In this document: one piece after another, positions 1 to 58,619 of the stretch
How the letters are laid out: each line of letters opens with the position of its first letter
Position numbering within the stretch: position 1 is the stretch's first letter
Source: a virus
Taxonomy: Duplodnaviria; Caudoviricetes
Direction: 5' to 3' (one strand)
DNA length: 58,619 nucleotides
IMG/VR virus record: IMGVR_UViG_3300036900_000065
Coordinates: 1 to 58,619 of that record
The notes under the pieces: model-generated
Databases searched by the model: none
What the model was told of the DNA's origin: nothing
What the model saw: only the letters and a program-made list of their open reading frames with translations
Program-made: the position numbers and the translations under genes

Positions 1-246
1 ACTTCGTCGTCTCGACCAGAGACATCGAGATGATCGAGAGCCTCGACCTTGTGATCGCAGGTGGGGACAAAGTGGTGGGGATCAACAAGATCGCCCACGA
101 TCAGATCGCATCGCACACCGAAATTCCCCGCGCCTATTACAACCGGATGCTCGCCGACGATCCGCGCCTCTTGGCGGCGAACGTCAATACATGGTTCCGC
201 AAGAACCCGGTCCCGCGCATGGTGCGCTGTCTCGACAACACCGCCC
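1..246. repeat. Terminal direct repeat, left copy (circular assembly overlap)
   Basis: 1-246 matches 58374-58619 except C119 vs T58492; the ORF reads through the junction. Confidence 0.95.
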
Positions 247-1016
247 GCGCTTTGCTCTCGGATCGCTATCGCCCGCTTGAGAATGAAGACCTCGCGGAGG
301 CGGTGCTGCCGCCGATCATGGAAATGGGCCTCGACGTGATGTCGAGCCAGATCACCGACCAGCGGCTCTACATCAAGGCGGTCGATCCCAAGGTGACGCG
401 CGAACTCGCGGCCATCGGCGGCAAGTTCGGGGATGGCGGGCACAACATCCTGCGGATGCTCGCGCCCGCGATCACGATCAGCAATTCGGAGGTCGGGCAG
501 GGCGCATTGGCGATCTTGGGCGGGGTCTATGACGGCTTCTGCTCCAACCTCGCCACCTTCGGCGAGCGCTCGACCCGCAAGTACCACGTCGGCTCGAAGC
601 ATGAGATCGCCGGGGAGGACACCTACGCCCTCCTGTCGGACGAGACGCGCCGCAAGAAAGATGTGGCGACATGGGCGGAGGTTGGCGACGTGGTGCGGGC
701 CGCCTTCGACCGCGCCCGCTTCGATAGCCTGTGCGAAAAAATCGAGGGCACGCAGAAGGACAAGATCGAGGGCGACCCCGTGCAGGTGGTGAAACTGACC
801 ACCTCGCGCTTCGGCCTGAACGAGAGCGCCGGGACTTCGATCCTCCGCCATCTGATCGAGGGCGGCGACCTGTCGCGTTTCGGATTGTACAACGCGATGA
901 CCCGCGCGGCGCAGGATGTCGAGGACTACGACGACGCGACCGCGATGGAGCGGCAGGGCGCGCAGATCATCGAACTGCCGAAGGCCGAGTGGAAGGCGCT
1001 GGCCGAAGCGGCCTGA
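1..1016 (+). CDS. DUF932-like phage protein, 3' part (true start at 58307 across the circular junction)
   Basis: ORF 30..1016 is in frame with MRTGLTLTQLAVEIERRAKAKDDF at 58307; motifs RALLSDRYRPLEN, ISNSEVGQG, CSN. Confidence 0.75.
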   Translation, partial: FVVSTRDIEMIESLDLVIAGGDKVVGINKIAHDQIASHTEIPRAYYNRMLADDPRLLAANVNTWFRKNPVPRMVRCLDNTARALLSDRYRPLENEDLAEAVLPPIMEMGLDVMSSQITDQRLYIKAVDPKVTRELAAIGGKFGDGGHNILRMLAPAITISNSEVGQGALAILGGVYDGFCSNLATFGERSTRKYHVGSKHEIAGEDTYALLSDETRRKKDVATWAEVGDVVRAAFDRARFDSLCEKIEGTQKDKIEGDPVQVVKLTTSRFGLNESAGTSILRHLIEGGDLSRFGLYNAMTRAAQDVEDYDDATAMERQGAQIIELPKAEWKALAEAA

Positions 1017-1022
1017 TCCGAA

Positions 1023-1103
1023 ATTGCCCGACCGGCGAACAGTGGCTTGCTCCAAGGTCGGGCGATGGGGGTGCGGGGATAGGGAGGCTCCGCACCCTTT
1101 TCT
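1023..1103 (+). ncRNA. Candidate anti-RBS small RNA / 3' UTR element (two stem-loops, the second terminator-like)
   Basis: 11-bp stem 1023-1033/1056-1066 with loop containing GGCTTGCTCC (1044-1053); second stem 1067-1078/1088-1099 followed by a T-rich tail; G-U pairs favour the + strand. Confidence 0.55.
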
Positions 1104-1160
1104 CTCCCCAATCAATCGGGGGAAGCAATCGCCCCGGAAAAATTTTCACAGGTGAGGCCG

Positions 1161-1373
1161 ATGCTTGACGAAAAACCACCGCATGTCGTGCGGCGATTGA
1201 ACATGCTGCGGGATCGCGCCCGCGCCCGCGCCACCGCCGACAGGACCGGCGCTTCCAATTCGGGCCGGATCATCGTCGCCTATTATCCGCGCTGCGCCCG
1301 CTATGGGTGGTGGGTCGATGGCGACCGCTGCACGATGGACCGCGCCGCCGCCGCCTTGATGGGTGAGCGATGA
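1161..1373 (+). CDS. Hypothetical protein
   Basis: ORF with GAGG upstream; stop overlaps the next start. Confidence 0.55.
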   Translation: MLDEKPPHVVRRLNMLRDRARARATADRTGASNSGRIIVAYYPRCARYGWWVDGDRCTMDRAAAALMGER

Positions 1374-1567
1374 GCGCGTTCGCCGTCTTTCTGCTCGCGC
1401 TGGCGTTCCTGTTCGTCATGCTGATCCGCTGGGCGTCACAGAGCATCCCGCGCGCCATCATCTTCGTCGCCCTTCTGTGCGCCTCGCCCTACGCGCTCGC
1501 TGTCGGCCTCGGGGTGCTGGCCGCAATCGAGGAAAGTCAACAGCACAAGGTGATGAGCAGGCGATGA
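1370..1567 (+). CDS. Small membrane protein
   Basis: Two hydrophobic segments; ATGA coupling on both sides. Confidence 0.6.
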   Translation: MSAFAVFLLALAFLFVMLIRWASQSIPRAIIFVALLCASPYALAVGLGVLAAIEESQQHKVMSRR

Positions 1568-2508
1568 AGATCATCAAGTGGAACGGGCAACCGATCAGCA
1601 AGGCGGGGTGGTATTCGGGCATCCCGCTTGAAGCCTATCATTCGGCGGGCGTCTGCGCGGGGCCTGCGGTGTCCTCGTCCGACCTGCGCACCTGCTGGTC
1701 GAAGTCCCCGGCGCACATGTACTCGAAGTGGGCCGAGAACCCGCGCCGCGAGGAGCAGGCGTCAACCCGCTCGATGGTGCTTGGCGGGGCCGCGCATCAC
1801 CTGTTTCTCGGCGAGGACGGCTTCAAGCTCAAGTTCATCGCCCAGCCGCCGACCTATCGCGACAAGGTGACGGCGGAGGAGAAGCCTTGGCACAACGGCG
1901 CAGGCTACTGCAAAAAGTGGAACGAGGGGCAGGCGGAGGCGGGCCGCATCATCGTCACCCTGAAGGAGCTCGACATCATCAAGCGCATGGCCGCGTCCCT
2001 GACCCTCGATCCGATGGTGCAGAACGGCATCTTGTACGGCGCGGTCGAATGCTCCGGGTTCTGGCAGGACAAGGAGACGGGCTTGTGGATCAAGGTGCGG
2101 CCCGATGTCATCCCGCCGACCGCAGGCGACTACGTGGACTTGAAGACGGCCTCGGAAGTCACCACCCCGGCGTTGCAGTACACGATCCGCTCATACGGCT
2201 ACCAGCAGCAGGGCGGCTTGGTGTGGGAGGCCGCCGAGACGCTGCGGCCCGACGTGCCCTTCGAGACATTCGTGCTGGTGTTCATCGAGACCGCGCCGCC
2301 CTATTGCGCCCGCTCGGTGCCGCTCGCAGCGGATGATCTGGCGCGGGGCCGCTTGATGAACCGCGCCATGCTGCGGCGGGTCAAGTCCTGCATCGAGGCG
2401 CGCCATTGGCCGGGGCCGGGAGAGGACGACCACAGCGAGATGCCGATCAGCAACGATGAGCGGGCGCGGATCGACGCCCGCCTCAAGGTCGAGGGGGTGC
2501 TGCAATGA
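1564..2508 (+). CDS. PD-(D/E)XK exonuclease, RecE/exonuclease VIII-like (DUF3799-like)
   Basis: YH..VSSSDL..SPAH, KVRPD, DLKT, YGYQQQ motifs; start MKIIKW at 1564. Confidence 0.85.
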   Translation: MKIIKWNGQPISKAGWYSGIPLEAYHSAGVCAGPAVSSSDLRTCWSKSPAHMYSKWAENPRREEQASTRSMVLGGAAHHLFLGEDGFKLKFIAQPPTYRDKVTAEEKPWHNGAGYCKKWNEGQAEAGRIIVTLKELDIIKRMAASLTLDPMVQNGILYGAVECSGFWQDKETGLWIKVRPDVIPPTAGDYVDLKTASEVTTPALQYTIRSYGYQQQGGLVWEAAETLRPDVPFETFVLVFIETAPPYCARSVPLAADDLARGRLMNRAMLRRVKSCIEARHWPGPGEDDHSEMPISNDERARIDARLKVEGVLQ

Positions 2509-3014
2509 GGGCGAAGCGGGGCGCGAACCCACGGCACTGGACGCCGCTGCAATTGCTGCCGCGCGAGCAGACCACCCGCCGCCCGGAGATCGTCGCCGAG
2601 ACGATGCGGCACTATGCCATCGGCGAGGACGAGGCGAAGGCGATGCTCGATCAGGAGGAGGCCAAGTGCCTCTTTTTCATCAACAATCTTTATCAGGTGT
2701 CGATGAGCCGCACGTTCGTCGATTGGTTCGGGGCTGAGAAGGACATCGTGCAACTCTGCATCCGCCGCCGCGACGGCGCGATGGTGTGGGATTGGCGGCA
2801 TTTCCAGCAGATCAAGAACGAACTGTGCGGCGAGGAATGCGAGGGCCTGCAATTGTTCCCCGCCGAGAGCCGCAAGGTCGATCAGGCGAACAAATGGCAC
2901 ATCTGGATCGTCGCGGACGGGACGCGAATGCCCTTCGGTTGGCGGGAGCGCGATGTGAAGGACGCGGACCCAGCCATGCAGCACGTCCCCGGATTGAGGC
3001 AGCGCCCGCTATGA
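2505..3014 (+). CDS. Conserved phage hypothetical protein
   Basis: WRHFQQIKNEL.G...EG.QLFPAESR.VD.AN.WHIW motif, common in phages; coupled to its neighbours. Confidence 0.75.
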   Translation: MRAKRGANPRHWTPLQLLPREQTTRRPEIVAETMRHYAIGEDEAKAMLDQEEAKCLFFINNLYQVSMSRTFVDWFGAEKDIVQLCIRRRDGAMVWDWRHFQQIKNELCGEECEGLQLFPAESRKVDQANKWHIWIVADGTRMPFGWRERDVKDADPAMQHVPGLRQRPL

Positions 3015-3388
3015 CCAAGCGCACCACCGCCGGGGACCGGTTCATCGGCAATCGCATCCGCGAGGCCCGCATCGCCAACGGGCAGTCGATGAAAGACCTC
3101 GCGGAACTGCTCGGCTGCTCATGGCAGCAGGTGCAGAAATACGAGGTCGGGTTCAATCGCGTGAACGGCGCGCGCTTCGATCTGCTCGTCACCGCGCTGC
3201 GCCGCCCGATGTCCTACTTTTTCCCCAACGCCACCGACGTTCGCTTCCATGCGGACCCCGCGCTCGACGCCATGATGGCGACCAAGGACGGGCAGGATTT
3301 GGCGCGGGCCTTTGCGCGCATCCCGGCGCAGCCAGACCGGCGGTTGGTGCGTGATCTCGCGATGCGTCTGGCGAAGGAGCGAGCGTGA
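3011..3388 (+). CDS. XRE-family helix-turn-helix regulator
   Basis: IGNRIREAR...SMKDLAELLGCSWQQVQKYEVGFNRV, typical alphaproteobacterial XRE. Confidence 0.9.
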   Translation: MTKRTTAGDRFIGNRIREARIANGQSMKDLAELLGCSWQQVQKYEVGFNRVNGARFDLLVTALRRPMSYFFPNATDVRFHADPALDAMMATKDGQDLARAFARIPAQPDRRLVRDLAMRLAKERA

Positions 3389-4410
3389 TGGTGAATGTGA
3401 ACGAAGTCGAACAGCGCACCGATCTGGTGAAGGCGTCGGCCATCGAAGTGGGGACGACCCTCGGCGGCGTCCTCGTATCCACGGTGGCCGATCTGGCGAA
3501 GATCAGCGATACGCTGTCGCGGGGCAAGATCGCGGTGCCCGCGCACTGCCGCAACGAGCCGGGGGTGTGCTTCGCCTTGGCGATGCAGGCGCTCGAATGG
3601 GGCCTGCCGATCATGTCGGTCATCACCAAGTCCTATCTGCCGCGCAATGCCGACCGCCTCGGATACGAGAGCCAGTTGATCCACGCGGTGATCGAGAAGA
3701 ACGCGCCGCTCAAGAACCGCCTGCGCTACGAGATCATCGGGGAGGGCGACGAGCGCCGCTGCAAGGTGTCGGGGACGTTCCGGGGCGAGGACAAGCCGCA
3801 TGAATACACCAGCGAGACGCTGGCGAAGATGCACCCCGGCCATGTCACCAAGACCATTGATGGCGAGCAGCGCAAGTTCGTGCGGGGATCGCAACTGTGG
3901 GACGACACCCCGGAGGTGCAGATGTTCTATTCGGCCTCGCGGACATGGGCGCGGCTGTTCGCCCCGGATGTGCTGCTCGGGGCCTACACGCCCGATGAGA
4001 TCGAGAAGATGGAGCCGGTCGATGTGACGCCGATCACGTCGCTGGCGAACCGATTGCGTGACGCCAAGATGGCGCACGCGGGTGAAGGCCGGGGGTTCGA
4101 CGCCGCGCATATCGCGCAGGCCGGGGCCTCGGTGATCGAAGGCGAGGCGCAAAGCCCTGCCGACAAGGAGGCGAGTGATGACGGAGAGCAGCGCGGTGTC
4201 GATGTCGCTGACGGTGACGGACGGGCAGCCCAGCCTGAAGATCGAGGCGATGACCCTCACGACGAGGGGCGAGGCGGACAGGCTGTCGGAGCAGGTGAAA
4301 CAGTACGGGGCGCACCTGCCGGTGCGGCTGTACGCGACGAAGGCCAAGCCGAAGGCGAAGGCCAGCAACCGGCCCGCCCCGCGCCCAAGCCTCGCCCGCG
4401 CCGCAAGTGA
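3385..4410 (+). CDS. recT: RecT-like single-strand annealing protein
   Basis: VPAHCR..PG.CFA.AMQA.EWG, LGYESQLIHAV, WARLFAPDVLLGAYTPDE; near the RecE-like gene. Confidence 0.8.
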   Translation: MMVNVNEVEQRTDLVKASAIEVGTTLGGVLVSTVADLAKISDTLSRGKIAVPAHCRNEPGVCFALAMQALEWGLPIMSVITKSYLPRNADRLGYESQLIHAVIEKNAPLKNRLRYEIIGEGDERRCKVSGTFRGEDKPHEYTSETLAKMHPGHVTKTIDGEQRKFVRGSQLWDDTPEVQMFYSASRTWARLFAPDVLLGAYTPDEIEKMEPVDVTPITSLANRLRDAKMAHAGEGRGFDAAHIAQAGASVIEGEAQSPADKEASDDGEQRGVDVADGDGRAAQPEDRGDDPHDEGRGGQAVGAGETVRGAPAGAAVRDEGQAEGEGQQPARPAPKPRPRRK

Positions 4411-4444
4411 AGGCGGTGCGACAACGGAGGCCGCGCGCGACTGA
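4178..4444 (+). CDS. Possible overprinted gene within the RecT C-terminal tail
   Basis: Perfect AAGGAGG at 4165-4171, ATG at 4178, open in the +1 frame. Confidence 0.45.
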   Translation: MTESSAVSMSLTVTDGQPSLKIEAMTLTTRGEADRLSEQVKQYGAHLPVRLYATKAKPKAKASNRPAPRPSLARAASEGGATTEAARD

Positions 4445-4730
4445 CCCCGCCTATCTCAAGTGGTTGCGGGCGCAGCGCTGCGCCTGCGGCTGCCTGCGGG
4501 GACCGCCATCGGACGCCGCGCATCTGCGCGCCTCATCGCCCGAATATGATAAGCCACTGACCGGCATGGGCGCGAAGCCAGACGATAAGTGGGCCTTGCC
4601 GCTCAACCACTGGTGCCATATGCGCCAGCACGCCCATTGGGGCGAACTGCAATGGTGGAAGGAGCGCGGCGTCGCCGACCCCTTCGCCCTCTGCATCGAG
4701 TACTATCAACGGTTTAAGGAGCATGGATGA
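4407..4730 (+). CDS. DUF968/HNH-like putative nuclease
   Basis: YLKWLRAQRCACGC...AAH...GMGAKPDD.WALPL..WCH..QH. Confidence 0.75.
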   Translation: MKAVRQRRPRATDPAYLKWLRAQRCACGCLRGPPSDAAHLRASSPEYDKPLTGMGAKPDDKWALPLNHWCHMRQHAHWGELQWWKERGVADPFALCIEYYQRFKEHG

Positions 4731-5014
4731 TGAACGAACAACCGCGACCGCCGACCGAGAGCTTGGAGCGGGAGATCGCCCGCGAGGCCGCGCTCGCCTA
4801 TATCCCGCCTCGCCCCGGCGTGAAGGAGGCGGACACCAAGACCTTCGCCAACCTTGCCGATGATGCGGCGACGGGGATCGCGGCGCTGCTATTGTCAACG
4901 GATCAGGCCGACAAGGCGTTGCGCCAGATCGAGGGCGCGGCGACGGCGATGCTCGAAAAGGCGGGGCTCGCCCGCAAGCTGATCGAAGCGGTTCGCGACA
5001 GCGCGCAAAAATGA
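4727..5014 (+). CDS. Hypothetical protein
   Basis: Coupled ORF with AGGAG RBS. Confidence 0.6.
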   Translation: MMNEQPRPPTESLEREIAREAALAYIPPRPGVKEADTKTFANLADDAATGIAALLLSTDQADKALRQIEGAATAMLEKAGLARKLIEAVRDSAQK

Positions 5015-5403
5015 CCACGCTCCGGGCGGTGCTGGTCGGCGCGGTCATCGCAGCGGTGATGATCGTCGCCGTCCGTCACCTCCCGGTCGAGGAGCAGAAG
5101 GCGCGGGCGGAACCGGCCATCAGCGAGCAGGCGCTGCGCGAGTACGGTCTGCGTCAGGCCGCCGTCGACGCCCTCAAGGCGAAGGTCGAGCCGCCGATGG
5201 TGCTGCCGACGCTGGAGCCATTCCAGCCCGCCCCGCCGCCGGTCGCTCCGCCGCCGCCGAAGATCGACCCGCCCGCGCCGCCGCCGACGACCATGGTGGC
5301 GATGAGGCCGGTGCAGCGATGGCCGGTCGAGCGTAGCCTCTGCTCGCGGTTCGGGATGCACAAGGTGCAGGTGGACAGGTGGCGATGGAGGTGCAAGCGA
5401 TGA
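5011..5403 (+). CDS. Membrane-anchored proline-rich protein
   Basis: N-terminal hydrophobic helix, poly-Pro linker, C-terminal C...WRWRC motif. Confidence 0.65.
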   Translation: MTTLRAVLVGAVIAAVMIVAVRHLPVEEQKARAEPAISEQALREYGLRQAAVDALKAKVEPPMVLPTLEPFQPAPPPVAPPPPKIDPPAPPPTTMVAMRPVQRWPVERSLCSRFGMHKVQVDRWRWRCKR

Positions 5404-5621
5404 TGCTGCCGCCCGACCTGCGACGGCTGCTCGACGGCTGCGGCCTGCCGTGGCGGATCGAGGAGGGCGCGCGGCATCGCAAGGTGATCGTGGATGGTCG
5501 GTTCATCTCGATCCTCCCCAAGTCGAACAGCAATCTGCGCAACGGGACGTGGCGAACGCACCGCAATTCGATGGCGCATATCCGACGAGGAATACGTGAA
5601 GTGATGGAGCAAGAACGATGA
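5400..5621 (+). CDS. Small basic protein, possibly HicA-like fold
   Basis: W.IEEG.RHRK...S...R...N....IRR pattern; coupled. Confidence 0.55.
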   Translation: MMLPPDLRRLLDGCGLPWRIEEGARHRKVIVDGRFISILPKSNSNLRNGTWRTHRNSMAHIRRGIREVMEQER

Positions 5622-5896
5622 GCAAGAAGCGATTGTCAAAGTCCACCTGCCTGCACTGCGTCTACTTCAAGGCGGCGAGACGCAAGTGGAAGGGCCGCAA
5701 GGAGCGCGGGGCCGCGCGGGTGGACCTGATCGTGAACGCGCTAAAGATTGTGCGCCACACCTTCACGGTGATGTCGGTGGAGGAGCAAACGCAATTCATC
5801 AAAGACATCAGCACGCCGCCGCCGTCTCTCGACACGGTGCTGGATGCGCTCAAGGAGGTCTTCGAGAAGGTCGGCGCAAAGGTGACGGAGCATTGA
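5618..5896 (+). CDS. Hypothetical protein (CxxC)
   Basis: GGAGCAAG RBS at 5606; coupled. Confidence 0.6.
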   Translation: MSKKRLSKSTCLHCVYFKAARRKWKGRKERGAARVDLIVNALKIVRHTFTVMSVEEQTQFIKDISTPPPSLDTVLDALKEVFEKVGAKVTEH

Positions 5897-5985
5897 CCGA
5901 TGAGAGACTTCGCGCCCCAGCCGGTGCCCGTGCGGCCTGCCTTGGGACGACTGCCCGCTGAAAGACTGGATAAGAGGAGCAAGCG

Positions 5986-6120
5986 ATGACGACATGGGAT
6001 TGGCTGGGAATTGCAGCCGGGGCGTTCGCCCTGATCTGCGTTTGCCTGCCCTGCAAATACGACCCCGCGATCCGGTGGAAGGAACGGCTCGAAGGCTGGC
6101 CAAAGCGAGATGACCGATGA
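5986..6120 (+). CDS. 44-aa membrane peptide (not in the ORF track)
   Basis: GGAGCAAGC at 5976; MTTWDWLGIAAGAFALICVCLPCKYDP...; stop overlaps the next ATG. Confidence 0.6.
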   Translation: MTTWDWLGIAAGAFALICVCLPCKYDPAIRWKERLEGWPKRDDR

Positions 6121-6344
6121 TCGGCGGGCTGATCGAGCGCTGGGCGCTCGCCTACCTCAAGCGCCGGGGCATGGTGGTGCTGCCGCGCGCCTTCGTCGGC
6201 ATGGCGCTGGGGTATTCGCAGGCGGTGAAGCTGGAGGGCGACAACGACATCAATGTCTACCGCGTCGAGGTGCCCGCCTTCGCCAAGCCGATCATCCTCA
6301 ACCATTCGATGTTGATTGATCGGTCCCGCGTAGGATCGCATTAG
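6117..6344 (+). CDS. Hypothetical protein, last gene of the left early block
   Basis: Coupled ORF; converges with the late transcript. Confidence 0.55.
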   Translation: MIGGLIERWALAYLKRRGMVVLPRAFVGMALGYSQAVKLEGDNDINVYRVEVPAFAKPIILNHSMLIDRSRVGSH

Positions 6345-6458
6345 CGGGCCACTGGCGGCCCTTCCGGCCCCGGAGGGCTGTACCCTACCCGCCGCAGGCC
6401 GGGAACCGGCCCCACGGCGGCGGAACGGGGCGGCAATCGACCGCCCCGCCCGATGGGA

Positions 6459-6998
6459 TTAGCGGCGCTGGGGCGTAGGCGTCGGGGCCGAACCGCCCGG
6501 AGCGATGGGATGCGACGGATGCGGCTGACCGGGAGGCAGGCCCTGATCCGGCCCGACCGGATAGGACTTGACCACCCAATCCTGCCCCGGCTTGTGCACC
6601 GCGACGACGACTTGGCTCTCCAATTCCGGCGGCAGCGGCGGGGCGGGCGGCTTGGGCCAGACCTCGGGCGGCACCGGCTGCCCGCCGGGAGGCAACCCCT
6701 GATCGGGATGGCCGGGGCTGGGCCAGATGCCCGGAGGCTGGCTGGGCAGCCCGTGGTCGGGATGGCCGGGATGGTAGATCGGCTGCGACGGATGGCCGCC
6801 GCCGGGAGGCAGGCCCTGATCGGGATAGCTCGGCGCGCCGCCCCAGATGCCCGGAGGGCGACCGCCCGGAGCGATGGGGTGGCCGGGGTGCGGCTGCGGG
6901 CCGGGGCCGCCGATGTCAACATAGGGAGGCGCGCCGCCCCAGATGCCGAGACCGCCGTCATCGAGCAATGTGATTATCGCGAACACGCTTCTTGGCAT
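6459..6998 (-). CDS. Pro/Gly/His-rich repeat protein
   Basis: GGGAGGA RBS; repeats PD(Q/H)GLP x4, GIW x3, HPIAPGG x2. Confidence 0.75.
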   Translation of the reverse strand: MPRSVFAIITLLDDGGLGIWGGAPPYVDIGGPGPQPHPGHPIAPGGRPPGIWGGAPSYPDQGLPPGGGHPSQPIYHPGHPDHGLPSQPPGIWPSPGHPDQGLPPGGQPVPPEVWPKPPAPPLPPELESQVVVAVHKPGQDWVVKSYPVGPDQGLPPGQPHPSHPIAPGGSAPTPTPQRR

Positions 6999-7063
6999 TC
7001 AATCCTCCCTTTCAAGGTAAGGCCCGCTTAATAGCACGGTTCCTGCAACGCGCCAGTGACCGT

Positions 7064-7513
7064 TCAGGCGAAGCCATGCCGCGCGCCCTTGGCGTCGATG
7101 GTCATCGCCTGATGGCGCGGCTGGTCGCTCAGGCCAAGATGAACCCAGCCGCGCGGCGGATATTCGTTGATGAGCTGGTCGACGCCCAGCGCCCGCATGT
7201 GCGGCTCAAGCGCCTTGCAGACATCGGGCGGCGCGCCAAAGTCGGGGCAGGCGAAGTCCACCGCGAGGCCGCGCATGTGCGCCGAGTTCTTGGAGCCGCC
7301 GACCGCCTCGTTGACCTTGGGGCCGCGATAGCCGGAAGTGACGAAGATCGGCCTGCCGCCCAGCAGGGCGCGGACCTCCTCCATGACCTCGGCCATGCGC
7401 TGCAGGTTCGCCCGTTCCGGGCTGCCGATCATCGGCACGTTGTCGATGCCGCGCCGCGCCGCCGTCTCGCTGGCGGTCAGTTCCTCAAGGGTGAAGTGTT
7501 CGGTCAGGTGCAT
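7064..7513 (-). CDS. Endolysin, peptidase M15 family
   Basis: LTEHFTLEEL, SGYR...N.AVGG...SAHMRGLAVD, WVHLG zinc-peptidase motifs. Confidence 0.9.
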   Translation of the reverse strand: MHLTEHFTLEELTASETAARRGIDNVPMIGSPERANLQRMAEVMEEVRALLGGRPIFVTSGYRGPKVNEAVGGSKNSAHMRGLAVDFACPDFGAPPDVCKALEPHMRALGVDQLINEYPPRGWVHLGLSDQPRHQAMTIDAKGARHGFA

Positions 7514-7569
7514 GGGTCGCCTCAGTGGCGGCAGGGGCCATGGGGGTTTTGACCCCTGCCCGCCAGCGC

Positions 7570-7686
7570 TCAGAACAGCCAGCGCACCAGACGCCACGCG
7601 AGGTACGCTATCAGGGCTGCCGCCAGAGCCATCGTGATCGCCTCCCGCCACGGGCGCCTGACCGGCGGAAAGTCGTTGTCATCCAT
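7570..7686 (-). CDS. 38-aa membrane protein, holin/antiholin candidate (not in the ORF track)
   Basis: MDDNDFPPVRRPWREAITMALAAALIAYLAWRLVRWLF; directly upstream of the endolysin. Confidence 0.5.
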   Translation of the reverse strand: MDDNDFPPVRRPWREAITMALAAALIAYLAWRLVRWLF

Positions 7687-7687
7687 C

Positions 7688-7852
7688 CTACTGCTCGTCG
7701 CGCATGATGAGATAGACGCCCCGCAACACCAGCGCGGACCCCGGCGCGAACAGCGCCAGCCAACCCGCGAAATTGTGGGTCAGCCGCCACAGGAGGAGCG
7801 CGAGCGCGAGCGCGATCAGCCCGTTGGCGATGAAGACGGATGCGCGCTCCAT
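7688..7852 (-). CDS. Two-TM small protein, holin candidate
   Basis: MERASVFIANGLIALALALLLWR...; lysis-region position. Confidence 0.5.
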   Translation of the reverse strand: MERASVFIANGLIALALALLLWRLTHNFAGWLALFAPGSALVLRGVYLIMRDEQ

Positions 7853-8631
7853 CGCCGACCCATCAGGCCCAAGAGGCCAAAGCCAACCAGCATCATCATC
7901 CATGTGCGCGGTTCAGGCACCGGCGGCCCCGCCAGCGTGTTGACGATGGCGGCGTTGGTCCACGACGTGTCGAACGCGGTCACGTTGAGCTTGCCGTTGC
8001 GGCCAATCGACAGGTCAACCGCCAAGGGGGCGATAATCGTGCCCTTGCTGAAGCTGCCGTTGACGGTGAGGAAGTCGGCATCGCTGTCGAACCCGCCTCC
8101 CGGCACGTTGAACAAGGCGTCCTCGACTTGGAAGGTGGTCGGCAGGGCCAATCCCAGCGCCGCATATTCGGCGGCGAAATTGGCGAAGCTGACGCTGGCG
8201 TCGCCAAGCCCGATCTGCTTGCCGAAGTCCTGCCCGGACGCGATGGTCACGTTCACGCCGTCGAACAGGCCGTTGGCGGCGTCGAACTTCTGCGCCGTCG
8301 CCGTCAGGGTCGGGCCGATGGTGAACGCGCCAAGCGGGCCGATCCCGGTCGCGCCCGTGATCGTCGGCAGGACCGCGCCCAAGGGCTGAATGAAATAGAC
8401 GCGGATCGGATCGTCAATCGAGTGGTTGCCAACCTCGGTGATGGTGAAGGTGTCCGCGTCGTTGAGCAGCACCGGATCGCTGCCGGTCGCCGTTGGGCTG
8501 GTGACATGAAACGAGGTCGGATCGCAAATCGTCGTCCCGGTCGCCGGGTCGGTGGCGCAGGCGGTCTGCGCCTTGGCCGCCATTGGCGTCAGCCACAAGG
8601 CGGCGAGGATGAGTTTGGTCAAAAGGTTCAT
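7816..8631 (-). CDS. PEP-CTERM (PEPxxWA type) exported protein 1
   Basis: Signal peptide MNLLTKLILAALWLTPMAAKA; C-terminus VPEPRTWMMMLVGFGLLGLMGRR. Confidence 0.9.
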   Translation of the reverse strand: MNLLTKLILAALWLTPMAAKAQTACATDPATGTTICDPTSFHVTSPTATGSDPVLLNDADTFTITEVGNHSIDDPIRVYFIQPLGAVLPTITGATGIGPLGAFTIGPTLTATAQKFDAANGLFDGVNVTIASGQDFGKQIGLGDASVSFANFAAEYAALGLALPTTFQVEDALFNVPGGGFDSDADFLTVNGSFSKGTIIAPLAVDLSIGRNGKLNVTAFDTSWTNAAIVNTLAGPPVPEPRTWMMMLVGFGLLGLMGRRWSAHPSSSPTG

Positions 8632-8724
8632 TTGTTCTTGCCCGCAAATTGTGGGGAGGGGGCGCGTGCGTCCGACCCCCTCCCTCCGCATTCGCCAAGA
8701 GGGACGCCTTGGCTCCTGCGATCC

Positions 8725-9447
8725 CTACGCAATCGTCGCGAGGCGGTCCTTGCGGCTGCGCCTGAGGCCCATGAACGCCATCAGCGCGAAGCCGACGCCA
8801 AGCATCGCCCACGTCTTCGGTTCCGGCACCCCGGTGGTCATCGACTGATTGAAGCCGGTGATCGAGCCGCCGCCGCGCAGCGCCAAGCTCGCGCCCTCGG
8901 TCATCGAGAACGGCGAGCCGCTGACGAACGCCGCGCTGTTGCTGCCCGAGAAGCTGTCCGGGTCGGTGAGCGGCGTACCGAACACCGTTTCCAGCAAGGA
9001 GCCGGGGGTGTTGCTCGGATTTGCGCCCTGCGTGTTCGCCGGATCGGCCCAGAACTGCAACATGCTCTGTCCGGAGCCGACCGCATCGTTGAAGGTCAGC
9101 GAGGCCGAGTTGTTGATGAAGCTGACCGGCGCGTCGAAATTGGTGTCGGACGCGAGCAGCTTGACGGTGATCGGCGTTGCCCCCTCGTTGGTGATCGAGG
9201 ACGAGGAGAGTTGGAGGGTGTTGGCCGCGCCGAAGGTGGACTGCGCCAAGGTGATCTGCACAAAGGCGTTGCCGATCGTCTGGTCGATGGTCAGAAGGTT
9301 GTTGGCCCCGCCGCTCACGTCGCACGACAATTGCCCGTCGAAGCAGGTGAAGGTGCTGGCCCCGACGCCAATCGACAATTGCAGGCGAGCCTCGGCGGCG
9401 GGCGTCAGCGCGGCAAGGAAGGTGGATGCGAGAAGCAGCTTTTTCAT
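8725..9447 (-). CDS. PEP-CTERM (PEPxxWA type) exported protein 2
   Basis: Signal peptide MKKLLLASTFLAALTPAAEA; Ser/Thr-rich body; C-terminus VPEPKTWAMLGVGFALMAFMGLRRSRK. Confidence 0.9.
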   Translation of the reverse strand: MKKLLLASTFLAALTPAAEARLQLSIGVGASTFTCFDGQLSCDVSGGANNLLTIDQTIGNAFVQITLAQSTFGAANTLQLSSSSITNEGATPITVKLLASDTNFDAPVSFINNSASLTFNDAVGSGQSMLQFWADPANTQGANPSNTPGSLLETVFGTPLTDPDSFSGSNSAAFVSGSPFSMTEGASLALRGGGSITGFNQSMTTGVPEPKTWAMLGVGFALMAFMGLRRSRKDRLATIA

Positions 9448-9515
9448 TGTGGCGTGTTCCCCAATAGGACCGCGAATGCGGGCGGCGCACATTACAGGAT
9501 GTTAATGACAATTGT

Positions 9516-9740
9516 CTATCGGCTCGGCGGGCAATTCTGGGCGTCACGCACCAGTTTTTCGATCAGCGCCATCTGCCCCTTGTTGCGCTCCTGCGCGTTG
9601 GCCGCGACCTCGCCCAAGACATAGCCTGCGAAGGCGAGGAACCCGATGTTAACGACCAAGAGCGCGATGGCGAGCGGCTGCGACGACATCGCGCCGACCG
9701 TCGCCGTCGCGACCTTCCCGGCTTCTTCTTGGATCGACAT
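9516..9740 (-). CDS. Single-TM protein, possible holin/lysis accessory
   Basis: PLAIALLVVNIGFLAFAGYVL hydrophobic helix; position after the fibres. Confidence 0.6.
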   Translation of the reverse strand: MSIQEEAGKVATATVGAMSSQPLAIALLVVNIGFLAFAGYVLGEVAANAQERNKGQMALIEKLVRDAQNCPPSR

Positions 9741-9839
9741 CTGCGTTGGACCCCATGGCCCCGCCTCGCAGGCGCGCGGCAATCCGCCGCGCCGCCTCCC
9801 GCATAGCACGCCGCCGCGCCTCGCAGGACCGGCAGACCA

Positions 9840-10484
9840 TCAGCGCGCCCGCCTCGCCCACAGCTTGCCGGTCGCGGTGATGGTCCCGCTGGCGAAATTG
9901 AACAGAACATTCAGATAATAGGTCGTCGCCACGGCGACCGACACCCGGCACGGCCCGACCGGCGCGACCGACAAGGTGGACGCCGATGCGGCGAATTGCG
10001 AGCGCGAACCGCTCATGTCCACGGCTGCCAGCCCCGCTCCATCGGTGGTCCCTATGGACAGCCAGAAGGACGTGACAAGGCCTCCCGCCGACGCGCTCGT
10101 CCACACCTCGGCCTGAACGTCCCAATCGCCGGGGGTGAGGACGAGCGAAAGAATGCGCGCTATTGACGAAGTCGCGAGGCTATAGGGCGCGGTGCGCACG
10201 TTGGACAGAACTTCCCCGATATGGCCCGCCGCCGCATCGGCCCCGCTGGTGACGCCGAACGGCGCTTCCGCATATTGCTTGGTCGCCGCGCCAAGCGCGT
10301 TCGCCGGGTCGCCCGCGAGGATCAAGGGGCCGGTGAGCGTGCCCCCGCCCAGCGGCAGATAGCCGGTCTTCGCCAGCGCGACGGATGTCCATTTCTCGCC
10401 ATCCCACACATAGGTCGGCACGCCCGCGACCGGCGCGGACGGGAACTTGTCGCCAAGGGCGGGCGCATTGGGAAAATCAAGCAT
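9840..10484 (-). CDS. Tail fibre-associated / receptor-binding protein
   Basis: LDFPNAP..G, YVWDGEKW, YLPLGGGTLTG, AATKQY motifs. Confidence 0.7.
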   Translation of the reverse strand: MLDFPNAPALGDKFPSAPVAGVPTYVWDGEKWTSVALAKTGYLPLGGGTLTGPLILAGDPANALGAATKQYAEAPFGVTSGADAAAGHIGEVLSNVRTAPYSLATSSIARILSLVLTPGDWDVQAEVWTSASAGGLVTSFWLSIGTTDGAGLAAVDMSGSRSQFAASASTLSVAPVGPCRVSVAVATTYYLNVLFNFASGTITATGKLWARRAR

Positions 10485-12129
10485 TGGCCGCCTCCAGCCG
10501 CGCCGTCAGCTCCGCGACCTGACCGTCGAGATGCTTGACCGCGTTGGCCAGCGCCGCGATCAGCGGCATGAGCTCAATCGCGGGCTGGTCGCCGCCGCGC
10601 ACCGCATGGGGCAACGCCTCCTGCATTTCCTGCGCGACGAAGCCCAGTTCCTCGCGCGGCTCGACCGCCCATCCGGGGTGATCGGCGGGCGGCTCCGGGT
10701 TGACCCGCTGATAGCGGCGAGGGCGCATCAGCCGCACCGCCTCGATCCCGTCCGGCGCGTCCTGAATGTCGGCCTTGAGCGCCGCGTCCGAGTTCTGCGC
10801 CAGCGTGCCCTTGATGGTGAGGTTGCCGCCGCCGACCAGAGACATCAGGATGGCGTCCGTGTAGTCCTGCCATGTGCGCGCTCCACTGGACCGCTGGAAC
10901 ATGTACTTCCACGACGAGGCCGTGGCGCTGCCCTGCTCGCCGATGCCGAAATAATTGCCGTCGCTGTAAAACGAGCTGGCGTTGGTGAGGGTGATGCCCT
11001 GTCCAGACATGGTGTTAATGGCGCCGCCGAACGTCGCGGCCCCGGTGCCGCGCGCGATCTGCATCGCCGCCGGGTTAATCAGCGCGCCGCTGTCGTCGTA
11101 ACGCTGGATATAAAAATCCGACCCGGCGTTCGCCCCCGTCTCGGCGGCGGAATTGCCAAGCGTCACCCGCCAGCGCAGCGCGCCGCCCGTCATGCCCGCA
11201 AGGCCCCGGTTGACGCTGCCCGCCCCGTCGAGCGCCACGGTATAGCCGAACGCCCCGCTGCCGGAGGTCCCGGCGAACGTCACGGGGCCGGTCACACGCC
11301 CCCCATCGAGCGGCAGATAGCCGGAAAGGTCGGGCTGCGGGGTCGCAATCACCCATTGCGTCGAAGTGCCGTCGTTGTAGCGCGCATAGAGAAGGCCGGT
11401 GTCGCTCTCGAACCAGAGCGCGCCGTCCGCCGCGCCCGCAGGCGGCGTGTCGGACACCAGCAGGGTCGCGGTGCCCGCCGCGCCCTGAGGGCCGGTGTCG
11501 CCCTTGTCGCCCTTCGGTCCCTGCACGCCCTGCACGCCCTGCGGCCCTTGCGCCCCTTGCGGCCCGACCAGCGACACGCCCCCCGGCCATGCGCTGCCCG
11601 CCTTCGGGCCGAAGATGAAATGGGTCGTGGTGTTGATGTAGAAGTCGCCGTCCTTGCCCTGCGCCGTAGGGTCCGATGGGCCATAGAGGACGGTGTTCCC
11701 GTCCACGCCGTCCGTGCCTCTCGGCCCCGGCGGCCCCTGCAGGCCGATGGGCCCCTGCACGCCTTGGACGCCCTGCGCCCCCTGCGGCCCGATCAGCGAC
11801 GCCCCGGCTGGCCAGACGCCGCTCAGCTTCGGGCCGAACATGAAATGCGTGGTGGTGTTGACATAGAAGTCGCCGTTGACGCCGACCGCGTTCAGCGGAT
11901 CGCTCGCGCCATACAGCACCGAATTGCCGCGCGGCCCCGCAGGGCCGGTGTCGCCGGGAGGTCCGGGGACGATGGACGCGGGGCCGGGAGGTCCGGGAGG
12001 TCCGGGAGGCCCCTGCTGCATCGTCTGGATGATCTCGACCTCATCGTCGAAGATCACGATGGTGCTGTCGTCGCTCGACGCGGCGCTCACGTTGTCCGAA
12101 TTGTCGATGTCAACTTCGTTGAAGGTCAT
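10477..12129 (-). CDS. Collagen-like tail fibre with C-terminal intramolecular chaperone (peptidase S74-like)
   Basis: G-X-Y repeats, duplicated GDFY.NTTTHF.FGPK units, SDAALK...LGFVAQE and a coiled-coil end. Confidence 0.85.
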   Translation of the reverse strand: MTFNEVDIDNSDNVSAASSDDSTIVIFDDEVEIIQTMQQGPPGPPGPPGPASIVPGPPGDTGPAGPRGNSVLYGASDPLNAVGVNGDFYVNTTTHFMFGPKLSGVWPAGASLIGPQGAQGVQGVQGPIGLQGPPGPRGTDGVDGNTVLYGPSDPTAQGKDGDFYINTTTHFIFGPKAGSAWPGGVSLVGPQGAQGPQGVQGVQGPKGDKGDTGPQGAAGTATLLVSDTPPAGAADGALWFESDTGLLYARYNDGTSTQWVIATPQPDLSGYLPLDGGRVTGPVTFAGTSGSGAFGYTVALDGAGSVNRGLAGMTGGALRWRVTLGNSAAETGANAGSDFYIQRYDDSGALINPAAMQIARGTGAATFGGAINTMSGQGITLTNASSFYSDGNYFGIGEQGSATASSWKYMFQRSSGARTWQDYTDAILMSLVGGGNLTIKGTLAQNSDAALKADIQDAPDGIEAVRLMRPRRYQRVNPEPPADHPGWAVEPREELGFVAQEMQEALPHAVRGGDQPAIELMPLIAALANAVKHLDGQVAELTARLEAANA

Positions 12130-12470
12130 CGCGTCGGCCCCGCATTGTTGGTGAGCAGGCCCGCCCACACCCGCACCTTATAGCCGCCGCGCGTGAAGAT
12201 GTTCGACTGGTCGAAGTCGCCCAGCCCCAGCCGCGCCAAGACATCCTGCGCGATGCGGAGCGTAAACGTGCCGTTGGGCGCGTCGACGAACCTGATCTCC
12301 TCGGTGTCGGTGGCCAGCCGCAGCACCGCCGCCTGATCGGACGCATGACGGCGCAGCATCATCTCCATCACGCCGCCGGTCAGGTCGATGGGGTCGCCAG
12401 CGAGCGTCTGCCAGAGGAACGTGCGGTAGAAGTCCGCGTCGTTCTGCGTGGTGATGTTGACGATTGCCAT
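12126..12470 (-). CDS. Virion structural / fibre adaptor protein
   Basis: PIDLTG....M.LR motif; between fibre genes. Confidence 0.6.
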   Translation of the reverse strand: MAIVNITTQNDADFYRTFLWQTLAGDPIDLTGGVMEMMLRRHASDQAAVLRLATDTEEIRFVDAPNGTFTLRIAQDVLARLGLGDFDQSNIFTRGGYKVRVWAGLLTNNAGPTR

Positions 12471-12475
12471 CGCCT

Positions 12476-13132
12476 TTACCTCGTCGGCTTGAGCCAGTTG
12501 GCGCGCGCCGCCGTGATCGGCGCGGCATAGGCCGCGTCGATCTCCTCCAGCGTCGTCATCGTGCCCGCATCAATCGCCGCACGGTTGTCCGACGATATGC
12601 TGAAACAGTTGTTGATGTGGGTGAGCAGGTCGTCGTTCATCGCCTGCATCCCGGTGGCGTCGAGGTCGATGATGGTCCCGTCCGCGCAATGCCAAGGCGT
12701 CACCACGGTCGGCTCGACCTGCGCCGCGCTGAACACCCCCGTGATCTTGGCCTGCGCGCGGTCGTCGGTCTTGATCGGGAAGCCCGCGCTGGTGACGAGG
12801 CCGCCCTGTTCTTTCCGCCAGCGCGCGTCGTCGTTGTACGCCTTGAGCTGCGACGGCGTGTAGCTGTCGGGCGCGGGCTGGATGAAACTCGCGGCGTTGA
12901 ACAGCCACGGCCTGACCAGCGGATATTTCTGCAGCACTTCGGCCAGATCGGCCTCGCTCGGGATTGGCGTGGGCGACCGGCTGAGCGACCACTCGACATA
13001 GGCGGGATCGCTGACCGGAACCATCGTGTTCGTCCGGCTCTGATAGACCTGAGACGCGCCCTCGCCGATCATCCAAAAGTGATCGAAGGGGTTGATCGCC
13101 ATCGCCGTCGCCACTCTGGGAATGTCAGACAT
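12476..13132 (-). CDS. DUF4376-like tail fibre assembly protein
   Basis: ARWRKEQGG...TDDRAQAKI...W.CADG....LDA..M; follows the fibre gene. Confidence 0.7.
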   Translation of the reverse strand: MSDIPRVATAMAINPFDHFWMIGEGASQVYQSRTNTMVPVSDPAYVEWSLSRSPTPIPSEADLAEVLQKYPLVRPWLFNAASFIQPAPDSYTPSQLKAYNDDARWRKEQGGLVTSAGFPIKTDDRAQAKITGVFSAAQVEPTVVTPWHCADGTIIDLDATGMQAMNDDLLTHINNCFSISSDNRAAIDAGTMTTLEEIDAAYAAPITAARANWLKPTR

Positions 13133-14435
13133 ATTGCCCTCCTGTCGCAAGCACGCCCGCCACGCTTCCCGGCAGATAGCTGACCGCGCGCCCGCCCACG
13201 TCGATGACGCCGTTGCCCGACGCCACATACCTGTAGCCGGTGACAGCGCCGTTGAGGTTCTGCACGGTATAGACCGGATTGATCTGCCCGCCGCCGCCCG
13301 CGCTGGCGAAGGCGTAGAGCGACACGGCGTTCATGACGTTGAGCGTCGGATAGGGGTTGGACCAGAACGAGATCACGCCGTTCTGGGACGCCCCCAGATG
13401 CGCGCCGTTGGCGGAGCCGCCATAAATGAAGTCCGGCCCCTGCATGGCGATGTGCCCGCCGCCCGGACCCGCGAAGACGTGCCCTCCCGGCGCATTGTAG
13501 AAGGCGACGGCGTCGCACCACACATTGCCCGAATTGGCGACCCACAAACCGATGGCCTGATCCGACGCGCTGGCCTGCGTGGCCTGAAAGGAGACGCCAT
13601 CCACGGTGTAGGAGCCGCCGAACACGCGGAAGCAGCTGCCGGTGCCCGAGTTGATGAGCTTGACCAAGTTCGGGTTGGCGTGATTGCCGTGGATGAAGAC
13701 CGTGCCCGACCCGTTCGGCGTCGGCGCGTCGAGCAGCGATGTCTCCGGATAGGTGCCGTCCGCCAGATAGATGTGGAAGGTGAAGCCGCTGAGATTGTAC
13801 TTGGCCGTCTGCAACAGCGCCCTGCGCAGCGACTTGTACGGCCCATGCCCGTGCGCGGCGTCGATGGTCGCTGAGGTGCCGTCATAGAGACTGTCGTCGC
13901 CCTGTACGTTGTCGCAGTAGAGCGAGCGCGGGTTCGTCATCATGATGAGCGAGCCGCTCAACCCGCCGGTCAGCATCTGCCACGCATTGGCCCCGTTGTA
14001 GGCGACCTCGATGATCTGGTTTGCATAGAGTTCGCCGCCGCCCATCGGCGTGCCATCGGCGTGCACCACCGGCAGCCAGCCCAGCCCGCTGACGCTGATC
14101 TGCACCGCCTGCGTGTTGGCGTTCGCCACCTTGATGCGGAAGTGCTGGCCCAAGACATAACCGGCAAGCGGCGGCGTCGGGGTGATGGCGAGGAAGTTCG
14201 GCGTGCCCTGATCGTCGCAATAGTTGACGACGCCGCCCTGCACCGACTTCGACAGTTGCCGCAGGTCGTTCGCATCGGGCGTGAAGGCGCTGTCGTTGAG
14301 GAAATTCACGATCTCGCGCTGCGGATGCTCGATGGCCGCCGCAGGCGGGATCGACCCCATCGTCCCGGTCGCCGGATTGCCGTTGATGTACGGCGCGTCC
14401 GGATCGGTGACGCCGTAGGGCTGGTTATAGAGCAT
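13125..14435 (-). CDS. Tail fibre/tailspike protein
   Basis: N-terminal YINGNP.TG..GSIPPA.AIE.PQREI anchor; beta-rich C-terminus; follows the baseplate genes. Confidence 0.8.
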   Translation of the reverse strand: MLYNQPYGVTDPDAPYINGNPATGTMGSIPPAAAIEHPQREIVNFLNDSAFTPDANDLRQLSKSVQGGVVNYCDDQGTPNFLAITPTPPLAGYVLGQHFRIKVANANTQAVQISVSGLGWLPVVHADGTPMGGGELYANQIIEVAYNGANAWQMLTGGLSGSLIMMTNPRSLYCDNVQGDDSLYDGTSATIDAAHGHGPYKSLRRALLQTAKYNLSGFTFHIYLADGTYPETSLLDAPTPNGSGTVFIHGNHANPNLVKLINSGTGSCFRVFGGSYTVDGVSFQATQASASDQAIGLWVANSGNVWCDAVAFYNAPGGHVFAGPGGGHIAMQGPDFIYGGSANGAHLGASQNGVISFWSNPYPTLNVMNAVSLYAFASAGGGGQINPVYTVQNLNGAVTGYRYVASGNGVIDVGGRAVSYLPGSVAGVLATGGQYV

Positions 14436-14447
14436 CGCGCTTCTCCC

Positions 14448-15230
14448 TCATGGTGTGCCCGCCATTTCGCCGCCCTCTTGCAGGCCCGAATAGTCGAAGA
14501 TGATCTCGGTATGCGCGGGCTTCCATCGGTTGAGCAGGCATTCGAGGTCTTCCGCGAGGCCGATGCGAAGATGCGGATCGACGCCGGTCTGTCCCGACGC
14601 CGCGCGGAACCACGTCAGCCGCGCCGCGCCGACATGCACCGTCCAATAGTAATAGTTCGATTGCGGCCCCAGACCGTAGTTCGGCCACTCGGACAATTCG
14701 CCGTCCGCGACCGGCGCGCCGTTCAGGCCATAGATGACCTGCCCCCACGCGTTCCGCATCGGGTCGCCGCCGTCGCCATAGACGCGACAGTCGCCGCAGC
14801 CGTCCATGGCGACGGTAAACGGGCGATACTCGGTGATGGTGATCGGATAGCCGATGGCCGCCGCGATCTCGATGAAGAACTCGCGCGACTGCGCGCCCTC
14901 GATGGTCATCCGCTGAACGAGCGCGAACTGCCGCTCGCCGATGGATTGCGGGGCCTTGTAGCAGGGGTCGGGCAGTCCCCAATTGCGCTCCCAATCGGTC
15001 AGCAGCCCCGATTGGTCGCCCTGCACCGGCAGGGTGAAGCGCGGGTCGCTCTCCTGCTCCAAGAGCAGCGAGGCGCTCGTCTCCACGTCGCCCCAGATGC
15101 GCGTGAGGCCGCGCACCGTCAGCATCAGCGCCTCGTCCCAATCGCGTGGCCACGCGTCGCCCTGCGGCAGCAGGCCTTCGAGCGCGTTGGCGTAGTCCTC
15201 GCCCGCGCGGGTGACGTGGCTATCCGGCAT
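14448..15230 (-). CDS. Baseplate protein, Mu gp48/YmfQ (DUF2313)-like
   Basis: LLPQG.AWP, L.DWER..GLPD.C, LECLLNRWKPAHT. Confidence 0.9.
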   Translation of the reverse strand: MPDSHVTRAGEDYANALEGLLPQGDAWPRDWDEALMLTVRGLTRIWGDVETSASLLLEQESDPRFTLPVQGDQSGLLTDWERNWGLPDPCYKAPQSIGERQFALVQRMTIEGAQSREFFIEIAAAIGYPITITEYRPFTVAMDGCGDCRVYGDGGDPMRNAWGQVIYGLNGAPVADGELSEWPNYGLGPQSNYYYWTVHVGAARLTWFRAASGQTGVDPHLRIGLAEDLECLLNRWKPAHTEIIFDYSGLQEGGEMAGTP

Positions 15231-16299
15231 CGTACAGCACCGTTCCCAGCACCGGCATGTATCCGGGCGCGGGCATCTCGGTCGTCTCGTAGGCGAGTTC
15301 GTGCGTCTCCTCGCCGACCGCGTTGCTGATCGCCTCGTCAACCCACGACCGATACCAAGTCTGACCCGGCTTCGAGCGGCTCATCTCCATGTCCGCCAGC
15401 GACTGCTCGATGCGCGCCCGCACGGTCGGGTCGTCGGTGGTCAGGTCGCTTATGGTGATGTCATAGAAGAACAGGATCGGGGCCATCACGAAGCAGTCCT
15501 TGACCGTCACCGGACGCTTGCTGTCGATGTAGGCCCGCACCTCGTCGATGTCGGCTGGCTGCGGCAGGCCGTGATTGTCGGGATACATGTCGTCCATCAG
15601 GAAGCGCACGGTCATCGAGCCGGGGCCGATCTCCTGCGCCGCCCATGCGCGCGTCACGCCGGGGACCGCCATCGCCCACGCGACATAGTCGGCCTGCGCG
15701 CCGCCCATCGGCGGGTTCTGGATGCGGGCGAGGATGCGCTCGCGCAGCTGGTCGTCGGTCTCCTCCTCGACGCCGCCGCGCATGTCGCCATAGAGGGAGC
15801 CGCCGGTGATGCCGGGGATCGGCGGGGTGATCGACACCCCATCGCCATCGGGCAGGTTGCCTATCGTGCCTGCGGTCAGCGCCGCCGCCGTTGCGTCGCC
15901 AATTCCGCTCGACCCGATGACGGCCTCGACCCCGGTCTGATAGCTGATCCCGTTCGCGCCCTTGACCACCGATCCGGGAGGGACCGTATAGCCTGTCGTC
16001 CCGGTGAAGCGGACGACGCCGCTGGCGTAGGTGGCCGCCTTGCGTCCCTTCGACCCGTCCGCATTGACCAGCCAGATCACGCCATGCCGGTCGAGCCATT
16101 CCGTCTCGGCGGTGTCGGGCAGCAGCTGCTTCGCCAGCCAGTCGAGATAGAGCAGCGTGAGGTGGGTGAGGCCCGACTGCCCGTCCGTCATGATGCGCAG
16201 CGCGCTATTCGGGACCAGCGCCTTCGCGCCAAGCTGCGACAGCACGTAGTCGCGCGCCAGCTTGCGCGTATCCTTCAATGAGGGGGTGATCCAAGGCAT
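15220..16299 (-). CDS. Baseplate wedge J / Mu gp47-like
   Basis: LLPDTAETEWLDRH, ETDDQLRERIL, GGA.ADY..WA..VPGVTRAW. Confidence 0.92.
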   Translation of the reverse strand: MPWITPSLKDTRKLARDYVLSQLGAKALVPNSALRIMTDGQSGLTHLTLLYLDWLAKQLLPDTAETEWLDRHGVIWLVNADGSKGRKAATYASGVVRFTGTTGYTVPPGSVVKGANGISYQTGVEAVIGSSGIGDATAAALTAGTIGNLPDGDGVSITPPIPGITGGSLYGDMRGGVEEETDDQLRERILARIQNPPMGGAQADYVAWAMAVPGVTRAWAAQEIGPGSMTVRFLMDDMYPDNHGLPQPADIDEVRAYIDSKRPVTVKDCFVMAPILFFYDITISDLTTDDPTVRARIEQSLADMEMSRSKPGQTWYRSWVDEAISNAVGEETHELAYETTEMPAPGYMPVLGTVLYDAG

Positions 16300-16805
16300 C
16301 AGGCGGCTCCCCGCAAATCGTCCCAGAGGTCGGCGTAGCGAAGCTCGATGGTCGGTTCCGGCCCGCGATAGATCGTCACGCCCACGTCGATCCGGTCGAT
16401 GTCGGTCTTCTCCGCCAGCACGTCGATCCGCGATGCGATCTTGTTGTCGACGAACGGCCGCATGGCGTCCCGCGTCCAGCCGTCCGCGCGCGATAGCGTC
16501 GAGCCTTTCTCCGCCGTCGCCCCGACGATCTTGGCCCGCTTCAAGAGCCACAGCAGGCTCCCGACCGGCCAGCCGCCCCATATCTCCTCCGCGTCCATGT
16601 CGGCCCACCAGCCCCTGCGGTCGGTGCTGTCGGGATCGGGCAAGTCCTCGCTGGCCGGGGCGAGCGCGTCGGTGCCCAGCGCGATGATCACCGCCGTCTG
16701 CAGGTCGTAGCCGTCCGCGATCAGGTTCTGGTCGGTCATCAGCCAGTTCAGCGTCACCGCATAGGCCGGGAAGTCGAGTTGTTGCAGATAGCGAATGTCG
16801 CTCAT
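16299..16805 (-). CDS. Mu gp46-like baseplate protein
   Basis: LQTAVII.L.TD, DRRGWWAD, GSLLWLL.RAK. Confidence 0.9.
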   Translation of the reverse strand: MSDIRYLQQLDFPAYAVTLNWLMTDQNLIADGYDLQTAVIIALGTDALAPASEDLPDPDSTDRRGWWADMDAEEIWGGWPVGSLLWLLKRAKIVGATAEKGSTLSRADGWTRDAMRPFVDNKIASRIDVLAEKTDIDRIDVGVTIYRGPEPTIELRYADLWDDLRGAA

Positions 16806-17743
16806 GAGCAGGGGTCTCCCGCAAGCTGGATGGGCACGCTCGACCAGCAGCCGCCGCTGTCCACCCAGATCGCGTTGCCGCCGAACTTCATGTGGATGTG
16901 GGTCTGGTCGATCCGCAACGAGTGGTCATTGTCCTTGAACTGGCAGGCGATCTGGTCGCCCTTGATGATCACCTTGAAGCTGCCGCCGCTCTCGTTCAGC
17001 GTCCATGTGTTCGCCCCCTTGTCATAGGTCGCGACCGGGGTGTCGCCGCTCATGATCTGCACCTTGCTGGCGGTGCAGCGGACTTCGGTGTTGACCGTAT
17101 CGCCTTCGTGCTTGTAGTCGGCGGTTCTCGCATCCGCCGCCGCACGCTGCTCCCGCGTCATCGGCGGCCCCGCCTTGGTGCCGACGCCGGGGCGCTCCTG
17201 CGCCGTCTTGACCACATGGCGCAGCGACACCATGCGCTGCTGCGGTTCGCTCTTGCCGGTCAGCTTGCCGTCGCGGTCGCGCAGCATCTTGCCGCCCGGA
17301 GCGGTGCCTTGGCCGTCGTCATCGAGCGACAGGAGGAACAGGCCCGCGCGCCTGAGCAGGGTCATCTGCCCTTGGTCGTCGTATTGCGCGTTCTCCCCCG
17401 GCTTCATTCCCATGGGCCGGTGCCGCCGGTCGTCGATGCCGATGATCACCGGATGGTTGCGCTGGCCGCCGAGAAAGAGCGCGATGCCCTCCGCCGCCGG
17501 TCCCTTGGGCTGCTCGACCCCGCCGATGCTGCCCGCCTGCTGCTTGTCCGGCTCGTCGCGCGGCAAAGGCACGGACGAGAAGCCGAACGACTGAATGCGC
17601 TCGACCGCCTTCCGCATGTCCGAGTTCATCCCGTCGATGAACATCTCCTGCATCATCTTGAGATCGTCGCCGACGTTGAGCGTCACGCGCGCCGCCATGT
17701 GCATGATGCGGCCCGACATTTCGTTGAGGCTGTTGCGGTTCAT
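16802..17743 (-). CDS. Baseplate spike, Mu gp45-like
   Basis: ERIQSFGFSSVP, GGQRNHPVII..DDRRHRP..MKPGE.AQYD. Confidence 0.85.
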   Translation of the reverse strand: MNRNSLNEMSGRIMHMAARVTLNVGDDLKMMQEMFIDGMNSDMRKAVERIQSFGFSSVPLPRDEPDKQQAGSIGGVEQPKGPAAEGIALFLGGQRNHPVIIGIDDRRHRPMGMKPGENAQYDDQGQMTLLRRAGLFLLSLDDDGQGTAPGGKMLRDRDGKLTGKSEPQQRMVSLRHVVKTAQERPGVGTKAGPPMTREQRAAADARTADYKHEGDTVNTEVRCTASKVQIMSGDTPVATYDKGANTWTLNESGGSFKVIIKGDQIACQFKDNDHSLRIDQTHIHMKFGGNAIWVDSGGCWSSVPIQLAGDPCS

Positions 17744-18993
17744 CGCCGGAATAGCCTCCGCCGCAAGTCCTGCACCCTGTCCGCCTCGGCCCGCGATGCG
17801 GCGTCCGACGCCTTCTTGTCTTTCTCGTCCTGCACCTGCTGCCCGTGGAAGATCATCGCCTCCTTTGCATAGTTGAAGCGCCCGTTCATGTGGATCGGCT
17901 TGACCATCGTCAGCGTGGTGGAGGTGCCCCCGTCCGTCTGCTCGTAGGTGCAGCCGGAGCATCCCATCACTTCGTCGTAGAGGATCAGCGACGGCGCGGT
18001 GACGGTGTAGTATTCGCCCGCCCGCCAGATGTCCTCGGATGCGTTGGCGTCCTTGAACCAGCCCTGCACCGTGATCTGCGCCTCGATCTCGCTGCCCTCG
18101 GTGAACACCTTCTCCATCTCGGCCCGCCGCTGGATGCCGTGCATGGTGTCGGCCACGTCGGCCACCACGACCAAGTGCCGGTTGCGCGACGAGGTGCCGT
18201 CGACCTGCGCCACCTGCTTGTTCTGCGGGTCGCCGTTAGCGCTGTCGCTGCCGATGTTCTGGCCGGTGGCGAAGATCTGACGATAGATCATCGGGTCGCG
18301 CGCTACGCAGTTGGCCGACTTGATGTTGATCCCCTCGACCAGCCAGCCCAGCGTGGTCGCCGGATGCTCGCCGATCAGCAGCAGGCCGCCATTGGCCTCC
18401 GACCCGATCACGATGGAGCGCATCTTGGCGTAACGCTCGATGGCCTGCATCGGGGTCTCCCCCGGCTGTACCTGAATGTTCTCGAACGGCGTGCCGTCCA
18501 CGTTGCCGCGCGTGTGGACGCCGATGTTGAGATGCGCCGACAAGTCCTTCGCCAGTTGCTCGACCGACTTGCCGTCATGCCCGTTGAGCTTGTCGAGCGG
18601 CACCGACGAGTTGACCAGATCGGCGGTGTCGCCGCAGCCGATCAGCCGCACGCCGTGCTGCTGCCCATCGAAGCCGACATGGCGCTCCGAGATGTATCCG
18701 AACACCGCAGGCGCGCCGCCAAGCAGCACCCGCACCACGTCGCCGGGGACGAATTGCGCGCCGTTGACGGTGAGCGGGATCGGCACCTCCTCGGTGCAGT
18801 CGAAGGTGAAGGTCGGGAACGCCTCGGTCCATTTCTGCTCGACGCGCACCGTCGTCCAGTTGGAGAAGAACTGACCCTTGACTTCGAGGCTCGCGATCTC
18901 CTTCGGCCCCGGCATCCGCTCATAGACGGGCGCGTCAATCGTGTCCTGCTCCGGGGCGGGCTTGTTGATGACGCGGAAGGGAATGTCGTTCAT
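17740..18993 (-). CDS. Baseplate hub, Mu gpP(gp44)-like
   Basis: WT.VRV, TADLV.SS, QPGET...IER; position; alternative GTG start at 18999. Confidence 0.85.
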   Translation of the reverse strand: MNDIPFRVINKPAPEQDTIDAPVYERMPGPKEIASLEVKGQFFSNWTTVRVEQKWTEAFPTFTFDCTEEVPIPLTVNGAQFVPGDVVRVLLGGAPAVFGYISERHVGFDGQQHGVRLIGCGDTADLVNSSVPLDKLNGHDGKSVEQLAKDLSAHLNIGVHTRGNVDGTPFENIQVQPGETPMQAIERYAKMRSIVIGSEANGGLLLIGEHPATTLGWLVEGINIKSANCVARDPMIYRQIFATGQNIGSDSANGDPQNKQVAQVDGTSSRNRHLVVVADVADTMHGIQRRAEMEKVFTEGSEIEAQITVQGWFKDANASEDIWRAGEYYTVTAPSLILYDEVMGCSGCTYEQTDGGTSTTLTMVKPIHMNGRFNYAKEAMIFHGQQVQDEKDKKASDAASRAEADRVQDLRRRLFRR

Positions 18994-18995
18994 CG

Positions 18996-19664
18996 TCACA
19001 CCGCCAGCATGACGCCCTCGCGCGGCATGAATGCCGGGTGGCAAACCGAATTTTCGGCCACCAGTTCCTGATAGCGCGACGGGTCGGCATAGGCCCGCTG
19101 CGCCATCCGCAGCGCGGGCATGACCGCCTGAAAGTTGTACGAGATGACGCGCGGAAGCTGGCGACCGCGATCCGCGAGGTGTTGCGTCACATCGCCCTGC
19201 AGGCGGATGAGCGCCATATAGGTCGCCGCGTCGAGGTCGTCGGCGGCGATCTCCGCCGTCTCCGCGAACGCCGCGTTGATCTGCAACGCGATGGCGTCCG
19301 CCTCCTGCCTCGACCTGAACGCCATATAGGCGACGATCCGCGCCTCCGTCGCCAAGGTGAGGCGCACGATGTCCATCACCGTGCCGATCCCCGGCGGGCT
19401 GGTGGGCGTCTCGGCCAGCGCCGCCTTGCGCACGCGGTCCATGGTGGGGAGCGTCGCCCCGCAAAACCGCGCCAGATCGACGCAGACATTGAAGGCGAAG
19501 CAGAACGATTGCGGGTCCGTCAGATCGCGATCCGCCACCATCATCCCGACCGCGCGGCGGAGCGCGGCGCCGACATCGCCGGTCAGGCTGACAGCCGACG
19601 ACAGCACCACCGGCCCGATGCGCTGGATGATGCCGAGAACTTCTTTGGCCTCGTCGCCGGTCAT
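18996..19664 (-). CDS. Mu gpN-like protein, C-terminal part
   Basis: MPAL..AQRAY.D.SRY.ELV.EN...HPAFMP. Confidence 0.75.
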   Translation of the reverse strand: MTGDEAKEVLGIIQRIGPVVLSSAVSLTGDVGAALRRAVGMMVADRDLTDPQSFCFAFNVCVDLARFCGATLPTMDRVRKAALAETPTSPPGIGTVMDIVRLTLATEARIVAYMAFRSRQEADAIALQINAAFAETAEIAADDLDAATYMALIRLQGDVTQHLADRGRQLPRVISYNFQAVMPALRMAQRAYADPSRYQELVAENSVCHPAFMPREGVMLAV

Positions 19665-20272
19665 ATCTTCATCTCGGTGCGGAATTGGAGGCTGTTGATC
19701 GCTTGGGTGACGGTCGGCGCGCCCGCCTTGGCGCTCTTGTGCACCTCGGCGTAGCGCATGAGCTTTAAGACCTTGGCGTCCGACATGCGGGTCGGCGGGC
19801 CGATCAGCTGGTCCTCCAGCTTGAACGCGCTGTCCTCGATCTGCCCCGCGGTGTTGATTTGCGCCCGGAATTGCGGGTCGCCATATTCAACGAAGTCCAT
19901 CTCGACCGTGCACATGCCGCCGCGCTCGCGGCCCTCGGTGACGGTGTAGCTGACGACCGTCACCTTCACGTCGGCCATTTGATAAGGCAGCGGCAGGCGC
20001 AACAGGCCGGGGCCGTCCTTGTCCAGTTCCCCGATGAGCCGGTTCTTCTGCTCCCAATAGTGCGGGCCGATCAGATAGCCCTGCACAAGGAAGCGCAGCG
20101 CCTTGCGCCCCAAGTCCTCGGCATAGGGCATGTTGCGCTTCGGATATTCATGCACCGCCACCCGCCGCCCGCCGACGCGCGCATCCGTCTCGACGAAGAA
20201 CTGCGCGTTGCGGAAGGCCGCCGGTTGATAGCGGTCGCGCCATGGGTTCGGGAGCTTCGTCTTGATCGTCAT
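19661..20272 (-). CDS. DNA circularisation protein N-terminal domain (Mu gpN-like)
   Basis: AAFR...FFV, GGRRVAVHEYPKR..PYAEDLGR, M.FVEYG. Confidence 0.9.
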   Translation of the reverse strand: MTIKTKLPNPWRDRYQPAAFRNAQFFVETDARVGGRRVAVHEYPKRNMPYAEDLGRKALRFLVQGYLIGPHYWEQKNRLIGELDKDGPGLLRLPLPYQMADVKVTVVSYTVTEGRERGGMCTVEMDFVEYGDPQFRAQINTAGQIEDSAFKLEDQLIGPPTRMSDAKVLKLMRYAEVHKSAKAGAPTVTQAINSLQFRTEMKI

Positions 20273-22968
20273 ACGTCAACGCCCACGTCTTCGGTGCGCT
20301 GCATCTGCTTGTGCTGCCGGATGGTCGGCGGCTGGAACAATTGCCCGTCCGTCTTGGCGCTCGCCTCCGCCTTGGTGCCGTTGGAATTGACGGTGACGTT
20401 GACCGATCCGGACGACGCCTGCGCGCCGACCGCGCCGTCGATCCGCGCCGTGCTTGTGGGCGGCAGGGTCGCGCCAATCGCCTCGCGGCTGAACTGGCTA
20501 TAGTTGCCGCGCCGCCCGCCGATGTCGAAGTGCATGAGGTCGGGGACGCCGCCGCCGCCGATCTGCGTGCCGAATTGCCCGCCCCACTGGAACTTGCCGG
20601 TGAGCTCCGGGTGCATCTTTTCCTGATAGCCGTAGGCGTTCTGAGCCAGTTGCTTGTAGAGACCGGTCTCGTCCCAGCCGCGATTGTTCACCGCCCTGCC
20701 ATCCGGCCCGATGATCTGGAAGTCCTCGGCCATGCCGCGCGGGTGGAAGCCCCTGCGGCTGGGGTCGCGGCCCGCCGACGTCATCTGAATTTTATAGCCG
20801 GGAGGAAGCCCCTCCGCCGCCGCGCTGACGATCTCCGCGATGCGCGGGTCGGCGCGGTTCTCGCCCCAGACGCCCTTGGCGTTCGGCAGGCGTCGGTCGC
20901 CGGTGTAGGCTCCGGGCGCTGGCGTGGCGGTGGCCTGCCCGTTCGGCGGCAGGGCTTTGTTCATCGCCGACAGATATGCGGGGACGTTGTTCTCGGACCC
21001 CGGAGCCCACCGGTTGATGGCCTGCCCCAGCGTCAGGTTCTTGTAGCCGCCGCTCTCGAACAGCAGCTTCTCCTGCGCGCTCCTGCCCGCCTGGTAATTG
21101 GGAAACACCGCGAAGCGCCCGTCCGACCCGGTTGCCCCGTGCGCCTTGGCGAAGGCCCCGTATTCGATATTGCCGGGGTTGTTGTTGCGGAACGAGCGCG
21201 ACCCCGGAAAAAAGCCTTCGTGCTTCTGCATCGCGTCCAGCAAAGCGGTGCGCTGCGCTGGCGAATAGTCGCTCATCTTCGCGCCCGCGCCGGAACCGCC
21301 TGCGCCGCCGCCTGTCGCGCTGCCGCCGCCCGTCAGGGGCGCGCTGGCCCCGCCGCCGCCGCCATAGGTGCCGCTCGCGCCGCCGCCGCCGCTGCTGCCG
21401 CCCAACCCGAAGCCACCGCCGCCGCCCCCGTCGCCGCCGCCCCACGACGCCTTGGTGATCATCCCGCCGCCATCGCCGCCGCTCACCGTCGCGCCCGCCG
21501 AGATGTACGACTTAAAATCAACCATGCCCTGAAAGACGCCGGTCCTGATGATCCGGGTTGCGCCGCTCTCGCCATCGCCGCCGCCGAAGGCGATCTTCGA
21601 CACGCCGGGACCGCCCTTGGGCCAGAAGCGCTGCGGCAGTTCGCCCGTCTCGGCGGGCCTCGGCCACATCACCGCGCCCGCCGCGCCGACCCCGCCCATC
21701 GCCGCCCCGCCGCCGCCCGCCATCATCGCGCGGATCATCGGCCAATAGCGCGCGATCAGCATGGCGTTGCCGGTCGCGCCCGCCGCCGACGACGCCGGAT
21801 TGTCCATCAATTGCCCGCCGACCGTCGTGCCAAGCTGGCGGATGTCGGACGCCTTCGAGATGTACTGATGGAAGTCGTCGCTGGCCGCGCTGAGATGCAG
21901 CATGTGCCGCCAGCCGCCGGTCGCGGGCGCTCTCGATGATGGCGAAATGCTCTTGAGGACTTCGTCGGCCCGCCGCTTGCGCTCAAGCTCCTCGGGCGTC
22001 GGCCCGCGCGGCGCTGCTGGCGCAACCGGCTCGTCCTCTGGATAGTGCATACCGAATTTGTGCCCAATCGCCCGCCCAAGCGCAGCAGGTCCCGCTGGCA
22101 GCCATGCGGGCGGCTTCCAATTGGCGATCTGGTTGAGAAGGCCGAGAAGTTTGTCGAGGTTCTTGAGGTCTTCCGCCAAGGCGGGAAAGAGCGCGGCGCC
22201 CACCGTGGTCTTAAAATCGTCCCATGTGGAGCCGAGTTTGATCAGCGCGTCTGAATAAGCCTTCGCCTTCGCCACCTGCTCATCGGTGATCGGCTGCTGC
22301 TCCTGCATGGTCTTGACGAGATCGACCCACTTGAGCCGCGTCGCATCCGCGCCCAGCCCCAGCATCTCGAAGAAGCGCCGCGCCTTGACCCCGGACGGGT
22401 CTTCCCTTTCCAGAACCTCCTTGAAGTCGTAGGCCGCCTTGAGCTTGTCGATTGTCGTGGTGGCGTTGTTGATCGCGTCGAGGACCGGCCCCGCGCCCAT
22501 GGCGATCATCTGCCCGCGCAACTGCCCGATACGCAGCGCGAAGTCCTCGGTGTTGCGCTTGAAGGTCTTGAGGCCCTCCGCCATCGCATCCGGCGCGATC
22601 CCCGCGCGCTGCGCCTCTATCGAGAACGCCTTCAGCGCGCTCGTGCTGACGCCAAGCTCCTTCGACGAGGTCTTGAGGTCGAGGATGCTCTTGGAAATGT
22701 CGCCAAGCGTGCTGACCAGCTTGTAGGCGGCCACGCCCGCGCCCGCCGCGCCAAGGCCGAAGCCGCCCAGCGCCGGGACCGCCCCGAGAAGTTCCTGCCC
22801 GACGCCCTTGATCGACTTGCCGAGAGCCGCCCAGCCGGTCGCCGCCTGCGCCGCGCCCTTGCCGCCCATGTGCTGGACGAGGCCGATCTCGCGCCCGATG
22901 CGGCGGATGTCCGCCAGCGCCTCGTCCGAGACGACGGTGGCTCTTAGGCGGAGGACTTCATCTGCCAT
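20269..22968 (-). CDS. Tape measure protein with C-terminal muralytic domains
   Basis: Follows the chaperones; Ala/Gly-rich helical N-half; RNNNPGNI and H.RG.A.D...MHFD motifs. Confidence 0.85.
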   Translation of the reverse strand: MADEVLRLRATVVSDEALADIRRIGREIGLVQHMGGKGAAQAATGWAALGKSIKGVGQELLGAVPALGGFGLGAAGAGVAAYKLVSTLGDISKSILDLKTSSKELGVSTSALKAFSIEAQRAGIAPDAMAEGLKTFKRNTEDFALRIGQLRGQMIAMGAGPVLDAINNATTTIDKLKAAYDFKEVLEREDPSGVKARRFFEMLGLGADATRLKWVDLVKTMQEQQPITDEQVAKAKAYSDALIKLGSTWDDFKTTVGAALFPALAEDLKNLDKLLGLLNQIANWKPPAWLPAGPAALGRAIGHKFGMHYPEDEPVAPAAPRGPTPEELERKRRADEVLKSISPSSRAPATGGWRHMLHLSAASDDFHQYISKASDIRQLGTTVGGQLMDNPASSAAGATGNAMLIARYWPMIRAMMAGGGGAAMGGVGAAGAVMWPRPAETGELPQRFWPKGGPGVSKIAFGGGDGESGATRIIRTGVFQGMVDFKSYISAGATVSGGDGGGMITKASWGGGDGGGGGGFGLGGSSGGGGASGTYGGGGGASAPLTGGGSATGGGAGGSGAGAKMSDYSPAQRTALLDAMQKHEGFFPGSRSFRNNNPGNIEYGAFAKAHGATGSDGRFAVFPNYQAGRSAQEKLLFESGGYKNLTLGQAINRWAPGSENNVPAYLSAMNKALPPNGQATATPAPGAYTGDRRLPNAKGVWGENRADPRIAEIVSAAAEGLPPGYKIQMTSAGRDPSRRGFHPRGMAEDFQIIGPDGRAVNNRGWDETGLYKQLAQNAYGYQEKMHPELTGKFQWGGQFGTQIGGGGVPDLMHFDIGGRRGNYSQFSREAIGATLPPTSTARIDGAVGAQASSGSVNVTVNSNGTKAEASAKTDGQLFQPPTIRQHKQMQRTEDVGVDV

Positions 22969-22980
22969 GCGCTGCCGCCC

Positions 22981-23103
22981 TTATCGGGGCCGCGTGGCCT
23001 CCGCAGCGGCCAGCAGCCTGTCCGTCCAAACCATGTGCCGCTCGACTTCGCTCGTCGGCATGTTGAGAAATTCCGCCGGAGGACGCGAGTAGAACCGCGC
23101 CAT
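22981..23103 (-). CDS. Tail assembly chaperone extension (gpT-like, reached by -1 frameshift)
   Basis: -1 frame open from the slippery site: ...DAILNCYRMARFYSRPPAEFLNMP... Confidence 0.7.
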   Translation of the reverse strand: MARFYSRPPAEFLNMPTSEVERHMVWTDRLLAAAEATRPR

Positions 23104-23114
23104 GCGATAGCAAT

Positions 23115-23465
23115 TCAGAATTGCATCGCCTGCGCGTCCGGCACGAAAAAACCCATCAGCCTATGCGCGCAAGTCGCGAAGTCCTTGCCGCCCAGCGCCT
23201 TCACCGTCGACGGCGGCACCGCGCCAAGCTGCGAGATGACGTTCGCCATCACCGCAGGGTTGGGCGACACCTCGCCGGTCTGCCAGTCGATGTTGACCGG
23301 CCACTTCTCGCCAAGCTGGAGCATGTCGGCCCCGGTCGGCTCGCGGAAGGTCAGCGTCTTCGTCATTTCGCCGTTCGCCATCACCGGCTTTTTCAGTTCG
23401 ACCACGATCTCGGTTGAGGGGGACGCCGCCGCATCCGCCTTCTCACCCACTGCTTCACCCGCCAT
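23115..23465 (-). CDS. Tail assembly chaperone (gpG / Mu gp41-like)
   Basis: LKKPV...LTFREPTGAD...; between tube and tape measure genes. Confidence 0.85.
   Translation of the reverse strand: MAGEAVGEKADAAASPSTEIVVELKKPVMANGEMTKTLTFREPTGADMLQLGEKWPVNIDWQTGEVSPNPAVMANVISQLGAVPPSTVKALGGKDFATCAHRLMGFFVPDAQAMQF
23145..23154 (-). other. Programmed -1 frameshift slippery site G GGT TTT TTC
   Basis: XXXYYYZ heptamer near the end of the chaperone gene, in register with the downstream ORF. Confidence 0.75.
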
Positions 23466-23477
23466 GAAGGAACCCTC

Positions 23478-23840
23478 TTATATTTCGTCGCCATCAATCC
23501 CCTCGAACCGGACCCGGAACTGACCATCCGCCGTGTTGATGTCGATTGGCCCCTTGCACCACGCGTTGCGCAGCACGTAGGTCCGCCCGTTCACAAGCTC
23601 CGCCGTGATGGTCGCGTCGATGACGCCCTCCAAGAACTCGGTGCTGATCTCGGGCAGGGTCGAAACATCGCCCTCGATATAGGGGACGCGCGGCAGCTCC
23701 TGATAGCCGTGCACGTAGTCCTGACCGGCGATGCCGTTGCGCTCGACGGCGGAGATCGAGACGGTCAGTGATCCCTTGAGGGGATACATCGAGCCATCGA
23801 CCTTGAGGTAGGCGGTTCCTGCAATCGGACCCTGCGGCAT
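23478..23840 (-). CDS. Tail tube protein (Mu gpM-like)
   Basis: IAGTAYLKVDG, VHGYQE.P..PYIEG, TAELVNG..YVL..AW. Confidence 0.9.
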   Translation of the reverse strand: MPQGPIAGTAYLKVDGSMYPLKGSLTVSISAVERNGIAGQDYVHGYQELPRVPYIEGDVSTLPEISTEFLEGVIDATITAELVNGRTYVLRNAWCKGPIDINTADGQFRVRFEGIDGDEI

Positions 23841-23999
23841 TGAAGCCTCCTGTCTGGGGTGCCGCGATGGCATTCCACGCCGCCGGGGAGGGCGCAAGGT
23901 GGGCCGGGGCCGCCGTCGCGGCCCGCCGGGCGGGGATGGCCGGGGCCGGGAGGGGAGCCATATTCGCCCCAGCCGCGCCCGAAGGCCGCCAGTGGCCGC

Positions 24000-24236
24000 C
24001 TAATCCGTTCTGGTGGCGGGCGGCTGGGGCGGGTTGTAGGCGGGCCGGGAGGCCGCCATCAGCTTGCGGGTTCGCCAGCCCCTCTTGGCCGCCGCCGACC
24101 GGCCCGCCGTTCCAACGTCACGAGAAACAGCGCGGCGGGCGCGGGCGCGCTGGGCCTCGTAAACCGCATGGCATTGGCGGCACCATCGCTGCCCTTGCCG
24201 GTCGTTGGGGCCGCCGCAACGGCTGCATTCCTTCAT
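24000..24236 (-). CDS. Small basic Zn-finger protein
   Basis: CSRC...WCRQC; coupled to the upstream gene. Confidence 0.55.
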   Translation of the reverse strand: MKECSRCGGPNDRQGQRWCRQCHAVYEAQRARARRAVSRDVGTAGRSAAAKRGWRTRKLMAASRPAYNPPQPPATRTD

Positions 24237-24721
24237 CCGACCGGCACCCCCTTGAGCAGCGGCGCGCCCGGATAAATCGCCGCGATGGCCGCCGCCGGGG
24301 CCGGATAGCGCGCCATCATCTCGTCCCGGCGGGCGTCGAAGGCGGTCCAGACGAACCCCGCCATGCCGCCGCCGATCACCATCACCCGCGCGTCGTAGCT
24401 GCGGCCCTCGCCCTCGCAGATGGCGAACTCGCCGGGGACACGCGAAAGTGGCGCGAGATCACCATTGATGCGGATGTCAAGGTCGAGAAAAATTATTTTC
24501 GACAGGCCCCGCCATTGCGGTTCGAACATCATCATCGCCGCCCACGGCCCCGGCAGGCGAAGCTCGGTGATGTCGATGCAGAGCACGCCCTCGACATCTC
24601 CCGGCTCTTGGGTCAGGCAGATAAGCCGGTGCGGCAGCGACAGGTGCGGCCAGACATTATCGCGCCATCGCCGCAGCCGCCCGACGCCGCCGCCTGCCGT
24701 CGCCACGATCAGGTCGCCCAT
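24233..24721 (-). CDS. Glycosyltransferase-like protein (GT-A, DxD)
   Basis: HL..PH.LICLT, W..MMMF, IFLDLDI.I.GDL; GGAGG RBS. Confidence 0.6.
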   Translation of the reverse strand: MGDLIVATAGGGVGRLRRWRDNVWPHLSLPHRLICLTQEPGDVEGVLCIDITELRLPGPWAAMMMFEPQWRGLSKIIFLDLDIRINGDLAPLSRVPGEFAICEGEGRSYDARVMVIGGGMAGFVWTAFDARRDEMMARYPAPAAAIAAIYPGAPLLKGVPVG

Positions 24722-24749
24722 TGACAACCTCCGACGCCGCCTCGATCAT
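24721..24749 (+). promoter_or_regulatory. Putative sigma70 promoter for the antisense mini-gene
   Basis: TTGACA-N17-GATCAT. Confidence 0.45.
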
Positions 24750-24865
24750 TCCGCCCGCAGGCTGACCATAGCATCGCGAAAGATGCGTTCAGCGATCCGG
24801 CGAGAAGCAAGGCGGCCCGTCCCTCTCCCGTTGGGGCGGGCCGTTTCAAACCCAAGGAGGGGACC

Positions 24866-25012
24866 ATGGCGCAACTCAAGATCGAAGTCACCGACGAGGA
24901 CGACGAGGAAGTCGTGTTCACATCCGACGACGCCAGCCAGACCAAGGACGACCGCAAGCAGGACGTGATCGCGGCGCTCGAAAAGGCCCTGCGCGACCTC
25001 AAGGACGAGTGA
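24866..25012 (+). CDS. 48-aa acidic protein antisense to the tail operon (not in the ORF track)
   Basis: AAGGAGG RBS; MAQLKIEVTDEDDEEVVFTSDDASQTKDDRKQDVIAALEKALRDLKDE. Confidence 0.65.
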   Translation: MAQLKIEVTDEDDEEVVFTSDDASQTKDDRKQDVIAALEKALRDLKDE

Positions 25013-25658
25013 GCGCGCGCACCCCATCGTCCAGCGTCGCCTTCTGGAAGCAGGGGATCGCGGAGTGCGGACAGGCGTTGACGATGTTGACCCCTGCCGC
25101 CGTCAGATAAGGCACGAACACCCGGAACTGCTCGGCCCAGATCAGCCAGCTGCGCGCCCGCCGGGGATCGCTCTCGCCCGCCCCGCCATAGTCGAAGCCG
25201 AACAGCACGATCCGCTTCGCCCGCTTGAGCAGCGCGATCTGCAATGCGCCGAAGCCGGACGTGCCGCCGCTGTACACCACGCCCGGATCATCCGAGACAG
25301 CCCGGCCCTCCCGGCGATGCAGGAACGTCACGTTGCGCGGCGGCGCGGGGTCAAGCTGCCCATCGTGCGCCGCCCAATAGACGCGGGTCGGCAGCCCCGC
25401 GAGCCTGTCGCGCCACTCGCCATAGCGGATCATGTCCATGCCGAAGCCCGCGTCGGCCCACGGGATCGAGAAGAGGCTGCCCTTCACCGCGAGGATGGTC
25501 GCCCCGCGCAGGCGCTCGAAGTCGAAGTCGATGAGAGAGGGGCCGCCGCCGACGATGCCCACCGTGTCCCAATTGGGCGGCTCGACCCGGCCATAGTCCG
25601 TCGCCGGTTCTTCCTCGACCGGCTTGATCGCCGCCTTCGCCGCCACCTTGCCCCCCAT
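24999..25658 (-). CDS. Maf/DUF115 (sialyltransferase-fold-like) transferase
   Basis: IVGGGPSL, SGGTSGF.ALQIA, IVLFGFDY, IVNAC..SAI.CF motifs. Confidence 0.65.
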   Translation of the reverse strand: MGGKVAAKAAIKPVEEEPATDYGRVEPPNWDTVGIVGGGPSLIDFDFERLRGATILAVKGSLFSIPWADAGFGMDMIRYGEWRDRLAGLPTRVYWAAHDGQLDPAPPRNVTFLHRREGRAVSDDPGVVYSGGTSGFGALQIALLKRAKRIVLFGFDYGGAGESDPRRARSWLIWAEQFRVFVPYLTAAGVNIVNACPHSAIPCFQKATLDDGVRALTRP

Positions 25659-25669
25659 CCACCCGCCTC

Positions 25670-25703
25670 GTTGGTAAGTCCGCCCGCCGCGTGACTTACC
25701 AAC
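25670..25703. repeat. Perfect 11-bp inverted repeat after the sheath gene
   Basis: GTTGGTAAGTC / GACTTACCAAC; no U-tail. Confidence 0.6.
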
Positions 25704-25718
25704 TTAGCTGGCTGGACG

Positions 25719-27314
25719 CTATCGCAGGGGCGGCGGCTGCGGGATGCTCGCCGTCCTGCGCGCATTGGTGGTGGCGTTCGGCGTGACTGAAATTTCAGTG
25801 TCGACACCCCGGTTATACTGCAGCCTGAACTGAGCCAGCACGGCGAAAATCCTCAATTGGTTGATGAGGTCCGGGGGATAAAGCACATTGACGCGGTTGG
25901 GATCGTTGGGGTCGCGCTCGACGATCAGATTGTTCTTGAACGCCGTCGCGTTCTCCACCCGACCCAAGAACTCGTCGGCGCGATATTGCGCGATCAGTTC
26001 CGCCTTGATGATCTTCGGCGTGACGATCGCCTGCCCGGCCCCGAACCGCGTCCCGTCGTCCGCCAGCTTGTGGCGCGGATACTTGCTGGTGATCGCGTAG
26101 CGCTGCGAGCGGAACAGGGCGGCGAGCGTGGCGAGCGTCGGCACCAGTTCATAAGCGTCGTCGCCCTGACCGTAGAGGTTCTTCTGGTAGGTGGTGCTCT
26201 CCCGCAGGATCGCCGGGACGCCGTCGTCGTTGACGCCCTGCGTGGCGATGCCGACCCCGGACAGGGTGTTGCACATCGCCTTGGTGAACCGCTGGTGCTT
26301 GGGCGCGGGCAGGCACCCTTCCAGCGCGAGGGTCTGCAACGGGCGGGCCGGATCGTTCAGCAGCGCGCGGGCCGCCTTGGCCGCATAGGCCGCCGCCCAC
26401 ATCCACGGCGGCGTCGGGGAGTTCAACTCGATCCCCAGCAGCGACAGGACGCCGCTGTTCTGCGTCGGGCCAAGCGCGGTCAGGTCGGTCATCGTGCCCT
26501 TGTAGGCCCCGAACACATGGCCATAGAGCTGGCGCATCCAGCCCCAGCGCCCCGTGTCGGAGAAGCCATATTCGGCCTCGAGCGCCGCGAGATTGGTGCT
26601 GTCGGTGAAGCCGGTGGCGACATACTCGTAAATCTCGTCGCCAAGATTGCTGATCGCCTCGGTCAGATCGACCGTGCCCGTGCCGCCCGCCAGCCTGTTG
26701 TTGGGCGGCGCGGTGATCCCCAAGCCGACCGGGATGCGCTCCGCCGCCAGCGCCCCGCCATAGGCGAAGCGCACGTCGATCTCGTTGCCCTCGACGCCCT
26801 TGAACTTGCAGGTCAGGTCGAGAGCGCCCAGCGTGCCGACCAGCGCCGTCACCGGCATCGACGGGTCGGCGTTGATGGCGACCTCGATCTTCTTCGCCGT
26901 GTCGGCCACGTCCTCGCCCGCCACGATCTGCACCTGCACCCTGCGGCCAGCGATATAGACCGGCAGCGTGCCTGCGGAGGTCGCAGGCGTGGCGACGGTG
27001 ATCGCCCCCGTCGCCGGGACGCCCGCCGTCGCCTCCATGATCGGCACGACCCAAAGCTCCTGCGCGAAATTGTTCTTGGTGAAGAACTCGACCATCCCGT
27101 CGAGCATCGAGCCGTAACCGAACAATTGGCGCGCGTCGGCTTGGCTGGGCACCGGGACCGGCACGTTCTCGACGGCGGTCCCATCCGCCGTCATCAGACC
27201 GAACAGGAGCGAGGTCAGCCGCGACCGGGGATAGCCCGCCATGCTCGGATCGACTTCCACCCAATAGAGCGGCATCTTCCAGTTGGCGGGAATGGAGTTG
27301 AACGAGACGGGCAT
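25719..27314 (-). CDS. Contractile tail sheath (Mu gpL-like)
   Basis: VSFN.IP....PL..VE.D, DPARPLQTL, KYPRHKLADDG, PDLINQLRIFA. Confidence 0.95.
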   Translation of the reverse strand: MPVSFNSIPANWKMPLYWVEVDPSMAGYPRSRLTSLLFGLMTADGTAVENVPVPVPSQADARQLFGYGSMLDGMVEFFTKNNFAQELWVVPIMEATAGVPATGAITVATPATSAGTLPVYIAGRRVQVQIVAGEDVADTAKKIEVAINADPSMPVTALVGTLGALDLTCKFKGVEGNEIDVRFAYGGALAAERIPVGLGITAPPNNRLAGGTGTVDLTEAISNLGDEIYEYVATGFTDSTNLAALEAEYGFSDTGRWGWMRQLYGHVFGAYKGTMTDLTALGPTQNSGVLSLLGIELNSPTPPWMWAAAYAAKAARALLNDPARPLQTLALEGCLPAPKHQRFTKAMCNTLSGVGIATQGVNDDGVPAILRESTTYQKNLYGQGDDAYELVPTLATLAALFRSQRYAITSKYPRHKLADDGTRFGAGQAIVTPKIIKAELIAQYRADEFLGRVENATAFKNNLIVERDPNDPNRVNVLYPPDLINQLRIFAVLAQFRLQYNRGVDTEISVTPNATTNARRTASIPQPPPLR

Positions 27315-27335
27315 GGCGCGGTTCTCCTTGTCGGG

Positions 27336-27542
27336 TCAGGGGTGAGTGCGGCGCTTGGCCGCCTTTACAGCAGCTGCTGTTTTTTCACGCTCGCCTTCGC
27401 GCGCGTACCTTGCCTTCGCCGCCGCGCTGATCGCGGCGCGATGCTCCGGCGACTTCGGCACGCCCTTGACCGACGCGCTCTGCTTCGCCTTCGACGCCTC
27501 GCTCCGCACATGCCGCTTGTCTATGCGACGGTCATCGCGCAT
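27336..27542 (-). CDS. Small basic protein with NUMOD3-like motifs
   Basis: RSEASKAKQS..VKG.PKSPEHRAAIS. Confidence 0.55.
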   Translation of the reverse strand: MRDDRRIDKRHVRSEASKAKQSASVKGVPKSPEHRAAISAAAKARYAREGEREKTAAAVKAAKRRTHP

Positions 27543-28122
27543 GGCCCGCCCCGTTCCCTTTGCGCCCCGCCGCCGCGTTGATCTCGTAAATGCGGATGAT
27601 CTGCAGCACCGTAGCCGGGTCCACATCGGGCGGATATTGCAGCGTGACGCGCAGCGTGTCGAAGTCGTCGAGAACGACCGGCGGGAACCACCCGGAAAAT
27701 TCCACCTGCATCTCGACGCGAATTTCGAACAGCGTGGTCTCCCCGACCTTCGCGTATTGCGATTGCCGGTCCATCGCCGTGATGCCTTCGGTCAGATTGA
27801 CGAACTTGGGATCGGTCAGGAGGATGTCGTCCACTTCCGACATCGTCTCCTCCAGCTGATAGAGCTTGTTCTGGTCGTCGGTGTCGGCGTGCACCGCGCC
27901 CGAGAAGCCAAGCGTCAGGCTATGCTTGAATTTCGGCTCCGCATGGTTCGCGTTCCCCATCGGAGTGCGCTGCTCGCGCAGGATGTAGACGCCCAGCAGC
28001 GGCAGGTCGCCGGGGTTGACCTGCAGCATCGGCGTCTTGCGATAGGTCCGGAAGCGCGTCCCGAAGGCCGCCGCCAGATTGTCGTGCGCCTTGGTCGCGA
28101 TCATGCTGGCGTAGTGGCTCAT
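27532..28122 (-). CDS. Tail terminator/completion protein
   Basis: Position between head-tail joining and sheath genes; LP.L.VY..RE pattern. Confidence 0.65.
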   Translation of the reverse strand: MSHYASMIATKAHDNLAAAFGTRFRTYRKTPMLQVNPGDLPLLGVYILREQRTPMGNANHAEPKFKHSLTLGFSGAVHADTDDQNKLYQLEETMSEVDDILLTDPKFVNLTEGITAMDRQSQYAKVGETTLFEIRVEMQVEFSGWFPPVVLDDFDTLRVTLQYPPDVDPATVLQIIRIYEINAAAGRKGNGAGHAR

Positions 28123-28493
28123 GGGCCAGTGTCTTCCACTGGTTCTGGGTTGTAGGTGCGCAGCAGCAGCAGCCCGCCGCCCTGCCCGTCCTCGTCCACG
28201 TCCCCGATCCAGAACTTCCGCCCGACATGCGGGTGCATGGCGTCGGTGATCTCGACAAGGTCGCCGCGCTCTGGCGGCCTGACCGGGAAGTCGCGGAACC
28301 TGACCCCCAACGATGTTTGCTGGTCCGAAAAGATCGTTTCGTCCTGCATCTGCACGTCGACAGGCCCGGACGAATAGACGCCGCGCAAATCAAAGGCCGG
28401 ATCACCGGGGCTGCTGACCAGCGGGGTGAACCGGCACTTGATCGAGAAGATGTCGGAGGCCGGTGACAGCACCAGCCTGTCGAAGTCCACCAT
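28119..28493 (-). CDS. Head-tail joining protein (gpFII-like)
   Basis: Follows the capsid gene; P..GD.V, DV..DGQGG..L.L. Confidence 0.7.
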   Translation of the reverse strand: MVDFDRLVLSPASDIFSIKCRFTPLVSSPGDPAFDLRGVYSSGPVDVQMQDETIFSDQQTSLGVRFRDFPVRPPERGDLVEITDAMHPHVGRKFWIGDVDEDGQGGGLLLLRTYNPEPVEDTGP

Positions 28494-28502
28494 GCGCCAT
28501 CC

Positions 28503-29516
28503 TCAAGAATGCGTGCCCTTGAGCAGCGCCAATGGACGCGAGCAGAAGTTGAGCGCGTTCATCTGCGTGTCCATGTGCACGCCCTTGTCGTTGGGCATGT
28601 CGTACTGCTTGACGTAGCGCGGCAGCCCCATGGTGTTGACCGTCTCGATGTAGTCCGCAGGCGCATAGATGGTCGGGAACAGGTTGGGCACGCCGGTCGG
28701 ATAGAAGTACGCGAGGTCGGTCTCGACCATCGGCGCGCCCTGCGCGTAGCCGCGATAATTGGTCCACAGGATGCCGCCGAACGCGAACGATCCCCACGTC
28801 TGCCCGCCTGAGATGTAGGCGCTGCGCAGCTCCGCCGCGTCCTGCGTGTTGAGATAGGTCGAGCGCACTTCCAGCGAGCCGATCAGCGCGTCGAAGAACG
28901 CATCGCCGCAGATCGCCTCGACCCCGGTGAAGCCCTGCCCGTCGAGGTTCGCGCCCATGGTGCGGATGAGCGCGGCGCATTGCTGCCGAACCGCGCCCGT
29001 GTTGGTCGTCGCGCTGAACACGAAGTTGATCGCGGCTGGCGGGGTGATGCCGTACTCGTTGAACAGGTTGAGCGTGGTCCCGTCCGCGTAGGTGACGATG
29101 CCCTTGACCGCGCCGACCCGCGAGTACTCCTGCGTGTATTCGAGCGACTGACCCGCGCTCTGCATCCGCTCGGCCACCTTGGTCATCACCGCCTCGGTGC
29201 CCGTCTCCTGCCCGAATGGACGGACGCCCTGCACTTCCTCGGCCATGATGGCGTCGTTGATCTCGAAATGCGGCACGCCCAGCATCCGCATCGAGCGGCG
29301 CGGCTTCGGCATGGTGTGGCCGGGGCCGCCGCGCGGCGTCGGCGCGACCAGCGTGAGGATGTTGTTCTTCTCCTCAATCGCCACCACTGTGGTGGCGATG
29401 GCCGTTTCGTTGAACAGCCCACGGCCCGAGATGTAGCCGGGGACGAACTTCAGATTGTTGATGGCGATGGAGAGCGGCACCACGCCGAAGGCATCGCCGC
29501 GAAAGATGTCAAGCAT
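28503..29516 (-). CDS. Major capsid protein, lambda gpE family
   Basis: DIF..DAF.V..L..AIN, AEEVQGVR.FG, APADY.ETVNT.GLP.Y, Q.N.L..C.RP..L. Confidence 0.92.
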   Translation of the reverse strand: MLDIFRGDAFGVVPLSIAINNLKFVPGYISGRGLFNETAIATTVVAIEEKNNILTLVAPTPRGGPGHTMPKPRRSMRMLGVPHFEINDAIMAEEVQGVRPFGQETGTEAVMTKVAERMQSAGQSLEYTQEYSRVGAVKGIVTYADGTTLNLFNEYGITPPAAINFVFSATTNTGAVRQQCAALIRTMGANLDGQGFTGVEAICGDAFFDALIGSLEVRSTYLNTQDAAELRSAYISGGQTWGSFAFGGILWTNYRGYAQGAPMVETDLAYFYPTGVPNLFPTIYAPADYIETVNTMGLPRYVKQYDMPNDKGVHMDTQMNALNFCSRPLALLKGTHS

Positions 29517-29571
29517 TTCCGTGATCCTCTGTTAGCAGCTGCCTGTCGGCGAGCGGGATTGAAGGGGCCGC

Positions 29572-30315
29572 TCAATAGCGGACGATGATGCCTGCGGCGG
29601 CGAGCGTCTGAAGTCCGATGGCCTGCTCGGGCGCGGTGATCGCGCCCCACACGATCAGGTTGCCGTTGACCTCCGCGTCCCGCACGATGACCGAGATGCG
29701 CAGCCCGTTGGTTGGATTGCTGCCGCCCGCATAGAGCGCCAGCGCTTGGCAATCCGCGCCGACCGCAGCCGGGACGTAGGTGCCGGGGGTGGTGGCGGTC
29801 GGGGCGACCGTCTGCTTGAGCGGCTGGCCGACGACGACCGACACCGGATCGGCCAGATAGGCGTTGGCGCGCGAGCGCTGCCCGTTCGCCTCGGTCAGCA
29901 CGAACTCCGCCGTGTGATGCGGTTCGTTGAAGATCGTGAACTGCGGCGCGCCCGCCAGCGGGTTGACGTCCGCGAACGGGTCAACGCCTGCGACGATGCC
30001 CTTGCTCTCGTCGTCCTTGGCCCGCTCCTCGGGCGACATGAAGGCGCGCGCCTCGTCCTCCTTGACCCGCTCCTCGGGGCTGAGCGCGGCGCGCCGCGCG
30101 GCCTCCTTGCGCTTCGCCTCGCCCGCCTTGCGCGCCTCCTCGATGCGCTGCTCGCTGGCGTCGAACTCCTCCTCGCGGCGCTTGGCGTCGGCTGCATACG
30201 TCGCCTTGCGGGTCTCCGCCGCCCTCTGCTCCGCTTCCTGCAGGCGGGTCTCCTCGGCCTGCGCCCGCGCCTCGGCGTCCGCCTTGCGGGCCTCGATGGT
30301 GTCTTGCTCAGCCAT
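29572..30315 (-). CDS. Head decoration protein with long charged N-terminal extension
   Basis: C-terminal EP.HTAEFVL.EANG.RSR ... VRDAEVN...L...GIIVR; N-terminal E/R/A coiled coil. Confidence 0.75.
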   Translation of the reverse strand: MAEQDTIEARKADAEARAQAEETRLQEAEQRAAETRKATYAADAKRREEEFDASEQRIEEARKAGEAKRKEAARRAALSPEERVKEDEARAFMSPEERAKDDESKGIVAGVDPFADVNPLAGAPQFTIFNEPHHTAEFVLTEANGQRSRANAYLADPVSVVVGQPLKQTVAPTATTPGTYVPAAVGADCQALALYAGGSNPTNGLRISVIVRDAEVNGNLIVWGAITAPEQAIGLQTLAAAGIIVRY

Positions 30316-30344
30316 GTCCGAAACTCCCTTTCCTGTTTGGTCGG

Positions 30345-31361
30345 TTACTTGTTGGTGCGGGCGTTGAGCTTGGCGGTGATTTTGTCCCACGACGCCGCCG
30401 TCTGCTTCTGCACGGGCACGCCGTGGTGCGAGTTCAGCACCGGCTCCTCGACCGCCGCCGTCAGCAGTTCCTTGCGCACCTGCTCGACCGACGTGTTGGC
30501 GCGCACATAGGCCCCGACCCGCTCGGGCGCGCGCGCCAGCGTGCACAGGTCGGTGACGCTGGCGACATAGGCCTGATGCTCCTCGATCCCCTGACGGCGG
30601 GCCGCGTTCAGGTCGATCACCTCCGCCGATGACGAGCGCGGCGCGGGGTCGGCGACCGGCGGGGCAGGCGGGGCCGGTTGTGGAACCGGCTCCACCACCG
30701 GCCCCTCGGGCTTCGCGTCAGGAGGAGGCGGGTCGCCCTGATCGTCGCCCGTCTGTGCGCGGACCCGCTCCGCAGCTGCTTGAGGCAGCAGGCGCAGCGA
30801 ATAACGCGCCGCCATCTTCACCTCTTTCGTCACCTCGTCGGCGAAGCCCCATTCCTTCGCCTCCGCCGCGTCCATCAGCCGGTCTTCCTTCATCAGCGCC
30901 TTGACCTTGGCGGTGCTGGACTTCGAGCGCGCGGCGTAGGTCGCGGTCAGCGACTTGTCGATCCGGTCGAGGTCGTCGGCCACCGCCCGCATGTCGTCGG
31001 CGTTGCCGAACGAGAAGCCCGACGCCCCGTGCACCAGCATGAAGCTGTTCGCGGGCATGACGATCTTGGCCGCCGCCATGGCGATGAACGAGGCCGCCGA
31101 CGCCGCGAGGCCGTCGATATGCGCCGTCACCGTCGCCTTGTGGTTCTTGATCGCGTTGTGGATCGCCACCCCGTCGAACACGTCGCCGCCGGGAGAGTTG
31201 ATCCGCAGGGTGATCGCGTCCACGTCGCCCAACGCGTTGAGCTCGTCCAAGAACGACTTGGCGCTGACCGTATCCTCGCCCCACCATGACTTGCCGATCT
31301 CGTCATAGATGACGATCTCCGCAGACTTGTCTGCAGCCTTCATCGTGAACCACTGGCGCAT
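30345..31361 (-). CDS. ClpP-like head maturation protease/scaffold
   Basis: IYDEIG, RINSPGGDVFDG, IDGLAASAAS.IAMA, GFAD. Confidence 0.92.
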   Translation of the reverse strand: MRQWFTMKAADKSAEIVIYDEIGKSWWGEDTVSAKSFLDELNALGDVDAITLRINSPGGDVFDGVAIHNAIKNHKATVTAHIDGLAASAASFIAMAAAKIVMPANSFMLVHGASGFSFGNADDMRAVADDLDRIDKSLTATYAARSKSSTAKVKALMKEDRLMDAAEAKEWGFADEVTKEVKMAARYSLRLLPQAAAERVRAQTGDDQGDPPPPDAKPEGPVVEPVPQPAPPAPPVADPAPRSSSAEVIDLNAARRQGIEEHQAYVASVTDLCTLARAPERVGAYVRANTSVEQVRKELLTAAVEEPVLNSHHGVPVQKQTAASWDKITAKLNARTNK

Positions 31362-31373
31362 GTCGTCGCCTCC

Positions 31374-32918
31374 CTATGCCGCGTCGTCGTCCGCCGCGTC
31401 CTGCGCGGCCTGATCTATCGCGTCCTGCTGATCCGCCGCCGCCTGATCCGCCGCCGCCTGATCGCTTGGCGACATCGGCTGGCTGGCCGCCGAATAGACA
31501 ACCGGGAACACCAGATCGAGCTTCTCCTCGCGCGCCTTGTCGGCGGCGATGCGGCGGTCGTTCTCCTCCGGGTCGCTGCCCTCGGCCTCGATCACGTCGC
31601 TGCGCGCCTTGAAGCCTGCATCGACCGCCAGCTTCTCCGCCTGCCGGTCCTTGAGCGGGTCGACCCAATCATTGCGCTGCGGTATCCACTTGGCGCGCTG
31701 ATAGCCGGGCCGATTGGCGAGATAGACGCTCGGCGCGATGGCGATGGCCTCGGCCAGCACCGCCGTGTCCAGCCAGCGCTTCCAGATCGGGGCGCACATC
31801 TGGAACACGATGATGTTGTGCTGGAACTGCTCCAGCTTGCGCCGGAACTCGACGATGGAGCCGCGCAGCGACGAATAGTTCGCCCGCCTGAGGTCGGAGG
31901 TGGCGAGGGTGTAGGGGATGCCCAGCGCGCCATAGAGCGCCAGCTGCTGGCGGTACTGATAGGCCTCATAGGAACCGCCGACATCGGCAGGCTCCGAGAA
32001 CTTGATGTCCTCGCCGGGCAGCAGCGTCTGCATCGTCCCCGGCTCAAGGCCCGACAGGCCGATGTTGTCCTGCGGCGCGGTGGCGTCGAGGCCGTCGATG
32101 GGGATCACGTCCTCGGGGGTGGCGGTGGTGACGAAGCCCGCGAACATCGCCGCGATCCGCTTCCGTTCAAGCTCCGCGTCGTCGTACTGGTCGAGCAGGA
32201 ACATGCGGACCAGCGCCGGGGTGACGAGCGGCACGCCGCGCATCTGCCCCGGTCGGGTGCACTTGAAGACGTGCAGCACTTCCGACGCCGGGACGCGCAC
32301 GGGCGTCAAGCTGCCGCTGGCGTCGACCGGCACGTCGCCGGGGTGGTTGGGGAAGAACCAGTAGGCGGCCCGCTTGCCCCGCAGGTCAAGCTCGATCCCG
32401 TTCATGATGTAGTTGCCGTTCGCCGCATATTGGTTGTACCAGTATGGGCACATCTCACTTTCGAGCAATTGCACCTGCATCGGCACCGCCATGCCGTCCT
32501 CGGGGCGGCGGTTGCGGAAGCGGATGAAGCATTCGCCCGCCTCGAAGATCGCGCGGGCGACGATGGTCTGCAGGCCGTAAAAATCCGCGATCCCGTCCGC
32601 GTCGGCCAGATCGGTCCAGTCGAGCCACGTCTCCATGATGTCCTCGCGGACATCCGGCTGGGCCTTGAGCAGCGACGACGGCTTGATCCCGGTGCCGATC
32701 AGGTTAGCGACCCAACTCTCGATGGCGGCGGTGGCGTGCGGATTGTTCCGCATCGCATCACGGGCGCGTGATCGCAGCAGCGGGCCGGTCGAGGCCATGA
32801 TGACGTTGGTGGTGTACTGGGTCGGCGCCCACGACCGGAGCCGCCGCCGCTGGCCCGCCGCGTCGAACTGGTTGCGGATGGCGGGCTTCTTGCCGAACAG
32901 AAAGTCCTTGAGGCCCAT
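31374..32918 (-). CDS. Portal protein, lambda family
   Basis: LRSRARD..RNNP, RPGQMRGVP, NYSS.R, WVDPLKD. Confidence 0.95.
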   Translation of the reverse strand: MGLKDFLFGKKPAIRNQFDAAGQRRRLRSWAPTQYTTNVIMASTGPLLRSRARDAMRNNPHATAAIESWVANLIGTGIKPSSLLKAQPDVREDIMETWLDWTDLADADGIADFYGLQTIVARAIFEAGECFIRFRNRRPEDGMAVPMQVQLLESEMCPYWYNQYAANGNYIMNGIELDLRGKRAAYWFFPNHPGDVPVDASGSLTPVRVPASEVLHVFKCTRPGQMRGVPLVTPALVRMFLLDQYDDAELERKRIAAMFAGFVTTATPEDVIPIDGLDATAPQDNIGLSGLEPGTMQTLLPGEDIKFSEPADVGGSYEAYQYRQQLALYGALGIPYTLATSDLRRANYSSLRGSIVEFRRKLEQFQHNIIVFQMCAPIWKRWLDTAVLAEAIAIAPSVYLANRPGYQRAKWIPQRNDWVDPLKDRQAEKLAVDAGFKARSDVIEAEGSDPEENDRRIAADKAREEKLDLVFPVVYSAASQPMSPSDQAAADQAAADQQDAIDQAAQDAADDDAA

Positions 32919-33341
32919 CTAAAGACCTTTGTCGGCTTGGGTGGTCATCCTGATCTGCCGGATGCGCCCGCCGCCGCCCAGCGCCTCAGCGAGGTCTTCT
33001 TCCAGCCCGTTGAGGATTTGCTGCAATTCGGACAGCGAGCGGAACTCGGTCCGCTTGTCGCCATAACCCGCTGAGTTGACGCCCGAATTGATGACGGTGG
33101 TGATCTGGGCGATTTGACCCGCCAGTTCGTCTGGCGTGGACTTGCCCCGGCGGGTCGCCAGCCATTTCCGGGTCGCCACGAGTTGCGCGCTCGGCCCCAC
33201 TTGCCACGTCTTGCGCGGCGGGATGCTGGCCGGTCCCGGTTGCTCGGCGATGAAGGGGGAAGCAACCACCGGCCCGCCCGCCGCCGCGATCTGCGCCCTG
33301 AGCGCCGCGTTCTCCCGCAGCAGGTCTTCGTTGGTTGGCAT
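32919..33341 (-). CDS. gpW-like head completion protein with N-terminal extension
   Basis: SG..S..YGDKR.EFRSL.EL, C-terminal KGL; between terminase and portal. Confidence 0.75.
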   Translation of the reverse strand: MPTNEDLLRENAALRAQIAAAGGPVVASPFIAEQPGPASIPPRKTWQVGPSAQLVATRKWLATRRGKSTPDELAGQIAQITTVINSGVNSAGYGDKRTEFRSLSELQQILNGLEEDLAEALGGGGRIRQIRMTTQADKGL

Positions 33342-33354
33342 TCGCGGGGCGCAA

Positions 33355-35400
33355 TCAGGCCCCCAGATAGTTCGACCGGATGATCCGTCGCGCGCGCCGC
33401 ATGACCTGTTGGATGACCGGCGGCGGCGGGGAGACTTGCGGTGCTTGGACTACCTCGGGTGGGGTTGCCGGCTGCGTGCCGTCGCCACCCTTAGTGGCTG
33501 CGGGTTTGTTTGGCAATGGGATACGCTGGACGTTCAGGAGATAGCCGCACGCCGCCTGCATCGCCTCGCAGTCGAAGAAATGGTTGTCCCGGCTCCGCTG
33601 CACCCACTCGACCCGCCCCGATGGCTGCTTGAGCCGCGCCTCGGACACAAGCTGATGGCAATAGTCGTCGTCGACGCCCCGGAACACCTTCCACGCCCCG
33701 GTGTGGCCCTCGGGCCAGCGCAGGCGCTCATGCACCCATGACTTCCAGTGGTCGGTGTCCAGCCGCACAAGGTCGAGGCCGTACTTGGCCGCCTTGCCGT
33801 CCTTCCGGCTGACCTCGATCTTCGAGAAGATCAATGGCGTCCGCATCGCCGTGGCCGACCCCTTGGTGGGCCGCACCCGCCGCATGAACCGGCGACAGAA
33901 CTCGTAGACGCGGTTCAGGGGCAGGGTGTCGGTCTTGCCGGGGCGGAAGCCGCTGTCGACGAAGCAGAGCTTGATCGGCAGGCCGCCGACCGGGGTCGTG
34001 AGCAGATCGCCCAGCGCCGCCCACACTTCCTCCTCCGCCGTGTCGCCGCGCAGATAGCCGTAGTTCACCAGCCATGACGAGGCGCGCGGTCCCCAAGCCC
34101 GGATCACCCATGGGATCGTCGTGCGCTGCACGTCGCAGGTGAGCGTCAGATAGAGCGCCTCCTCGGGCACGTCGCCGCGCGCATAGGCCGACATGCGCGA
34201 CTTCTCCTTGATCTCCATCCACTCGGGCACGTCGCCGCCGCCGGGGGAATGCAATTCCCCGAAGCCCGCGTTCATCGCCTGCTGCACCATCGCGTCGTCG
34301 CCGGATTGCTGCGCCTCGACCAGCGTGGCGATGCGTTCCGCGAAGGTGACGAACGGCGAAGCCAGCCCCGACACCCAATAGGAGAGCGTCAGGCGCTCGC
34401 GCGGCGCGCCGTGGATTATTCCTCGCCTGTCGATGGATTGCCCCGGCGCGACGAAGCGCCCGCGCTCGTTCATCATCGCCTTATGCTCGTCGCGGATGTG
34501 GCCGCCGCACTCGTCGCGCGGGCAGAGCATGAACGCCTCGCGGCCCGCCTCCATCGGCGAGGCGTGGTTCGGGAAGCGCATCAGGTCGAAGCGCGGCACG
34601 AAATACTCGCCGCAATGCGGGCACGGCCAGCACCAGTGATGGCGGGTGCCCTGCTGCCAGAGTTGCCAGATCGGACTTTCAATGTCCTCGACCACGGCAA
34701 CGTCCCAGAAGATGAGGCCCGACGAACCATCGCGCTGCGCCGCCACTCTGCCGCGCTTGGGCGTCGATGTCACCACGCAGACAAAGTCTGCATAGGTGTC
34801 GCCGCGCCGCTCGACCAGACCCAGCGGGCCGCCCTGATCGTTCACGTTCGCCCGCATCTCGTCGTACTCATCGACCAGCGCCAGCGCGGCGGGATCGGAT
34901 TTGAGCGCCGTGGTCGATCCGGCGTGCGCGAGGCGGAACGGCACGCCCGACACCATCTTGCGCGTCTTGGTCATCCGCTTGCCGCGCGCCACCTTGTCGA
35001 CCAGCGTGGCGGCCCCGTCGAGCAGCGCCATCACGCGCGGCTCGAACTGCTCCGAGAGGAATTGCTTGTTGGGGCCGACGTAGAGGATCGGCACCGGCTG
35101 CTGGTCGAGCCGCTGGCCCGCCACGTCGAGCATGAGCTCGGTCTTGCCGGTCTGTGCGCCGAACACCAGCACGACCCGCTTGTGCGTCCCCGCCGCAATC
35201 GTCCGCCCCGGCTCGACGATGTACGGCGTCAGGTACGGATCACGCGGCCCCGGCACCCCCGATGTCTGCGGATGCGTGCGGTTCGCCGCCGCCCATACGT
35301 CCGGTGGCATCGGCCTCGATGGCCGCGCCATGATCGCGACGCGCTCCCATAGCAGCTGCTTTTTGGGTGGCAAGATCGGCGATGCGGTCGAGGATGTCAT
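33355..35400 (-). CDS. terL: Terminase large subunit, lambda GpA family (start may be 35331)
   Basis: GAQTGKTE Walker A, LVDEYD Walker B, PCPHCG, DVQ, DSG, NHFFDC. Confidence 0.95.
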   Translation of the reverse strand: MTSSTASPILPPKKQLLWERVAIMARPSRPMPPDVWAAANRTHPQTSGVPGPRDPYLTPYIVEPGRTIAAGTHKRVVLVFGAQTGKTELMLDVAGQRLDQQPVPILYVGPNKQFLSEQFEPRVMALLDGAATLVDKVARGKRMTKTRKMVSGVPFRLAHAGSTTALKSDPAALALVDEYDEMRANVNDQGGPLGLVERRGDTYADFVCVVTSTPKRGRVAAQRDGSSGLIFWDVAVVEDIESPIWQLWQQGTRHHWCWPCPHCGEYFVPRFDLMRFPNHASPMEAGREAFMLCPRDECGGHIRDEHKAMMNERGRFVAPGQSIDRRGIIHGAPRERLTLSYWVSGLASPFVTFAERIATLVEAQQSGDDAMVQQAMNAGFGELHSPGGGDVPEWMEIKEKSRMSAYARGDVPEEALYLTLTCDVQRTTIPWVIRAWGPRASSWLVNYGYLRGDTAEEEVWAALGDLLTTPVGGLPIKLCFVDSGFRPGKTDTLPLNRVYEFCRRFMRRVRPTKGSATAMRTPLIFSKIEVSRKDGKAAKYGLDLVRLDTDHWKSWVHERLRWPEGHTGAWKVFRGVDDDYCHQLVSEARLKQPSGRVEWVQRSRDNHFFDCEAMQAACGYLLNVQRIPLPNKPAATKGGDGTQPATPPEVVQAPQVSPPPPVIQQVMRRARRIIRSNYLGA

Positions 35401-35875
35401 TGCGTGCCGTTTCGATTGTGCGCCTTAGCTGCAAGTCGCGAGTACACCGCGCGGGCAGGCCCGACAGTTCAGAGCGGAGCAGTCCGACCAAGTCCTCGAC
35501 CGCCTCCAATGCTTCGTCAAGGTCGATGAGGCGGCCTTCGCGTATGGCCGTGCGCAGTTCGATCTCCCGCGCGCGGGCATCCGAGATGCGGGTGGCCGCC
35601 GCCGTCTTGGTCTGGCGCTTCTCAACGTCGTCGCGGAACCGGATGTATCCCTGCACCACGTCGACCAGCGCATAGCGGGTGTTCGCCCCGGTGCCGTGCT
35701 TCGGTATCCATCCCTCGCGCGATAGCTGGCGGATGCGCTCCGCCGATTTCATCAACAGGCGGGCCGCCATCTCCGCCGTCATCAACGATCCGCGCGGCGC
35801 GTCCGGGGCCGGGGCCGCCATTTCCGGGGCCGGGGCCGCGCCCTCGCCGCTAAGAGATTGATCTTCCGGCATCAT
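35240..35875 (-). CDS. terS: Terminase small subunit (Nu1-like)
   Basis: wHTH (AARLL..SAERIRQL..EG.I) plus coiled coil; GAGGAGG RBS; overlaps terL. Confidence 0.8.
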   Translation of the reverse strand: MMPEDQSLSGEGAAPAPEMAAPAPDAPRGSLMTAEMAARLLMKSAERIRQLSREGWIPKHGTGANTRYALVDVVQGYIRFRDDVEKRQTKTAAATRISDARAREIELRTAIREGRLIDLDEALEAVEDLVGLLRSELSGLPARCTRDLQLRRTIETARNDILDRIADLATQKAAAMGARRDHGAAIEADATGRMGGGEPHASADIGGAGAA

Positions 35876-35892
35876 TCACCTCCTCGAAAAAA

Positions 35893-35933
35893 TGATAAGG
35901 GGAGCTTGCCAAGCAAGGTCGGCTTGCCATATC
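35893..35933 (+). promoter_or_regulatory. Early promoter with tandem AAG-N5-CTT operators
   Basis: TGATAAG-GGGAG-CTTGCCA, AAGCAAG-GTCGG-CTTGCCA; -35 TTGCCA, -10-like GCCATATC. Confidence 0.65.
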
Positions 35934-35963
35934 TGGGCTTCGTAATTCTTTCGGAGCAAGCCA

Positions 35964-37001
35964 ATGCCTCTCACTTTCGGCACCGAGTTCGAATGCTTCA
36001 TCCCGCAAGGGACGACGCAGGCGATGCTCGCCGCCGCCATCAACGCTCGCCTTATCGCCCCGGCGACCTGCGCGGTGGAAGGATACAACCACAACGCCCG
36101 CCCTCATTGGAAGATCGTAACCGATGGCTCGCTGGGCGACTATTCGCGCGGGGTTGAGATCGTCTCCCCGATCCTCGAAGGCGAGGAAGGCATTGCGCAG
36201 ATGCGCCTTGTTTGCGAGGCCCTGACCGATTTCGGTTGCACGGTCAACCAGAGCGCGGGCTTCCACGTTCATGTAGGCGCGCGCGGCGAGGGCCTCGGCT
36301 TCTTCAAGAAGCTGGTGCGCCTTTACCAGACCTATGAGCGGGTGATCGACGGCATGATGCCGGTGTCTCGCCGCGCCTCGTCAAACACCTATTGCCGCTC
36401 GCTGGCGGGCGCAGCGCCTTCCGCGATCAGCGCCGCCCTCTCGGTTGGCGATCTGGCGCGCGTACTCACCCACGCCAGCCGCGCGATGGCCGACCGCTAC
36501 CACAAGGTCAACATCACCGCCTATTCGCGCCACTCGACGGTCGAGTTCCGGCAGCATTCGGGAACGGTCGATGCGACCAAGGCGGAGAACTGGGTGCGCC
36601 TTTGCCTCAAGATGGTCGAGACCGCCAAGCGGCCCGACGTGATCTTCGAGACGGCGACCGGCGCGGCCCCGCGCAACACGGCCCGCTATGGCTCGAAGCG
36701 CCACGCCATCATCGAGATGATTATGCGCGAGAACGGCGCGACCCGTACCGAGATCGTAGCAGCCACCAATTGGCCCTCGGTCTCGATTGCGCAGATTGCG
36801 GCCTCCTCGGGCCTCAACATTCTCACGACCCGCACGGGCCGCGAGACACGCTACTCGCTCAATGCGGTGGCGACCACCCCCACCCACCACGACGTTTCGG
36901 TGGATGGGTTCTGCACCTTGATCGGTGCGACCGATGCGGAGCGCGCCTACGTGCAGCGGCGCACCGCGAACCTCGGCGGCCCCGTAGCTTGGACCGCCTA
37001 A
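35964..37001 (+). CDS. Amidoligase (COOH-NH2 ligase type 2) with DUF3489-like wHTH insertion
   Basis: TFGTEFE, WKIVTDGSL, EIVSP.L, AGFHVHVG, RY.KVN, TVEFRQH. Confidence 0.9.
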   Translation: MPLTFGTEFECFIPQGTTQAMLAAAINARLIAPATCAVEGYNHNARPHWKIVTDGSLGDYSRGVEIVSPILEGEEGIAQMRLVCEALTDFGCTVNQSAGFHVHVGARGEGLGFFKKLVRLYQTYERVIDGMMPVSRRASSNTYCRSLAGAAPSAISAALSVGDLARVLTHASRAMADRYHKVNITAYSRHSTVEFRQHSGTVDATKAENWVRLCLKMVETAKRPDVIFETATGAAPRNTARYGSKRHAIIEMIMRENGATRTEIVAATNWPSVSIAQIAASSGLNILTTRTGRETRYSLNAVATTPTHHDVSVDGFCTLIGATDAERAYVQRRTANLGGPVAWTA

Positions 37002-37040
37002 TTGAGAAGGATGGATGCAATGCGACACGAAGATAAGACG

Positions 37041-37229
37041 ATGACGACGACCCCGGATCAATCGCTCGTAACATGGCGCGCGACGATGGGGTTCAATCAG
37101 CGCGAGGCGGCGGAAGCCTTGGGATGCTCCCCCGCCGATCTGGCCGATTGGGAGCGCGGCGCGGCCACCACGCCCCGCTTCATCAGGCTGGCGATGGCCG
37201 CGCTCGCTCTCGGCATCGAGGCCGAATGA
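37041..37229 (+). CDS. Small HTH protein (XRE/Cro-like)
   Basis: WR..MG.NQREAAEALGCS......WERG. Confidence 0.8.
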   Translation: MTTTPDQSLVTWRATMGFNQREAAEALGCSPADLADWERGAATTPRFIRLAMAALALGIEAE

Positions 37230-37276
37230 CCGCCCTACGCCCCGGAGGTCGCAAGCCTTCGGGGTCGAGGGGTCAG
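37227..37276 (+). repeat. Intergenic hairpin element, copy 1
   Basis: 3' arm CGGGGTCGAGGGGTCAG. Confidence 0.6.
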
Positions 37277-37288
37277 AAGGAGCAAGCC

Positions 37289-37918
37289 ATGTCACTTTAT
37301 TTCGCCTACGGATCGAACTTGAGCAAGGTGCAGATGCACTGCCGCTGCCCCGATGCGGTGCCGGTCGGATCGCTCACCCTCGAAGACTGGACGCTGGTGT
37401 TCCGCGCGGTGGCCGACATCGCGCCGTCGCCGGGAGACACCGTGCAGGGCGCGGTCTGGAAACTCTCGCCATCCGACGAGGCCAACCTCGACCAGTACGA
37501 GGGGGTGCGGAGCGGGATGTACCGCAAGGTCTATATTCCCATCGAGCCTTATGACTTCGCCGGGGATCATCACGAGGACATGCTGGTCTACGTGATGAAC
37601 TCGACCGGCATCATGCCGCCGACCATCTCCTACCTGCGCACGATCCGGGACGGCTATCGCGACTTCTCCCTGCCGATGGCCGCGCTCGACGATGCGGTGG
37701 AGCGATCCCACGATAACAAGGCCCCATCGCATGTCGAGCGGCAGCGCCGGATGCGGTCTGGCCGACTGCCGCTGGCCGCGCGGCCCAGCGCGATCCGGGC
37801 CGCGCAGGAAGCCGCCGCCAAGGCGGAGCGCGAGAAGAAGGCTCGCCCCCTGAGCAAGAAGGCCAAGCGGCGCGCCAAGGCGAAGGCCAAGGCCCGACGC
37901 GGGATTGGTTCGTACTGA
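37289..37918 (+). CDS. Gamma-glutamylcyclotransferase (AIG2-like) 1
   Basis: YFAYGSNL...QM..RCP, LD.YEG...Y; basic C-terminal tail. Confidence 0.9.
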   Translation: MSLYFAYGSNLSKVQMHCRCPDAVPVGSLTLEDWTLVFRAVADIAPSPGDTVQGAVWKLSPSDEANLDQYEGVRSGMYRKVYIPIEPYDFAGDHHEDMLVYVMNSTGIMPPTISYLRTIRDGYRDFSLPMAALDDAVERSHDNKAPSHVERQRRMRSGRLPLAARPSAIRAAQEAAAKAEREKKARPLSKKAKRRAKAKAKARRGIGSY

Positions 37919-37959
37919 CGCCCCCGACGCCCCGCCATCGCGCGGGGCTGAGGGGTCAG
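37915..37959 (+). repeat. Intergenic hairpin element, copy 2
   Basis: CTGAC..CCCC..GCCCCG / CGGGGCTGAGGGGTCAG. Confidence 0.6.
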
Positions 37960-38000
37960 AAGGGGCCGCTGATCGACCCCGCAAATCAGGAGCAAGGCGG

Positions 38001-38381
38001 ATGAAAATTTTCGTGTACGGAACCCTGCAGCGGGGACGCCGCAACCACCGCATCCTTGAGGCCGCGACGTTCATCGGCAGGGCGGTGACGGTGCGCAGGT
38101 TCGGGATGACCGACGTGGGCTTCCCGTTCATGCTGCCGTGGCAGGAGATCGCGCGCGTAGCTGGCGAGCTATTCGACATCGGCGACGACGCCGACATTCT
38201 CGCGGCGCTCGACCGCCTCGAAGGCGAAGGCCGGATGTACGACCGCGTGCAAGGCTTCGTTGAATGCAAAGGCCGACGCCATCTCGCGAGCTTCTATGTG
38301 AAGCGCCCGACCGGAAGGCCAGCGGGCCGCGAGGTGCCGGTCAACGAGCGCGGCCTCTTGGAATGGAGGGCCGCATCATGA
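38001..38381 (+). CDS. Gamma-glutamylcyclotransferase (AIG2/YtfP-like) 2
   Basis: IFVYGTLQRG..NH, V.GELF, LDRLEG...Y.R. Confidence 0.9.
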   Translation: MKIFVYGTLQRGRRNHRILEAATFIGRAVTVRRFGMTDVGFPFMLPWQEIARVAGELFDIGDDADILAALDRLEGEGRMYDRVQGFVECKGRRHLASFYVKRPTGRPAGREVPVNERGLLEWRAAS

Positions 38382-38584
38382 CGCGGCACGCCGACGCCAC
38401 CATCCGCCGATTGCGGGGTCAGCGCGGCCTCGCCGCCGAGATCGCGCGAGAATGCGGGATCAATCGGGCGGCGGTCTACCAATGGAGCAAGGTGCCCGCG
38501 CGGCACGCCCTCCGGGTCGCCCGCCTTCTCGACCTCGATGTACGGCGCGTTCGCCCTGACATTTTCGCCCCGCCGCGCGACTGA
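38378..38584 (+). CDS. Cro/YdaS-like HTH regulator
   Basis: IARECGINRAAVYQW.KVP...RPDIF; paralogous to 57953-58168. Confidence 0.8.
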   Translation: MTRHADATIRRLRGQRGLAAEIARECGINRAAVYQWSKVPARHALRVARLLDLDVRRVRPDIFAPPRD

Positions 38585-38590
38585 GAATGA

Positions 38591-38632
38591 TGATAAGGCC
38601 CCCTTGCCACTTTGGCCGCTCTCGGCCATGTG
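38591..38632 (+). promoter_or_regulatory. Early promoter with AAG-N5-CTT operator
   Basis: TGATAAG-GCCCC-CTTGCCA; TTGCCA-N17-CATGTG. Confidence 0.65.
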
Positions 38633-38671
38633 GAGGGGACGGGCATATCCCGCCCGCATAGGAGCAAGCCG

Positions 38672-39484
38672 ATGGAACTTTCTTTCACCAAGCACAACTC
38701 GCAATGGGTGATCCGCGCGGACGCCCATATCGCGCCCGGAACCACAATCGACGTTCCCAAGCGCGGCGGCGGATCGAAGCCGGTCACGATTGGCCCGCAG
38801 GTCGGGACCAAGTCTGGCGACTATCTTTTCGCCATCGCCACCCAGCCCCGCGCGCCCGCCGCCCCGACGCAGGCGGTCGGCGACCTCTCGGGCATCCTCG
38901 CCATTTTCAACACCGCCCGCCGCCATCTCAAGCACCCCTCGATTGTACTCGACGGGTTCCGGGTGGCGCGGGCCGGGGATAGCGCGCGCGAGCCGGGATC
39001 GCTGACGATCACCAGCGTGGAGCGCACCCATACCGACCGCTTCGGCAACGACGCCCGCGACTGGTATGGCCGGGTGTCGCTCGACGGCACGTTCCAGCCC
39101 GCGCGCCAAGCGCCCGCCGATCTCGGCGAGAAGCTGCGCGCCTTCGCCGCCGACCCCGCCGGGGTTGCCGCCGCCTATGGCCACCTGCACGGGCGCTGCT
39201 GCTTCTGCAACACCGCCCTGACCGACGAGCGATCCACCTCGGTCGGCTATGGCCCGATCTGCGCCGACCACTTCGGGTTGCCATGGGGCGCTCGCCCCGC
39301 GCCGACCCGCCGCGCGGCCTCGGCTGGCCCGCTCAACGACATCGAGGCCGCAGCCGACCGGCGCTTCGACGAGGCCGACGAGCGCGCCATGCAGGAGATG
39401 GAGGCGCGGGCGGATCGCGAGGGCACGATCCGCGACGAGCGCAACAAGCACCGCGCCCGCGCCATGATGGAGCGCCGCGCCTAA
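38672..39484 (+). CDS. DUF6011-like Zn-finger protein
   Basis: GRCCFC...LTDERS...GYGPICA. Confidence 0.8.
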   Translation: MELSFTKHNSQWVIRADAHIAPGTTIDVPKRGGGSKPVTIGPQVGTKSGDYLFAIATQPRAPAAPTQAVGDLSGILAIFNTARRHLKHPSIVLDGFRVARAGDSAREPGSLTITSVERTHTDRFGNDARDWYGRVSLDGTFQPARQAPADLGEKLRAFAADPAGVAAAYGHLHGRCCFCNTALTDERSTSVGYGPICADHFGLPWGARPAPTRRAASAGPLNDIEAAADRRFDEADERAMQEMEARADREGTIRDERNKHRARAMMERRA

Positions 39485-39487
39485 CCC

Positions 39488-39545
39488 ACGCCCCACTGGC
39501 GGCTTCCGCCCCGGCTCCGCGAGGAGACCGGGGCTGGGGCGTCAG
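39488..39545 (+). repeat. Intergenic hairpin element, copy 3
   Basis: ACGCCCCA..GCCCCGG / CGGGGCTGGGGCGTCAG; GCGA tetraloop. Confidence 0.6.
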
Positions 39546-39592
39546 GAACGGGCATGGCGCCCTTCCACATGCTCATAAGGAGCCAGACGACC

Positions 39593-39889
39593 ATGATGCT
39601 TATCCTCACCAAGATCGACCAGCGCGCCTATCGCGAGGACGAGGGCGATGCCCCGCGCCTCGTCAAGGTCGCGATCCAGTCGGAGCGCATCCGCTGCTTC
39701 AACCCCCGCCGCGAGGGCGCGGGCACCCGCCTGACCTTCGCCGATGGCGGCGGCTTCGCGGTTCAGGAGGACGGCGCGGCCATCCTCGCCATGCTCGGCG
39801 AGACAGCCGGGGCGCGCGAATATGCGACGGCCCCGGTCGCTCCGATCACCGTGGCAGCGCCCGCCCCGGAAGGCGAGGCCCTCAACTAA
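39593..39889 (+). CDS. Hypothetical protein
   Basis: AAGGAG RBS. Confidence 0.7.
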   Translation: MMLILTKIDQRAYREDEGDAPRLVKVAIQSERIRCFNPRREGAGTRLTFADGGGFAVQEDGAAILAMLGETAGAREYATAPVAPITVAAPAPEGEALN

Positions 39890-39951
39890 AGCCATCGCCC
39901 GCCGCGCATCCCTTTCGGGGTGCGCGGCCCGACCGTTTGGGAGCAAGCCGA

Positions 39952-40554
39952 ATGAGCCAGCACTACGTCCTCGACCTCCAATGCCCGCGATGCGGGGCGC
40001 GGGGCGAGGCCATCGCGACCAAGCGCGACCTCCCGCCGCCGATCCCCTGCGAGGCCTGCGCCGCCGCCGACGAACCCGCCGAGATGGGGATCGTCAAGGT
40101 GACGGTGCGGGCCGGAAATGACGAAGGAGCAAAGCAAATGAGATATGTTCTTATCAATCCGGTCCTGCGCACCGCCACGGCGGGCGACTACGCCACCCTC
40201 CAAGACGCGGAGGTTGCGGCGGGCCTCGACCCCAACAAGGTCGATCACGGGATGCTCACCCGCAGCATCGGTTACGTGGTTTATGAGTTCGGGCTGTTCG
40301 AGCCGCCCGCCCAACAGCACTACTTCGCCATGGGCCGCTCGCTGATCGCGGGCGCGGCGGTCCTCTACGGCGTCGACGCGTGGGGCGAGAGCGTCAACCT
40401 GCACCGCTCGACCATTCCCGACATCCGATGGTTCCTCGGCGCGAACGATGTCGAGGCCGCGATTGAGGCGGGCGAGATCATCCGCCCGACCACCTCCATC
40501 AATGGCGAAGTGACGTGGCGCTGGCCGGACGCCCACCCATGGAGGCCGCGATGA
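39952..40554 (+). CDS. Zn-ribbon protein in frame with a second gene starting at 40138
   Basis: CPRC..CEAC; two RBS/ATG pairs (39940/39952 and 40126/40138). Confidence 0.65.
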   Translation: MSQHYVLDLQCPRCGARGEAIATKRDLPPPIPCEACAAADEPAEMGIVKVTVRAGNDEGAKQMRYVLINPVLRTATAGDYATLQDAEVAAGLDPNKVDHGMLTRSIGYVVYEFGLFEPPAQQHYFAMGRSLIAGAAVLYGVDAWGESVNLHRSTIPDIRWFLGANDVEAAIEAGEIIRPTTSINGEVTWRWPDAHPWRPR

Positions 40555-40754
40555 GCCTGTCCAAAGAGGAGGAGCTTCGCGCCGCCGCCAAGATGATTGC
40601 GCTGCTCGATCAGGCCACCGCCGCGATGCAGGACGACAATCTGCTCCTCGCGCTCAAGCTGATCGTGCAGGCGCACGACATCGCGGACACCCTGCCGATC
40701 AAGAAGGATCGCCGCCCCGGCCCTCACAAATCTGTGGAGGGCGGGAATGTTTGA
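40551..40754 (+). CDS. Hypothetical protein
   Basis: GGAGG RBS; coupled. Confidence 0.6.
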   Translation: MSLSKEEELRAAAKMIALLDQATAAMQDDNLLLALKLIVQAHDIADTLPIKKDRRPGPHKSVEGGNV

Positions 40755-41097
40755 CCTTAAGCGGCCATGCGCCTCCTGCCCGTTCCGCAAAGGCAAGGGC
40801 AGCGCCTTTCGCCTCACCGCGCGGCGGCTGGCCGAGATACGGCGCAGCGTCTCGTTCCAATGCCACAAGACCGTCGACTACGACGCATGGGACGACGACA
40901 TCAGGCGGCAGGGCGACCGGCCCCAGCAATGCGCGGGCCTGATGGCGGTGCTGCATCGGCAGCGCGAGCAGAACCAGATCACGCAGGTGGCGGTGCGGAC
41001 AGGCGTTCTCGATCCCGCCCAACTCGACCCCAAGGGCGAGGCCTATGCGACGTGGGCCGAAGCCTGCCGCGCCCATCTGAAAGGCGTCGAACCATGA
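40747..41097 (+). CDS. Cys-rich phage protein
   Basis: PCASCPFR, FQCHKT, QCAG. Confidence 0.75.
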   Translation: MFDLKRPCASCPFRKGKGSAFRLTARRLAEIRRSVSFQCHKTVDYDAWDDDIRRQGDRPQQCAGLMAVLHRQREQNQITQVAVRTGVLDPAQLDPKGEAYATWAEACRAHLKGVEP

Positions 41098-41561
41098 GCC
41101 ATATCCGGGGTTCCTTCCTCGCCATGCAGGCCGCGTTCGGCCCAATGCCACGCGTCGAGTTCATGCTGGCGCACGGGCGCGAATACAAGGTCGGCCCGCA
41201 CAGCTATTCGCTGCGGCGCGGCCCGCCCAACCAGTGCTACGCCAACGCCGGGGCGCTCGCGCTTGATCTCGACCATCTGACCTACGTCGAGGGCCAGATA
41301 CTGGTGTGCGGCCTGCCGCTCGACCACGCATGGTGCGTCGACGAGCAGGGGATCGTGGTCGAGCCGACGATCCGCGATCCGGATCACGTCAGCGAGTTCT
41401 ACGGCGTGCCGTTCCGCACCGACTATCTGCTCAAGGCGGTGCTGCGGAACAAGATGTGGGGCGTCCTCGACGCGATGACCTCGCCCAAGACCGCGACCAA
41501 GCTATACGAGCTTGGCCTCGACGCGGGGCAGGCGTGGCTCACCGACCGGAGGCGGGCATGA
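41094..41561 (+). CDS. Hypothetical protein, possible papain/transglutaminase-like fold
   Basis: CY.NA, YVEG, HAWC, EPT motifs. Confidence 0.65.
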   Translation: MSHIRGSFLAMQAAFGPMPRVEFMLAHGREYKVGPHSYSLRRGPPNQCYANAGALALDLDHLTYVEGQILVCGLPLDHAWCVDEQGIVVEPTIRDPDHVSEFYGVPFRTDYLLKAVLRNKMWGVLDAMTSPKTATKLYELGLDAGQAWLTDRRRA

Positions 41562-41797
41562 TCGCGCGCCTTCTGTTCATCGCCCTTATGCTTGCGGCCC
41601 CGGATGAGGCCGGGGCGGGCCAGCGGACGATCTATGGGGCCGATGGCCGCGCCGTTGGCCGCGAGGCCGCCGACAGCCAAGGCAATACGACCCTTTACGG
41701 GGCCGATGGGCGGGTTGAGGGCCGATCCTCTGCCTCCGGGCGCACCACCACCTTTTATGGCGCGGATGGGCGGCGGGTGGGCGCTGTGCGCGAATAA
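41558..41797 (+). CDS. Small secreted protein with 3 YGADGR repeats
   Basis: Signal-like N-terminus; GGAGG RBS. Confidence 0.7.
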   Translation: MIARLLFIALMLAAPDEAGAGQRTIYGADGRAVGREAADSQGNTTLYGADGRVEGRSSASGRTTTFYGADGRRVGAVRE

Positions 41798-41800
41798 GCC

Positions 41801-41860
41801 CAGCCCCTCCCCCAAGCAGCCCCGGCGCGCCCGCCAAGGTCGCCGGGGCTGGGGCGTCGG
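41801..41860 (+). repeat. Intergenic hairpin element, copy 4
   Basis: AGCCCCGGCG / CGCCGGGGCT; 3' arm CGGGGCTGGGGCGTCGG. Confidence 0.6.
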
Positions 41861-41890
41861 AACCATCCCGGTTCCGATTGGAGCAAGCGA

Positions 41891-42385
41891 ATGGAAAAGC
41901 TCAACACCGAAACGCACTACGTTCTGAAAAAAGACCCCTCGGTCAGAGTGATCACCGCCGATTTTATCCGGGTCGATGTTACGCAGAACATCATCAACAG
42001 CGCCGCCCCAAGCCACTCTGCACGGTGTTTTGCCGCCCTCTCCGTCAAGGAGCTTGGCGCGAGCAGCATCCGCGTCACCAAGGACACAATCGCATTCAAT
42101 CTTCTGCACCTACGGGAGCGCCGCGTTTACACGATGCCCGCGATTGCCGCCCTGCATATCGAGCAGTTCGACACCGACGCGGAAAAATATGGCCCGGAAG
42201 TCGCGCGGGCCAACCAGAAGCCGTTCTCGTTCATCCTGCAACGGCCAGCCAAAGCGGAGATCACTCGGATTGCTTCCAAGCGCGGCCCAGACAAGGAGCC
42301 GCGCAAGCGACAGGCCAATCAGGGGGTGCGGTTCTGCGTTCGCAGATCGCGCGGCCACCGCATCATTGAGGTCAAACCAGAATGA
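41891..42385 (+). CDS. Hypothetical protein
   Basis: GGAGCAAGC RBS; somewhat lower GC. Confidence 0.7.
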   Translation: MEKLNTETHYVLKKDPSVRVITADFIRVDVTQNIINSAAPSHSARCFAALSVKELGASSIRVTKDTIAFNLLHLRERRVYTMPAIAALHIEQFDTDAEKYGPEVARANQKPFSFILQRPAKAEITRIASKRGPDKEPRKRQANQGVRFCVRRSRGHRIIEVKPE

Positions 42386-42921
42386 GCGCGCGCGCCGACC
42401 GCCAATGCGGCGATTGCCAATTGTGCTGCAAGCTCCTCCCCGTCCGCTCGCTCGGCAAAGGATCGAACGAGCGCTGCCGCCATCAGCAGCACCACAAGGG
42501 CTGCAAGGTCTACGCGAAGCTGTTCCAGATCGCGCCCGAATGCCGCCTCTGGAATTGCCGCTGGCTGGTCGATGACGCCGGGGACACCACGCGCCCGGAT
42601 CGCGCGCACTACGTCATTGACGTCATGCCCGACTTTATCAGGGCGGATGACGGCGACGGCCAGATCGTCGAGGTGCCGGTCGTGCAGGTGTGGGTGGACC
42701 CGAAATTCCCCGACGCCCATCGCGACCCCGCCCTGCGCGCGTGGCTCGACCGGGAGGGACAGGTGGCCCTGATCCGCTACAATAGCGGCGACGGCTTCTG
42801 CCTGTTCCCGCCCAGCCGCATGGCGAGCGGCGAATGGATGGAGAAGGGCAGCATCAACGACGGCGCGCCGACCCACTCGTTCGCGGAGGTCATGCGCGTC
42901 CTCGGGGATGAGATCCGATGA
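42382..42921 (+). CDS. YkgJ-like Cys-cluster protein
   Basis: CGDCQLCCK...C.H....GC..Y...C..W.C.WL. Confidence 0.75.
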   Translation: MSARADRQCGDCQLCCKLLPVRSLGKGSNERCRHQQHHKGCKVYAKLFQIAPECRLWNCRWLVDDAGDTTRPDRAHYVIDVMPDFIRADDGDGQIVEVPVVQVWVDPKFPDAHRDPALRAWLDREGQVALIRYNSGDGFCLFPPSRMASGEWMEKGSINDGAPTHSFAEVMRVLGDEIR

Positions 42922-42956
42922 AGCCCGTCCTCCGGGGATGAGATCCGATGAAGCCC
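42898..42956. repeat. Tandem ~30-bp duplication of a gene junction
   Basis: GTCCTC(C)GGGGATGAGATCCGATGAAGCCC x2. Confidence 0.9.
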
Positions 42957-44057
42957 GGACCCACCCTGATCGACACGCTCTACCGCGCCAGCTTCCGCAA
43001 CGAGCGCATCCCCGGCTGGACCGACAACGGTCTATGGCGGGATGCGCTGCGGCGCGCCAAGCGCTTCGTGCTCGATGACGAGATGTCCACCTTCCTCGGG
43101 GAACTCGGCACGCAGGCGTTCGTCAACAGCCGCACCAGCCGCACCATCGAGGTCGAGCAGCGGCGCATGGTCGCGATCCGCAACCGCAAGGTCGAGGCGC
43201 TGCGGATGGGCGCGCGCCTGCCGTCCGAGATCACATGGATCGAGTACAATCTGCGCAATTGTCAGGTGCGCTCCAACGAATTGCTCGGGCGCAAGGCGAT
43301 CCCCAGCGAGATGCCGAAATACGAGGGCTGGCTCCTGATGCGCCATCCCAAGTTGGAGACGGCGTTCTCCGCCGCCGTCGTCTCGCATGACCCGGACGTC
43401 GACCACGGCGACGGCTTCGACATCTGGACCTTTCCGGTCGGGCTGGCGTGGACCGCCGACATGGACACGGTGCTGCCGTGGCGCTCGCTGGCCTTCGCTG
43501 AGGCCAGCGACCGGCCCAGCGAAGTCTCGACCGGCCTCACCGGCTATCATAGCGACCGCTGCGGCTTCGTCTACCACCCGCTGGTCGAGACGCCGAACCG
43601 GCCCAAGGTGGTTGCGAACCTGCTGGCCGAATGGTCCGGGGTTCAGCGCCGCATGTGGGCGCTCTTGGCGACGATCAACGATCTGCCGGTCGAATTGCGC
43701 GAGGTGCGCGCCGCCAAGGGCTTCGTGGCCAAGGGAGCCTATCGGCGCTTCCTCGACCACCGCACGGTGACGCTCACGGTCCCGGTCGCCAAGTACACCA
43801 AGGTGATCCGCTCGGCCCTCGCCATCGCCCACCGCCGGGGCGGGCCGGTGCGCGAGCATTGGCGGCGGGATTGGCGGCGGCCCCTGTCCGCCTTGTGCGA
43901 ACATGAGTGGGGCGCGGACGAGAAGCATATGTTCTGCAATCTGTGCCGGGGCCGCAAGATTTGGGTTCACGAGCATACGCGGGGCGACACCACGCGGGGC
44001 TTCGTCAGCCACGACTTCAATGTCACCCATGGCGACGACAAACGGAGCAGGCGTTGA
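42948..44057 (+). CDS. Conserved phage hypothetical protein
   Basis: C-terminal VREHWR...W.HEH.RGD...G motif. Confidence 0.75.
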   Translation: MKPGPTLIDTLYRASFRNERIPGWTDNGLWRDALRRAKRFVLDDEMSTFLGELGTQAFVNSRTSRTIEVEQRRMVAIRNRKVEALRMGARLPSEITWIEYNLRNCQVRSNELLGRKAIPSEMPKYEGWLLMRHPKLETAFSAAVVSHDPDVDHGDGFDIWTFPVGLAWTADMDTVLPWRSLAFAEASDRPSEVSTGLTGYHSDRCGFVYHPLVETPNRPKVVANLLAEWSGVQRRMWALLATINDLPVELREVRAAKGFVAKGAYRRFLDHRTVTLTVPVAKYTKVIRSALAIAHRRGGPVREHWRRDWRRPLSALCEHEWGADEKHMFCNLCRGRKIWVHEHTRGDTTRGFVSHDFNVTHGDDKRSRR

Positions 44058-44257
44058 GGAATTTCAAAGACTACCGTCATCACGAACTGGTGAAGTGCTT
44101 CAATTGCTTCGCGCCGCTCTACGGGGTCGATCCGAAGCCGAACGATGGCGCATCGGGGCGATGGAGCCAGTGGTGCGATGCGTGCCGGACCTCGACCTTC
44201 TATGACATCCGCAGCGAGGTTAGCGGGCACCGCGTAGTGCCGCGCAAGCGGGCCTGA
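44054..44257 (+). CDS. Zn-ribbon protein
   Basis: TTG start overlapping the upstream stop; CFNC..CDAC. Confidence 0.5.
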   Translation: MRNFKDYRHHELVKCFNCFAPLYGVDPKPNDGASGRWSQWCDACRTSTFYDIRSEVSGHRVVPRKRA

Positions 44258-44303
44258 TAGGCTGCGGCCCGCGAGGCGGGCGTTCTAGAGGGGACACATT
44301 CCC

Positions 44304-44534
44304 ATGATTTCGCTCAGCGGTCTTCTGCTCGGCGTCATCAATATCGCCATCGTGGTGGCGATATTGGTGCTGATCGGCGCGCTCATCGTCATGGTCGCCA
44401 AGTGGTTCCAGTGGCCTATCGACTGGAACGTGCAGCGGCTCTACCTGCTCGTCGTGGCGCTGATCGCGCTCTACATGATCGTCGCGCTGCTGCTCGGCCT
44501 GCCCGCCGTCCACATCATCGGCGAGCGCTACTGA
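44304..44534 (+). CDS. Two-TM membrane protein
   Basis: Highly hydrophobic; GAGGGG RBS. Confidence 0.75.
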   Translation: MISLSGLLLGVINIAIVVAILVLIGALIVMVAKWFQWPIDWNVQRLYLLVVALIALYMIVALLLGLPAVHIIGERY

Positions 44535-44565
44535 TCCCGGTTGGAGCGTGGGGGTTGATGCTGCC

Positions 44566-45351
44566 TCACCGCCGCTCGGGAGGGTGTCCCGCCGCTGCCT
44601 GCTTCCCACGCGCAATCGGTTCGCCCTTATACATTCCGGCCCCGCGCGCCGCAATTTCCGAGAACGGAACCTCGGGCACGGCGAGGCGGGCGCGCGCCGC
44701 CGGATTGAGGAAATAGATATAGCGCAGCATGAACCCCGGCAACGGCTCGCCCGCACTCGACCACAGGCCGCCGTTCTTCGAGAAATGGGCGAAGCGATCC
44801 TTGCCCGTGACTTGCGACATCTTGTGCCCGATGGTGCCGTCCGCGAAGCGCAGCACGTCCTTGTTGACCTTGATCTTCGTCAGGACGAAGCCCGACGCCC
44901 GATAGATCGTGCCGTCGCCGCACTGGCAGGCGTCCGCGAACGACACCACCCACTCGATGTGCGGATACGCCTTGCGGATCATCCTGAGCGCGATCCCCAA
45001 GGCGCGGCTCTCCGAATTGCGCGGCAGCACGTCCGAGAACGCCATCCGGTTTAATTCGAGAAAGGCGTTCCAGCCGGTGTCGCGCACCAGACCGACCACG
45101 TTCGACTTGTCGAGCGACGGGCCGAACTGCATGGCCCCCTCAAGCCGCCCGTTCAGGAACACGCCCAGCGACAATTGCGAGTTGCGCACGAACTTGCCCG
45201 AATAGTGGATGCGCCGCACCAAGGCGTCCGCATCGCGCTTCTCGATGGGCGCGATGCGGATGTCCTTCGCGGCGGCGGGCCGGACGCTTGCAGTCGCCCC
45301 TACAGTTTGAAGCACGTCGGTTCGTGCTGGCCCATTGGTCATTGCGCTCAC
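44566..45351 (-). CDS. mom: Mom-like DNA adenine modification protein (GNAT fold)
   Basis: HYSGK, LELNRM..SD.LPRNSESR, SFAD..QC..GTIYRASGF. Confidence 0.85.
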   Translation of the reverse strand: MSAMTNGPARTDVLQTVGATASVRPAAAKDIRIAPIEKRDADALVRRIHYSGKFVRNSQLSLGVFLNGRLEGAMQFGPSLDKSNVVGLVRDTGWNAFLELNRMAFSDVLPRNSESRALGIALRMIRKAYPHIEWVVSFADACQCGDGTIYRASGFVLTKIKVNKDVLRFADGTIGHKMSQVTGKDRFAHFSKNGGLWSSAGEPLPGFMLRYIYFLNPAARARLAVPEVPFSEIAARGAGMYKGEPIARGKQAAAGHPPERR

Positions 45352-45563
45352 AGAGGCTCCCCCTCCTCATGCTCAATCGCCAAAGGCGCGGCGGGCGGCA
45401 ACCGCTGGCGCGTCGGGGCGGGCCGGATGCGAAGCTCATGCGGCCTGCCGCCCATCATGCCGCGCCGCTCGACCTCGACCAGCGCCTCGGCCCGCCGCCG
45501 CTCCATCTCATGCCCGCGCCGCCGCCGCGCGCGCCACCATTGCAGGACCGCCACCACTGTCAT
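45348..45563 (-). CDS. Hypothetical protein
   Basis: Coupled ORF. Confidence 0.45.
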   Translation of the reverse strand: MTVVAVLQWWRARRRRGHEMERRRAEALVEVERRGMMGGRPHELRIRPAPTRQRLPPAAPLAIEHEEGEPL

Positions 45564-45763
45564 CGCATCCCCCACCACTTCGCCTGACACTCGTCGCAGA
45601 ATTGCGCCGCATGTCCATCGGCCTGCCACATGATCAGCGGCACGCTGTCCTCCGGGATCACGGCGGAGCAATACGAGCAGAGCGCCGATGGCGGGCTGTC
45701 CGGGCGGCCCCAATTCACCTTCGCCCAATCGAAGCCGGGGCGCGGCTCCAGCACAAAGCTCAA
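45560..45763 (-). CDS. Zn-finger protein
   Basis: CSYC..CDEC; coupled. Confidence 0.65.
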   Translation of the reverse strand: MSFVLEPRPGFDWAKVNWGRPDSPPSALCSYCSAVIPEDSVPLIMWQADGHAAQFCDECQAKWWGMR

Positions 45764-45915
45764 TTCCTGATCCCCAAAGCCAGCCCAATCTTGTCGAGCT
45801 TCTTGCCGTTCGCCTCGACCATCGCCTGAACCAAGTCAATTTTCGCTGACAGCGCGGCGATGGCGGCGCGAAGCGCCTTCACCGCCTCCCGCTCCGCTTC
45901 CTGCTGGTCGCTCAT
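45760..45915 (-). CDS. Small coiled-coil protein
   Basis: Coupled ORF. Confidence 0.55.
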   Translation of the reverse strand: MSDQQEAEREAVKALRAAIAALSAKIDLVQAMVEANGKKLDKIGLALGIRN

Positions 45916-46070
45916 TGCGCCTGCTCCCCGACATCGAGCCAAGTCTGCACCGCATCCAAGATCACCTCGGTCAATCGCGTCTCCGCGTCCCGGTCGCCGA
46001 CGATCCCCTCGCCCTCAAGCGCGATCTTCGCCAGCATCCACGCGACGTATTTCACCAGCTCCTGCTGCAC
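45912..46070 (-). CDS. 52-aa hypothetical protein (not in the ORF track)
   Basis: GTG start; fills the gap; stop overlaps the next ATG. Confidence 0.45.
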   Translation of the reverse strand: MQQELVKYVAWMLAKIALEGEGIVGDRDAETRLTEVILDAVQTWLDVGEQAQ

Positions 46071-46071
46071 C

Positions 46072-46797
46072 CTACCGCTCCGCCAGATAGGCCCGCGCCA
46101 GTTCCGCCAGCGCGTTGCCGTTCTGGTTCTTGTTGGCGTTCGCCTCCGATGGCGGCCCCAGCGCCAGCCCCGCCACCCGGATCGCCTCGGCCACCATGTC
46201 GGCCTGATGCGACAGCAGGAGGAACGTCATCTCGCGGAAGTCCGACCGCGCCCCCGTCGCCAGATCGGGCAGCGCCCCCAGCGCCTCGACCCCTATCGCC
46301 ATCTCGCGCAGGTCTTTCTCGTCGAAGCCCAGCGTGCCCAGCGCGAAGCCCTGATCGTACAGGTCGCTCAATTCGAGCCGCAACGTCTCCGCGTCCCAGC
46401 CCGCGTTCTCCGCGATCCGATTGTCCGCGATCACGTAGGCCCGCTTCTGCGCGTCCGTCCATCCGCGCGCCACCAGCACCGGGATCATCCCCGCCGGGAT
46501 GTCCTCGCCCGTCACCATTCGGATCACCCCCGGCGGACGCCCGTCCTCCCCGGCATAGATCAAATCGGCGGCCCGCACCCGCCCATGGCCCGCCACAATC
46601 TCCCCGGAGGGGTCGATCAGCACCGGCATCGTCCAGCCGAACTCGCGCATCGACCCCGCAATTTCCAGCACCTGCTCCGCCGTATGAGTGCGCGAATTGC
46701 GCGCATAGGGCCGCAATTCCGCAATCGGGCGGCCCTCCAGCGGCCCGCTGCCGCCGATTATCGTCGCAATTTCAAGGTTTTGCTCGGTCGTTTCCAT
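46072..46797 (-). CDS. ParB/Srx-like domain protein
   Basis: L.PYARNSRTH, S..EFGW..PVL, IVAGHGR..AA, YVIADNR..E.AGWD. Confidence 0.88.
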   Translation of the reverse strand: METTEQNLEIATIIGGSGPLEGRPIAELRPYARNSRTHTAEQVLEIAGSMREFGWTMPVLIDPSGEIVAGHGRVRAADLIYAGEDGRPPGVIRMVTGEDIPAGMIPVLVARGWTDAQKRAYVIADNRIAENAGWDAETLRLELSDLYDQGFALGTLGFDEKDLREMAIGVEALGALPDLATGARSDFREMTFLLLSHQADMVAEAIRVAGLALGPPSEANANKNQNGNALAELARAYLAER

Positions 46798-46975
46798 GTT
46801 TCCGCCGCAAGCCAAGCCGGTTTTACAGTCCCCGAGATACTTTTAGGGGATGCCGCCGCGCCGTCCCCGCATCGTTCCATGGCCCCCATAGTACCTTGTG
46901 GATGGGCACTGGCGGCCTTCCGCTTGGGATGGGCCTGCCCTAGCTCCCCGGCCCGCGATGGCCGCCCATGGCCCA

Positions 46976-47563
46976 TTAGCGGCGCGTCCTCATCGCCTTT
47001 TCGACCGCCAATGGGAGGGTGCGGAGCAACTCACGGCGCATGGAGGCCTCGAAGTCCTCATAGAAGGGCACGCGCTTGGGGATGCGGGTTTGCGGCTTGA
47101 GCGTGTAGACCAGCTTGAGCCTGCCCTTGCCGTCGCGGGTGTAGAGCTTCCCCTGCTTGCGGAACGAGTTGACAAGGTTGGCGGGCTTCAGTCGCTTCGG
47201 CACGCCATGCGGGCCGCGCGGCACGTCCGACGCCGGGATGGCGAGGTTCGACCCACGCAGCGGCGTCTTCATTCCGCCCCTCGCCTGCATCTGCAGATTG
47301 CCCCTGTCCAGCTTGTCGTAAATCTCCACCGATAGCGACGACTTCGAGGCGCGGCTGTCCCGTGTGGTCAGCGATGCGGCGATGAACGACGAATTGCGAG
47401 CGTGCACGGCTCCCGGCCATGTCTGCCGGATCAGGAGGTTGCGCGTCACCTCCGCCGACCTGTTCAACGCCAGCGCCAGCGCATAGGGCACTTGATCCGC
47501 CGCCGCGCCAAGGCTGCGCGCCACCTGCTCCGCGTTCAGATAGCCGATCTCGACCTTGAACAT
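46976..47563 (-). CDS. Lambda gpZ-like neck/tail completion protein
   Basis: QVPYALALALNR.A ... basic; F......L..A.....R C-terminus. Confidence 0.6.
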   Translation of the reverse strand: MFKVEIGYLNAEQVARSLGAAADQVPYALALALNRSAEVTRNLLIRQTWPGAVHARNSSFIAASLTTRDSRASKSSLSVEIYDKLDRGNLQMQARGGMKTPLRGSNLAIPASDVPRGPHGVPKRLKPANLVNSFRKQGKLYTRDGKGRLKLVYTLKPQTRIPKRVPFYEDFEASMRRELLRTLPLAVEKAMRTRR

Positions 47564-47571
47564 TTCACTGC

Positions 47572-48129
47572 TCACGCATGGAGGCGCGCGGATAGGGCCG
47601 CCAATTCCACGGGCGTCAAATCCCACGCAGCCACGACCACCCACATGTCGCTGCGCCCGATGCGCCGCAGCAGCAGCGGATCGACCGGCGGCTTGCGCGA
47701 CCATTCGGCCTCAAACAGGATGTGATAGTTCTCGATCCCGCGCTTGGGTCGCAGATGGATTGGGACGAGCGGCGTCTGCGCCTCGAACGACCATCGCCCC
47801 GGCGGCGTCTTGAACCCCGGCCACGGGACCGCGATCTTCCGGCTGCGCCATCCGCGCCCGTCGTGGAAATGCGCCTCGTCGCGATCCCAGCGCAAGATGC
47901 AGACCGGCGCGTCGGCCCGCACGATGGCGAGCTTCGGCAACCCTTCCGCGTTCAATCCTGCTTCGACAATCGCGCGGCCCGCGTTGATGATGACCTTGCC
48001 CTGCGCGATGAGTTGATAGGCGCGCTGGACTTCACGGTCGATGGGCTGGCTGTAGTGCTGGTGCGTCTTGTAGGCGCGATACAGTTCCAGCGCCTTGCCG
48101 CGTTCGATCTCGATGGGCTGCACGTCCAT
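47572..48129 (-). CDS. Conserved phage hypothetical protein
   Basis: AAGGAGG RBS; PKLAI.RAD, YHILFEAEW, DPLLL, WDLT. Confidence 0.75.
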   Translation of the reverse strand: MDVQPIEIERGKALELYRAYKTHQHYSQPIDREVQRAYQLIAQGKVIINAGRAIVEAGLNAEGLPKLAIVRADAPVCILRWDRDEAHFHDGRGWRSRKIAVPWPGFKTPPGRWSFEAQTPLVPIHLRPKRGIENYHILFEAEWSRKPPVDPLLLRRIGRSDMWVVVAAWDLTPVELAALSARLHA

Positions 48130-48150
48130 GGTCGCCTCCTTGGTGGATAT

Positions 48151-48233
48151 GGAAGGGGCGACGATTGCGGCACCGCCGCCCCCTCCTCGGTTGGCGCGCA
48201 GATGCGGAGCAAGCAGACATGCGCGCGGCCCGA
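48151..48233 (-). ncRNA. Second candidate anti-RBS stem-loop element
   Basis: Stem GCGCGCA/TGCGCGC with loop CTGCTTGCTCC, then a 14-bp GC stem; G-U pairs favour the - strand. Confidence 0.5.
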
Positions 48234-48235
48234 TC

Positions 48236-48553
48236 TCATGCGTCCGCCACCGCGCATTCAAGCGAGCAGTAGACGGCTGGCCCCTGATACGTCTTGCCGC
48301 AACGGTCGCAGGCGCGCGGCTCGAAGGCGTCGTCGACATAGGCGCTGATCGCGTCGGTCCACATCGCCGGGGATGTCCGCCGATAGCGGTGCGCGATCCT
48401 CGGCCCGACATAGATCGCCACCTCGCGTGCATTGCCCGCCCATGCGATGCACTCGTTCACCATGTAAGGCGTGCCGGGTTCGTAGCGGAAGGTCATCGTG
48501 TTCTCGGCCATGTCGTGCGTGACGCTGACCAGCCCCTGCTCGATTGCGATCAT
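48236..48553 (-). CDS. Hypothetical protein with C-terminal Zn finger
   Basis: CDRC...YCS.EC. Confidence 0.6.
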   Translation of the reverse strand: MIAIEQGLVSVTHDMAENTMTFRYEPGTPYMVNECIAWAGNAREVAIYVGPRIAHRYRRTSPAMWTDAISAYVDDAFEPRACDRCGKTYQGPAVYCSLECAVADA

Positions 48554-48774
48554 TGCACGACCCTCGGTTCAGCCATCCCGACCAGTGCGTCATCCAGCCG
48601 CTTGACCCGCTCGACCGTCGCCAGCGCCGCCTGCATCCGGGCCACCTGATAATCGGCAATCGCCTGCCGCAACTTGCCCTGCGCGACCAGCCGGGGATAG
48701 ACGCGCTCGCGCTGCTTCAATTCGCGCTTGAGTTCGTCAATCTGCTCATTGAGCGTGACGACCACTTCACCCAT
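48550..48774 (-). CDS. Conserved phage hypothetical protein
   Basis: QI.E.KREL..RERVYPR.V..GK. Confidence 0.75.
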   Translation of the reverse strand: MGEVVVTLNEQIDELKRELKQRERVYPRLVAQGKLRQAIADYQVARMQAALATVERVKRLDDALVGMAEPRVVQ

Positions 48775-48982
48775 CGCCCTGCTCCGCGATCCACTGCTGC
48801 ACCGCCTTCGCGGCGTCGATGTAGGCGGGCGAAGGCGTCTTGCTGATCTCCTGCCCCGGAACATAGGCGGCCCAGATGCGATTGCGAAGACGCTGCGGCA
48901 ACTGATACCAGTGCGCGCGGCACCCCCACATTCGGGGCGGCGTCTCGATTGGACATCCCGGCCAATGACAGGTGTGGCTCAT
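48767..48982 (-). CDS. Cys/His small protein
   Basis: HTCHWPGC...CRAHW..LP. Confidence 0.75.
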   Translation of the reverse strand: MSHTCHWPGCPIETPPRMWGCRAHWYQLPQRLRNRIWAAYVPGQEISKTPSPAYIDAAKAVQQWIAEQGDG

Positions 48983-49008
48983 TCAGCGGCTCCGCTCCCG
49001 CCCTTATC

Positions 49009-50583
49009 TTATCTTTCCGGCCCGAACGCAACCTTGAGCGGATGCGCCTCGCTGCCGCCCGTGCCGATGATCGGGGCGGCCTTCGCCTTGCCGCGCACGA
49101 ACGCGATCATCCGGCTCTTGATCCAGCTTGCCGTCGCCTTGCCGGGATTGATCGGCTGGACGTGTTTCATGTCGTGCGCGGGCCACGTCCCGATCCGCTC
49201 GCGGTACTGGTTCGCCGCCCAGCCGGTCCTATAGCCGCGCATGAGCTCGTGGCCGCGCAGCTCGGCATAGAACACCAGCTTGTCCTGATGCGTCACCGGC
49301 TCGCCCGCGACCTTGGCCTTCTTCGGCTTCGGCTTGAGAATGCGAAGCTCGCCCGCCTCAACCAGCACGGTGCATTGAACCTCGGCCTTGAACCCGCACA
49401 TGGGGCACACCGCCATCCGGGGCGGCTTGAGATAGTGGCATGACGGGCAATCCTTCGGCAGGCGGATCGCCTCGGTGCGGTTCGAGTGCGCGGGCGTCTT
49501 GCCGTCATGCAGGCCGACATAGCTCACGTCGATGTCCGTCACCTTGCCCAGCCGGTTGTGGTTGTCCGAATGATCGAGGATCAGGCAATGGTCCTTCGGC
49601 TCGGAGCCGGGAGGCGCAAGGCGCAATCCGCGCCCGACGATCTGCACGAACAGCATGTCGCTCTTGGTCGGACGGTTCATCGAGATGCAGCGCACATCCC
49701 AATCAATGCCGACCGTCAAGGTGCCGATATTGACCACCACCTTAACCTCGCCCGAATGGAACGCAGACTTGATCCGCGCCCGCTCGTCGTCCTTGGTGAA
49801 GGCGTCCTGATAGGCGCATGGCACGCCCGCCGCTTCGAACTTCTCCTGCAAGTGCCGGGCGTGCGCCCGATCAACCGCATAGCACAGCGTCTTGTCGCGG
49901 CCCCACAATTCCTGCCACGTCTTGACCGCATCGCCCACCAGCTTCGGTTGCGACATGCGCTCCGATAGCTGCCCCTCATGATAGTCGCCGCCAACCGTCT
50001 TGATGTCGTCCAGTTCCGGGTGATCGGGCGCGTAGACCTCGAAGGGCGACAGGTGGCCCGCGTCGATCATTTCCTGCGTCGTCGCCGCGCGATAGAAATG
50101 GTCGAACCAAGACCCCAGCCCCTTGGTCCACGGCGTGGCGCTCAATCCGATCATCGGCACGTTCGCCCATGCGGGCATGTGATCCTTGGAGAGCCACTTC
50201 TCGTAAAAAGAGAACCATTTGTGGACCTCATCGAGCAGCACGATGTCGGCCTGCGGCAGTTCGCGCTTCATCAGCGTCTGGATCGACGCCACCTGCACCG
50301 GCTTCGACCAATCGGTCATGTGATGCGAGGCTTGGATCACCCCGACGTCATAGATGCCCTGCGAATAGAACATCTGCACCGTCTGATCGACCAAGCTGAT
50401 CGCAGGCACGGTGAACAGAACCTTCTTGCCCTTGGCCCGCGCGCTCTCCGTGATGGCCGACGCAATGACCGTCTTGCCGATGCCGGTCGGGGCCTGCATA
50501 CATATGCGCCGCTTCCGCTCCGCGACTGCGCTCCGCAACGCGCCAATGACTTCGTGCTGATCGGTCCTGAGCTCAAAGCGCAT
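49009..50583 (-). CDS. SF2 DEAD/DEAH-box helicase with Zn finger
   Basis: APTGIGKT, DEVH, LSATP, QIVGRGLR, CPSC..CPMC. Confidence 0.95.
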   Translation of the reverse strand: MRFELRTDQHEVIGALRSAVAERKRRICMQAPTGIGKTVIASAITESARAKGKKVLFTVPAISLVDQTVQMFYSQGIYDVGVIQASHHMTDWSKPVQVASIQTLMKRELPQADIVLLDEVHKWFSFYEKWLSKDHMPAWANVPMIGLSATPWTKGLGSWFDHFYRAATTQEMIDAGHLSPFEVYAPDHPELDDIKTVGGDYHEGQLSERMSQPKLVGDAVKTWQELWGRDKTLCYAVDRAHARHLQEKFEAAGVPCAYQDAFTKDDERARIKSAFHSGEVKVVVNIGTLTVGIDWDVRCISMNRPTKSDMLFVQIVGRGLRLAPPGSEPKDHCLILDHSDNHNRLGKVTDIDVSYVGLHDGKTPAHSNRTEAIRLPKDCPSCHYLKPPRMAVCPMCGFKAEVQCTVLVEAGELRILKPKPKKAKVAGEPVTHQDKLVFYAELRGHELMRGYRTGWAANQYRERIGTWPAHDMKHVQPINPGKATASWIKSRMIAFVRGKAKAAPIIGTGGSEAHPLKVAFGPER

Positions 50584-50782
50584 TGGCGCGGCCTCCCATG
50601 CGCTGCTTGAGTGCCGACAGCACTTCCATTGCTTCCGCTCTTTCCGTTTCGTAGCTGGTTCTCGCCGTCGTGCTTAAGGTCGGATCGCCACGGATCAGCC
50701 TGTCTGCCTTCTCTATGGCGGCTTCAATTTTGTAGGCGGCCAGCGCGTCAGCGTTGTGTTTGCCGTCGATCAACTCACGCAT
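50573..50782 (-). CDS. Hypothetical protein
   Basis: Overlap-coupled ORF. Confidence 0.55.
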   Translation of the reverse strand: MRELIDGKHNADALAAYKIEAAIEKADRLIRGDPTLSTTARTSYETERAEAMEVLSALKQRMGGRANAL

Positions 50783-50993
50783 TGCCCGCCACCTCCATGC
50801 GCCGCATGAACAAGGCCACCACCTCGTCCTTTTTCGCCCGCTTCGCTTCGAACGCGGCCCACTCCGCTGCGGTCACACTCGGATCGTTCAGCATCAATTC
50901 CTCGGCCTTGGCGAAGGCCTCCTCGACTTCATGGATGCGCAGCGCCGCGATTGAGTTCGCCAGCGCGTCCATGTGGTCGGCGTAGTCAGACAT
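50775..50993 (-). CDS. Hypothetical protein
   Basis: GGAG RBS; coupled. Confidence 0.55.
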   Translation of the reverse strand: MSDYADHMDALANSIAALRIHEVEEAFAKAEELMLNDPSVTAAEWAAFEAKRAKKDEVVALFMRRMEVAGNA

Positions 50994-51336
50994 CGACCGG
51001 CTCCCCGCCATGCCAGCGCAGCCCGTCGAGCGACGGGTCGGGCGCATGATCCTCAAGCTCGGCCAGCAGCGCCTTGAGGCCGCCGATCTTCCTCATCCCC
51101 ACGTCATAGTCGCGCTGGGCGATGCTGCCCGCCGCGAGCAACGTCGCGCCCATCTCGCTGTCGCTCTCGATGAAGTCGCGCAGGGCGTCGATGAGATTGG
51201 TCAGCGCCTCGGGCCAATGCAGCGGACGCTCGATCATGCGGGTGCGCTCCTCTTGCCGTCCTTGCTCGCGGGCCACTTGCATCAACAAATCGACCGTGCT
51301 GTCGCAGCCCACCGCGAAGCGAACATGCTCTTTCAT
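50986..51336 (-). CDS. Hypothetical protein
   Basis: ATG at 51336, coupled. Confidence 0.55.
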   Translation of the reverse strand: MKEHVRFAVGCDSTVDLLMQVAREQGRQEERTRMIERPLHWPEALTNLIDALRDFIESDSEMGATLLAAGSIAQRDYDVGMRKIGGLKALLAELEDHAPDPSLDGLRWHGGEPVDV

Positions 51337-51575
51337 GACTTCTCTCCATGCGGATGCTCGCGGACCCATTGCGCTTCGGGCGCAAGGCCCGATGACGATC
51401 GGCTGCCCTTGAGCATTTCCTCGATCCGCGCCTGCTCGCGCGCCGACATGCGGTTTGGCCGGATGATGTAGAGATCGTCCTCGAAGCGATGGCAGCGCCC
51501 GCAATAGCGGTGCGCCTTGTCGTGCGTGGAGTAGCTCTCGGCGCGGCACATCCCGCAGACATACGGCTCCATCAC
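51333..51575 (-). CDS. Zn-finger protein
   Basis: CGMC...YCGRCH. Confidence 0.65.
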   Translation of the reverse strand: MMEPYVCGMCRAESYSTHDKAHRYCGRCHRFEDDLYIIRPNRMSAREQARIEEMLKGSRSSSGLAPEAQWVREHPHGEKS

Positions 51576-52489
51576 GCCTCCCTATCCGCCCAATCCGTGC
51601 CCGCCTTATCAGGGACGCGCACTTCGACCTGCAAGTCAACCTTATCTTTTTGGGCCTCAAGCGCAAGCCTGCGCGCCAGCGTAAGAGCCGCCTGCTGGCC
51701 GACGAAATTCAGATCGTTGTCGCCATAGACGATCACCCGCTTGGTCCCCAACGGCGGTCGCCATCGTTGCAGCAAGACCTCGGATGTCGTCGCCCACACC
51801 GGATGACCGAAGCGCGCCATCGCCGCCAGCGCCGTCTCGATGCCCTCGGCCACGCCCATCGTCGTCGACGCCGGGGCGAGGCGGATCGCGCCGCCCGCCG
51901 GGATTGATCCGGGCCAGAACATCCGCACCGGCATGAGCGCAGCCTTGCGCCCATCGGCGGTCAGGTAGGTGCGATGGATCGTCGCCCCCTTGCCGCTGGC
52001 GTCCGAATAGACCGCGAGCATCCCCGGATGTCGCCCGCCAGAACGGTGTTTCAGATCAGGATGGAACCGCAACGATTTCGGCGCGAGGGCCATGATGTCG
52101 ATGCCCCGCCCCGCCATATAGCGGGCCACCGGGTCGCCATCGGCGACCGGCAGCGAGGCTTGGTAGAGATCGCGCAAGGCGGCGCGGGCGGGCACCCACT
52201 CGCGGCGGCGCTTGGGCGGCGGCAGGTTGCCCAGCACCCCATCGACCTCGGTCATCGCCCGCTTGAAGTCCCAGCCGTTGAGAAGGCACAGAAGTTTCAG
52301 CCCCCTCCCCGCGCCACACTGCGAGCAGAAATAATCCCCTTGGCCGCGCACGTCGGTGAAGCGGAACCGATCCTTGCCGCCGCATGACGGGCAGGCTTGG
52401 TGCTGGCCGTTCAGGACTTTGATGGGCACGCCCAGCGCGGGCAATATCTCCCGCCATCGCCCCTCCGCCGCTACGATGGTGTCTGTCAT
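51572..52489 (-). CDS. DNA primase (Zn-binding domain + TOPRIM)
   Basis: CPSCGGKDRFRF..CSQCG, IHRTYL, VAEGIETA, GDND...GQ.AA. Confidence 0.92.
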   Translation of the reverse strand: MTDTIVAAEGRWREILPALGVPIKVLNGQHQACPSCGGKDRFRFTDVRGQGDYFCSQCGAGRGLKLLCLLNGWDFKRAMTEVDGVLGNLPPPKRRREWVPARAALRDLYQASLPVADGDPVARYMAGRGIDIMALAPKSLRFHPDLKHRSGGRHPGMLAVYSDASGKGATIHRTYLTADGRKAALMPVRMFWPGSIPAGGAIRLAPASTTMGVAEGIETALAAMARFGHPVWATTSEVLLQRWRPPLGTKRVIVYGDNDLNFVGQQAALTLARRLALEAQKDKVDLQVEVRVPDKAGTDWADREA

Positions 52490-52686
52490 TCGAGCGCGCG
52501 CGGATTGGTGCCCTTCGCCCTTGGGTTCGTTCCATTGGCGCGCGAGTTGGTCCCCGCCGCGCGTTGCTTCCCCGGCGGCAGCGGAGCGCCGCCAACCCAC
52601 CGATGCTTCCAATGCTTGCGGCCTGCCTTGTCGAACCAGACCGTGAGTTTCAATTCCGCCCCGTCTGCGCTGCGTCGATTTGCCAT
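52486..52686 (-). CDS. Small basic protein with GTN(P/S)RA repeats
   Basis: GAGGG RBS; three 7-aa repeats; coupled to the primase. Confidence 0.5.
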   Translation of the reverse strand: MANRRSADGAELKLTVWFDKAGRKHWKHRWVGGAPLPPGKQRAAGTNSRANGTNPRAKGTNPRALE

Positions 52687-52704
52687 TTTCGCCCTCGCGC
52701 ATCT

Positions 52705-53260
52705 GCTAATGTTCTAAGTGAGTTGCTATGTTTGTAAGTAAGTAGATAAGTTCCTCTTTCCTGAACTGCCTCTTCCTCCTCCCTTCCAGTCCCCCTCCCC
52801 ATCCAATGCCCACCCCTCGTCGGGCATGGGTTCTCGTTCCGCCGGATGGCGGTTCGAGAAGACTTGGTGGCGGTAGGGGACCGGATGCGCTGGCCGTCGC
52901 GCCTCCCGATCTGAAATTTTCCGGCTCGCGTGTCAGATCAGGGCAAGCCCTCAGTCCCACGTGCGATCCTGCGGGCTTGACGGTGCGTAAAAGCGGGACT
53001 ATTTCTAGTGCTAGTCCCGCTCGGTCTGCACGCACCGTCGAGTACCGGATCAGATGGCCCCTCGGCTTACACCGCTGGGGCCATCGCCGTTTTGAAGACT
53101 GCGCCCGCCGCTCCTGATTTGGCAAGCGCCGCGTCACCAATCGGTCATAAATTTTTCTCTTGTCCAACGCCTAGTGGCTCGCGCGCACCGGACCCACTAC
53201 TCGTTGAGTTGTCCCCGTCGAGTTATCCCCAGCGATGGGTCAACACCATTGACTTTCCGC
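52705..53260. other. Structured non-coding region, candidate origin or ncRNA
   Basis: AT-rich and polypyrimidine tracts plus at least 6 hairpins; no convincing ORF. Confidence 0.45.
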
Positions 53261-53298
53261 GCCGCGTCGGCTGGGGCCGCGCGCCGTTTTTCCCCCGA

Positions 53299-53371
53299 TG
53301 ATAAGACGATCTTCGCGACGATAAGAATGACTTACATGGGGCTTGCCATTTCCCACGGAATGCGCCACCTC
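53299..53371 (+). promoter_or_regulatory. Promoter with two upstream AAG-N5-CTT operators
   Basis: TGATAAG-ACGAT-CTTCGCG, CGATAAG-AATGA-CTTACAT, TTGCCA-N17-CACCTC. Confidence 0.6.
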
Positions 53372-53424
53372 CCGACCCACGCAGACCGCCAATCCGGCAC
53401 CCTGCGTTGATAAGGAGCAAGGTA

Positions 53425-54456
53425 ATGACTGCAACTGCGACTGCGTCGGTATTGCAGGCCCCGGCCTACAATCTCGACGATCCCTCTACCCTCACCATCG
53501 ACCTGAACAATCCGAAGCCGAAGGAAATTCTTGCGATCAGCAAGACCTTCGAGGAGGCGATGCGCGCCAACCCCGACCCCGGCCCGCTGCCGGTCAACAC
53601 GGGCTGGCACGACATCACCCCCGCCATCGCGGTGAACCTCTTGCGGCGCAACTATCGCGGCGCGAACCGTTCGCTCGATGCGGCGACGGTGGTCTACTAC
53701 GCCATCCAGATGAAAGAGGGTGAATGGCGGGCCACGGGCCAGCCGATCATCCTCAACGTCGAGGGCGGACTGCTCGACGCCCAGCATCGCTTGTATGCGG
53801 GGCTGGTGTCTGGCGAAACGTTCAAGTCGTTCGTGGTGACGGATGTCGAAGCGCGCAGCGATATGTTCGCGTTCATCGACAATAGCAAGGCGCGCACCGG
53901 GGCGGATGCTTTGCGCACCGCTGGCTTCAACGGTGTGTCGCCCACCATCGCGAAGGTCTTGCGCTTCGCGGAGGAGATCCGGGTGGGCTTGTACAGCCCG
54001 ACCGGAGCCACTCGGCTGGCCCGCATCACCCCGGCTCACTTGATCCGGCTGGTGCAGACCTACCCGAACGTGCTGGCGGCATCGCGCTCGGCGGCCTCCG
54101 ATTGGGCCGATGCGGTCGACTACCTCGACGGTCGCAAGGAGGTGGTGGCCTACGTCGGTATGCGGATCACCGACGAGCATGACGACGCCTTGGCCGACGA
54201 GTTCATCGAGGACATTCTCGATGGCGAGACGGCCCGCGCGACGGACCATCCGATTGCGGCCTTCCGCAAGAAGATGGACGACAACAACCGCGCGGCGAAG
54301 AAGATGAAGCGGTCGGTGATGACCGCCTACATGATCCAAGCCTTCAATGCTTGGCATCTCCAGCAGACCTTGGGTCGCCGCTGGTGGTGGAACCCGCAAA
54401 ACGAAGCGTTCCCGGCCATCGTTGGCGCGGGGCCTGCTGCGCAAGCTGCGGAGTAA
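53425..54456 (+). CDS. ParB-like / DGQHR-type domain protein
   Basis: ITP..A..LL..N..NR, M..GEW...G.PI, LLDAQHRL.A. Confidence 0.75.
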   Translation: MTATATASVLQAPAYNLDDPSTLTIDLNNPKPKEILAISKTFEEAMRANPDPGPLPVNTGWHDITPAIAVNLLRRNYRGANRSLDAATVVYYAIQMKEGEWRATGQPIILNVEGGLLDAQHRLYAGLVSGETFKSFVVTDVEARSDMFAFIDNSKARTGADALRTAGFNGVSPTIAKVLRFAEEIRVGLYSPTGATRLARITPAHLIRLVQTYPNVLAASRSAASDWADAVDYLDGRKEVVAYVGMRITDEHDDALADEFIEDILDGETARATDHPIAAFRKKMDDNNRAAKKMKRSVMTAYMIQAFNAWHLQQTLGRRWWWNPQNEAFPAIVGAGPAAQAAE

Positions 54457-54462
54457 AAACTT

Positions 54463-54495
54463 GGGGCGGGTCGCGAAGGCCCGCCCCTCTTTTTT
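54463..54495 (+). terminator. Rho-independent terminator
   Basis: GGGGCGGG/CCCGCCCC stem plus TCTTTTTT. Confidence 0.85.
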
Positions 54496-54510
54496 CCACG
54501 GGAGAGGATC

Positions 54511-55599
54511 ATGCCAGACAATTCCAATGTCGTGCCGATGGTGCCCGACGCAACCGCCGCCATTGGCGCGCGGATCGACGCCGCCTACGAGCGCGCCCAG
54601 CGCGGCCTGCGGAAACAGACTGAGGGCCGTGCGGAGTGGATCGAAGGCTCGCTGGAGCTTGCCGCCGCCCTGCTTGAAGGCCGCGAGCGCATGGGCAACC
54701 CCGCCTTCGGCGCGTGGCTTCGGGACAATCACCACGATCACCTCAACGCGACCGACCGTGCAGCGTTGATGAATATCGGGCGCGATCCATCGCTTGCGCG
54801 CGCGGCTCTCGAAGCATCGCAAAGTATTTCTTACCAGATCATTTGGGGCGAAGCGCGGTATCATTATCCTACCGATATGAGAATGATACCGCGCAACGCG
54901 CGCTCTACTGCGAACGGCCCGTGGACTGCCGCTATCGACGCAAGACTTACTGCGTTGTTCCACCAGATCGGCAACCACCCTGCGCGGCTTGCGGCGATGA
55001 TCACTGCCGAGTTTCCAGAGGCGGTCGCCAATCGAGCCGACCGCATGTTCACGCCGGGAATGGTCAAGACGGCGCTGCGGGACCGCCTCGGCTTGGTCGA
55101 GCAGTCGCCCAGCCGAAGCCGCGCCGCTCCGACCCCCGCCACCACCCGCCCGCGCCGTGCGCCGCCTCGCGAACCAGTGGTTGCACCCGCCGCCCCATCG
55201 GGCCGCATCCTATCCCGGCAGGAGATCGACCCTGAGTTCACCGGCACCGCCGCCGAGTTCACGATGATCCACGGCCACGTCCGCACGCAGACCGCCGCCC
55301 AGCAAGCAACGGCGGCCTTCGGCGCTCTCGCGTCCAAGTTCCGCACCATCGCCCGCCAATGGCGCGACTACGAGGCGACGATGGCAAGCTCAAGCACCCC
55401 GATCAATTTCAGCGACCCCTATTGGGCGGGATGGCTGCGGGAGCCGGATGCGCGCGACCTCCTTCGCCTGACCGAAGCCTTAGAATACCTGCGCCCGCGC
55501 ATTGCGGAAGCGGAGGCGGCTCTTGCCCGCGCGGAGGCCGCTCGGGCACCAGTGGCCGCGACAGGCCCCACCACGGGCGAACTAGCGCGCGCCGAATAG
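54511..55599 (+). CDS. Hypothetical protein
   Basis: GAGAGGA RBS; L.EGRE...FGAWL pattern seen in phage proteins. Confidence 0.65.
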   Translation: MPDNSNVVPMVPDATAAIGARIDAAYERAQRGLRKQTEGRAEWIEGSLELAAALLEGRERMGNPAFGAWLRDNHHDHLNATDRAALMNIGRDPSLARAALEASQSISYQIIWGEARYHYPTDMRMIPRNARSTANGPWTAAIDARLTALFHQIGNHPARLAAMITAEFPEAVANRADRMFTPGMVKTALRDRLGLVEQSPSRSRAAPTPATTRPRRAPPREPVVAPAAPSGRILSRQEIDPEFTGTAAEFTMIHGHVRTQTAAQQATAAFGALASKFRTIARQWRDYEATMASSSTPINFSDPYWAGWLREPDARDLLRLTEALEYLRPRIAEAEAALARAEAARAPVAATGPTTGELARAE

Positions 55600-56115
55600 C
55601 GGCGTGGTGCGGAACGCAAGGTCGGGCCGCAAGAAGCTCATCTGGTAGTCCCACAAGGCGCACGCATCCGCCTCGTCATCCGTCTCGACCGGCCAGCCGA
55701 TCTGCCGACAGCGCTCGACCGTCATCGGCTTGGCGATCTTCGCCTTGAAATTTCGCCCGATGAAATGCGAGCGCACCTGACTGACCGTGGCCTCGCGCAA
55801 CTCGACCACGTTGTAGGCCCATTCCTCAAGATGCTCGGCCAGCCCGAATAGGAGCTTGGTCGTCTCGACATTGGTGTCCCCGTGCATGAACGAGGGCACC
55901 GCAGGGCACTCGTACACGATCAATGCGGGCTGCTCGTCGCGCACGTTCCACGTATCTTCGAGCCACGCCCGGAAGGCGCGATAGATCACGGGCCGCGATG
56001 TTCCGGGCTTGCCGAAGCGCAGGTGGCCGAACTCTGGTGCCGCGCCCGGAGGACCGTAGGCCCAGCCGGTGGTGGTCGCGAGGTCGAGCGCGAGGACGTT
56101 GCCGGTGAACTTCAC
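55582..56115 (-). CDS. RuvC-like Holliday junction resolvase
   Basis: VLALDLATTTGWA, IVYE, DDEADACALW. Confidence 0.85.
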   Translation of the reverse strand: MKFTGNVLALDLATTTGWAYGPPGAAPEFGHLRFGKPGTSRPVIYRAFRAWLEDTWNVRDEQPALIVYECPAVPSFMHGDTNVETTKLLFGLAEHLEEWAYNVVELREATVSQVRSHFIGRNFKAKIAKPMTVERCRQIGWPVETDDEADACALWDYQMSFLRPDLAFRTTPLFGAR

Positions 56116-56780
56116 GATTGCACCGCCGCCAACAGCCTCGGCAGTTCGGCTTCAAGTTCATGCAATGGGCGATAGGGCGGGCGATTGTACCAGCACCCGC
56201 CTTTCTCGTACCAGATGTCGGGATTGCCCTTGCCCTCGCGGCCCCATAGCCAGCCGCGCAATTCGATGCGGTAGTCGTCAAGGTGGACGAGCGCCAGCAC
56301 ATAAGGCAGGTGGTCGCGATCCCCCGGCTTGATGCCAAGGTTGGTGCCGGTGCCGGGGACCGGCGTGGCGCGCACCTCGACGCATCCGCCCACGTCGATC
56401 TCGCCCGCGACGTATCCGATCTTCGGGGTCCACTTGAGCCGATAGTGCTTGGCGACCCCGCACTCGCCAACCGCGCCCACGATGTCGAAAGTCTCCGGGT
56501 TCTCGGTCAGGTTGCCATAGTGGACGTGCCCGCTCGCCTTCGCATAGGCGAACTTCGCCTTGCCGATCTCGATAGCCTTCGCCAGCCACGCCTCGGATAG
56601 CCTGACGATGACGGGTGCCTGCTCGCCGGTCGGCTTCTCTGGCCGATGCGCGCCGCAATACCATGTGCCCAATCTGCCCTCGCGCAGCGACACGTCGTAA
56701 CCGAACGCGCCCCACTTGCCGCAATGGCAATGATGAACCAGCGCGTTGCCCTCGTAGCCGACAGCGCCGGGGTGGATCAT
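56112..56780 (-). CDS. Hypothetical protein (Zn-finger N-terminus plus nuclease-like domain)
   Basis: CHCGKWG.FG...WYC..H; GAVGE..VA, DVG..VEVR. Confidence 0.65.
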   Translation of the reverse strand: MIHPGAVGYEGNALVHHCHCGKWGAFGYDVSLREGRLGTWYCGAHRPEKPTGEQAPVIVRLSEAWLAKAIEIGKAKFAYAKASGHVHYGNLTENPETFDIVGAVGECGVAKHYRLKWTPKIGYVAGEIDVGGCVEVRATPVPGTGTNLGIKPGDRDHLPYVLALVHLDDYRIELRGWLWGREGKGNPDIWYEKGGCWYNRPPYRPLHELEAELPRLLAAVQS

Positions 56781-56932
56781 TTACCGCGCTTGCTCGCCTT
56801 GATCGTCACCAGCTTGCCGCCGACCCCCTTCACTTTGAGTTTGCCGGACTTTAATCCCGCTCGCGCGGCCTGCGCCTCGCGCAGGTTCCGCAACTGCTGT
56901 TCGTGCGGGCCGATTTTTGCCTTCTCGCTCAT
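56777..56932 (-). CDS. Small basic protein
   Basis: AAGGAG RBS; GPHE.QLR.LRE. Confidence 0.55.
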   Translation of the reverse strand: MSEKAKIGPHEQQLRNLREAQAARAGLKSGKLKVKGVGGKLVTIKASKRGK

Positions 56933-57107
56933 GCTCGCTCCTTCGGTGGTTCTCGGCGCACCATTCGTCCACATCCGCCTGCGTGAACTTGTGGTGCGCC
57001 ATCTGCGCCTCGAAGTCTGTGCGGGTGATGGCTTCGAGGCCGTAGTCGGTGAGCAGACAGCCCAGCACGTCGTGCCTGTCGATCTTCGGGGCCGCCTTCT
57101 TCGCCAT
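56781..57107 (-). CDS. Hypothetical protein
   Basis: TGATG coupling to the upstream gene; 3' half overlaps the next gene. Confidence 0.5.
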   Translation of the reverse strand: MAKKAAPKIDRHDVLGCLLTDYGLEAITRTDFEAQMAHHKFTQADVDEWCAENHRRSEHEREGKNRPARTAVAEPARGAGRASGIKVRQTQSEGGRRQAGDDQGEQAR

Positions 57108-57535
57108 CAGGCCGCCCCGACCGGCTCGCCCATCGTATCCTCGGCGACTTGCGCCTTCGGCTTGCGCCCGCCGCGCTTCGGCTTCACCCCGGATGGCATG
57201 TCGGGGAATAGCGCCATCTGCGTCGGCACGCCGTGCGCGCGCACCACCTTTTCCAGCATCGCCCGCTCCTCCGCCTCAAGCTCGGTGATCAGCCCCGCCA
57301 GCTTCGCTTGGGTCTGCTCGATTTTGATTTGCAGCTTCATCACCTTTTGCGGGATGCCCTGCTGCGCCGCGCGCTCGTATATCGTGCTGATCGCATCGCG
57401 CTGACGGCGGGCCGCGTTCATGTAGGTGCCGCGCGCGCTCTCGATCACGTCGAACTTGTCCAGCACGTCCCTGATAACGCTGTTGACCAGACGCGGGGTG
57501 ACTTCAATATTTCCGGACTTCGCTGCCTTTGCCAT
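57107..57535 (-). CDS. GapR/DUF2312-like nucleoid-associated protein
   Basis: Helical ...ISTIYERAAQQGIP.KVMK..IK pattern; GAGGA RBS. Confidence 0.55.
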   Translation of the reverse strand: MAKAAKSGNIEVTPRLVNSVIRDVLDKFDVIESARGTYMNAARRQRDAISTIYERAAQQGIPQKVMKLQIKIEQTQAKLAGLITELEAEERAMLEKVVRAHGVPTQMALFPDMPSGVKPKRGGRKPKAQVAEDTMGEPVGAA

Positions 57536-57956
57536 CTGGCTTCCTCTGCTGGGGTTGCGGCGTCCTGTACGCCTCGGTGTGGATGTCGCAGTACGGCGAC
57601 AGACTGCCCTTGTCGGTGAGCGCGCGCAATCGACCGCAGCACATCCGCAGCCCATATTCGCCGCGCTTGTCCAGCACCGCCTTGCAGCCGTCCGCCGGGA
57701 GATCGAGATACTCGACCTCGCCGGGCCGGTCCTGCGGCGGTCGGACGGTCTTAACGAGGCGCACCGTTCGCGGCCTCCTCGGTTCGGTGAACCGGCGCGC
57801 GTGCGCCATTCCAAGCCGCATCCGCCGCCCGCTGACCGCGCCGCGCGTCACCTTGACGCCCAGCGCCTTCGTCATCGCCGCCGCGACCGACGTGAGCGAG
57901 CCGCCACGATCCCACAACCTCTTGAGCATGGCGTCGTCGGCGGCGGTCCATGTCAG
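57504..57956 (-). CDS. gcrA: GcrA-like transcription regulator
   Basis: TWT.....LKRLW..G.S...A......TRGAV.G...RLG and L.L....CK...CG...SPYC..H; start uncertain (CTG 57956 or ATG 58034). Confidence 0.85.
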   Translation of the reverse strand: MTWTAADDAMLKRLWDRGGSLTSVAAAMTKALGVKVTRGAVSGRRMRLGMAHARRFTEPRRPRTVRLVKTVRPPQDRPGEVEYLDLPADGCKAVLDKRGEYGLRMCCGRLRALTDKGSLSPYCDIHTEAYRTPQPQQRKPDGKGSEVRKY

Positions 57957-58168
57957 GCGCGGCGGCGCTTGAAGATGTCGGGCCTGATCCTTTCCGGCGG
58001 GATGTTCAGGAGCTTCGATACCGTGTTCACCCATTGCGGCGGCACCCGCTTCCACTGATACACCGCCGCCCGATGCACCCCGCACGCCCTCGCCACTTCG
58101 GTCGGGAGACCGCGTGTCGTTCTTATCTTCGTCATTGTCTTGTCGAGGTCGGTGAGTTGCGCCGACAT
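57953..58168 (-). CDS. Cro/YdaS-like HTH regulator
   Basis: VARACGVHRAAVYQWKRVP...IRPDIF; first gene of the leftward unit. Confidence 0.85.
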   Translation of the reverse strand: MSAQLTDLDKTMTKIRTTRGLPTEVARACGVHRAAVYQWKRVPPQWVNTVSKLLNIPPERIRPDIFKRRRA

Positions 58169-58221
58169 ATTTTTCCTCGCTTTTTTCCATGGGGACTACC
58201 TATCGCCGTTCTTCAGCCGGA

Positions 58222-58261
58222 TGGCAAGTGGCCCTTGCCAACGGGAAGGTCCGGGCATACA
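58222..58261 (+). promoter_or_regulatory. Early promoter with perfect palindromic operator
   Basis: TGGCAAG-TGGCC-CTTGCCA; -10-like GGCATACA. Confidence 0.65.
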
Positions 58262-58306
58262 ACCAGAATTAGCGGGATTGGCCCGCTGCTATATCGGAGC
58301 AAGCAC

Positions 58307-58619
58307 ATGAGAACCGGACTGACCCTGACCCAATTGGCCGTCGAGATCGAGCGACGGGCCAAGGCGAAAGATGACTTCGTCGTCTCGACCAGAGACATCG
58401 AGATGATCGAGAGCCTCGACCTTGTGATCGCAGGTGGGGACAAAGTGGTGGGGATCAACAAGATCGCCCACGATCAGATCGCATCGCACACTGAAATTCC
58501 CCGCGCCTATTACAACCGGATGCTCGCCGACGATCCGCGCCTCTTGGCGGCGAACGTCAATACATGGTTCCGCAAGAACCCGGTCCCGCGCATGGTGCGC
58601 TGTCTCGACAACACCGCCC
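58307..58619 (+). CDS. DUF932-like protein, 5' part (continues at the window start)
   Basis: GGAGCAAGC RBS at 58296; ATG at 58307. Confidence 0.8.
   Translation, partial: MRTGLTLTQLAVEIERRAKAKDDFVVSTRDIEMIESLDLVIAGGDKVVGINKIAHDQIASHTEIPRAYYNRMLADDPRLLAANVNTWFRKNPVPRMVRCLDNTA
58374..58619. repeat. Terminal direct repeat, right copy
   Basis: Matches 1-246 with one synonymous mismatch. Confidence 0.95.

What the first reader, a model, noticed from the sequence alone, without database searches (positions are those of the whole stretch)
1023..1103. Candidate phage small RNA whose loop is antisense to the ribosome-binding site shared by the early genes
Seen: right after the first early gene, an 11-bp stem (1023-1033/1056-1066) encloses the loop GGCGAACAGUGGCUUGCUCCAA, followed by a terminator-like hairpin. 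The loop's reverse complement, TTGGAGCAAGCCACTG, matches the start regions of many plus-strand genes. There are 11-nt matches at 35953 and 37279 (GGAGCAAGCCA) and at 41878 (TTGGAGCAAGC), 10-nt matches at 38661 and 39940, and 9-nt matches at 5976 and 58296. No minus-strand ATG follows this site, so it is not simply an RBS. Known parallels are the P1/P7 C4 RNA and P4 CI RNA, which are processed antisense RNAs controlling immunity through short loop pairings with few targets. Inference: a 3'-UTR-derived sRNA silences a genome-wide early regulon, including its own upstream gene, in a phage with no recognisable CI repressor.
Basis: partly seen in the sequence, partly recalled or inferred. Interest (0 to 1): 0.92.

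Follow-up and report, generated by a model that had tools for sequence, protein, structure and literature searches.

The report
Phage hairpin loops complementary to shared RBS
This soil phage marks about ten early genes with the same extended ribosome-binding sequence and carries two RNA hairpins whose loops are its exact complement, which suggests, but does not prove, an antisense switch that controls those genes together.

Summary
An 11-bp hairpin (1023-1066) followed by a terminator-like hairpin lies 6 nt after gene 1. Its loop holds CUUGCUCC, the complement of GGAGCAAG. That 8-mer precedes the ATG of 10 plus-strand genes and behaves like a start-associated sequence (SAS).

Taken alone, this hairpin ("R") is weak evidence:
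- A reverse copy of the motif is expected by chance in about 45% of simulated genomes.
- Five of its eight anti-motif bases are predicted to be paired.
- Relatives that keep the GGAGCAAG RBS (G004, G005, L047, L027) have no anti-motif in the homologous hairpin.

- It lies 9 nt after the stop of a leftward gene and before a 15-bp GC hairpin.
- It shows UUGCUCC in a 7-nt apical loop.
- It is conserved in both other SAS-bearing phages. UGCUUGCUCC is the only invariant block, the stems differ, and the neighbouring protein is only 29-40% identical.

Cluster K mycobacteriophages show the same layout.

Best reading (about 0.5): anti-SAS loops pair with SAS start regions and repress translation. No RNA data exist. 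Interest 0.75. It is a new variant of loop-displayed antisense regulators.

The parts
1023..1066 (+). Hairpin R (the finding). It has an 11-bp stem with one G:U and a nominal 22-nt loop, and begins 6 nt after the stop codon of gene 1.
   Evidence: z = -3.30. It is identical in the close relative L045 apart from one extra A in the loop. Contigs from runs X2 and X3 that cover it show no listed differences within the hairpin.
1046..1053 (+). Anti-SAS 8-mer CUUGCUCC inside hairpin R. With its flanks, it is complementary to 8-11 nt of the SAS start regions.
   Evidence: The unpaired probability averages 0.40, and UUGCU is predicted to pair with 1034-1038.
1067..1105 (+). GC-rich terminator-like hairpin (core stem 1069-1078/1088-1097, 9-nt loop AUAGGGAGG) followed by UUUUCUCU.
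   Evidence: The homologous second hairpin in relatives has no U-tract.
48194..48226 (-). Hairpin L, a second anti-SAS hairpin found here. The outer stem is GCGCGCA/UGCGCGC, the inner stem is UGC/GCA, and the 7-nt apical loop is UUGCUCC. It begins 9 nt after the stop codon of the leftward gene 48236-48553.
   Evidence: 7 of the 8 anti-motif bases are unpaired with p >= 0.99. It is conserved in G004 and G005.
48206..48213 (-). Anti-SAS 8-mer CUUGCUCC of hairpin L. On the plus strand it reads as a GGAGCAAG copy that is not a gene start (only a 17-aa ORF follows).
48151..48186 (-). 15-bp GC hairpin directly after hairpin L. It is followed by the RBS AAGGAGG and the ATG (48129) of the next leftward gene.
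   Evidence: the 116-nt region has z = -2.49. Equivalent strong hairpins are present in G004 and G005.
58296..58303 (+). SAS (GGAGCAAG) of gene 1, the gene whose 3' end carries hairpin R.
58307..58619 (+). 5' part of gene 1 (phrog_1362, function unknown). It continues at 1-1016 across the terminal overlap.
3..1016 (+). 3' part of gene 1.
5606..5613 (+). SAS before the ATG at 5618 (92-aa ORF).
5976..5983 (+). SAS before the ATG at 5986 (44-aa ORF).
35953..35960 (+). SAS before the ATG at 35964 (Amidoligase_2 protein). It has an 11-nt complement to loop R.
37279..37286 (+). SAS before the ATG at 37289 (GGACT/AIG2-like protein). It has an 11-nt complement to loop R.
37989..37996 (+). SAS before the ATG at 38001 (gamma-glutamyl cyclotransferase-like protein).
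38661..38668 (+). SAS before the ATG at 38672 (DUF6011 protein).
39940..39947 (+). SAS before the ATG at 39952 (200-aa ORF).
41880..41887 (+). SAS before the ATG at 41891 (164-aa ORF). It has an 11-nt complement (UUGGAGCAAGC) to loop R.
53414..53421 (+). SAS before the ATG at 53425 (phrog_5931).
48236..48553 (-). Leftward gene ('p105', 105 aa, no Pfam family above cut-off) whose 3' flank carries hairpin L.
   Evidence: Homologues at 40% and 29% identity lie upstream of the same hairpin in G004 and G005.

Best explanation
The element at 1023-1105 is one of two 'anti-SAS' modules in this phage.

The tag. The phage marks at least 10 plus-strand early or accessory genes with an 8-nt start-associated sequence, GGAGCAAG. 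This is the Shine-Dalgarno core GGAG plus CAAG, often followed by C.

The modules. Each module lies in the transcribed strand just after a stop codon. It consists of a stem-loop holding the exact complement CUUGCUCC, followed at once by a strong GC hairpin.
- Module L (48151-48226, leftward operon) is the conserved one and shows the complement in a 7-nt apical loop.
- Module R (the finding, rightward operon, after gene 1) is a second copy specific to this lineage. It is less exposed, and its second hairpin has acquired a U-tract.

Proposed mechanism (inferred, not shown). The RNA acts either as part of the operon transcripts or as 3'-end fragments stabilised by the strong hairpin. The loop contacts the SAS of target mRNAs; the loop's CUUG fits the YUNR U-turn motif of fast-pairing antisense loops, which I recall and did not test. 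An 8-11-bp duplex then forms over the Shine-Dalgarno sequence and spacer. This blocks 30S binding, so all SAS-tagged genes are repressed together, possibly with Rho polarity or decay as a consequence. Because gene 1 itself carries a SAS, R would also give negative feedback.

Shown here: the motifs, their positions, the predicted folds, the conservation and the energies. Inferred: transcription, processing, pairing in vivo, and the sign of the effect.
For: 1. The SAS is real and specific to the phage.
- GGAGCAAG occurs 12 times on the plus strand and once on the minus strand, and 10 copies lie at starts.
- The 9-mer occurs 9 times against 0.79 expected.
- The MAG that holds an identical contig has 13 copies in that contig and 28 in its other ~3.9 Mb, against 144 for the reversed control pattern.
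- All 10 SAS starts are plus-strand. Together with one other plus-strand start (4566, which matches a different part of the loop), 11 of 34 plus-strand and 0 of 57 minus-strand start regions have an 8-nt or longer complement to loop R. Shuffled loops give a mean of 0.28 and a maximum of 7 in 5000.

2. Both sense-strand copies of the anti-motif are in hairpins. The only two places where CUUGCUCC lies on the strand of the flanking genes are 1046 (+) and 48213 (-). Both are intergenic hairpins that start 6-9 nt after a stop codon and are followed by a strong hairpin.

3. Module L is conserved in both other SAS-bearing genomes available.
- G004 has 10 GGAGCAAG copies, 8 of them followed within 2-4 nt by ATG or GTG (a ninth has its ATG 8 nt on) and one in its L hairpin. 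G005 has 8 copies, 6 followed within 2-6 nt by ATG and one in its L hairpin.
- TGCTTGCTCC is the only long invariant block in the three-way intergenic alignment.
- The upstream protein is only 40% and 29% identical.
- Folded alone, each sequence puts UUGCUCC or CUUGCUC in a 7-nt apical loop on a different stem: UGC/GCA, CUG/CAG and AGAUG/CAUCU.
- No conserved start codon follows the plus-strand reading of this copy.

4. Eight relatives without the SAS carry few copies and none at starts. G001 has 3 copies, G006 has 5, G003 has 8 (none at starts), and G008-G012 have 1-2 each. p105 matched only G004 and G005 among G001-G006.

5. The energies are workable. The duplex is -12.2 kcal/mol (8 bp), -15.6 (9 bp) and -20.5 (11 bp). 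Opening costs 2.4 kcal/mol for L, 4.5 for R and 1.9-5.8 for the targets.

6. There is an independent parallel in Cluster K mycobacteriophages.
- They have 13-18 forward SAS copies (GGGATAGGAGCCC) of unknown function.
- 5 of 13 sampled genomes have exactly one reverse copy, a feature noted in passages of PMC3203893.
- In Anaya it forms the 10-nt loop CCUCCUAUCC of a hairpin in a 385-nt non-coding gap.
- That hairpin is supported by covariation: 88.3% of cells are paired against 32-50% in slid controls, 6 pairs change on both sides, and 0 of 500 shuffles match it.
Against: - There is no RNA evidence. No listed sequencing run that holds the phage is an RNA run, so expression, 3' ends and processing are unknown.

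- Hairpin R alone is compatible with chance. The PWM null gives 0.455. A complement of 11 nt or more somewhere on the plus strand arises for 16% of shuffled loops.

- R is not conserved. Only 2 of 24 gene-1 loci have the anti-motif, and 4 relatives with a GGAGCAAG RBS on gene 1 lack it. L046 has a 2-change variant, UUUGCCCC.

- R's anti-motif is half buried.

- Module L rests on only three genomes, and its short stems are not significant by z-score (0.31 and 0.15 for G004 and G005).

- The strong hairpin after L has no U-tract, so a discrete sRNA is not implied.

- No sigma-70-like promoter was found in 1-6500.

- GGAGCAAGC-type RBS contexts also occur sporadically in unrelated phages, so the tag is not unique.

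- In Cluster K, 7 of the 13 sampled genomes keep 13-17 forward SAS copies (within one mismatch) but have other loops or a deletion at the homologous hairpin. An eighth, SgtBeansprout, keeps the loop sequence with changed flanks. An anti-SAS loop is therefore not needed for a SAS system to persist.
Confidence: 0.5

Rival explanations
1. Hairpin R is an ordinary 3'-end structure, and its complementarity to the RBS motif is an accident of loop drift in one lineage. It would be a transcript-stabilising or terminating double hairpin that relatives also carry after gene 1. Hairpin L may or may not be functional under this reading.
For: - 16 of 24 gene-1 loci have a stem of 10 bp or more starting within 14 nt of the stop, and the stem and loop sequences are all different.
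- Only the window and its relative with a 99% identical gene-1 protein carry the anti-motif.
- The chance of one reverse motif copy is 0.455.
- The anti-motif is half paired.
- The loops of relatives show no excess complementarity within their own genomes.
Against: - Both sense-strand anti-motif copies in the genome lie in the same kind of module: after a stop codon, in a hairpin loop, and followed by a strong hairpin.
- Loops of 13-29 nt in the closer relatives are unusual for simple terminators.
- The conservation of L shows that the phage group does select for this sequence in a loop.
Confidence: 0.25
2. The anti-SAS hairpins act only in cis on their own transcripts. For example, they might pair with the SAS of gene 1 on the same mRNA to give 5'-3' closure and autoregulation. 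Or they might mark processing or termination sites. In neither case would they regulate a regulon in trans.
For: - R lies on the same transcript as the gene-1 SAS, to which it has a 9-nt complement.
- Both modules lie inside operons, and no promoter was detected.
- The hairpin after L has no U-tract.
Against: - The leftward operon that carries L has no SAS-tagged gene in the window; 0 of 57 minus-strand start regions match. L therefore has no cis target, yet it is the conserved copy.
- The RBSs of the downstream genes (GGTGAGG and AAGGAGG) match only CUCC.
Confidence: 0.1
3. The reverse copies are relics of recombination at conserved gene-start junctions, that is, inverted or orphaned RBS cassettes with no present function.
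For: - The genomes are mosaic. The genes downstream of L differ between the window and G004/G005.
- Two small ORFs (1161-1567) are present only in the window, downstream of R.
- The minus-strand reading at R resembles a SAS followed by CTG where an ATG would be expected.
Against: - A relic would decay. Instead, the 10-mer in L is invariant while its surroundings and the neighbouring protein have diverged to 29-40% identity.
- There is no similarity beyond about 13 nt between R and any SAS site.
- Placement in hairpin loops is not explained.
Confidence: 0.08
4. GGAGCAAG is a double-stranded DNA site for a phage protein that binds in either orientation. The two 'anti' copies are then just further binding sites.
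For: - The motif is phage-specific and occurs at many gene starts.
- The authors of PMC3203893 (passages read) leave open whether an RNA or a protein acts on the SAS, and favour DNA-binding proteins for the neighbouring ESAS repeats.
Against: - The fixed position at Shine-Dalgarno distance and the fixed orientation relative to each gene, including the minus-strand genes of G004 and G005, point to a function at the RNA level.
- The hairpin-loop context, with compensatory stem changes at both non-start copies, is unexplained by a duplex-DNA site.
- G:U pairs in the stems form only in the sense-strand RNA.
Confidence: 0.07

Closest known systems
Start-associated sequences (SAS) of Cluster K mycobacteriophages (PMC3203893, passages read; PMC12699233 and PMC11373665, passages read)
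   Same: - Both are asymmetric motifs that contain the SD core and extend beyond it.
- Both lie a few nt before the ATG of 10-19 non-structural genes, in one orientation relative to the gene.
- Both are rare in the host, are conserved across related phages, and sit in front of unrelated genes.
- The function of the Cluster K SAS is still unknown.
- K1 phages also have exactly one reverse copy that is not at a gene start.
   Different: - The sequence differs: GGGATAGGAGCCC (13 nt) against GGAGCAAG(C) (8-9 nt).
- The host phylum and the phage lineage differ.
- No ESAS-like inverted repeat was looked for or seen here.
- No paper I found proposes an antisense partner.
P1/P7 C4 and P4 CI immunity RNAs (recalled knowledge; Rfam C4 family tested)
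   Same: Both are phage-encoded hairpin loops that pair with short complementary sites. In P1, one such site covers an RBS. The RNA is encoded in the same operon as its targets and processed from that transcript, and translation or transcription of downstream genes is blocked.
   Different: - C4 and CI act on one or two sites in a single operon and confer immunity. Here about 10 dispersed gene starts share the tag.
- No covariance-model match was found.
- Here there is one loop per module rather than paired a'/b' loops.
- Processing is unknown.
C-rich-loop sRNAs that pair with Shine-Dalgarno sequences of many mRNAs (RsaE/RoxS type in Firmicutes; recalled, not searched)
   Same: An anti-SD sequence is shown in hairpin loops upstream of a terminator, and several start regions are repressed by loop-SD pairing.
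   Different: Those sRNAs are host-encoded and recognise generic G-rich SDs. Here the loop matches a phage-private extension (CAAG) of the SD, so the regulon is set by a tag rather than by SD strength.
T4 RegA translational repressor (recalled)
   Same: It is functionally analogous: one phage factor shuts off the translation of many early mRNAs by recognising a shared feature of their start regions.
   Different: RegA is a protein that binds AU-rich sites around the AUG. Here the proposed factor is RNA that acts by Watson-Crick pairing.
3'-UTR-derived enterobacterial sRNAs (CpxQ, DapZ, SroC type; recalled)
   Same: The architecture of module R matches: a seed-bearing stem-loop directly upstream of the intrinsic terminator of a protein-coding gene.
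   Different: No evidence exists for an RNase E site, Hfq dependence or a discrete RNA. Module L lies between two genes and has no U-tract.

Membership tests
P1/P7 C4 antisense RNA / c4-a1b1 (Rfam) | Match to the family covariance model (sequence and structure) | tested here: not met
   The gathering-threshold scan of the whole window, both strands, gave 0 hits. E-value scans of 1-2610 (as L001), 900-1250 and 47900-48400 gave no C4 hit. The hits that did appear were at most about half of their gathering scores.
P1/P7 C4 antisense RNA / P4 CI RNA | Processed from the transcript of the operon that it regulates, and accumulates as a discrete small RNA | not testable with these tools
   No RNA run holding the phage was listed.
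P1/P7 C4 antisense RNA | Two loop sequences complementary to two sites in one target leader, one of which covers an RBS | tested here: not met
   Each module has a single anti-motif. The targets are 10 dispersed RBSs.
Start-associated sequences (Cluster K type) | Conserved asymmetric motif containing the SD core, a few nt upstream of start codons (mostly ATG), in one orientation relative to the gene | tested here: met
   10 of 12 plus-strand copies have GGAG 6-8 nt before an ATG. In G004 and G005 the copies on the other strand also precede ATG codons.
Start-associated sequences (Cluster K type) | Restricted to non-structural genes | tested here: met
   The SAS genes are the amidoligase, two GGACT-like genes, DUF6011, gene 1 and small ORFs. 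None of the 57 minus-strand start regions, which include the structural block 6459-35424, matches.
Start-associated sequences (Cluster K type) | Conservation extends beyond what can pair with the 16S rRNA 3' end | tested here: inconclusive
   No 16S gene was found in the MAG that holds the phage contig. By the recalled universal 3' tail (…CACCUCCUU), CAAG has no partner, but this was not checked for the host.
Start-associated sequences (Cluster K type) | Rare in the host genome | tested here: met
   There are 28 copies in about 3.9 Mb of the MAG outside the phage contig and 13 in the contig. The reversed control pattern occurs 144 times. Whether the MAG is the host is itself uncertain.
Start-associated sequences (Cluster K type) | Sequence consensus GGGATAGGAGCCC (homology to the Cluster K element) | tested here: not met
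   The motif here is GGAGCAAG(C). It is an analogue, not a member.
3'-UTR-derived sRNA | Seed-bearing stem-loop directly upstream of an intrinsic terminator (GC stem plus U-tract) shared with the upstream mRNA | tested here: met
   This is met for R (hairpin 1023-1066, then hairpin 1067-1099 and UUUUCUCU). It is not met for L, whose second hairpin is followed by AUAUCC.
3'-UTR-derived sRNA | A discrete RNA species with a defined 5' end (processing site or internal promoter) | not testable with these tools
   No RNA data are available. The consensus scan found no sigma-70-like promoter in 1-6500, which is weak evidence for an unknown host.

The most novel reading that the evidence does not exclude
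Start-associated sequences are address tags, and phages that use them also encode the matching 'anti-tag'. The anti-tag is a short hairpin loop, transcribed within the early operons, that pairs with every tagged start region and switches the whole set of genes together.

This tag/anti-tag arrangement would have arisen independently at least twice:
- in this soil phage group (GGAGCAAG / CUUGCUCC, with one conserved module and one extra module);
- in Cluster K1 mycobacteriophages (GGGATAGGAGCCC / loop CCUCCUAUCC).

It would answer a question left open since 2011: what SASs are for.
Probability: 0.3. Interest if true: 0.88.

Novelty: new variant of a known kind. Interest (0 to 1): 0.75.

Why it matters
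If the pairing is real, the phage defines a regulon by a private extension of the ribosome-binding site. It then controls that regulon with an 8-nt RNA loop. This would be the RNA counterpart of T4 RegA, and a much wider target set than the C4 and CI immunity RNAs have.

It would also give the first testable mechanism for start-associated sequences. These have been catalogued in about 190 Cluster K mycobacteriophage genomes, and their function was still called unknown in 2025 (passages of PMC12699233). Those phages are used as genetic and therapeutic tools, so knowing what controls their early genes has practical value.

The test is simple and uses compensatory mutations: loop mutants against SAS mutants, either in reporters or in phage Anaya or Adephagia on Mycobacterium smegmatis mc2155.

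If the pairing is not real, the result still stands that this phage group has an SAS-like tag.

Tried and rejected
- **RNA evidence.** The look-up of sequencing runs listed 15 DNA-type holders and no RNA holder.

- **Reads.** Read laying on 600-1700 with X1-X4 gave contigs only. The X2 contig that spans the stretch and the X3 contig 677-1073 show no listed differences inside the hairpin. A divergent X1 contig ends at 1017, and only the first 30 letters of its 46-letter loose end were shown, so the rest of its loop could not be read.

- **Ranking of start regions by RNAduplex energy.** This was uninformative. In this GC-rich genome all 91 start regions score at or below -12 kcal/mol, and shuffled loops do nearly as well. 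I used exact complement counts instead.

- **All-window null.** It is contaminated by windows antisense to minus-strand starts, so I used it only to say that the R loop is the top plus-strand window (11 start regions).

- **MAFFT and RNAalifold on nine post-gene-1 hairpins.** The alignment failed and gave 0 pairs. Structural conservation of that hairpin therefore rests on single-sequence folds and my own stem finder, not on a covariation test.

- **Pattern scans of viral contigs for more copies.**
  - The X1 loose-end motif gave 1 hit, unrelated.
  - The R loop pattern gave 18 hits, all unrelated.
  - The L pattern gave 46 loci. Only G004 and G005 are relatives. Most of the others are the antisense of ordinary RBSs.

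- **The search for related loci.**
  - The gene downstream of L gave 7 loci at 31-54% identity, none with the hairpin or a SAS.
  - The p105 alignment returned only G004 and G005.

- **Other checks that gave nothing.**
  - G001's own RBS consensus (GGAG..GACC) has no evident anti-hairpin.
  - No 16S was found in the MAG.
  - The search for phages similar in DNA gave only 3-4% coverage, over an endolysin gene.
  - Two literature searches were unhelpful.

- **Ideas considered and rejected.**
  - A minus-strand gene starting at the R loop: there is no start codon, and the ORF would overlap gene 1.
  - A plus-strand small ORF at 48219: it is 17 aa and is not conserved in G004 or G005.
  - tRNA or tmRNA: none found.
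Full report
**What the record is.**

The window is an IMG/VR virus record of 58,619 nt, labelled linear and 72% complete.
- Bases 1-246 repeat 58374-58619 with one mismatch. The unique genome is therefore about 58,373 nt, either circularly permuted or terminally redundant.
- An identical gene-1 locus lies on a 58.5-kb contig binned into a Casimicrobiaceae MAG.
- DNA similarity to deposited phages is negligible.

A rough GC3-based gene map shows four blocks:
- Plus-strand genes at 58307-6344: gene 1, an exonuclease VIII-like PDDEXK protein and RecT.
- A minus-strand structural block at 6459-35875.
- A plus-strand accessory block at 35964-44534: Amidoligase_2, two GGACT-like proteins and DUF6011.
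- A mainly minus-strand replication block at 44566-58168: Mom-like protein, helicase, Toprim primase and a Cro/YdaS-like HTH protein.

**The observation.**

- Gene 1 begins at 58307 and ends at 1016. An 11-bp stem (one G:U) spans 1023-1033/1056-1066 and encloses GGCGAACAGUGGCUUGCUCCAA.
- A GC hairpin follows at 1067-1099, and then UUUUCUCU.
- The hairpin alone folds at -23.8 kcal/mol, with z = -3.3.
- All the listed complements exist.

The shared sequence is the 8-mer GGAGCAAG.
- It occurs 12 times on the plus strand and once on the minus strand; the minus-strand copy is the loop.
- Ten plus-strand copies have GGAG 6-8 nt before the ATG of an ORF of 44-345 aa.
- The 9-mer occurs 9 times against 0.79 expected.

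This is an SAS-like tag: an SD core plus a conserved extension.
- It occurs only on plus-strand non-structural genes. The 10 SAS starts are among 34 plus-strand start regions. An eleventh plus-strand start (4566) matches another part of the loop, and none of the 57 minus-strand start regions matches.
- It is rare in the MAG outside the phage contig: 28 copies in about 3.9 Mb, against 13 in the contig.

**How strong is hairpin R alone?**

Weak.
- A PWM built from the 10 sites finds a hit as good as the loop on one strand in 45.5% of 200 simulated genomes.
- Of shuffled loops, 16% have a complement of 11 nt or more somewhere on the plus strand.
- What is unusual is where the complements fall: 11 start regions, against a mean of 0.28 and a maximum of 7 for 5000 shuffled loops. 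That would follow automatically from any reverse copy of the tag.
- The 'loop' is also not open. UUGCU is predicted to pair with GGCGA. The mean unpaired probability of the anti-motif is 0.40, and opening it costs 4.5 kcal/mol.

**Relatives of gene 1.**

Searches with gene 1 found relatives in viral, genome and metagenome contigs. I examined 24 distinct loci with 55-100% protein identity.
- Sixteen have a stem of 10 bp or more starting within 14 nt of the stop. The sequences are all different, so a hairpin at this place is a family trait.
- Only the window and L045 (99%) have CUUGCUCC in it. L045 differs by one extra A in the loop.
- L046 (81%) has UUUGCCCC.
- L011/G004 (85%), L024/G005 (75%), L047 (75%) and L027 (56%) keep GGAGCAAG as the gene-1 RBS but have unrelated loops.
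- G004 and G005 keep the tag genome-wide. G004 has 10 copies, 8 of them followed within 2-4 nt by ATG or GTG. G005 has 8 copies, 6 of them followed within 2-6 nt by ATG.

The RBS tag is therefore old and R is young.

**The second hairpin.**

A scan for the anti-motif in hairpin loops flagged the plus-strand GGAGCAAG copy at 48206, which is not a gene start.
- It lies in the 106-nt gap between two minus-strand genes, so the transcribed strand there reads CUUGCUCC.
- That strand folds as GCGCGCA-U-G-UC-UGC-[UUGCUCC]-GCA-U-C-UGCGCGC, at 48226-48194. A 15-bp GC hairpin (48186-48151) follows, and then the RBS of the next gene. The 116-nt region has z = -2.49.
- Seven of the eight anti-motif bases are unpaired with p >= 0.99.
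- These are the only two places in the genome where the anti-motif lies on the strand of the flanking genes, and both have the same layout.

Conservation of this hairpin:
- The upstream gene (105 aa) has homologues only in G004 (40%) and G005 (29%). The same module follows the stop codon in both.
- In the three-way alignment, TGCTTGCTCC is the only long invariant block.
- Folded alone, each sequence puts UUGCUCC or CUUGCUC in a 7-nt apical loop, on the stems UGC/GCA, CUG/CAG and AGAUG/CAUCU.
- No start codon follows the plus-strand reading in G004 or G005.
- Eight relatives without an SAS carry few copies, none at starts: G001 has 3, G006 has 5, G003 has 8, and G008-G012 have 1-2 each.

All three genomes that have the tag thus have the anti-tag in a loop. 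Three genomes is a small sample, and the short stems are not significant on their own.

**Parallel in Cluster K.**

Passages of PMC3203893 describe 13-bp SASs before 11-19 non-structural genes. Their function is unknown, and the authors ask whether an RNA or a protein acts on them. [quoted passage not shown] PMC12699233 (2025) still calls the role unverified.

I located the Anaya site at record positions 59870-59882, in the 385-nt gap between gp96 and gp97.
- On the transcribed strand it is the 10-nt loop CCUCCUAUCC of a nested hairpin.
- The region is conserved in 150 Cluster K records.
- In 13 sampled genomes the hairpin is supported by covariation: 88.3% of cells are paired against 32-50% in slid controls, 6 pairs change on both sides, and 0 of 500 shuffles match it.
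- All 13 have 13-18 forward SAS copies. Five have the reverse copy within one mismatch. One more has the same loop with changed flanks. Seven have other loops or a deletion.
- Some records annotate an ORF over the region.

The geometry therefore recurs in an unrelated phage group, but there too it is limited to a subclade.

**Reading.**

Two conserved 8-mers that are exact complements seem unlikely to be unrelated when one marks start regions and the other sits in sense-strand hairpin loops followed by strong hairpins.
- The simplest link is RNA-RNA pairing over the SD. The energies allow it: the duplex is -12 to -20 kcal/mol and opening costs 2-6 kcal/mol.
- I rate the anti-SAS pairing model at about 0.5. 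Within it, R is a probable but unproven second module.
- The direction (repression), processing into an sRNA, and trans action are all inferred.
- No Rfam family matches either region.
- No RNA run was available.

**Verdict.**

Novelty: a new variant of loop-displayed antisense or anti-SD regulators, coupled to an SAS-type tag. Interest 0.75.

Noticed in passing
window 1-246 and 58374-58619: A 246-nt terminal direct repeat with one mismatch. The record, labelled linear and 72% complete, is probably a complete circularly permuted or terminally redundant genome of about 58,373 nt. Gene 1 spans the junction.
   Followed up: partly
window 37267-37278 and 37950-37961; G004 (reoriented) 54542, 56223, 57413, 58336: A second repeated intergenic element. 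A GC hairpin (for example ccccgccatcgcgcgggg) is followed by GAGGGGTCAGAA, upstream of SAS-tagged genes. There are 2 copies in the window and 4 in G004. It may be a terminator, processing site or promoter module. Its function is unknown.
   Followed up: partly
L145 12871-12883 (Mycobacterium phage Anaya, record 59870-59882) and homologous loci L146-L157: The single reverse-oriented SAS of Cluster K1 mycobacteriophages lies in the loop (CCUCCUAUCC) of a covariation-supported hairpin, in a non-coding gap of the early right arm. I found no paper describing this.
   Followed up: yes
window 1161-1567: Two small overlapping ORFs (70 and 65 aa, no family hits) lie between hairpin R and the exonuclease gene. 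They are absent in L045 (gene-1 protein 99% identical), L011, L012, L013 and L024, where the exonuclease gene follows the hairpins directly. This looks like a recent insertion.
   Followed up: partly
L012 3509-3700, L013, L046, L048, L024 (region after gene 1 in relatives): Relatives have a longer structured spacer of about 180 nt between gene 1 and the exonuclease gene. It holds 3-4 hairpins and ends in a terminator-like hairpin. The first loops share GCUGGYGCG..UGCUAGU..GGCGGG within one subgroup. It may be an undescribed structured RNA. The only Rfam hit in these loci was a sub-threshold BjrC80 match in L046.
   Followed up: partly
window 35964-39484: A cluster of Amidoligase_2 (with a DUF3489-like segment), two gamma-glutamyl cyclotransferase-like (GGACT/AIG2) genes and a DUF6011 gene, all SAS-tagged. 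It resembles phage peptide- or metabolite-modification cassettes.
   Followed up: no
window 44566-45351 (-): A Mom-family protein (E = 8.8e-54), which suggests DNA base modification.
   Followed up: no
window 57953-58168 (-): A 71-aa HTH protein with sub-threshold Cro/YdaS-like hits, encoded divergently from gene 1 across a 138-nt gap. It is a candidate early regulator, so the phage is not without repressor-like proteins.
   Followed up: partly
window 38484-38491 (+): One GGAGCAAG copy is neither a convincing gene start nor in a sense-strand hairpin. It lies inside the predicted ORF 38378-38584. It remains unexplained.
   Followed up: no
window 11528-11651 and 11753-11876: A 124-nt direct repeat, 81% identical and spaced by 225 nt, inside the 537-aa minus-strand structural gene.
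   Followed up: no
window 1079-1109: The segment GGGGAUAGGGAGGCU...CUUUUCUCUCCCC of the R terminator resembles the final hairpin of relatives such as L013 (GGGGGAGGGAGGCU...CUUCUCUCCCC). The window's short spacer may therefore have arisen by deletion of the relatives' multi-hairpin region. A competing alternative pairing is possible.
   Followed up: no

Follow-up and report, generated by a model that had tools for sequence, protein, structure and literature searches.

The closest described counterpart of the sequences considered here is the start-associated sequence (SAS) of the Cluster K mycobacteriophages. The available text of Pope et al. (2011; PMC3203893) describes the SAS as a 13 bp sequence located 3–7 bp before gene starts, mostly ATG, which occurs in a single orientation and is absent from the host. 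In the same text each K1 phage is reported to carry one reverse copy of the SAS away from any start, with no interpretation offered for it, and the choice between an RNA and a protein as its partner was left undecided. The role of the SAS was still called unknown or unverified in the available portions of reports from 2024 and 2025 (PMC11373665, PMC12699233). When the genome of Anaya (JF704106) was examined at up to two mismatches, 17 SAS copies were found, of which 16 were forward and one was reverse. The reverse copy is located in the gp96–gp97 gap (record 59870–59882, corresponding to 39871–39883 of locus L181), and in the rightward sense RNA it forms the 10-nt loop of a predicted GCGCGG/CCGCGC hairpin, within a region that overall was not unusually stable (z -1.25).

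Further counterparts are found among regulatory RNAs. In the c4 RNA of phages P1 and P7, loop sequences pair close to the icd/ant ribosome site. As far as the available descriptions go, c4 is, like the element proposed here, a phage antisense RNA that derives from an operon transcript and uses base pairing to repress translation of other genes; c4 however acts on one operon, whereas the proposed element would act on a tag shared by many genes. Judged by analogy, the P1 c4 RNA is the nearest of the regulators in its logic. DicF and other small RNAs from prophage operons or 3' untranslated regions contain a short seed followed by a terminator hairpin, and act in trans on ribosome-binding sites. 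Their layout at the end of, or inside, an operon transcript is shared with the element, but their seeds hit host genes with unrelated ribosome-binding sites, while here a private tag is repeated on the phage's own genes. The CI RNA of P4, which acts in immunity, arises by processing of the same transcript, and its pairing partners are complementary sites that recur in phage transcripts. It resembles the element as a small RNA directed against repeated complementary sites, and differs from it in that the pairing causes transcription termination and the targets are not ribosome-binding sites.

The locus described here lies in a viral DNA stretch of 58,619 bases with ~66% G+C, the whole of which was analysed and is referred to as the window. 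Copies of a 9-nt tag, GGAGCAAGC, precede a set of gene starts in the window, and a two-hairpin element at 48151–48233 carries the exact complement, GCUUGCUCC. Like the SAS as characterized in the available text, this tag is short and asymmetric, contains a Shine-Dalgarno core, is positioned a few bases before the start codons (nearly always ATG) of some of the non-structural genes and keeps to one orientation. It may also be rare in the host, if the MAG with 12 copies in ~3.94 Mb outside the phage contig represents that host. The SAS consensus, GGGATAGGAGCCC, is 13 nt long and differs in sequence from the 9-nt tag, so the two are analogous without being homologous. The phages described here have a high G+C content and no relationship to Cluster K, and, in contrast to the latter, showed no ESAS-type 17-bp inverted repeat. 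Tags at gene starts and antisense control acting on ribosome sites are each known already, and the system described here would be a variant combining the two kinds. A search of the openly accessible literature for tag/anti-tag loop pairing in phages found nothing in print.

Gene-start tags in the window and its relatives

The two ends of the contig (1–246 and 58374–58619) repeat one another over 246 bases with one mismatch, which suggests that the genome is probably complete and either circular or terminally redundant, with ~58,373 bp of unique sequence. The IMG/VR record is classified as linear and 72% complete. The same phage, with a P0001 gene product that is 100% identical, is present as a 58,514-base contig (C135; L039/G009) in a MAG titled Casimicrobiaceae bacterium, and this bin may be a hint to the host or a binning artefact. 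The sequencing runs in which the phage was detected were DNA runs that point to rhizosphere and soil, with no RNA run among them. A minus-strand block runs from 52444 to 44566 and contains genes for primase and helicase, small genes, P0002, a gap, P0001, P0003 and the ParB-like and Mom-like genes; the last two, which close the replication block, are a sign that the phage may modify its own DNA. The segment 4411–4565 (+) was left as a gap by the gene caller, yet is coding-like for a Cys/His-rich HNH-like protein that runs into 4566–4730, and the true start of the ORF at 4566–4730 probably lies upstream. An Rfam 15 scan of both strands of the whole window gave no matches at the gathering score, and a tRNA scan of the window found none. 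The positions of the features are given in Table 1.

A genome-wide count against shuffled sequence, which the initial annotation had put forward as a check, gave nine copies of GGAGCAAGC on either strand of the window compared to 0.69 expected, and none of 100 shuffles reached nine. Seven of the nine exact copies are on the plus strand, 1–3 nt 5' of the ATG of plus-strand genes. Because these seven copies are at different gene starts, GGAGCAAGC is identified as a start-associated tag and not as the ribosome-binding site of one gene. The single "first early gene" that had been named as the target is accordingly replaced by seven exact tagged starts, or about 12 when one mismatch is allowed, the additional starts including those of the RecT gene, of genes at 5618, 38001 and 53425, and of two minus-strand genes. 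The tag is composed of the Shine-Dalgarno sequence GGAG followed by the spacer CAAGC, which departs from the usual anti-Shine-Dalgarno complement; this we take to be the general complement, which may not be that of the host. At 53414–53427 (+) the one-mismatch form GGAGCAAGG-ta-ATG suggests ATG 53425 as the true start of a gene that had been called from TTG 53452.

The region 35964–44534 (+) consists of accessory cassettes that encode an amidoligase (PF12224), two GGACT/AIG2-like proteins, a DUF6011 protein and products without assigned function. In front of most of these genes there is a GC-rich hairpin followed by the tag, a layout that looks like a set of separately insulated units. In the 4.0-Mb MAG that contains the same phage on one contig, nine tag copies are on that contig and 12 are in the remaining ~3.94 Mb, indicating that tag use belongs to the phage rather than to that MAG's genome.

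The phage group was reached by a terminase search that gave ~230 relatives in IMG/VR, and of 18 large records G010, G025 and G011 were enriched for GGAGCAAGC; G028, G029 and G033 came from later searches. The number of tag copies was nine in the window, six in G010, four in G011, 10 in G025, eight in G028, three in G029 (in 11 kb) and five in G033, and the copies in the relatives are located at the starts of both orthologous and unrelated genes. Six genomes together contained 32 exact start copies, all of which lie 0–4 nt before the start codon, with ATG in 30 of the 32 and with unconserved flanks. G008 contains five copies in coding sequence at 54% G+C and is for that reason not regarded as a tag user. 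The syntenic relative G006 (L019–L021; ~70–77% nucleotide identity) uses another, looser start motif, GGAG-NN-GACC-ATG, which is shared by at least five accessory gene starts in reverse-complement 14233–18922 of that record. No convincing mirror copy of this motif was found in the non-coding DNA of G006, indicating that tags can exist without an anti-tag.

Table 1. Window coordinates of the genes, tags and hairpins described in the text
Feature	Position	Strand	Remarks
P0002, gene upstream of element	48236..48553	-	105 aa, Cys-rich C-terminus, stop codon 48236-48238
P0001, gene downstream of element	47572..48129	-	185 aa, no assigned function; relatives align from residue 1
P0001 RBS GGAGG	48135-48139	-	
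Anti-tag 9-mer	48206..48214	-	GCUUGCUCC on minus-strand RNA, GGAGCAAGC on plus strand
Hairpin 1	48187..48233	-	interrupted stem, 15 pairs, 7-nt apical loop
Hairpin 2	48151..48186	-	GC-rich stem, 15 bp incl. 3 G-U pairs
ParB-like nuclease or methyltransferase-type gene	46072-46797	-	end of replication block
Mom-like DNA modification gene	44566-45342	-	end of replication block
Gene X (phrog_1362)	58307 to contig end, continues 3-1016	+	no assigned function; spans contig junction
Type B hairpin, 3' untranslated region of gene X	1023..1066	+	GCCCGACC/GGUCGGGC stem, 22-nt loop with GCUUGCUCC at 1045-1053
Terminator hairpin with T-run after type B hairpin	1067..1103	+	-21.1 plus vs -15.7 minus strand
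Tag GGAGCAAGC before gene X	58296..58304	+	2 nt 5' of ATG 58307
Tag before amidoligase gene (35964-37001)	35953..35961	+	
Tag before GGACT/AIG2-like gene (37289-37918)	37279..37287	+	
Tag before DUF6011 gene (38672-39484)	38661..38669	+	
Tag before gene 39952-40554	39940..39948	+	no assigned function
Tag before gene 41891-42385	41880..41888	+	no assigned function
Tag before 43-codon ORF (5986-6117)	5976..5984	+	N-terminus looks hydrophobic

Fold and conservation of the anti-tag hairpins

The two copies of GGAGCAAGC that are left over, at 48206 and 1045, are both non-coding, both contained in hairpins and both oriented against co-directional flanking genes. As the copy at 48206–48214 opposes the local genes, it is GCUUGCUCC that is carried by the minus-strand transcript. 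The initial annotation had argued that two such copies were unlikely to arise by chance, and this was upheld: compared with the two anti-tag copies observed antisense to co-directional genes in non-coding DNA, dinucleotide shuffles of the non-coding sequence gave a mean of 0.05, with at least two copies in three of 5000. The raw count in this shuffle test was four, since two true tags that lie in divergent gaps each contribute a trivial complement. Chance is excluded as the origin of both the tag copies and the anti-tag copies.

The element is located in a non-coding gap (48130–48235) that has minus-strand genes on both sides, P0002 and P0001. Folding of the minus-strand RNA of 48130–48240 gave an MFE of -54.3 kcal/mol (z -2.55, with 2 of 200 shuffles as good) and two hairpins, in agreement with the fold originally described, an anti-RBS loop followed by a GC stem; the plus strand of the gap folded no better than shuffles (z -0.77). 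In hairpin 1, stem segments of 4 bp (outer), 7 bp (GCGCGCA/UGCGCGC) and 3 bp (inner) lead up to the 7-nt loop UUGCUCC, which leaves seven of the nine motif bases unpaired and two paired in the MFE structure. Loop display, defined as the motif centre lying in a hairpin loop with at least six enclosing pairs, was measured by Boltzmann sampling and gave P = 0.71 for the element in the window, compared to 0.02 with shuffled flanks. Hairpin 2 resembles a terminator, with a GC-rich stem that had been given as 14 bp and is one pair longer, but it is not followed by a U-tract in the window, and a terminator scan of the window called no canonical terminators. Specificity of the G-U pairs for the minus strand, as had been claimed, holds for hairpin 2 only (-31.0 kcal/mol on the minus strand vs -18.7 on the plus strand), while hairpin 1 has no strand specificity (-10.9 vs -13.3 kcal/mol). 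The sequence 48205–48215 matches 58295–58305, at the start of gene X, over 11 nt; the cover of the AUG of this gene that the initial annotation had described in addition is not conserved, and the 9-mer alone is kept. One contig from four DNA runs spans 48128–48302 with four differences.

The copy at 1045 belongs to a second type of hairpin, here called type B, the element at 48151–48233 being type A. The stem of the type B hairpin is 8–11 bp long and its loop reads ...cagugGCUUGCUCC..., and in the MFE structure the motif is partly paired within a weak inner helix. The similarity of 1023–1103 to the type A element that was pointed out at the start was confirmed, since a stem-loop with GCUUGCUCC and a terminator hairpin are present there and the stem sequences differ. 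Type B counterparts with other stems were found in G028 and in G029, in the latter ~90 nt past the stop of the gene X homologue, and no type B copy was present in the 3' untranslated region of gene X in either G010 or G011. At 1290–1370 of G025 (L128) an anti-tag, GCUUGCUCCGGG, pairs in cis with CCCGGAGCAAG located 57 nt downstream to form an 11-bp stem. This anti-tag lies 3' of a tag-led gene, and its 11-bp pairing with GGAGCAAG is ~20 nt ahead of the ribosome site of the next gene; the stem may be a self-contained version of the tag/anti-tag pairing.

The exact anti-tag 9-mer was found in gene sense, in non-coding DNA and at the same place in the window, G010, G011, G025, G028, G029 and G033. 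Type A elements follow a replication-block gene that is P0002-like or g48550-like (P0002 homologues in G010 and G011) and precede a P0003/P0001 homologue or one inserted gene. In gene sense, a hairpin with GCUUGCUCC at its tip is separated by 1–21 nt from a second hairpin that is long and GC-rich. When six elements were aligned with MAFFT (A1), all 9/9 motif columns were invariant at a mean column identity of 48%, and G033, which is outside A1, also has the exact 9-mer. An enclosing hairpin with different stem sequences was found for five of the seven type A elements (not G011 and G029) and three of the four type B elements.

Loop display over the six type A elements was 0.71, 0.72, 0.05, 0.96, 0.04 and 0.93, the two low values being those of G011 and G029, in which the loop hairpin is weak. 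When the flanks were shuffled the means were 0.00–0.11, and the fraction of shuffles that reached the observed value was 0.00–0.06. The anti-tag seed is thus single-stranded by prediction in four of the six elements (display 0.71–0.96) and poorly displayed in two. Hairpin 2 was more stable in gene sense in all six elements, with a summed energy of -196.7 vs -159.2 kcal/mol, while the corresponding sums for hairpin 1 of -70.6 vs -72.5 revealed no strand asymmetry.

The co-occurrence of element and tag was determined by reading the region upstream of P0003 in 20 records. The exact element was present in seven lineages, all of which are tag users with 3–10 copies. In 12 records no element was found outside coding sequence even at one mismatch, and these contain 0–3 tag copies; G036, which is without the element, has three copies, all of them coding. 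A 33-kb fragment, G034, is intermediate, with the variant loop GUUUGCUCC and a single exact tag copy at a start, and this loop would still pair with the tag via G-U wobble. In the P0003 tree the seven tag users do not form one clade: the label needs five changes, and well-supported branches force at least two, although phage mosaicism makes this count of independent events a rough one. The closest P0001 relative, L022 (89% amino acid identity), has kept the GC hairpin and the RBS, and hairpin 1 is absent from it. No comparable gap and no motif were found among the P0001 relatives of ~50% identity (seven viral loci, 16 metagenome loci besides L022 and three genome loci besides the MAG copy).

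Several other comparisons were made with the element. The exact 23-nt hairpin pattern gave no matches in viral contigs, and a blastn search of the phage collection gave one irrelevant 53-nt match. A single-sequence covariance model (R1) found G010 (E 0.018), G034 (0.06), G011 (0.13) and G033 (0.71) and missed G025, G028 and G029; it was rejected as an element detector, since it also scores unrelated GC hairpins of the window, and because it is not discriminating the alignment A4 was not used for pair counts. The consensus of the six elements obtained with MAFFT and RNAalifold (-3.98 kcal/mol) was likewise rejected, as the element stems are out of register and the consensus is meaningless. A 14-nt match of the hairpin arm at 4519–4532 is probably coding sequence and was judged to be chance.

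The proposed pairing and alternative readings

The reading preferred here, with a probability of about 0.55, is that the sense-strand RNA of the element acts as an anti-tag and pairs with tagged ribosome sites. The narrower claim, that the element is a conserved RNA hairpin whose loop is selected to mirror the tag, is held with good confidence. In the full mechanism the sense (minus-strand) transcript of the replication operon would carry the element as a conserved RNA module, in which the loop of hairpin 1 would present GCUUGCUCC and pair in trans with the tags on the mRNAs of gene X, the amidoligase gene, the GGACT genes, the DUF6011 gene and others. Such pairing would cover the ribosome-binding sites and set the translation of the tagged genes as a group, the effect being most likely repression, as a brake. 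Hairpin 2, a strong stem, would end or stabilise the RNA, which could act within the operon mRNA or as a shorter piece with its end at hairpin 2. A second loop of this kind would be supplied by the hairpin at 1045, in the gene X 3' untranslated region. Beyond the observed structure, hairpin 2 strand, 9-mer conservation and co-occurrence, we infer the pairing in trans, its repressive sign and its time of action. The timing put forward by the initial annotation, in which an RNA made with the middle/late transcript would shut off early translation, is conjectural; in G010 and G011 a replication-operon gene itself bears the tag.

Complementarity is exact over 9 nt at seven gene starts, extending to 11 nt at gene X. 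The 9-bp duplex between loop and tag was calculated at -15.6 kcal/mol compared to -3.7 kcal/mol for GGAG/CUCC, suggesting that an exposed loop could out-compete the ribosome for the tag. When the GC-rich stem arms were included, duplex energies did not separate tagged from untagged genes and were set aside.

The pairing might be real and yet serve to regulate the replication operon itself, in that abundant mRNAs bearing the tag, or a tag within the same transcript, would bind the loop and alter the folding, termination or processing of hairpin 2 and so the read-through into P0001, P0003 and beyond. This is unlikely, but has several features in its favour: the loop hairpin is always 1–21 nt before a strong terminator-like stem, the start codon of the next gene is ~20 nt past hairpin 2 in lineages where the element abuts P0001 or P0003, U-rich tails follow hairpin 2 in G011, G028, G029 and G034, and one gene of the same replication operon is itself tag-bearing in G010 and G011. 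Such a role fits poorly with the window, where hairpin 2 has neither a U-tract nor a called terminator, and with the type B copies, which are in other transcripts; there is also no sequence sign of alternative folds of hairpins 1 and 2.

A function of the opposite strand was considered less probable still. The antisense transcript would present a loop with GGAGCAAGC, and would serve as a decoy, titrating away ribosomes or a protein that binds the tag and resembling decoys of the CsrB/RsmZ type. Hairpin 1 folds about equally on that strand, both in the window and over the six elements, and at the DNA level the element motif is oriented like most tag copies. The preference of hairpin 2 for gene sense in 6/6 elements argues against this reading, as do the flanking genes, which require sense transcription across the element, and the only promoter-like site on the antisense strand is a weak 9/12 match 240 nt away.

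It is quite improbable that GGAGCAAGC is a site for a phage protein that binds double-strand DNA, with the reverse copies as more sites and the hairpins as incidental. The 9-mer is conserved in both orientations, and for Cluster K the available text of the authors left open whether the partner is a protein or RNA (PMC3203893). The position of the tag 0–4 nt before the start codon in 32/32 copies nevertheless points to translation, the stems around the reverse copies change in sequence yet keep pairing in eight of 11 elements, and the variant in G034 keeps the RNA pairing through wobble.

There is very little to recommend an ordinary plus-strand RBS for the 17-codon ORF at 48219, or the relic of a cassette start, since, although GGAGCAAGC-agac-ATG fits the tag pattern and has a hairpin upstream as at other cassette starts, the motif is followed within 4 nt by ATG, GTG or TTG in 0/6 related elements compared to 32/32 true start copies, a 4-nt spacing occurs in only 1/32 true starts, the ORF of 17 codons is antisense to P0002, and decay would not keep 9/9 bases in seven lineages with flanks that are 48% identical; the initial annotation had named this reading as one that would refute its own, and the ORF reading fails on the lack of a start codon after the motif in the relatives.

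Meaning for phage gene control

With respect to pairing between the anti-tag loop and tagged starts, this phage group offers a concrete candidate partner for a start tag, in the form of a hairpin loop with the exact complement that is kept while its surroundings change. In the records examined the exact loop was found only where the tag is used, and Anaya has a like layout. Private start tags together with a mirror-image hairpin loop may represent a general mode of phage regulon, in which one RNA loop switches a dozen unrelated genes and the Cluster K SAS does the same via its single reverse copy, a generalization that is offered tentatively and at somewhat less than even odds.

If the proposed anti-tag pairing is correct, one short RNA would control the translation of a set of accessory and early-type genes via a tag that is separate from the ribosome sites of the host. 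This would reveal a compact logic of viral gene control and would provide a ready-made orthogonal translation switch. The element is of interest as a candidate partner, open to test, for a class of phage motifs that lacks an explanation and of which the SAS has been noted since 2011.
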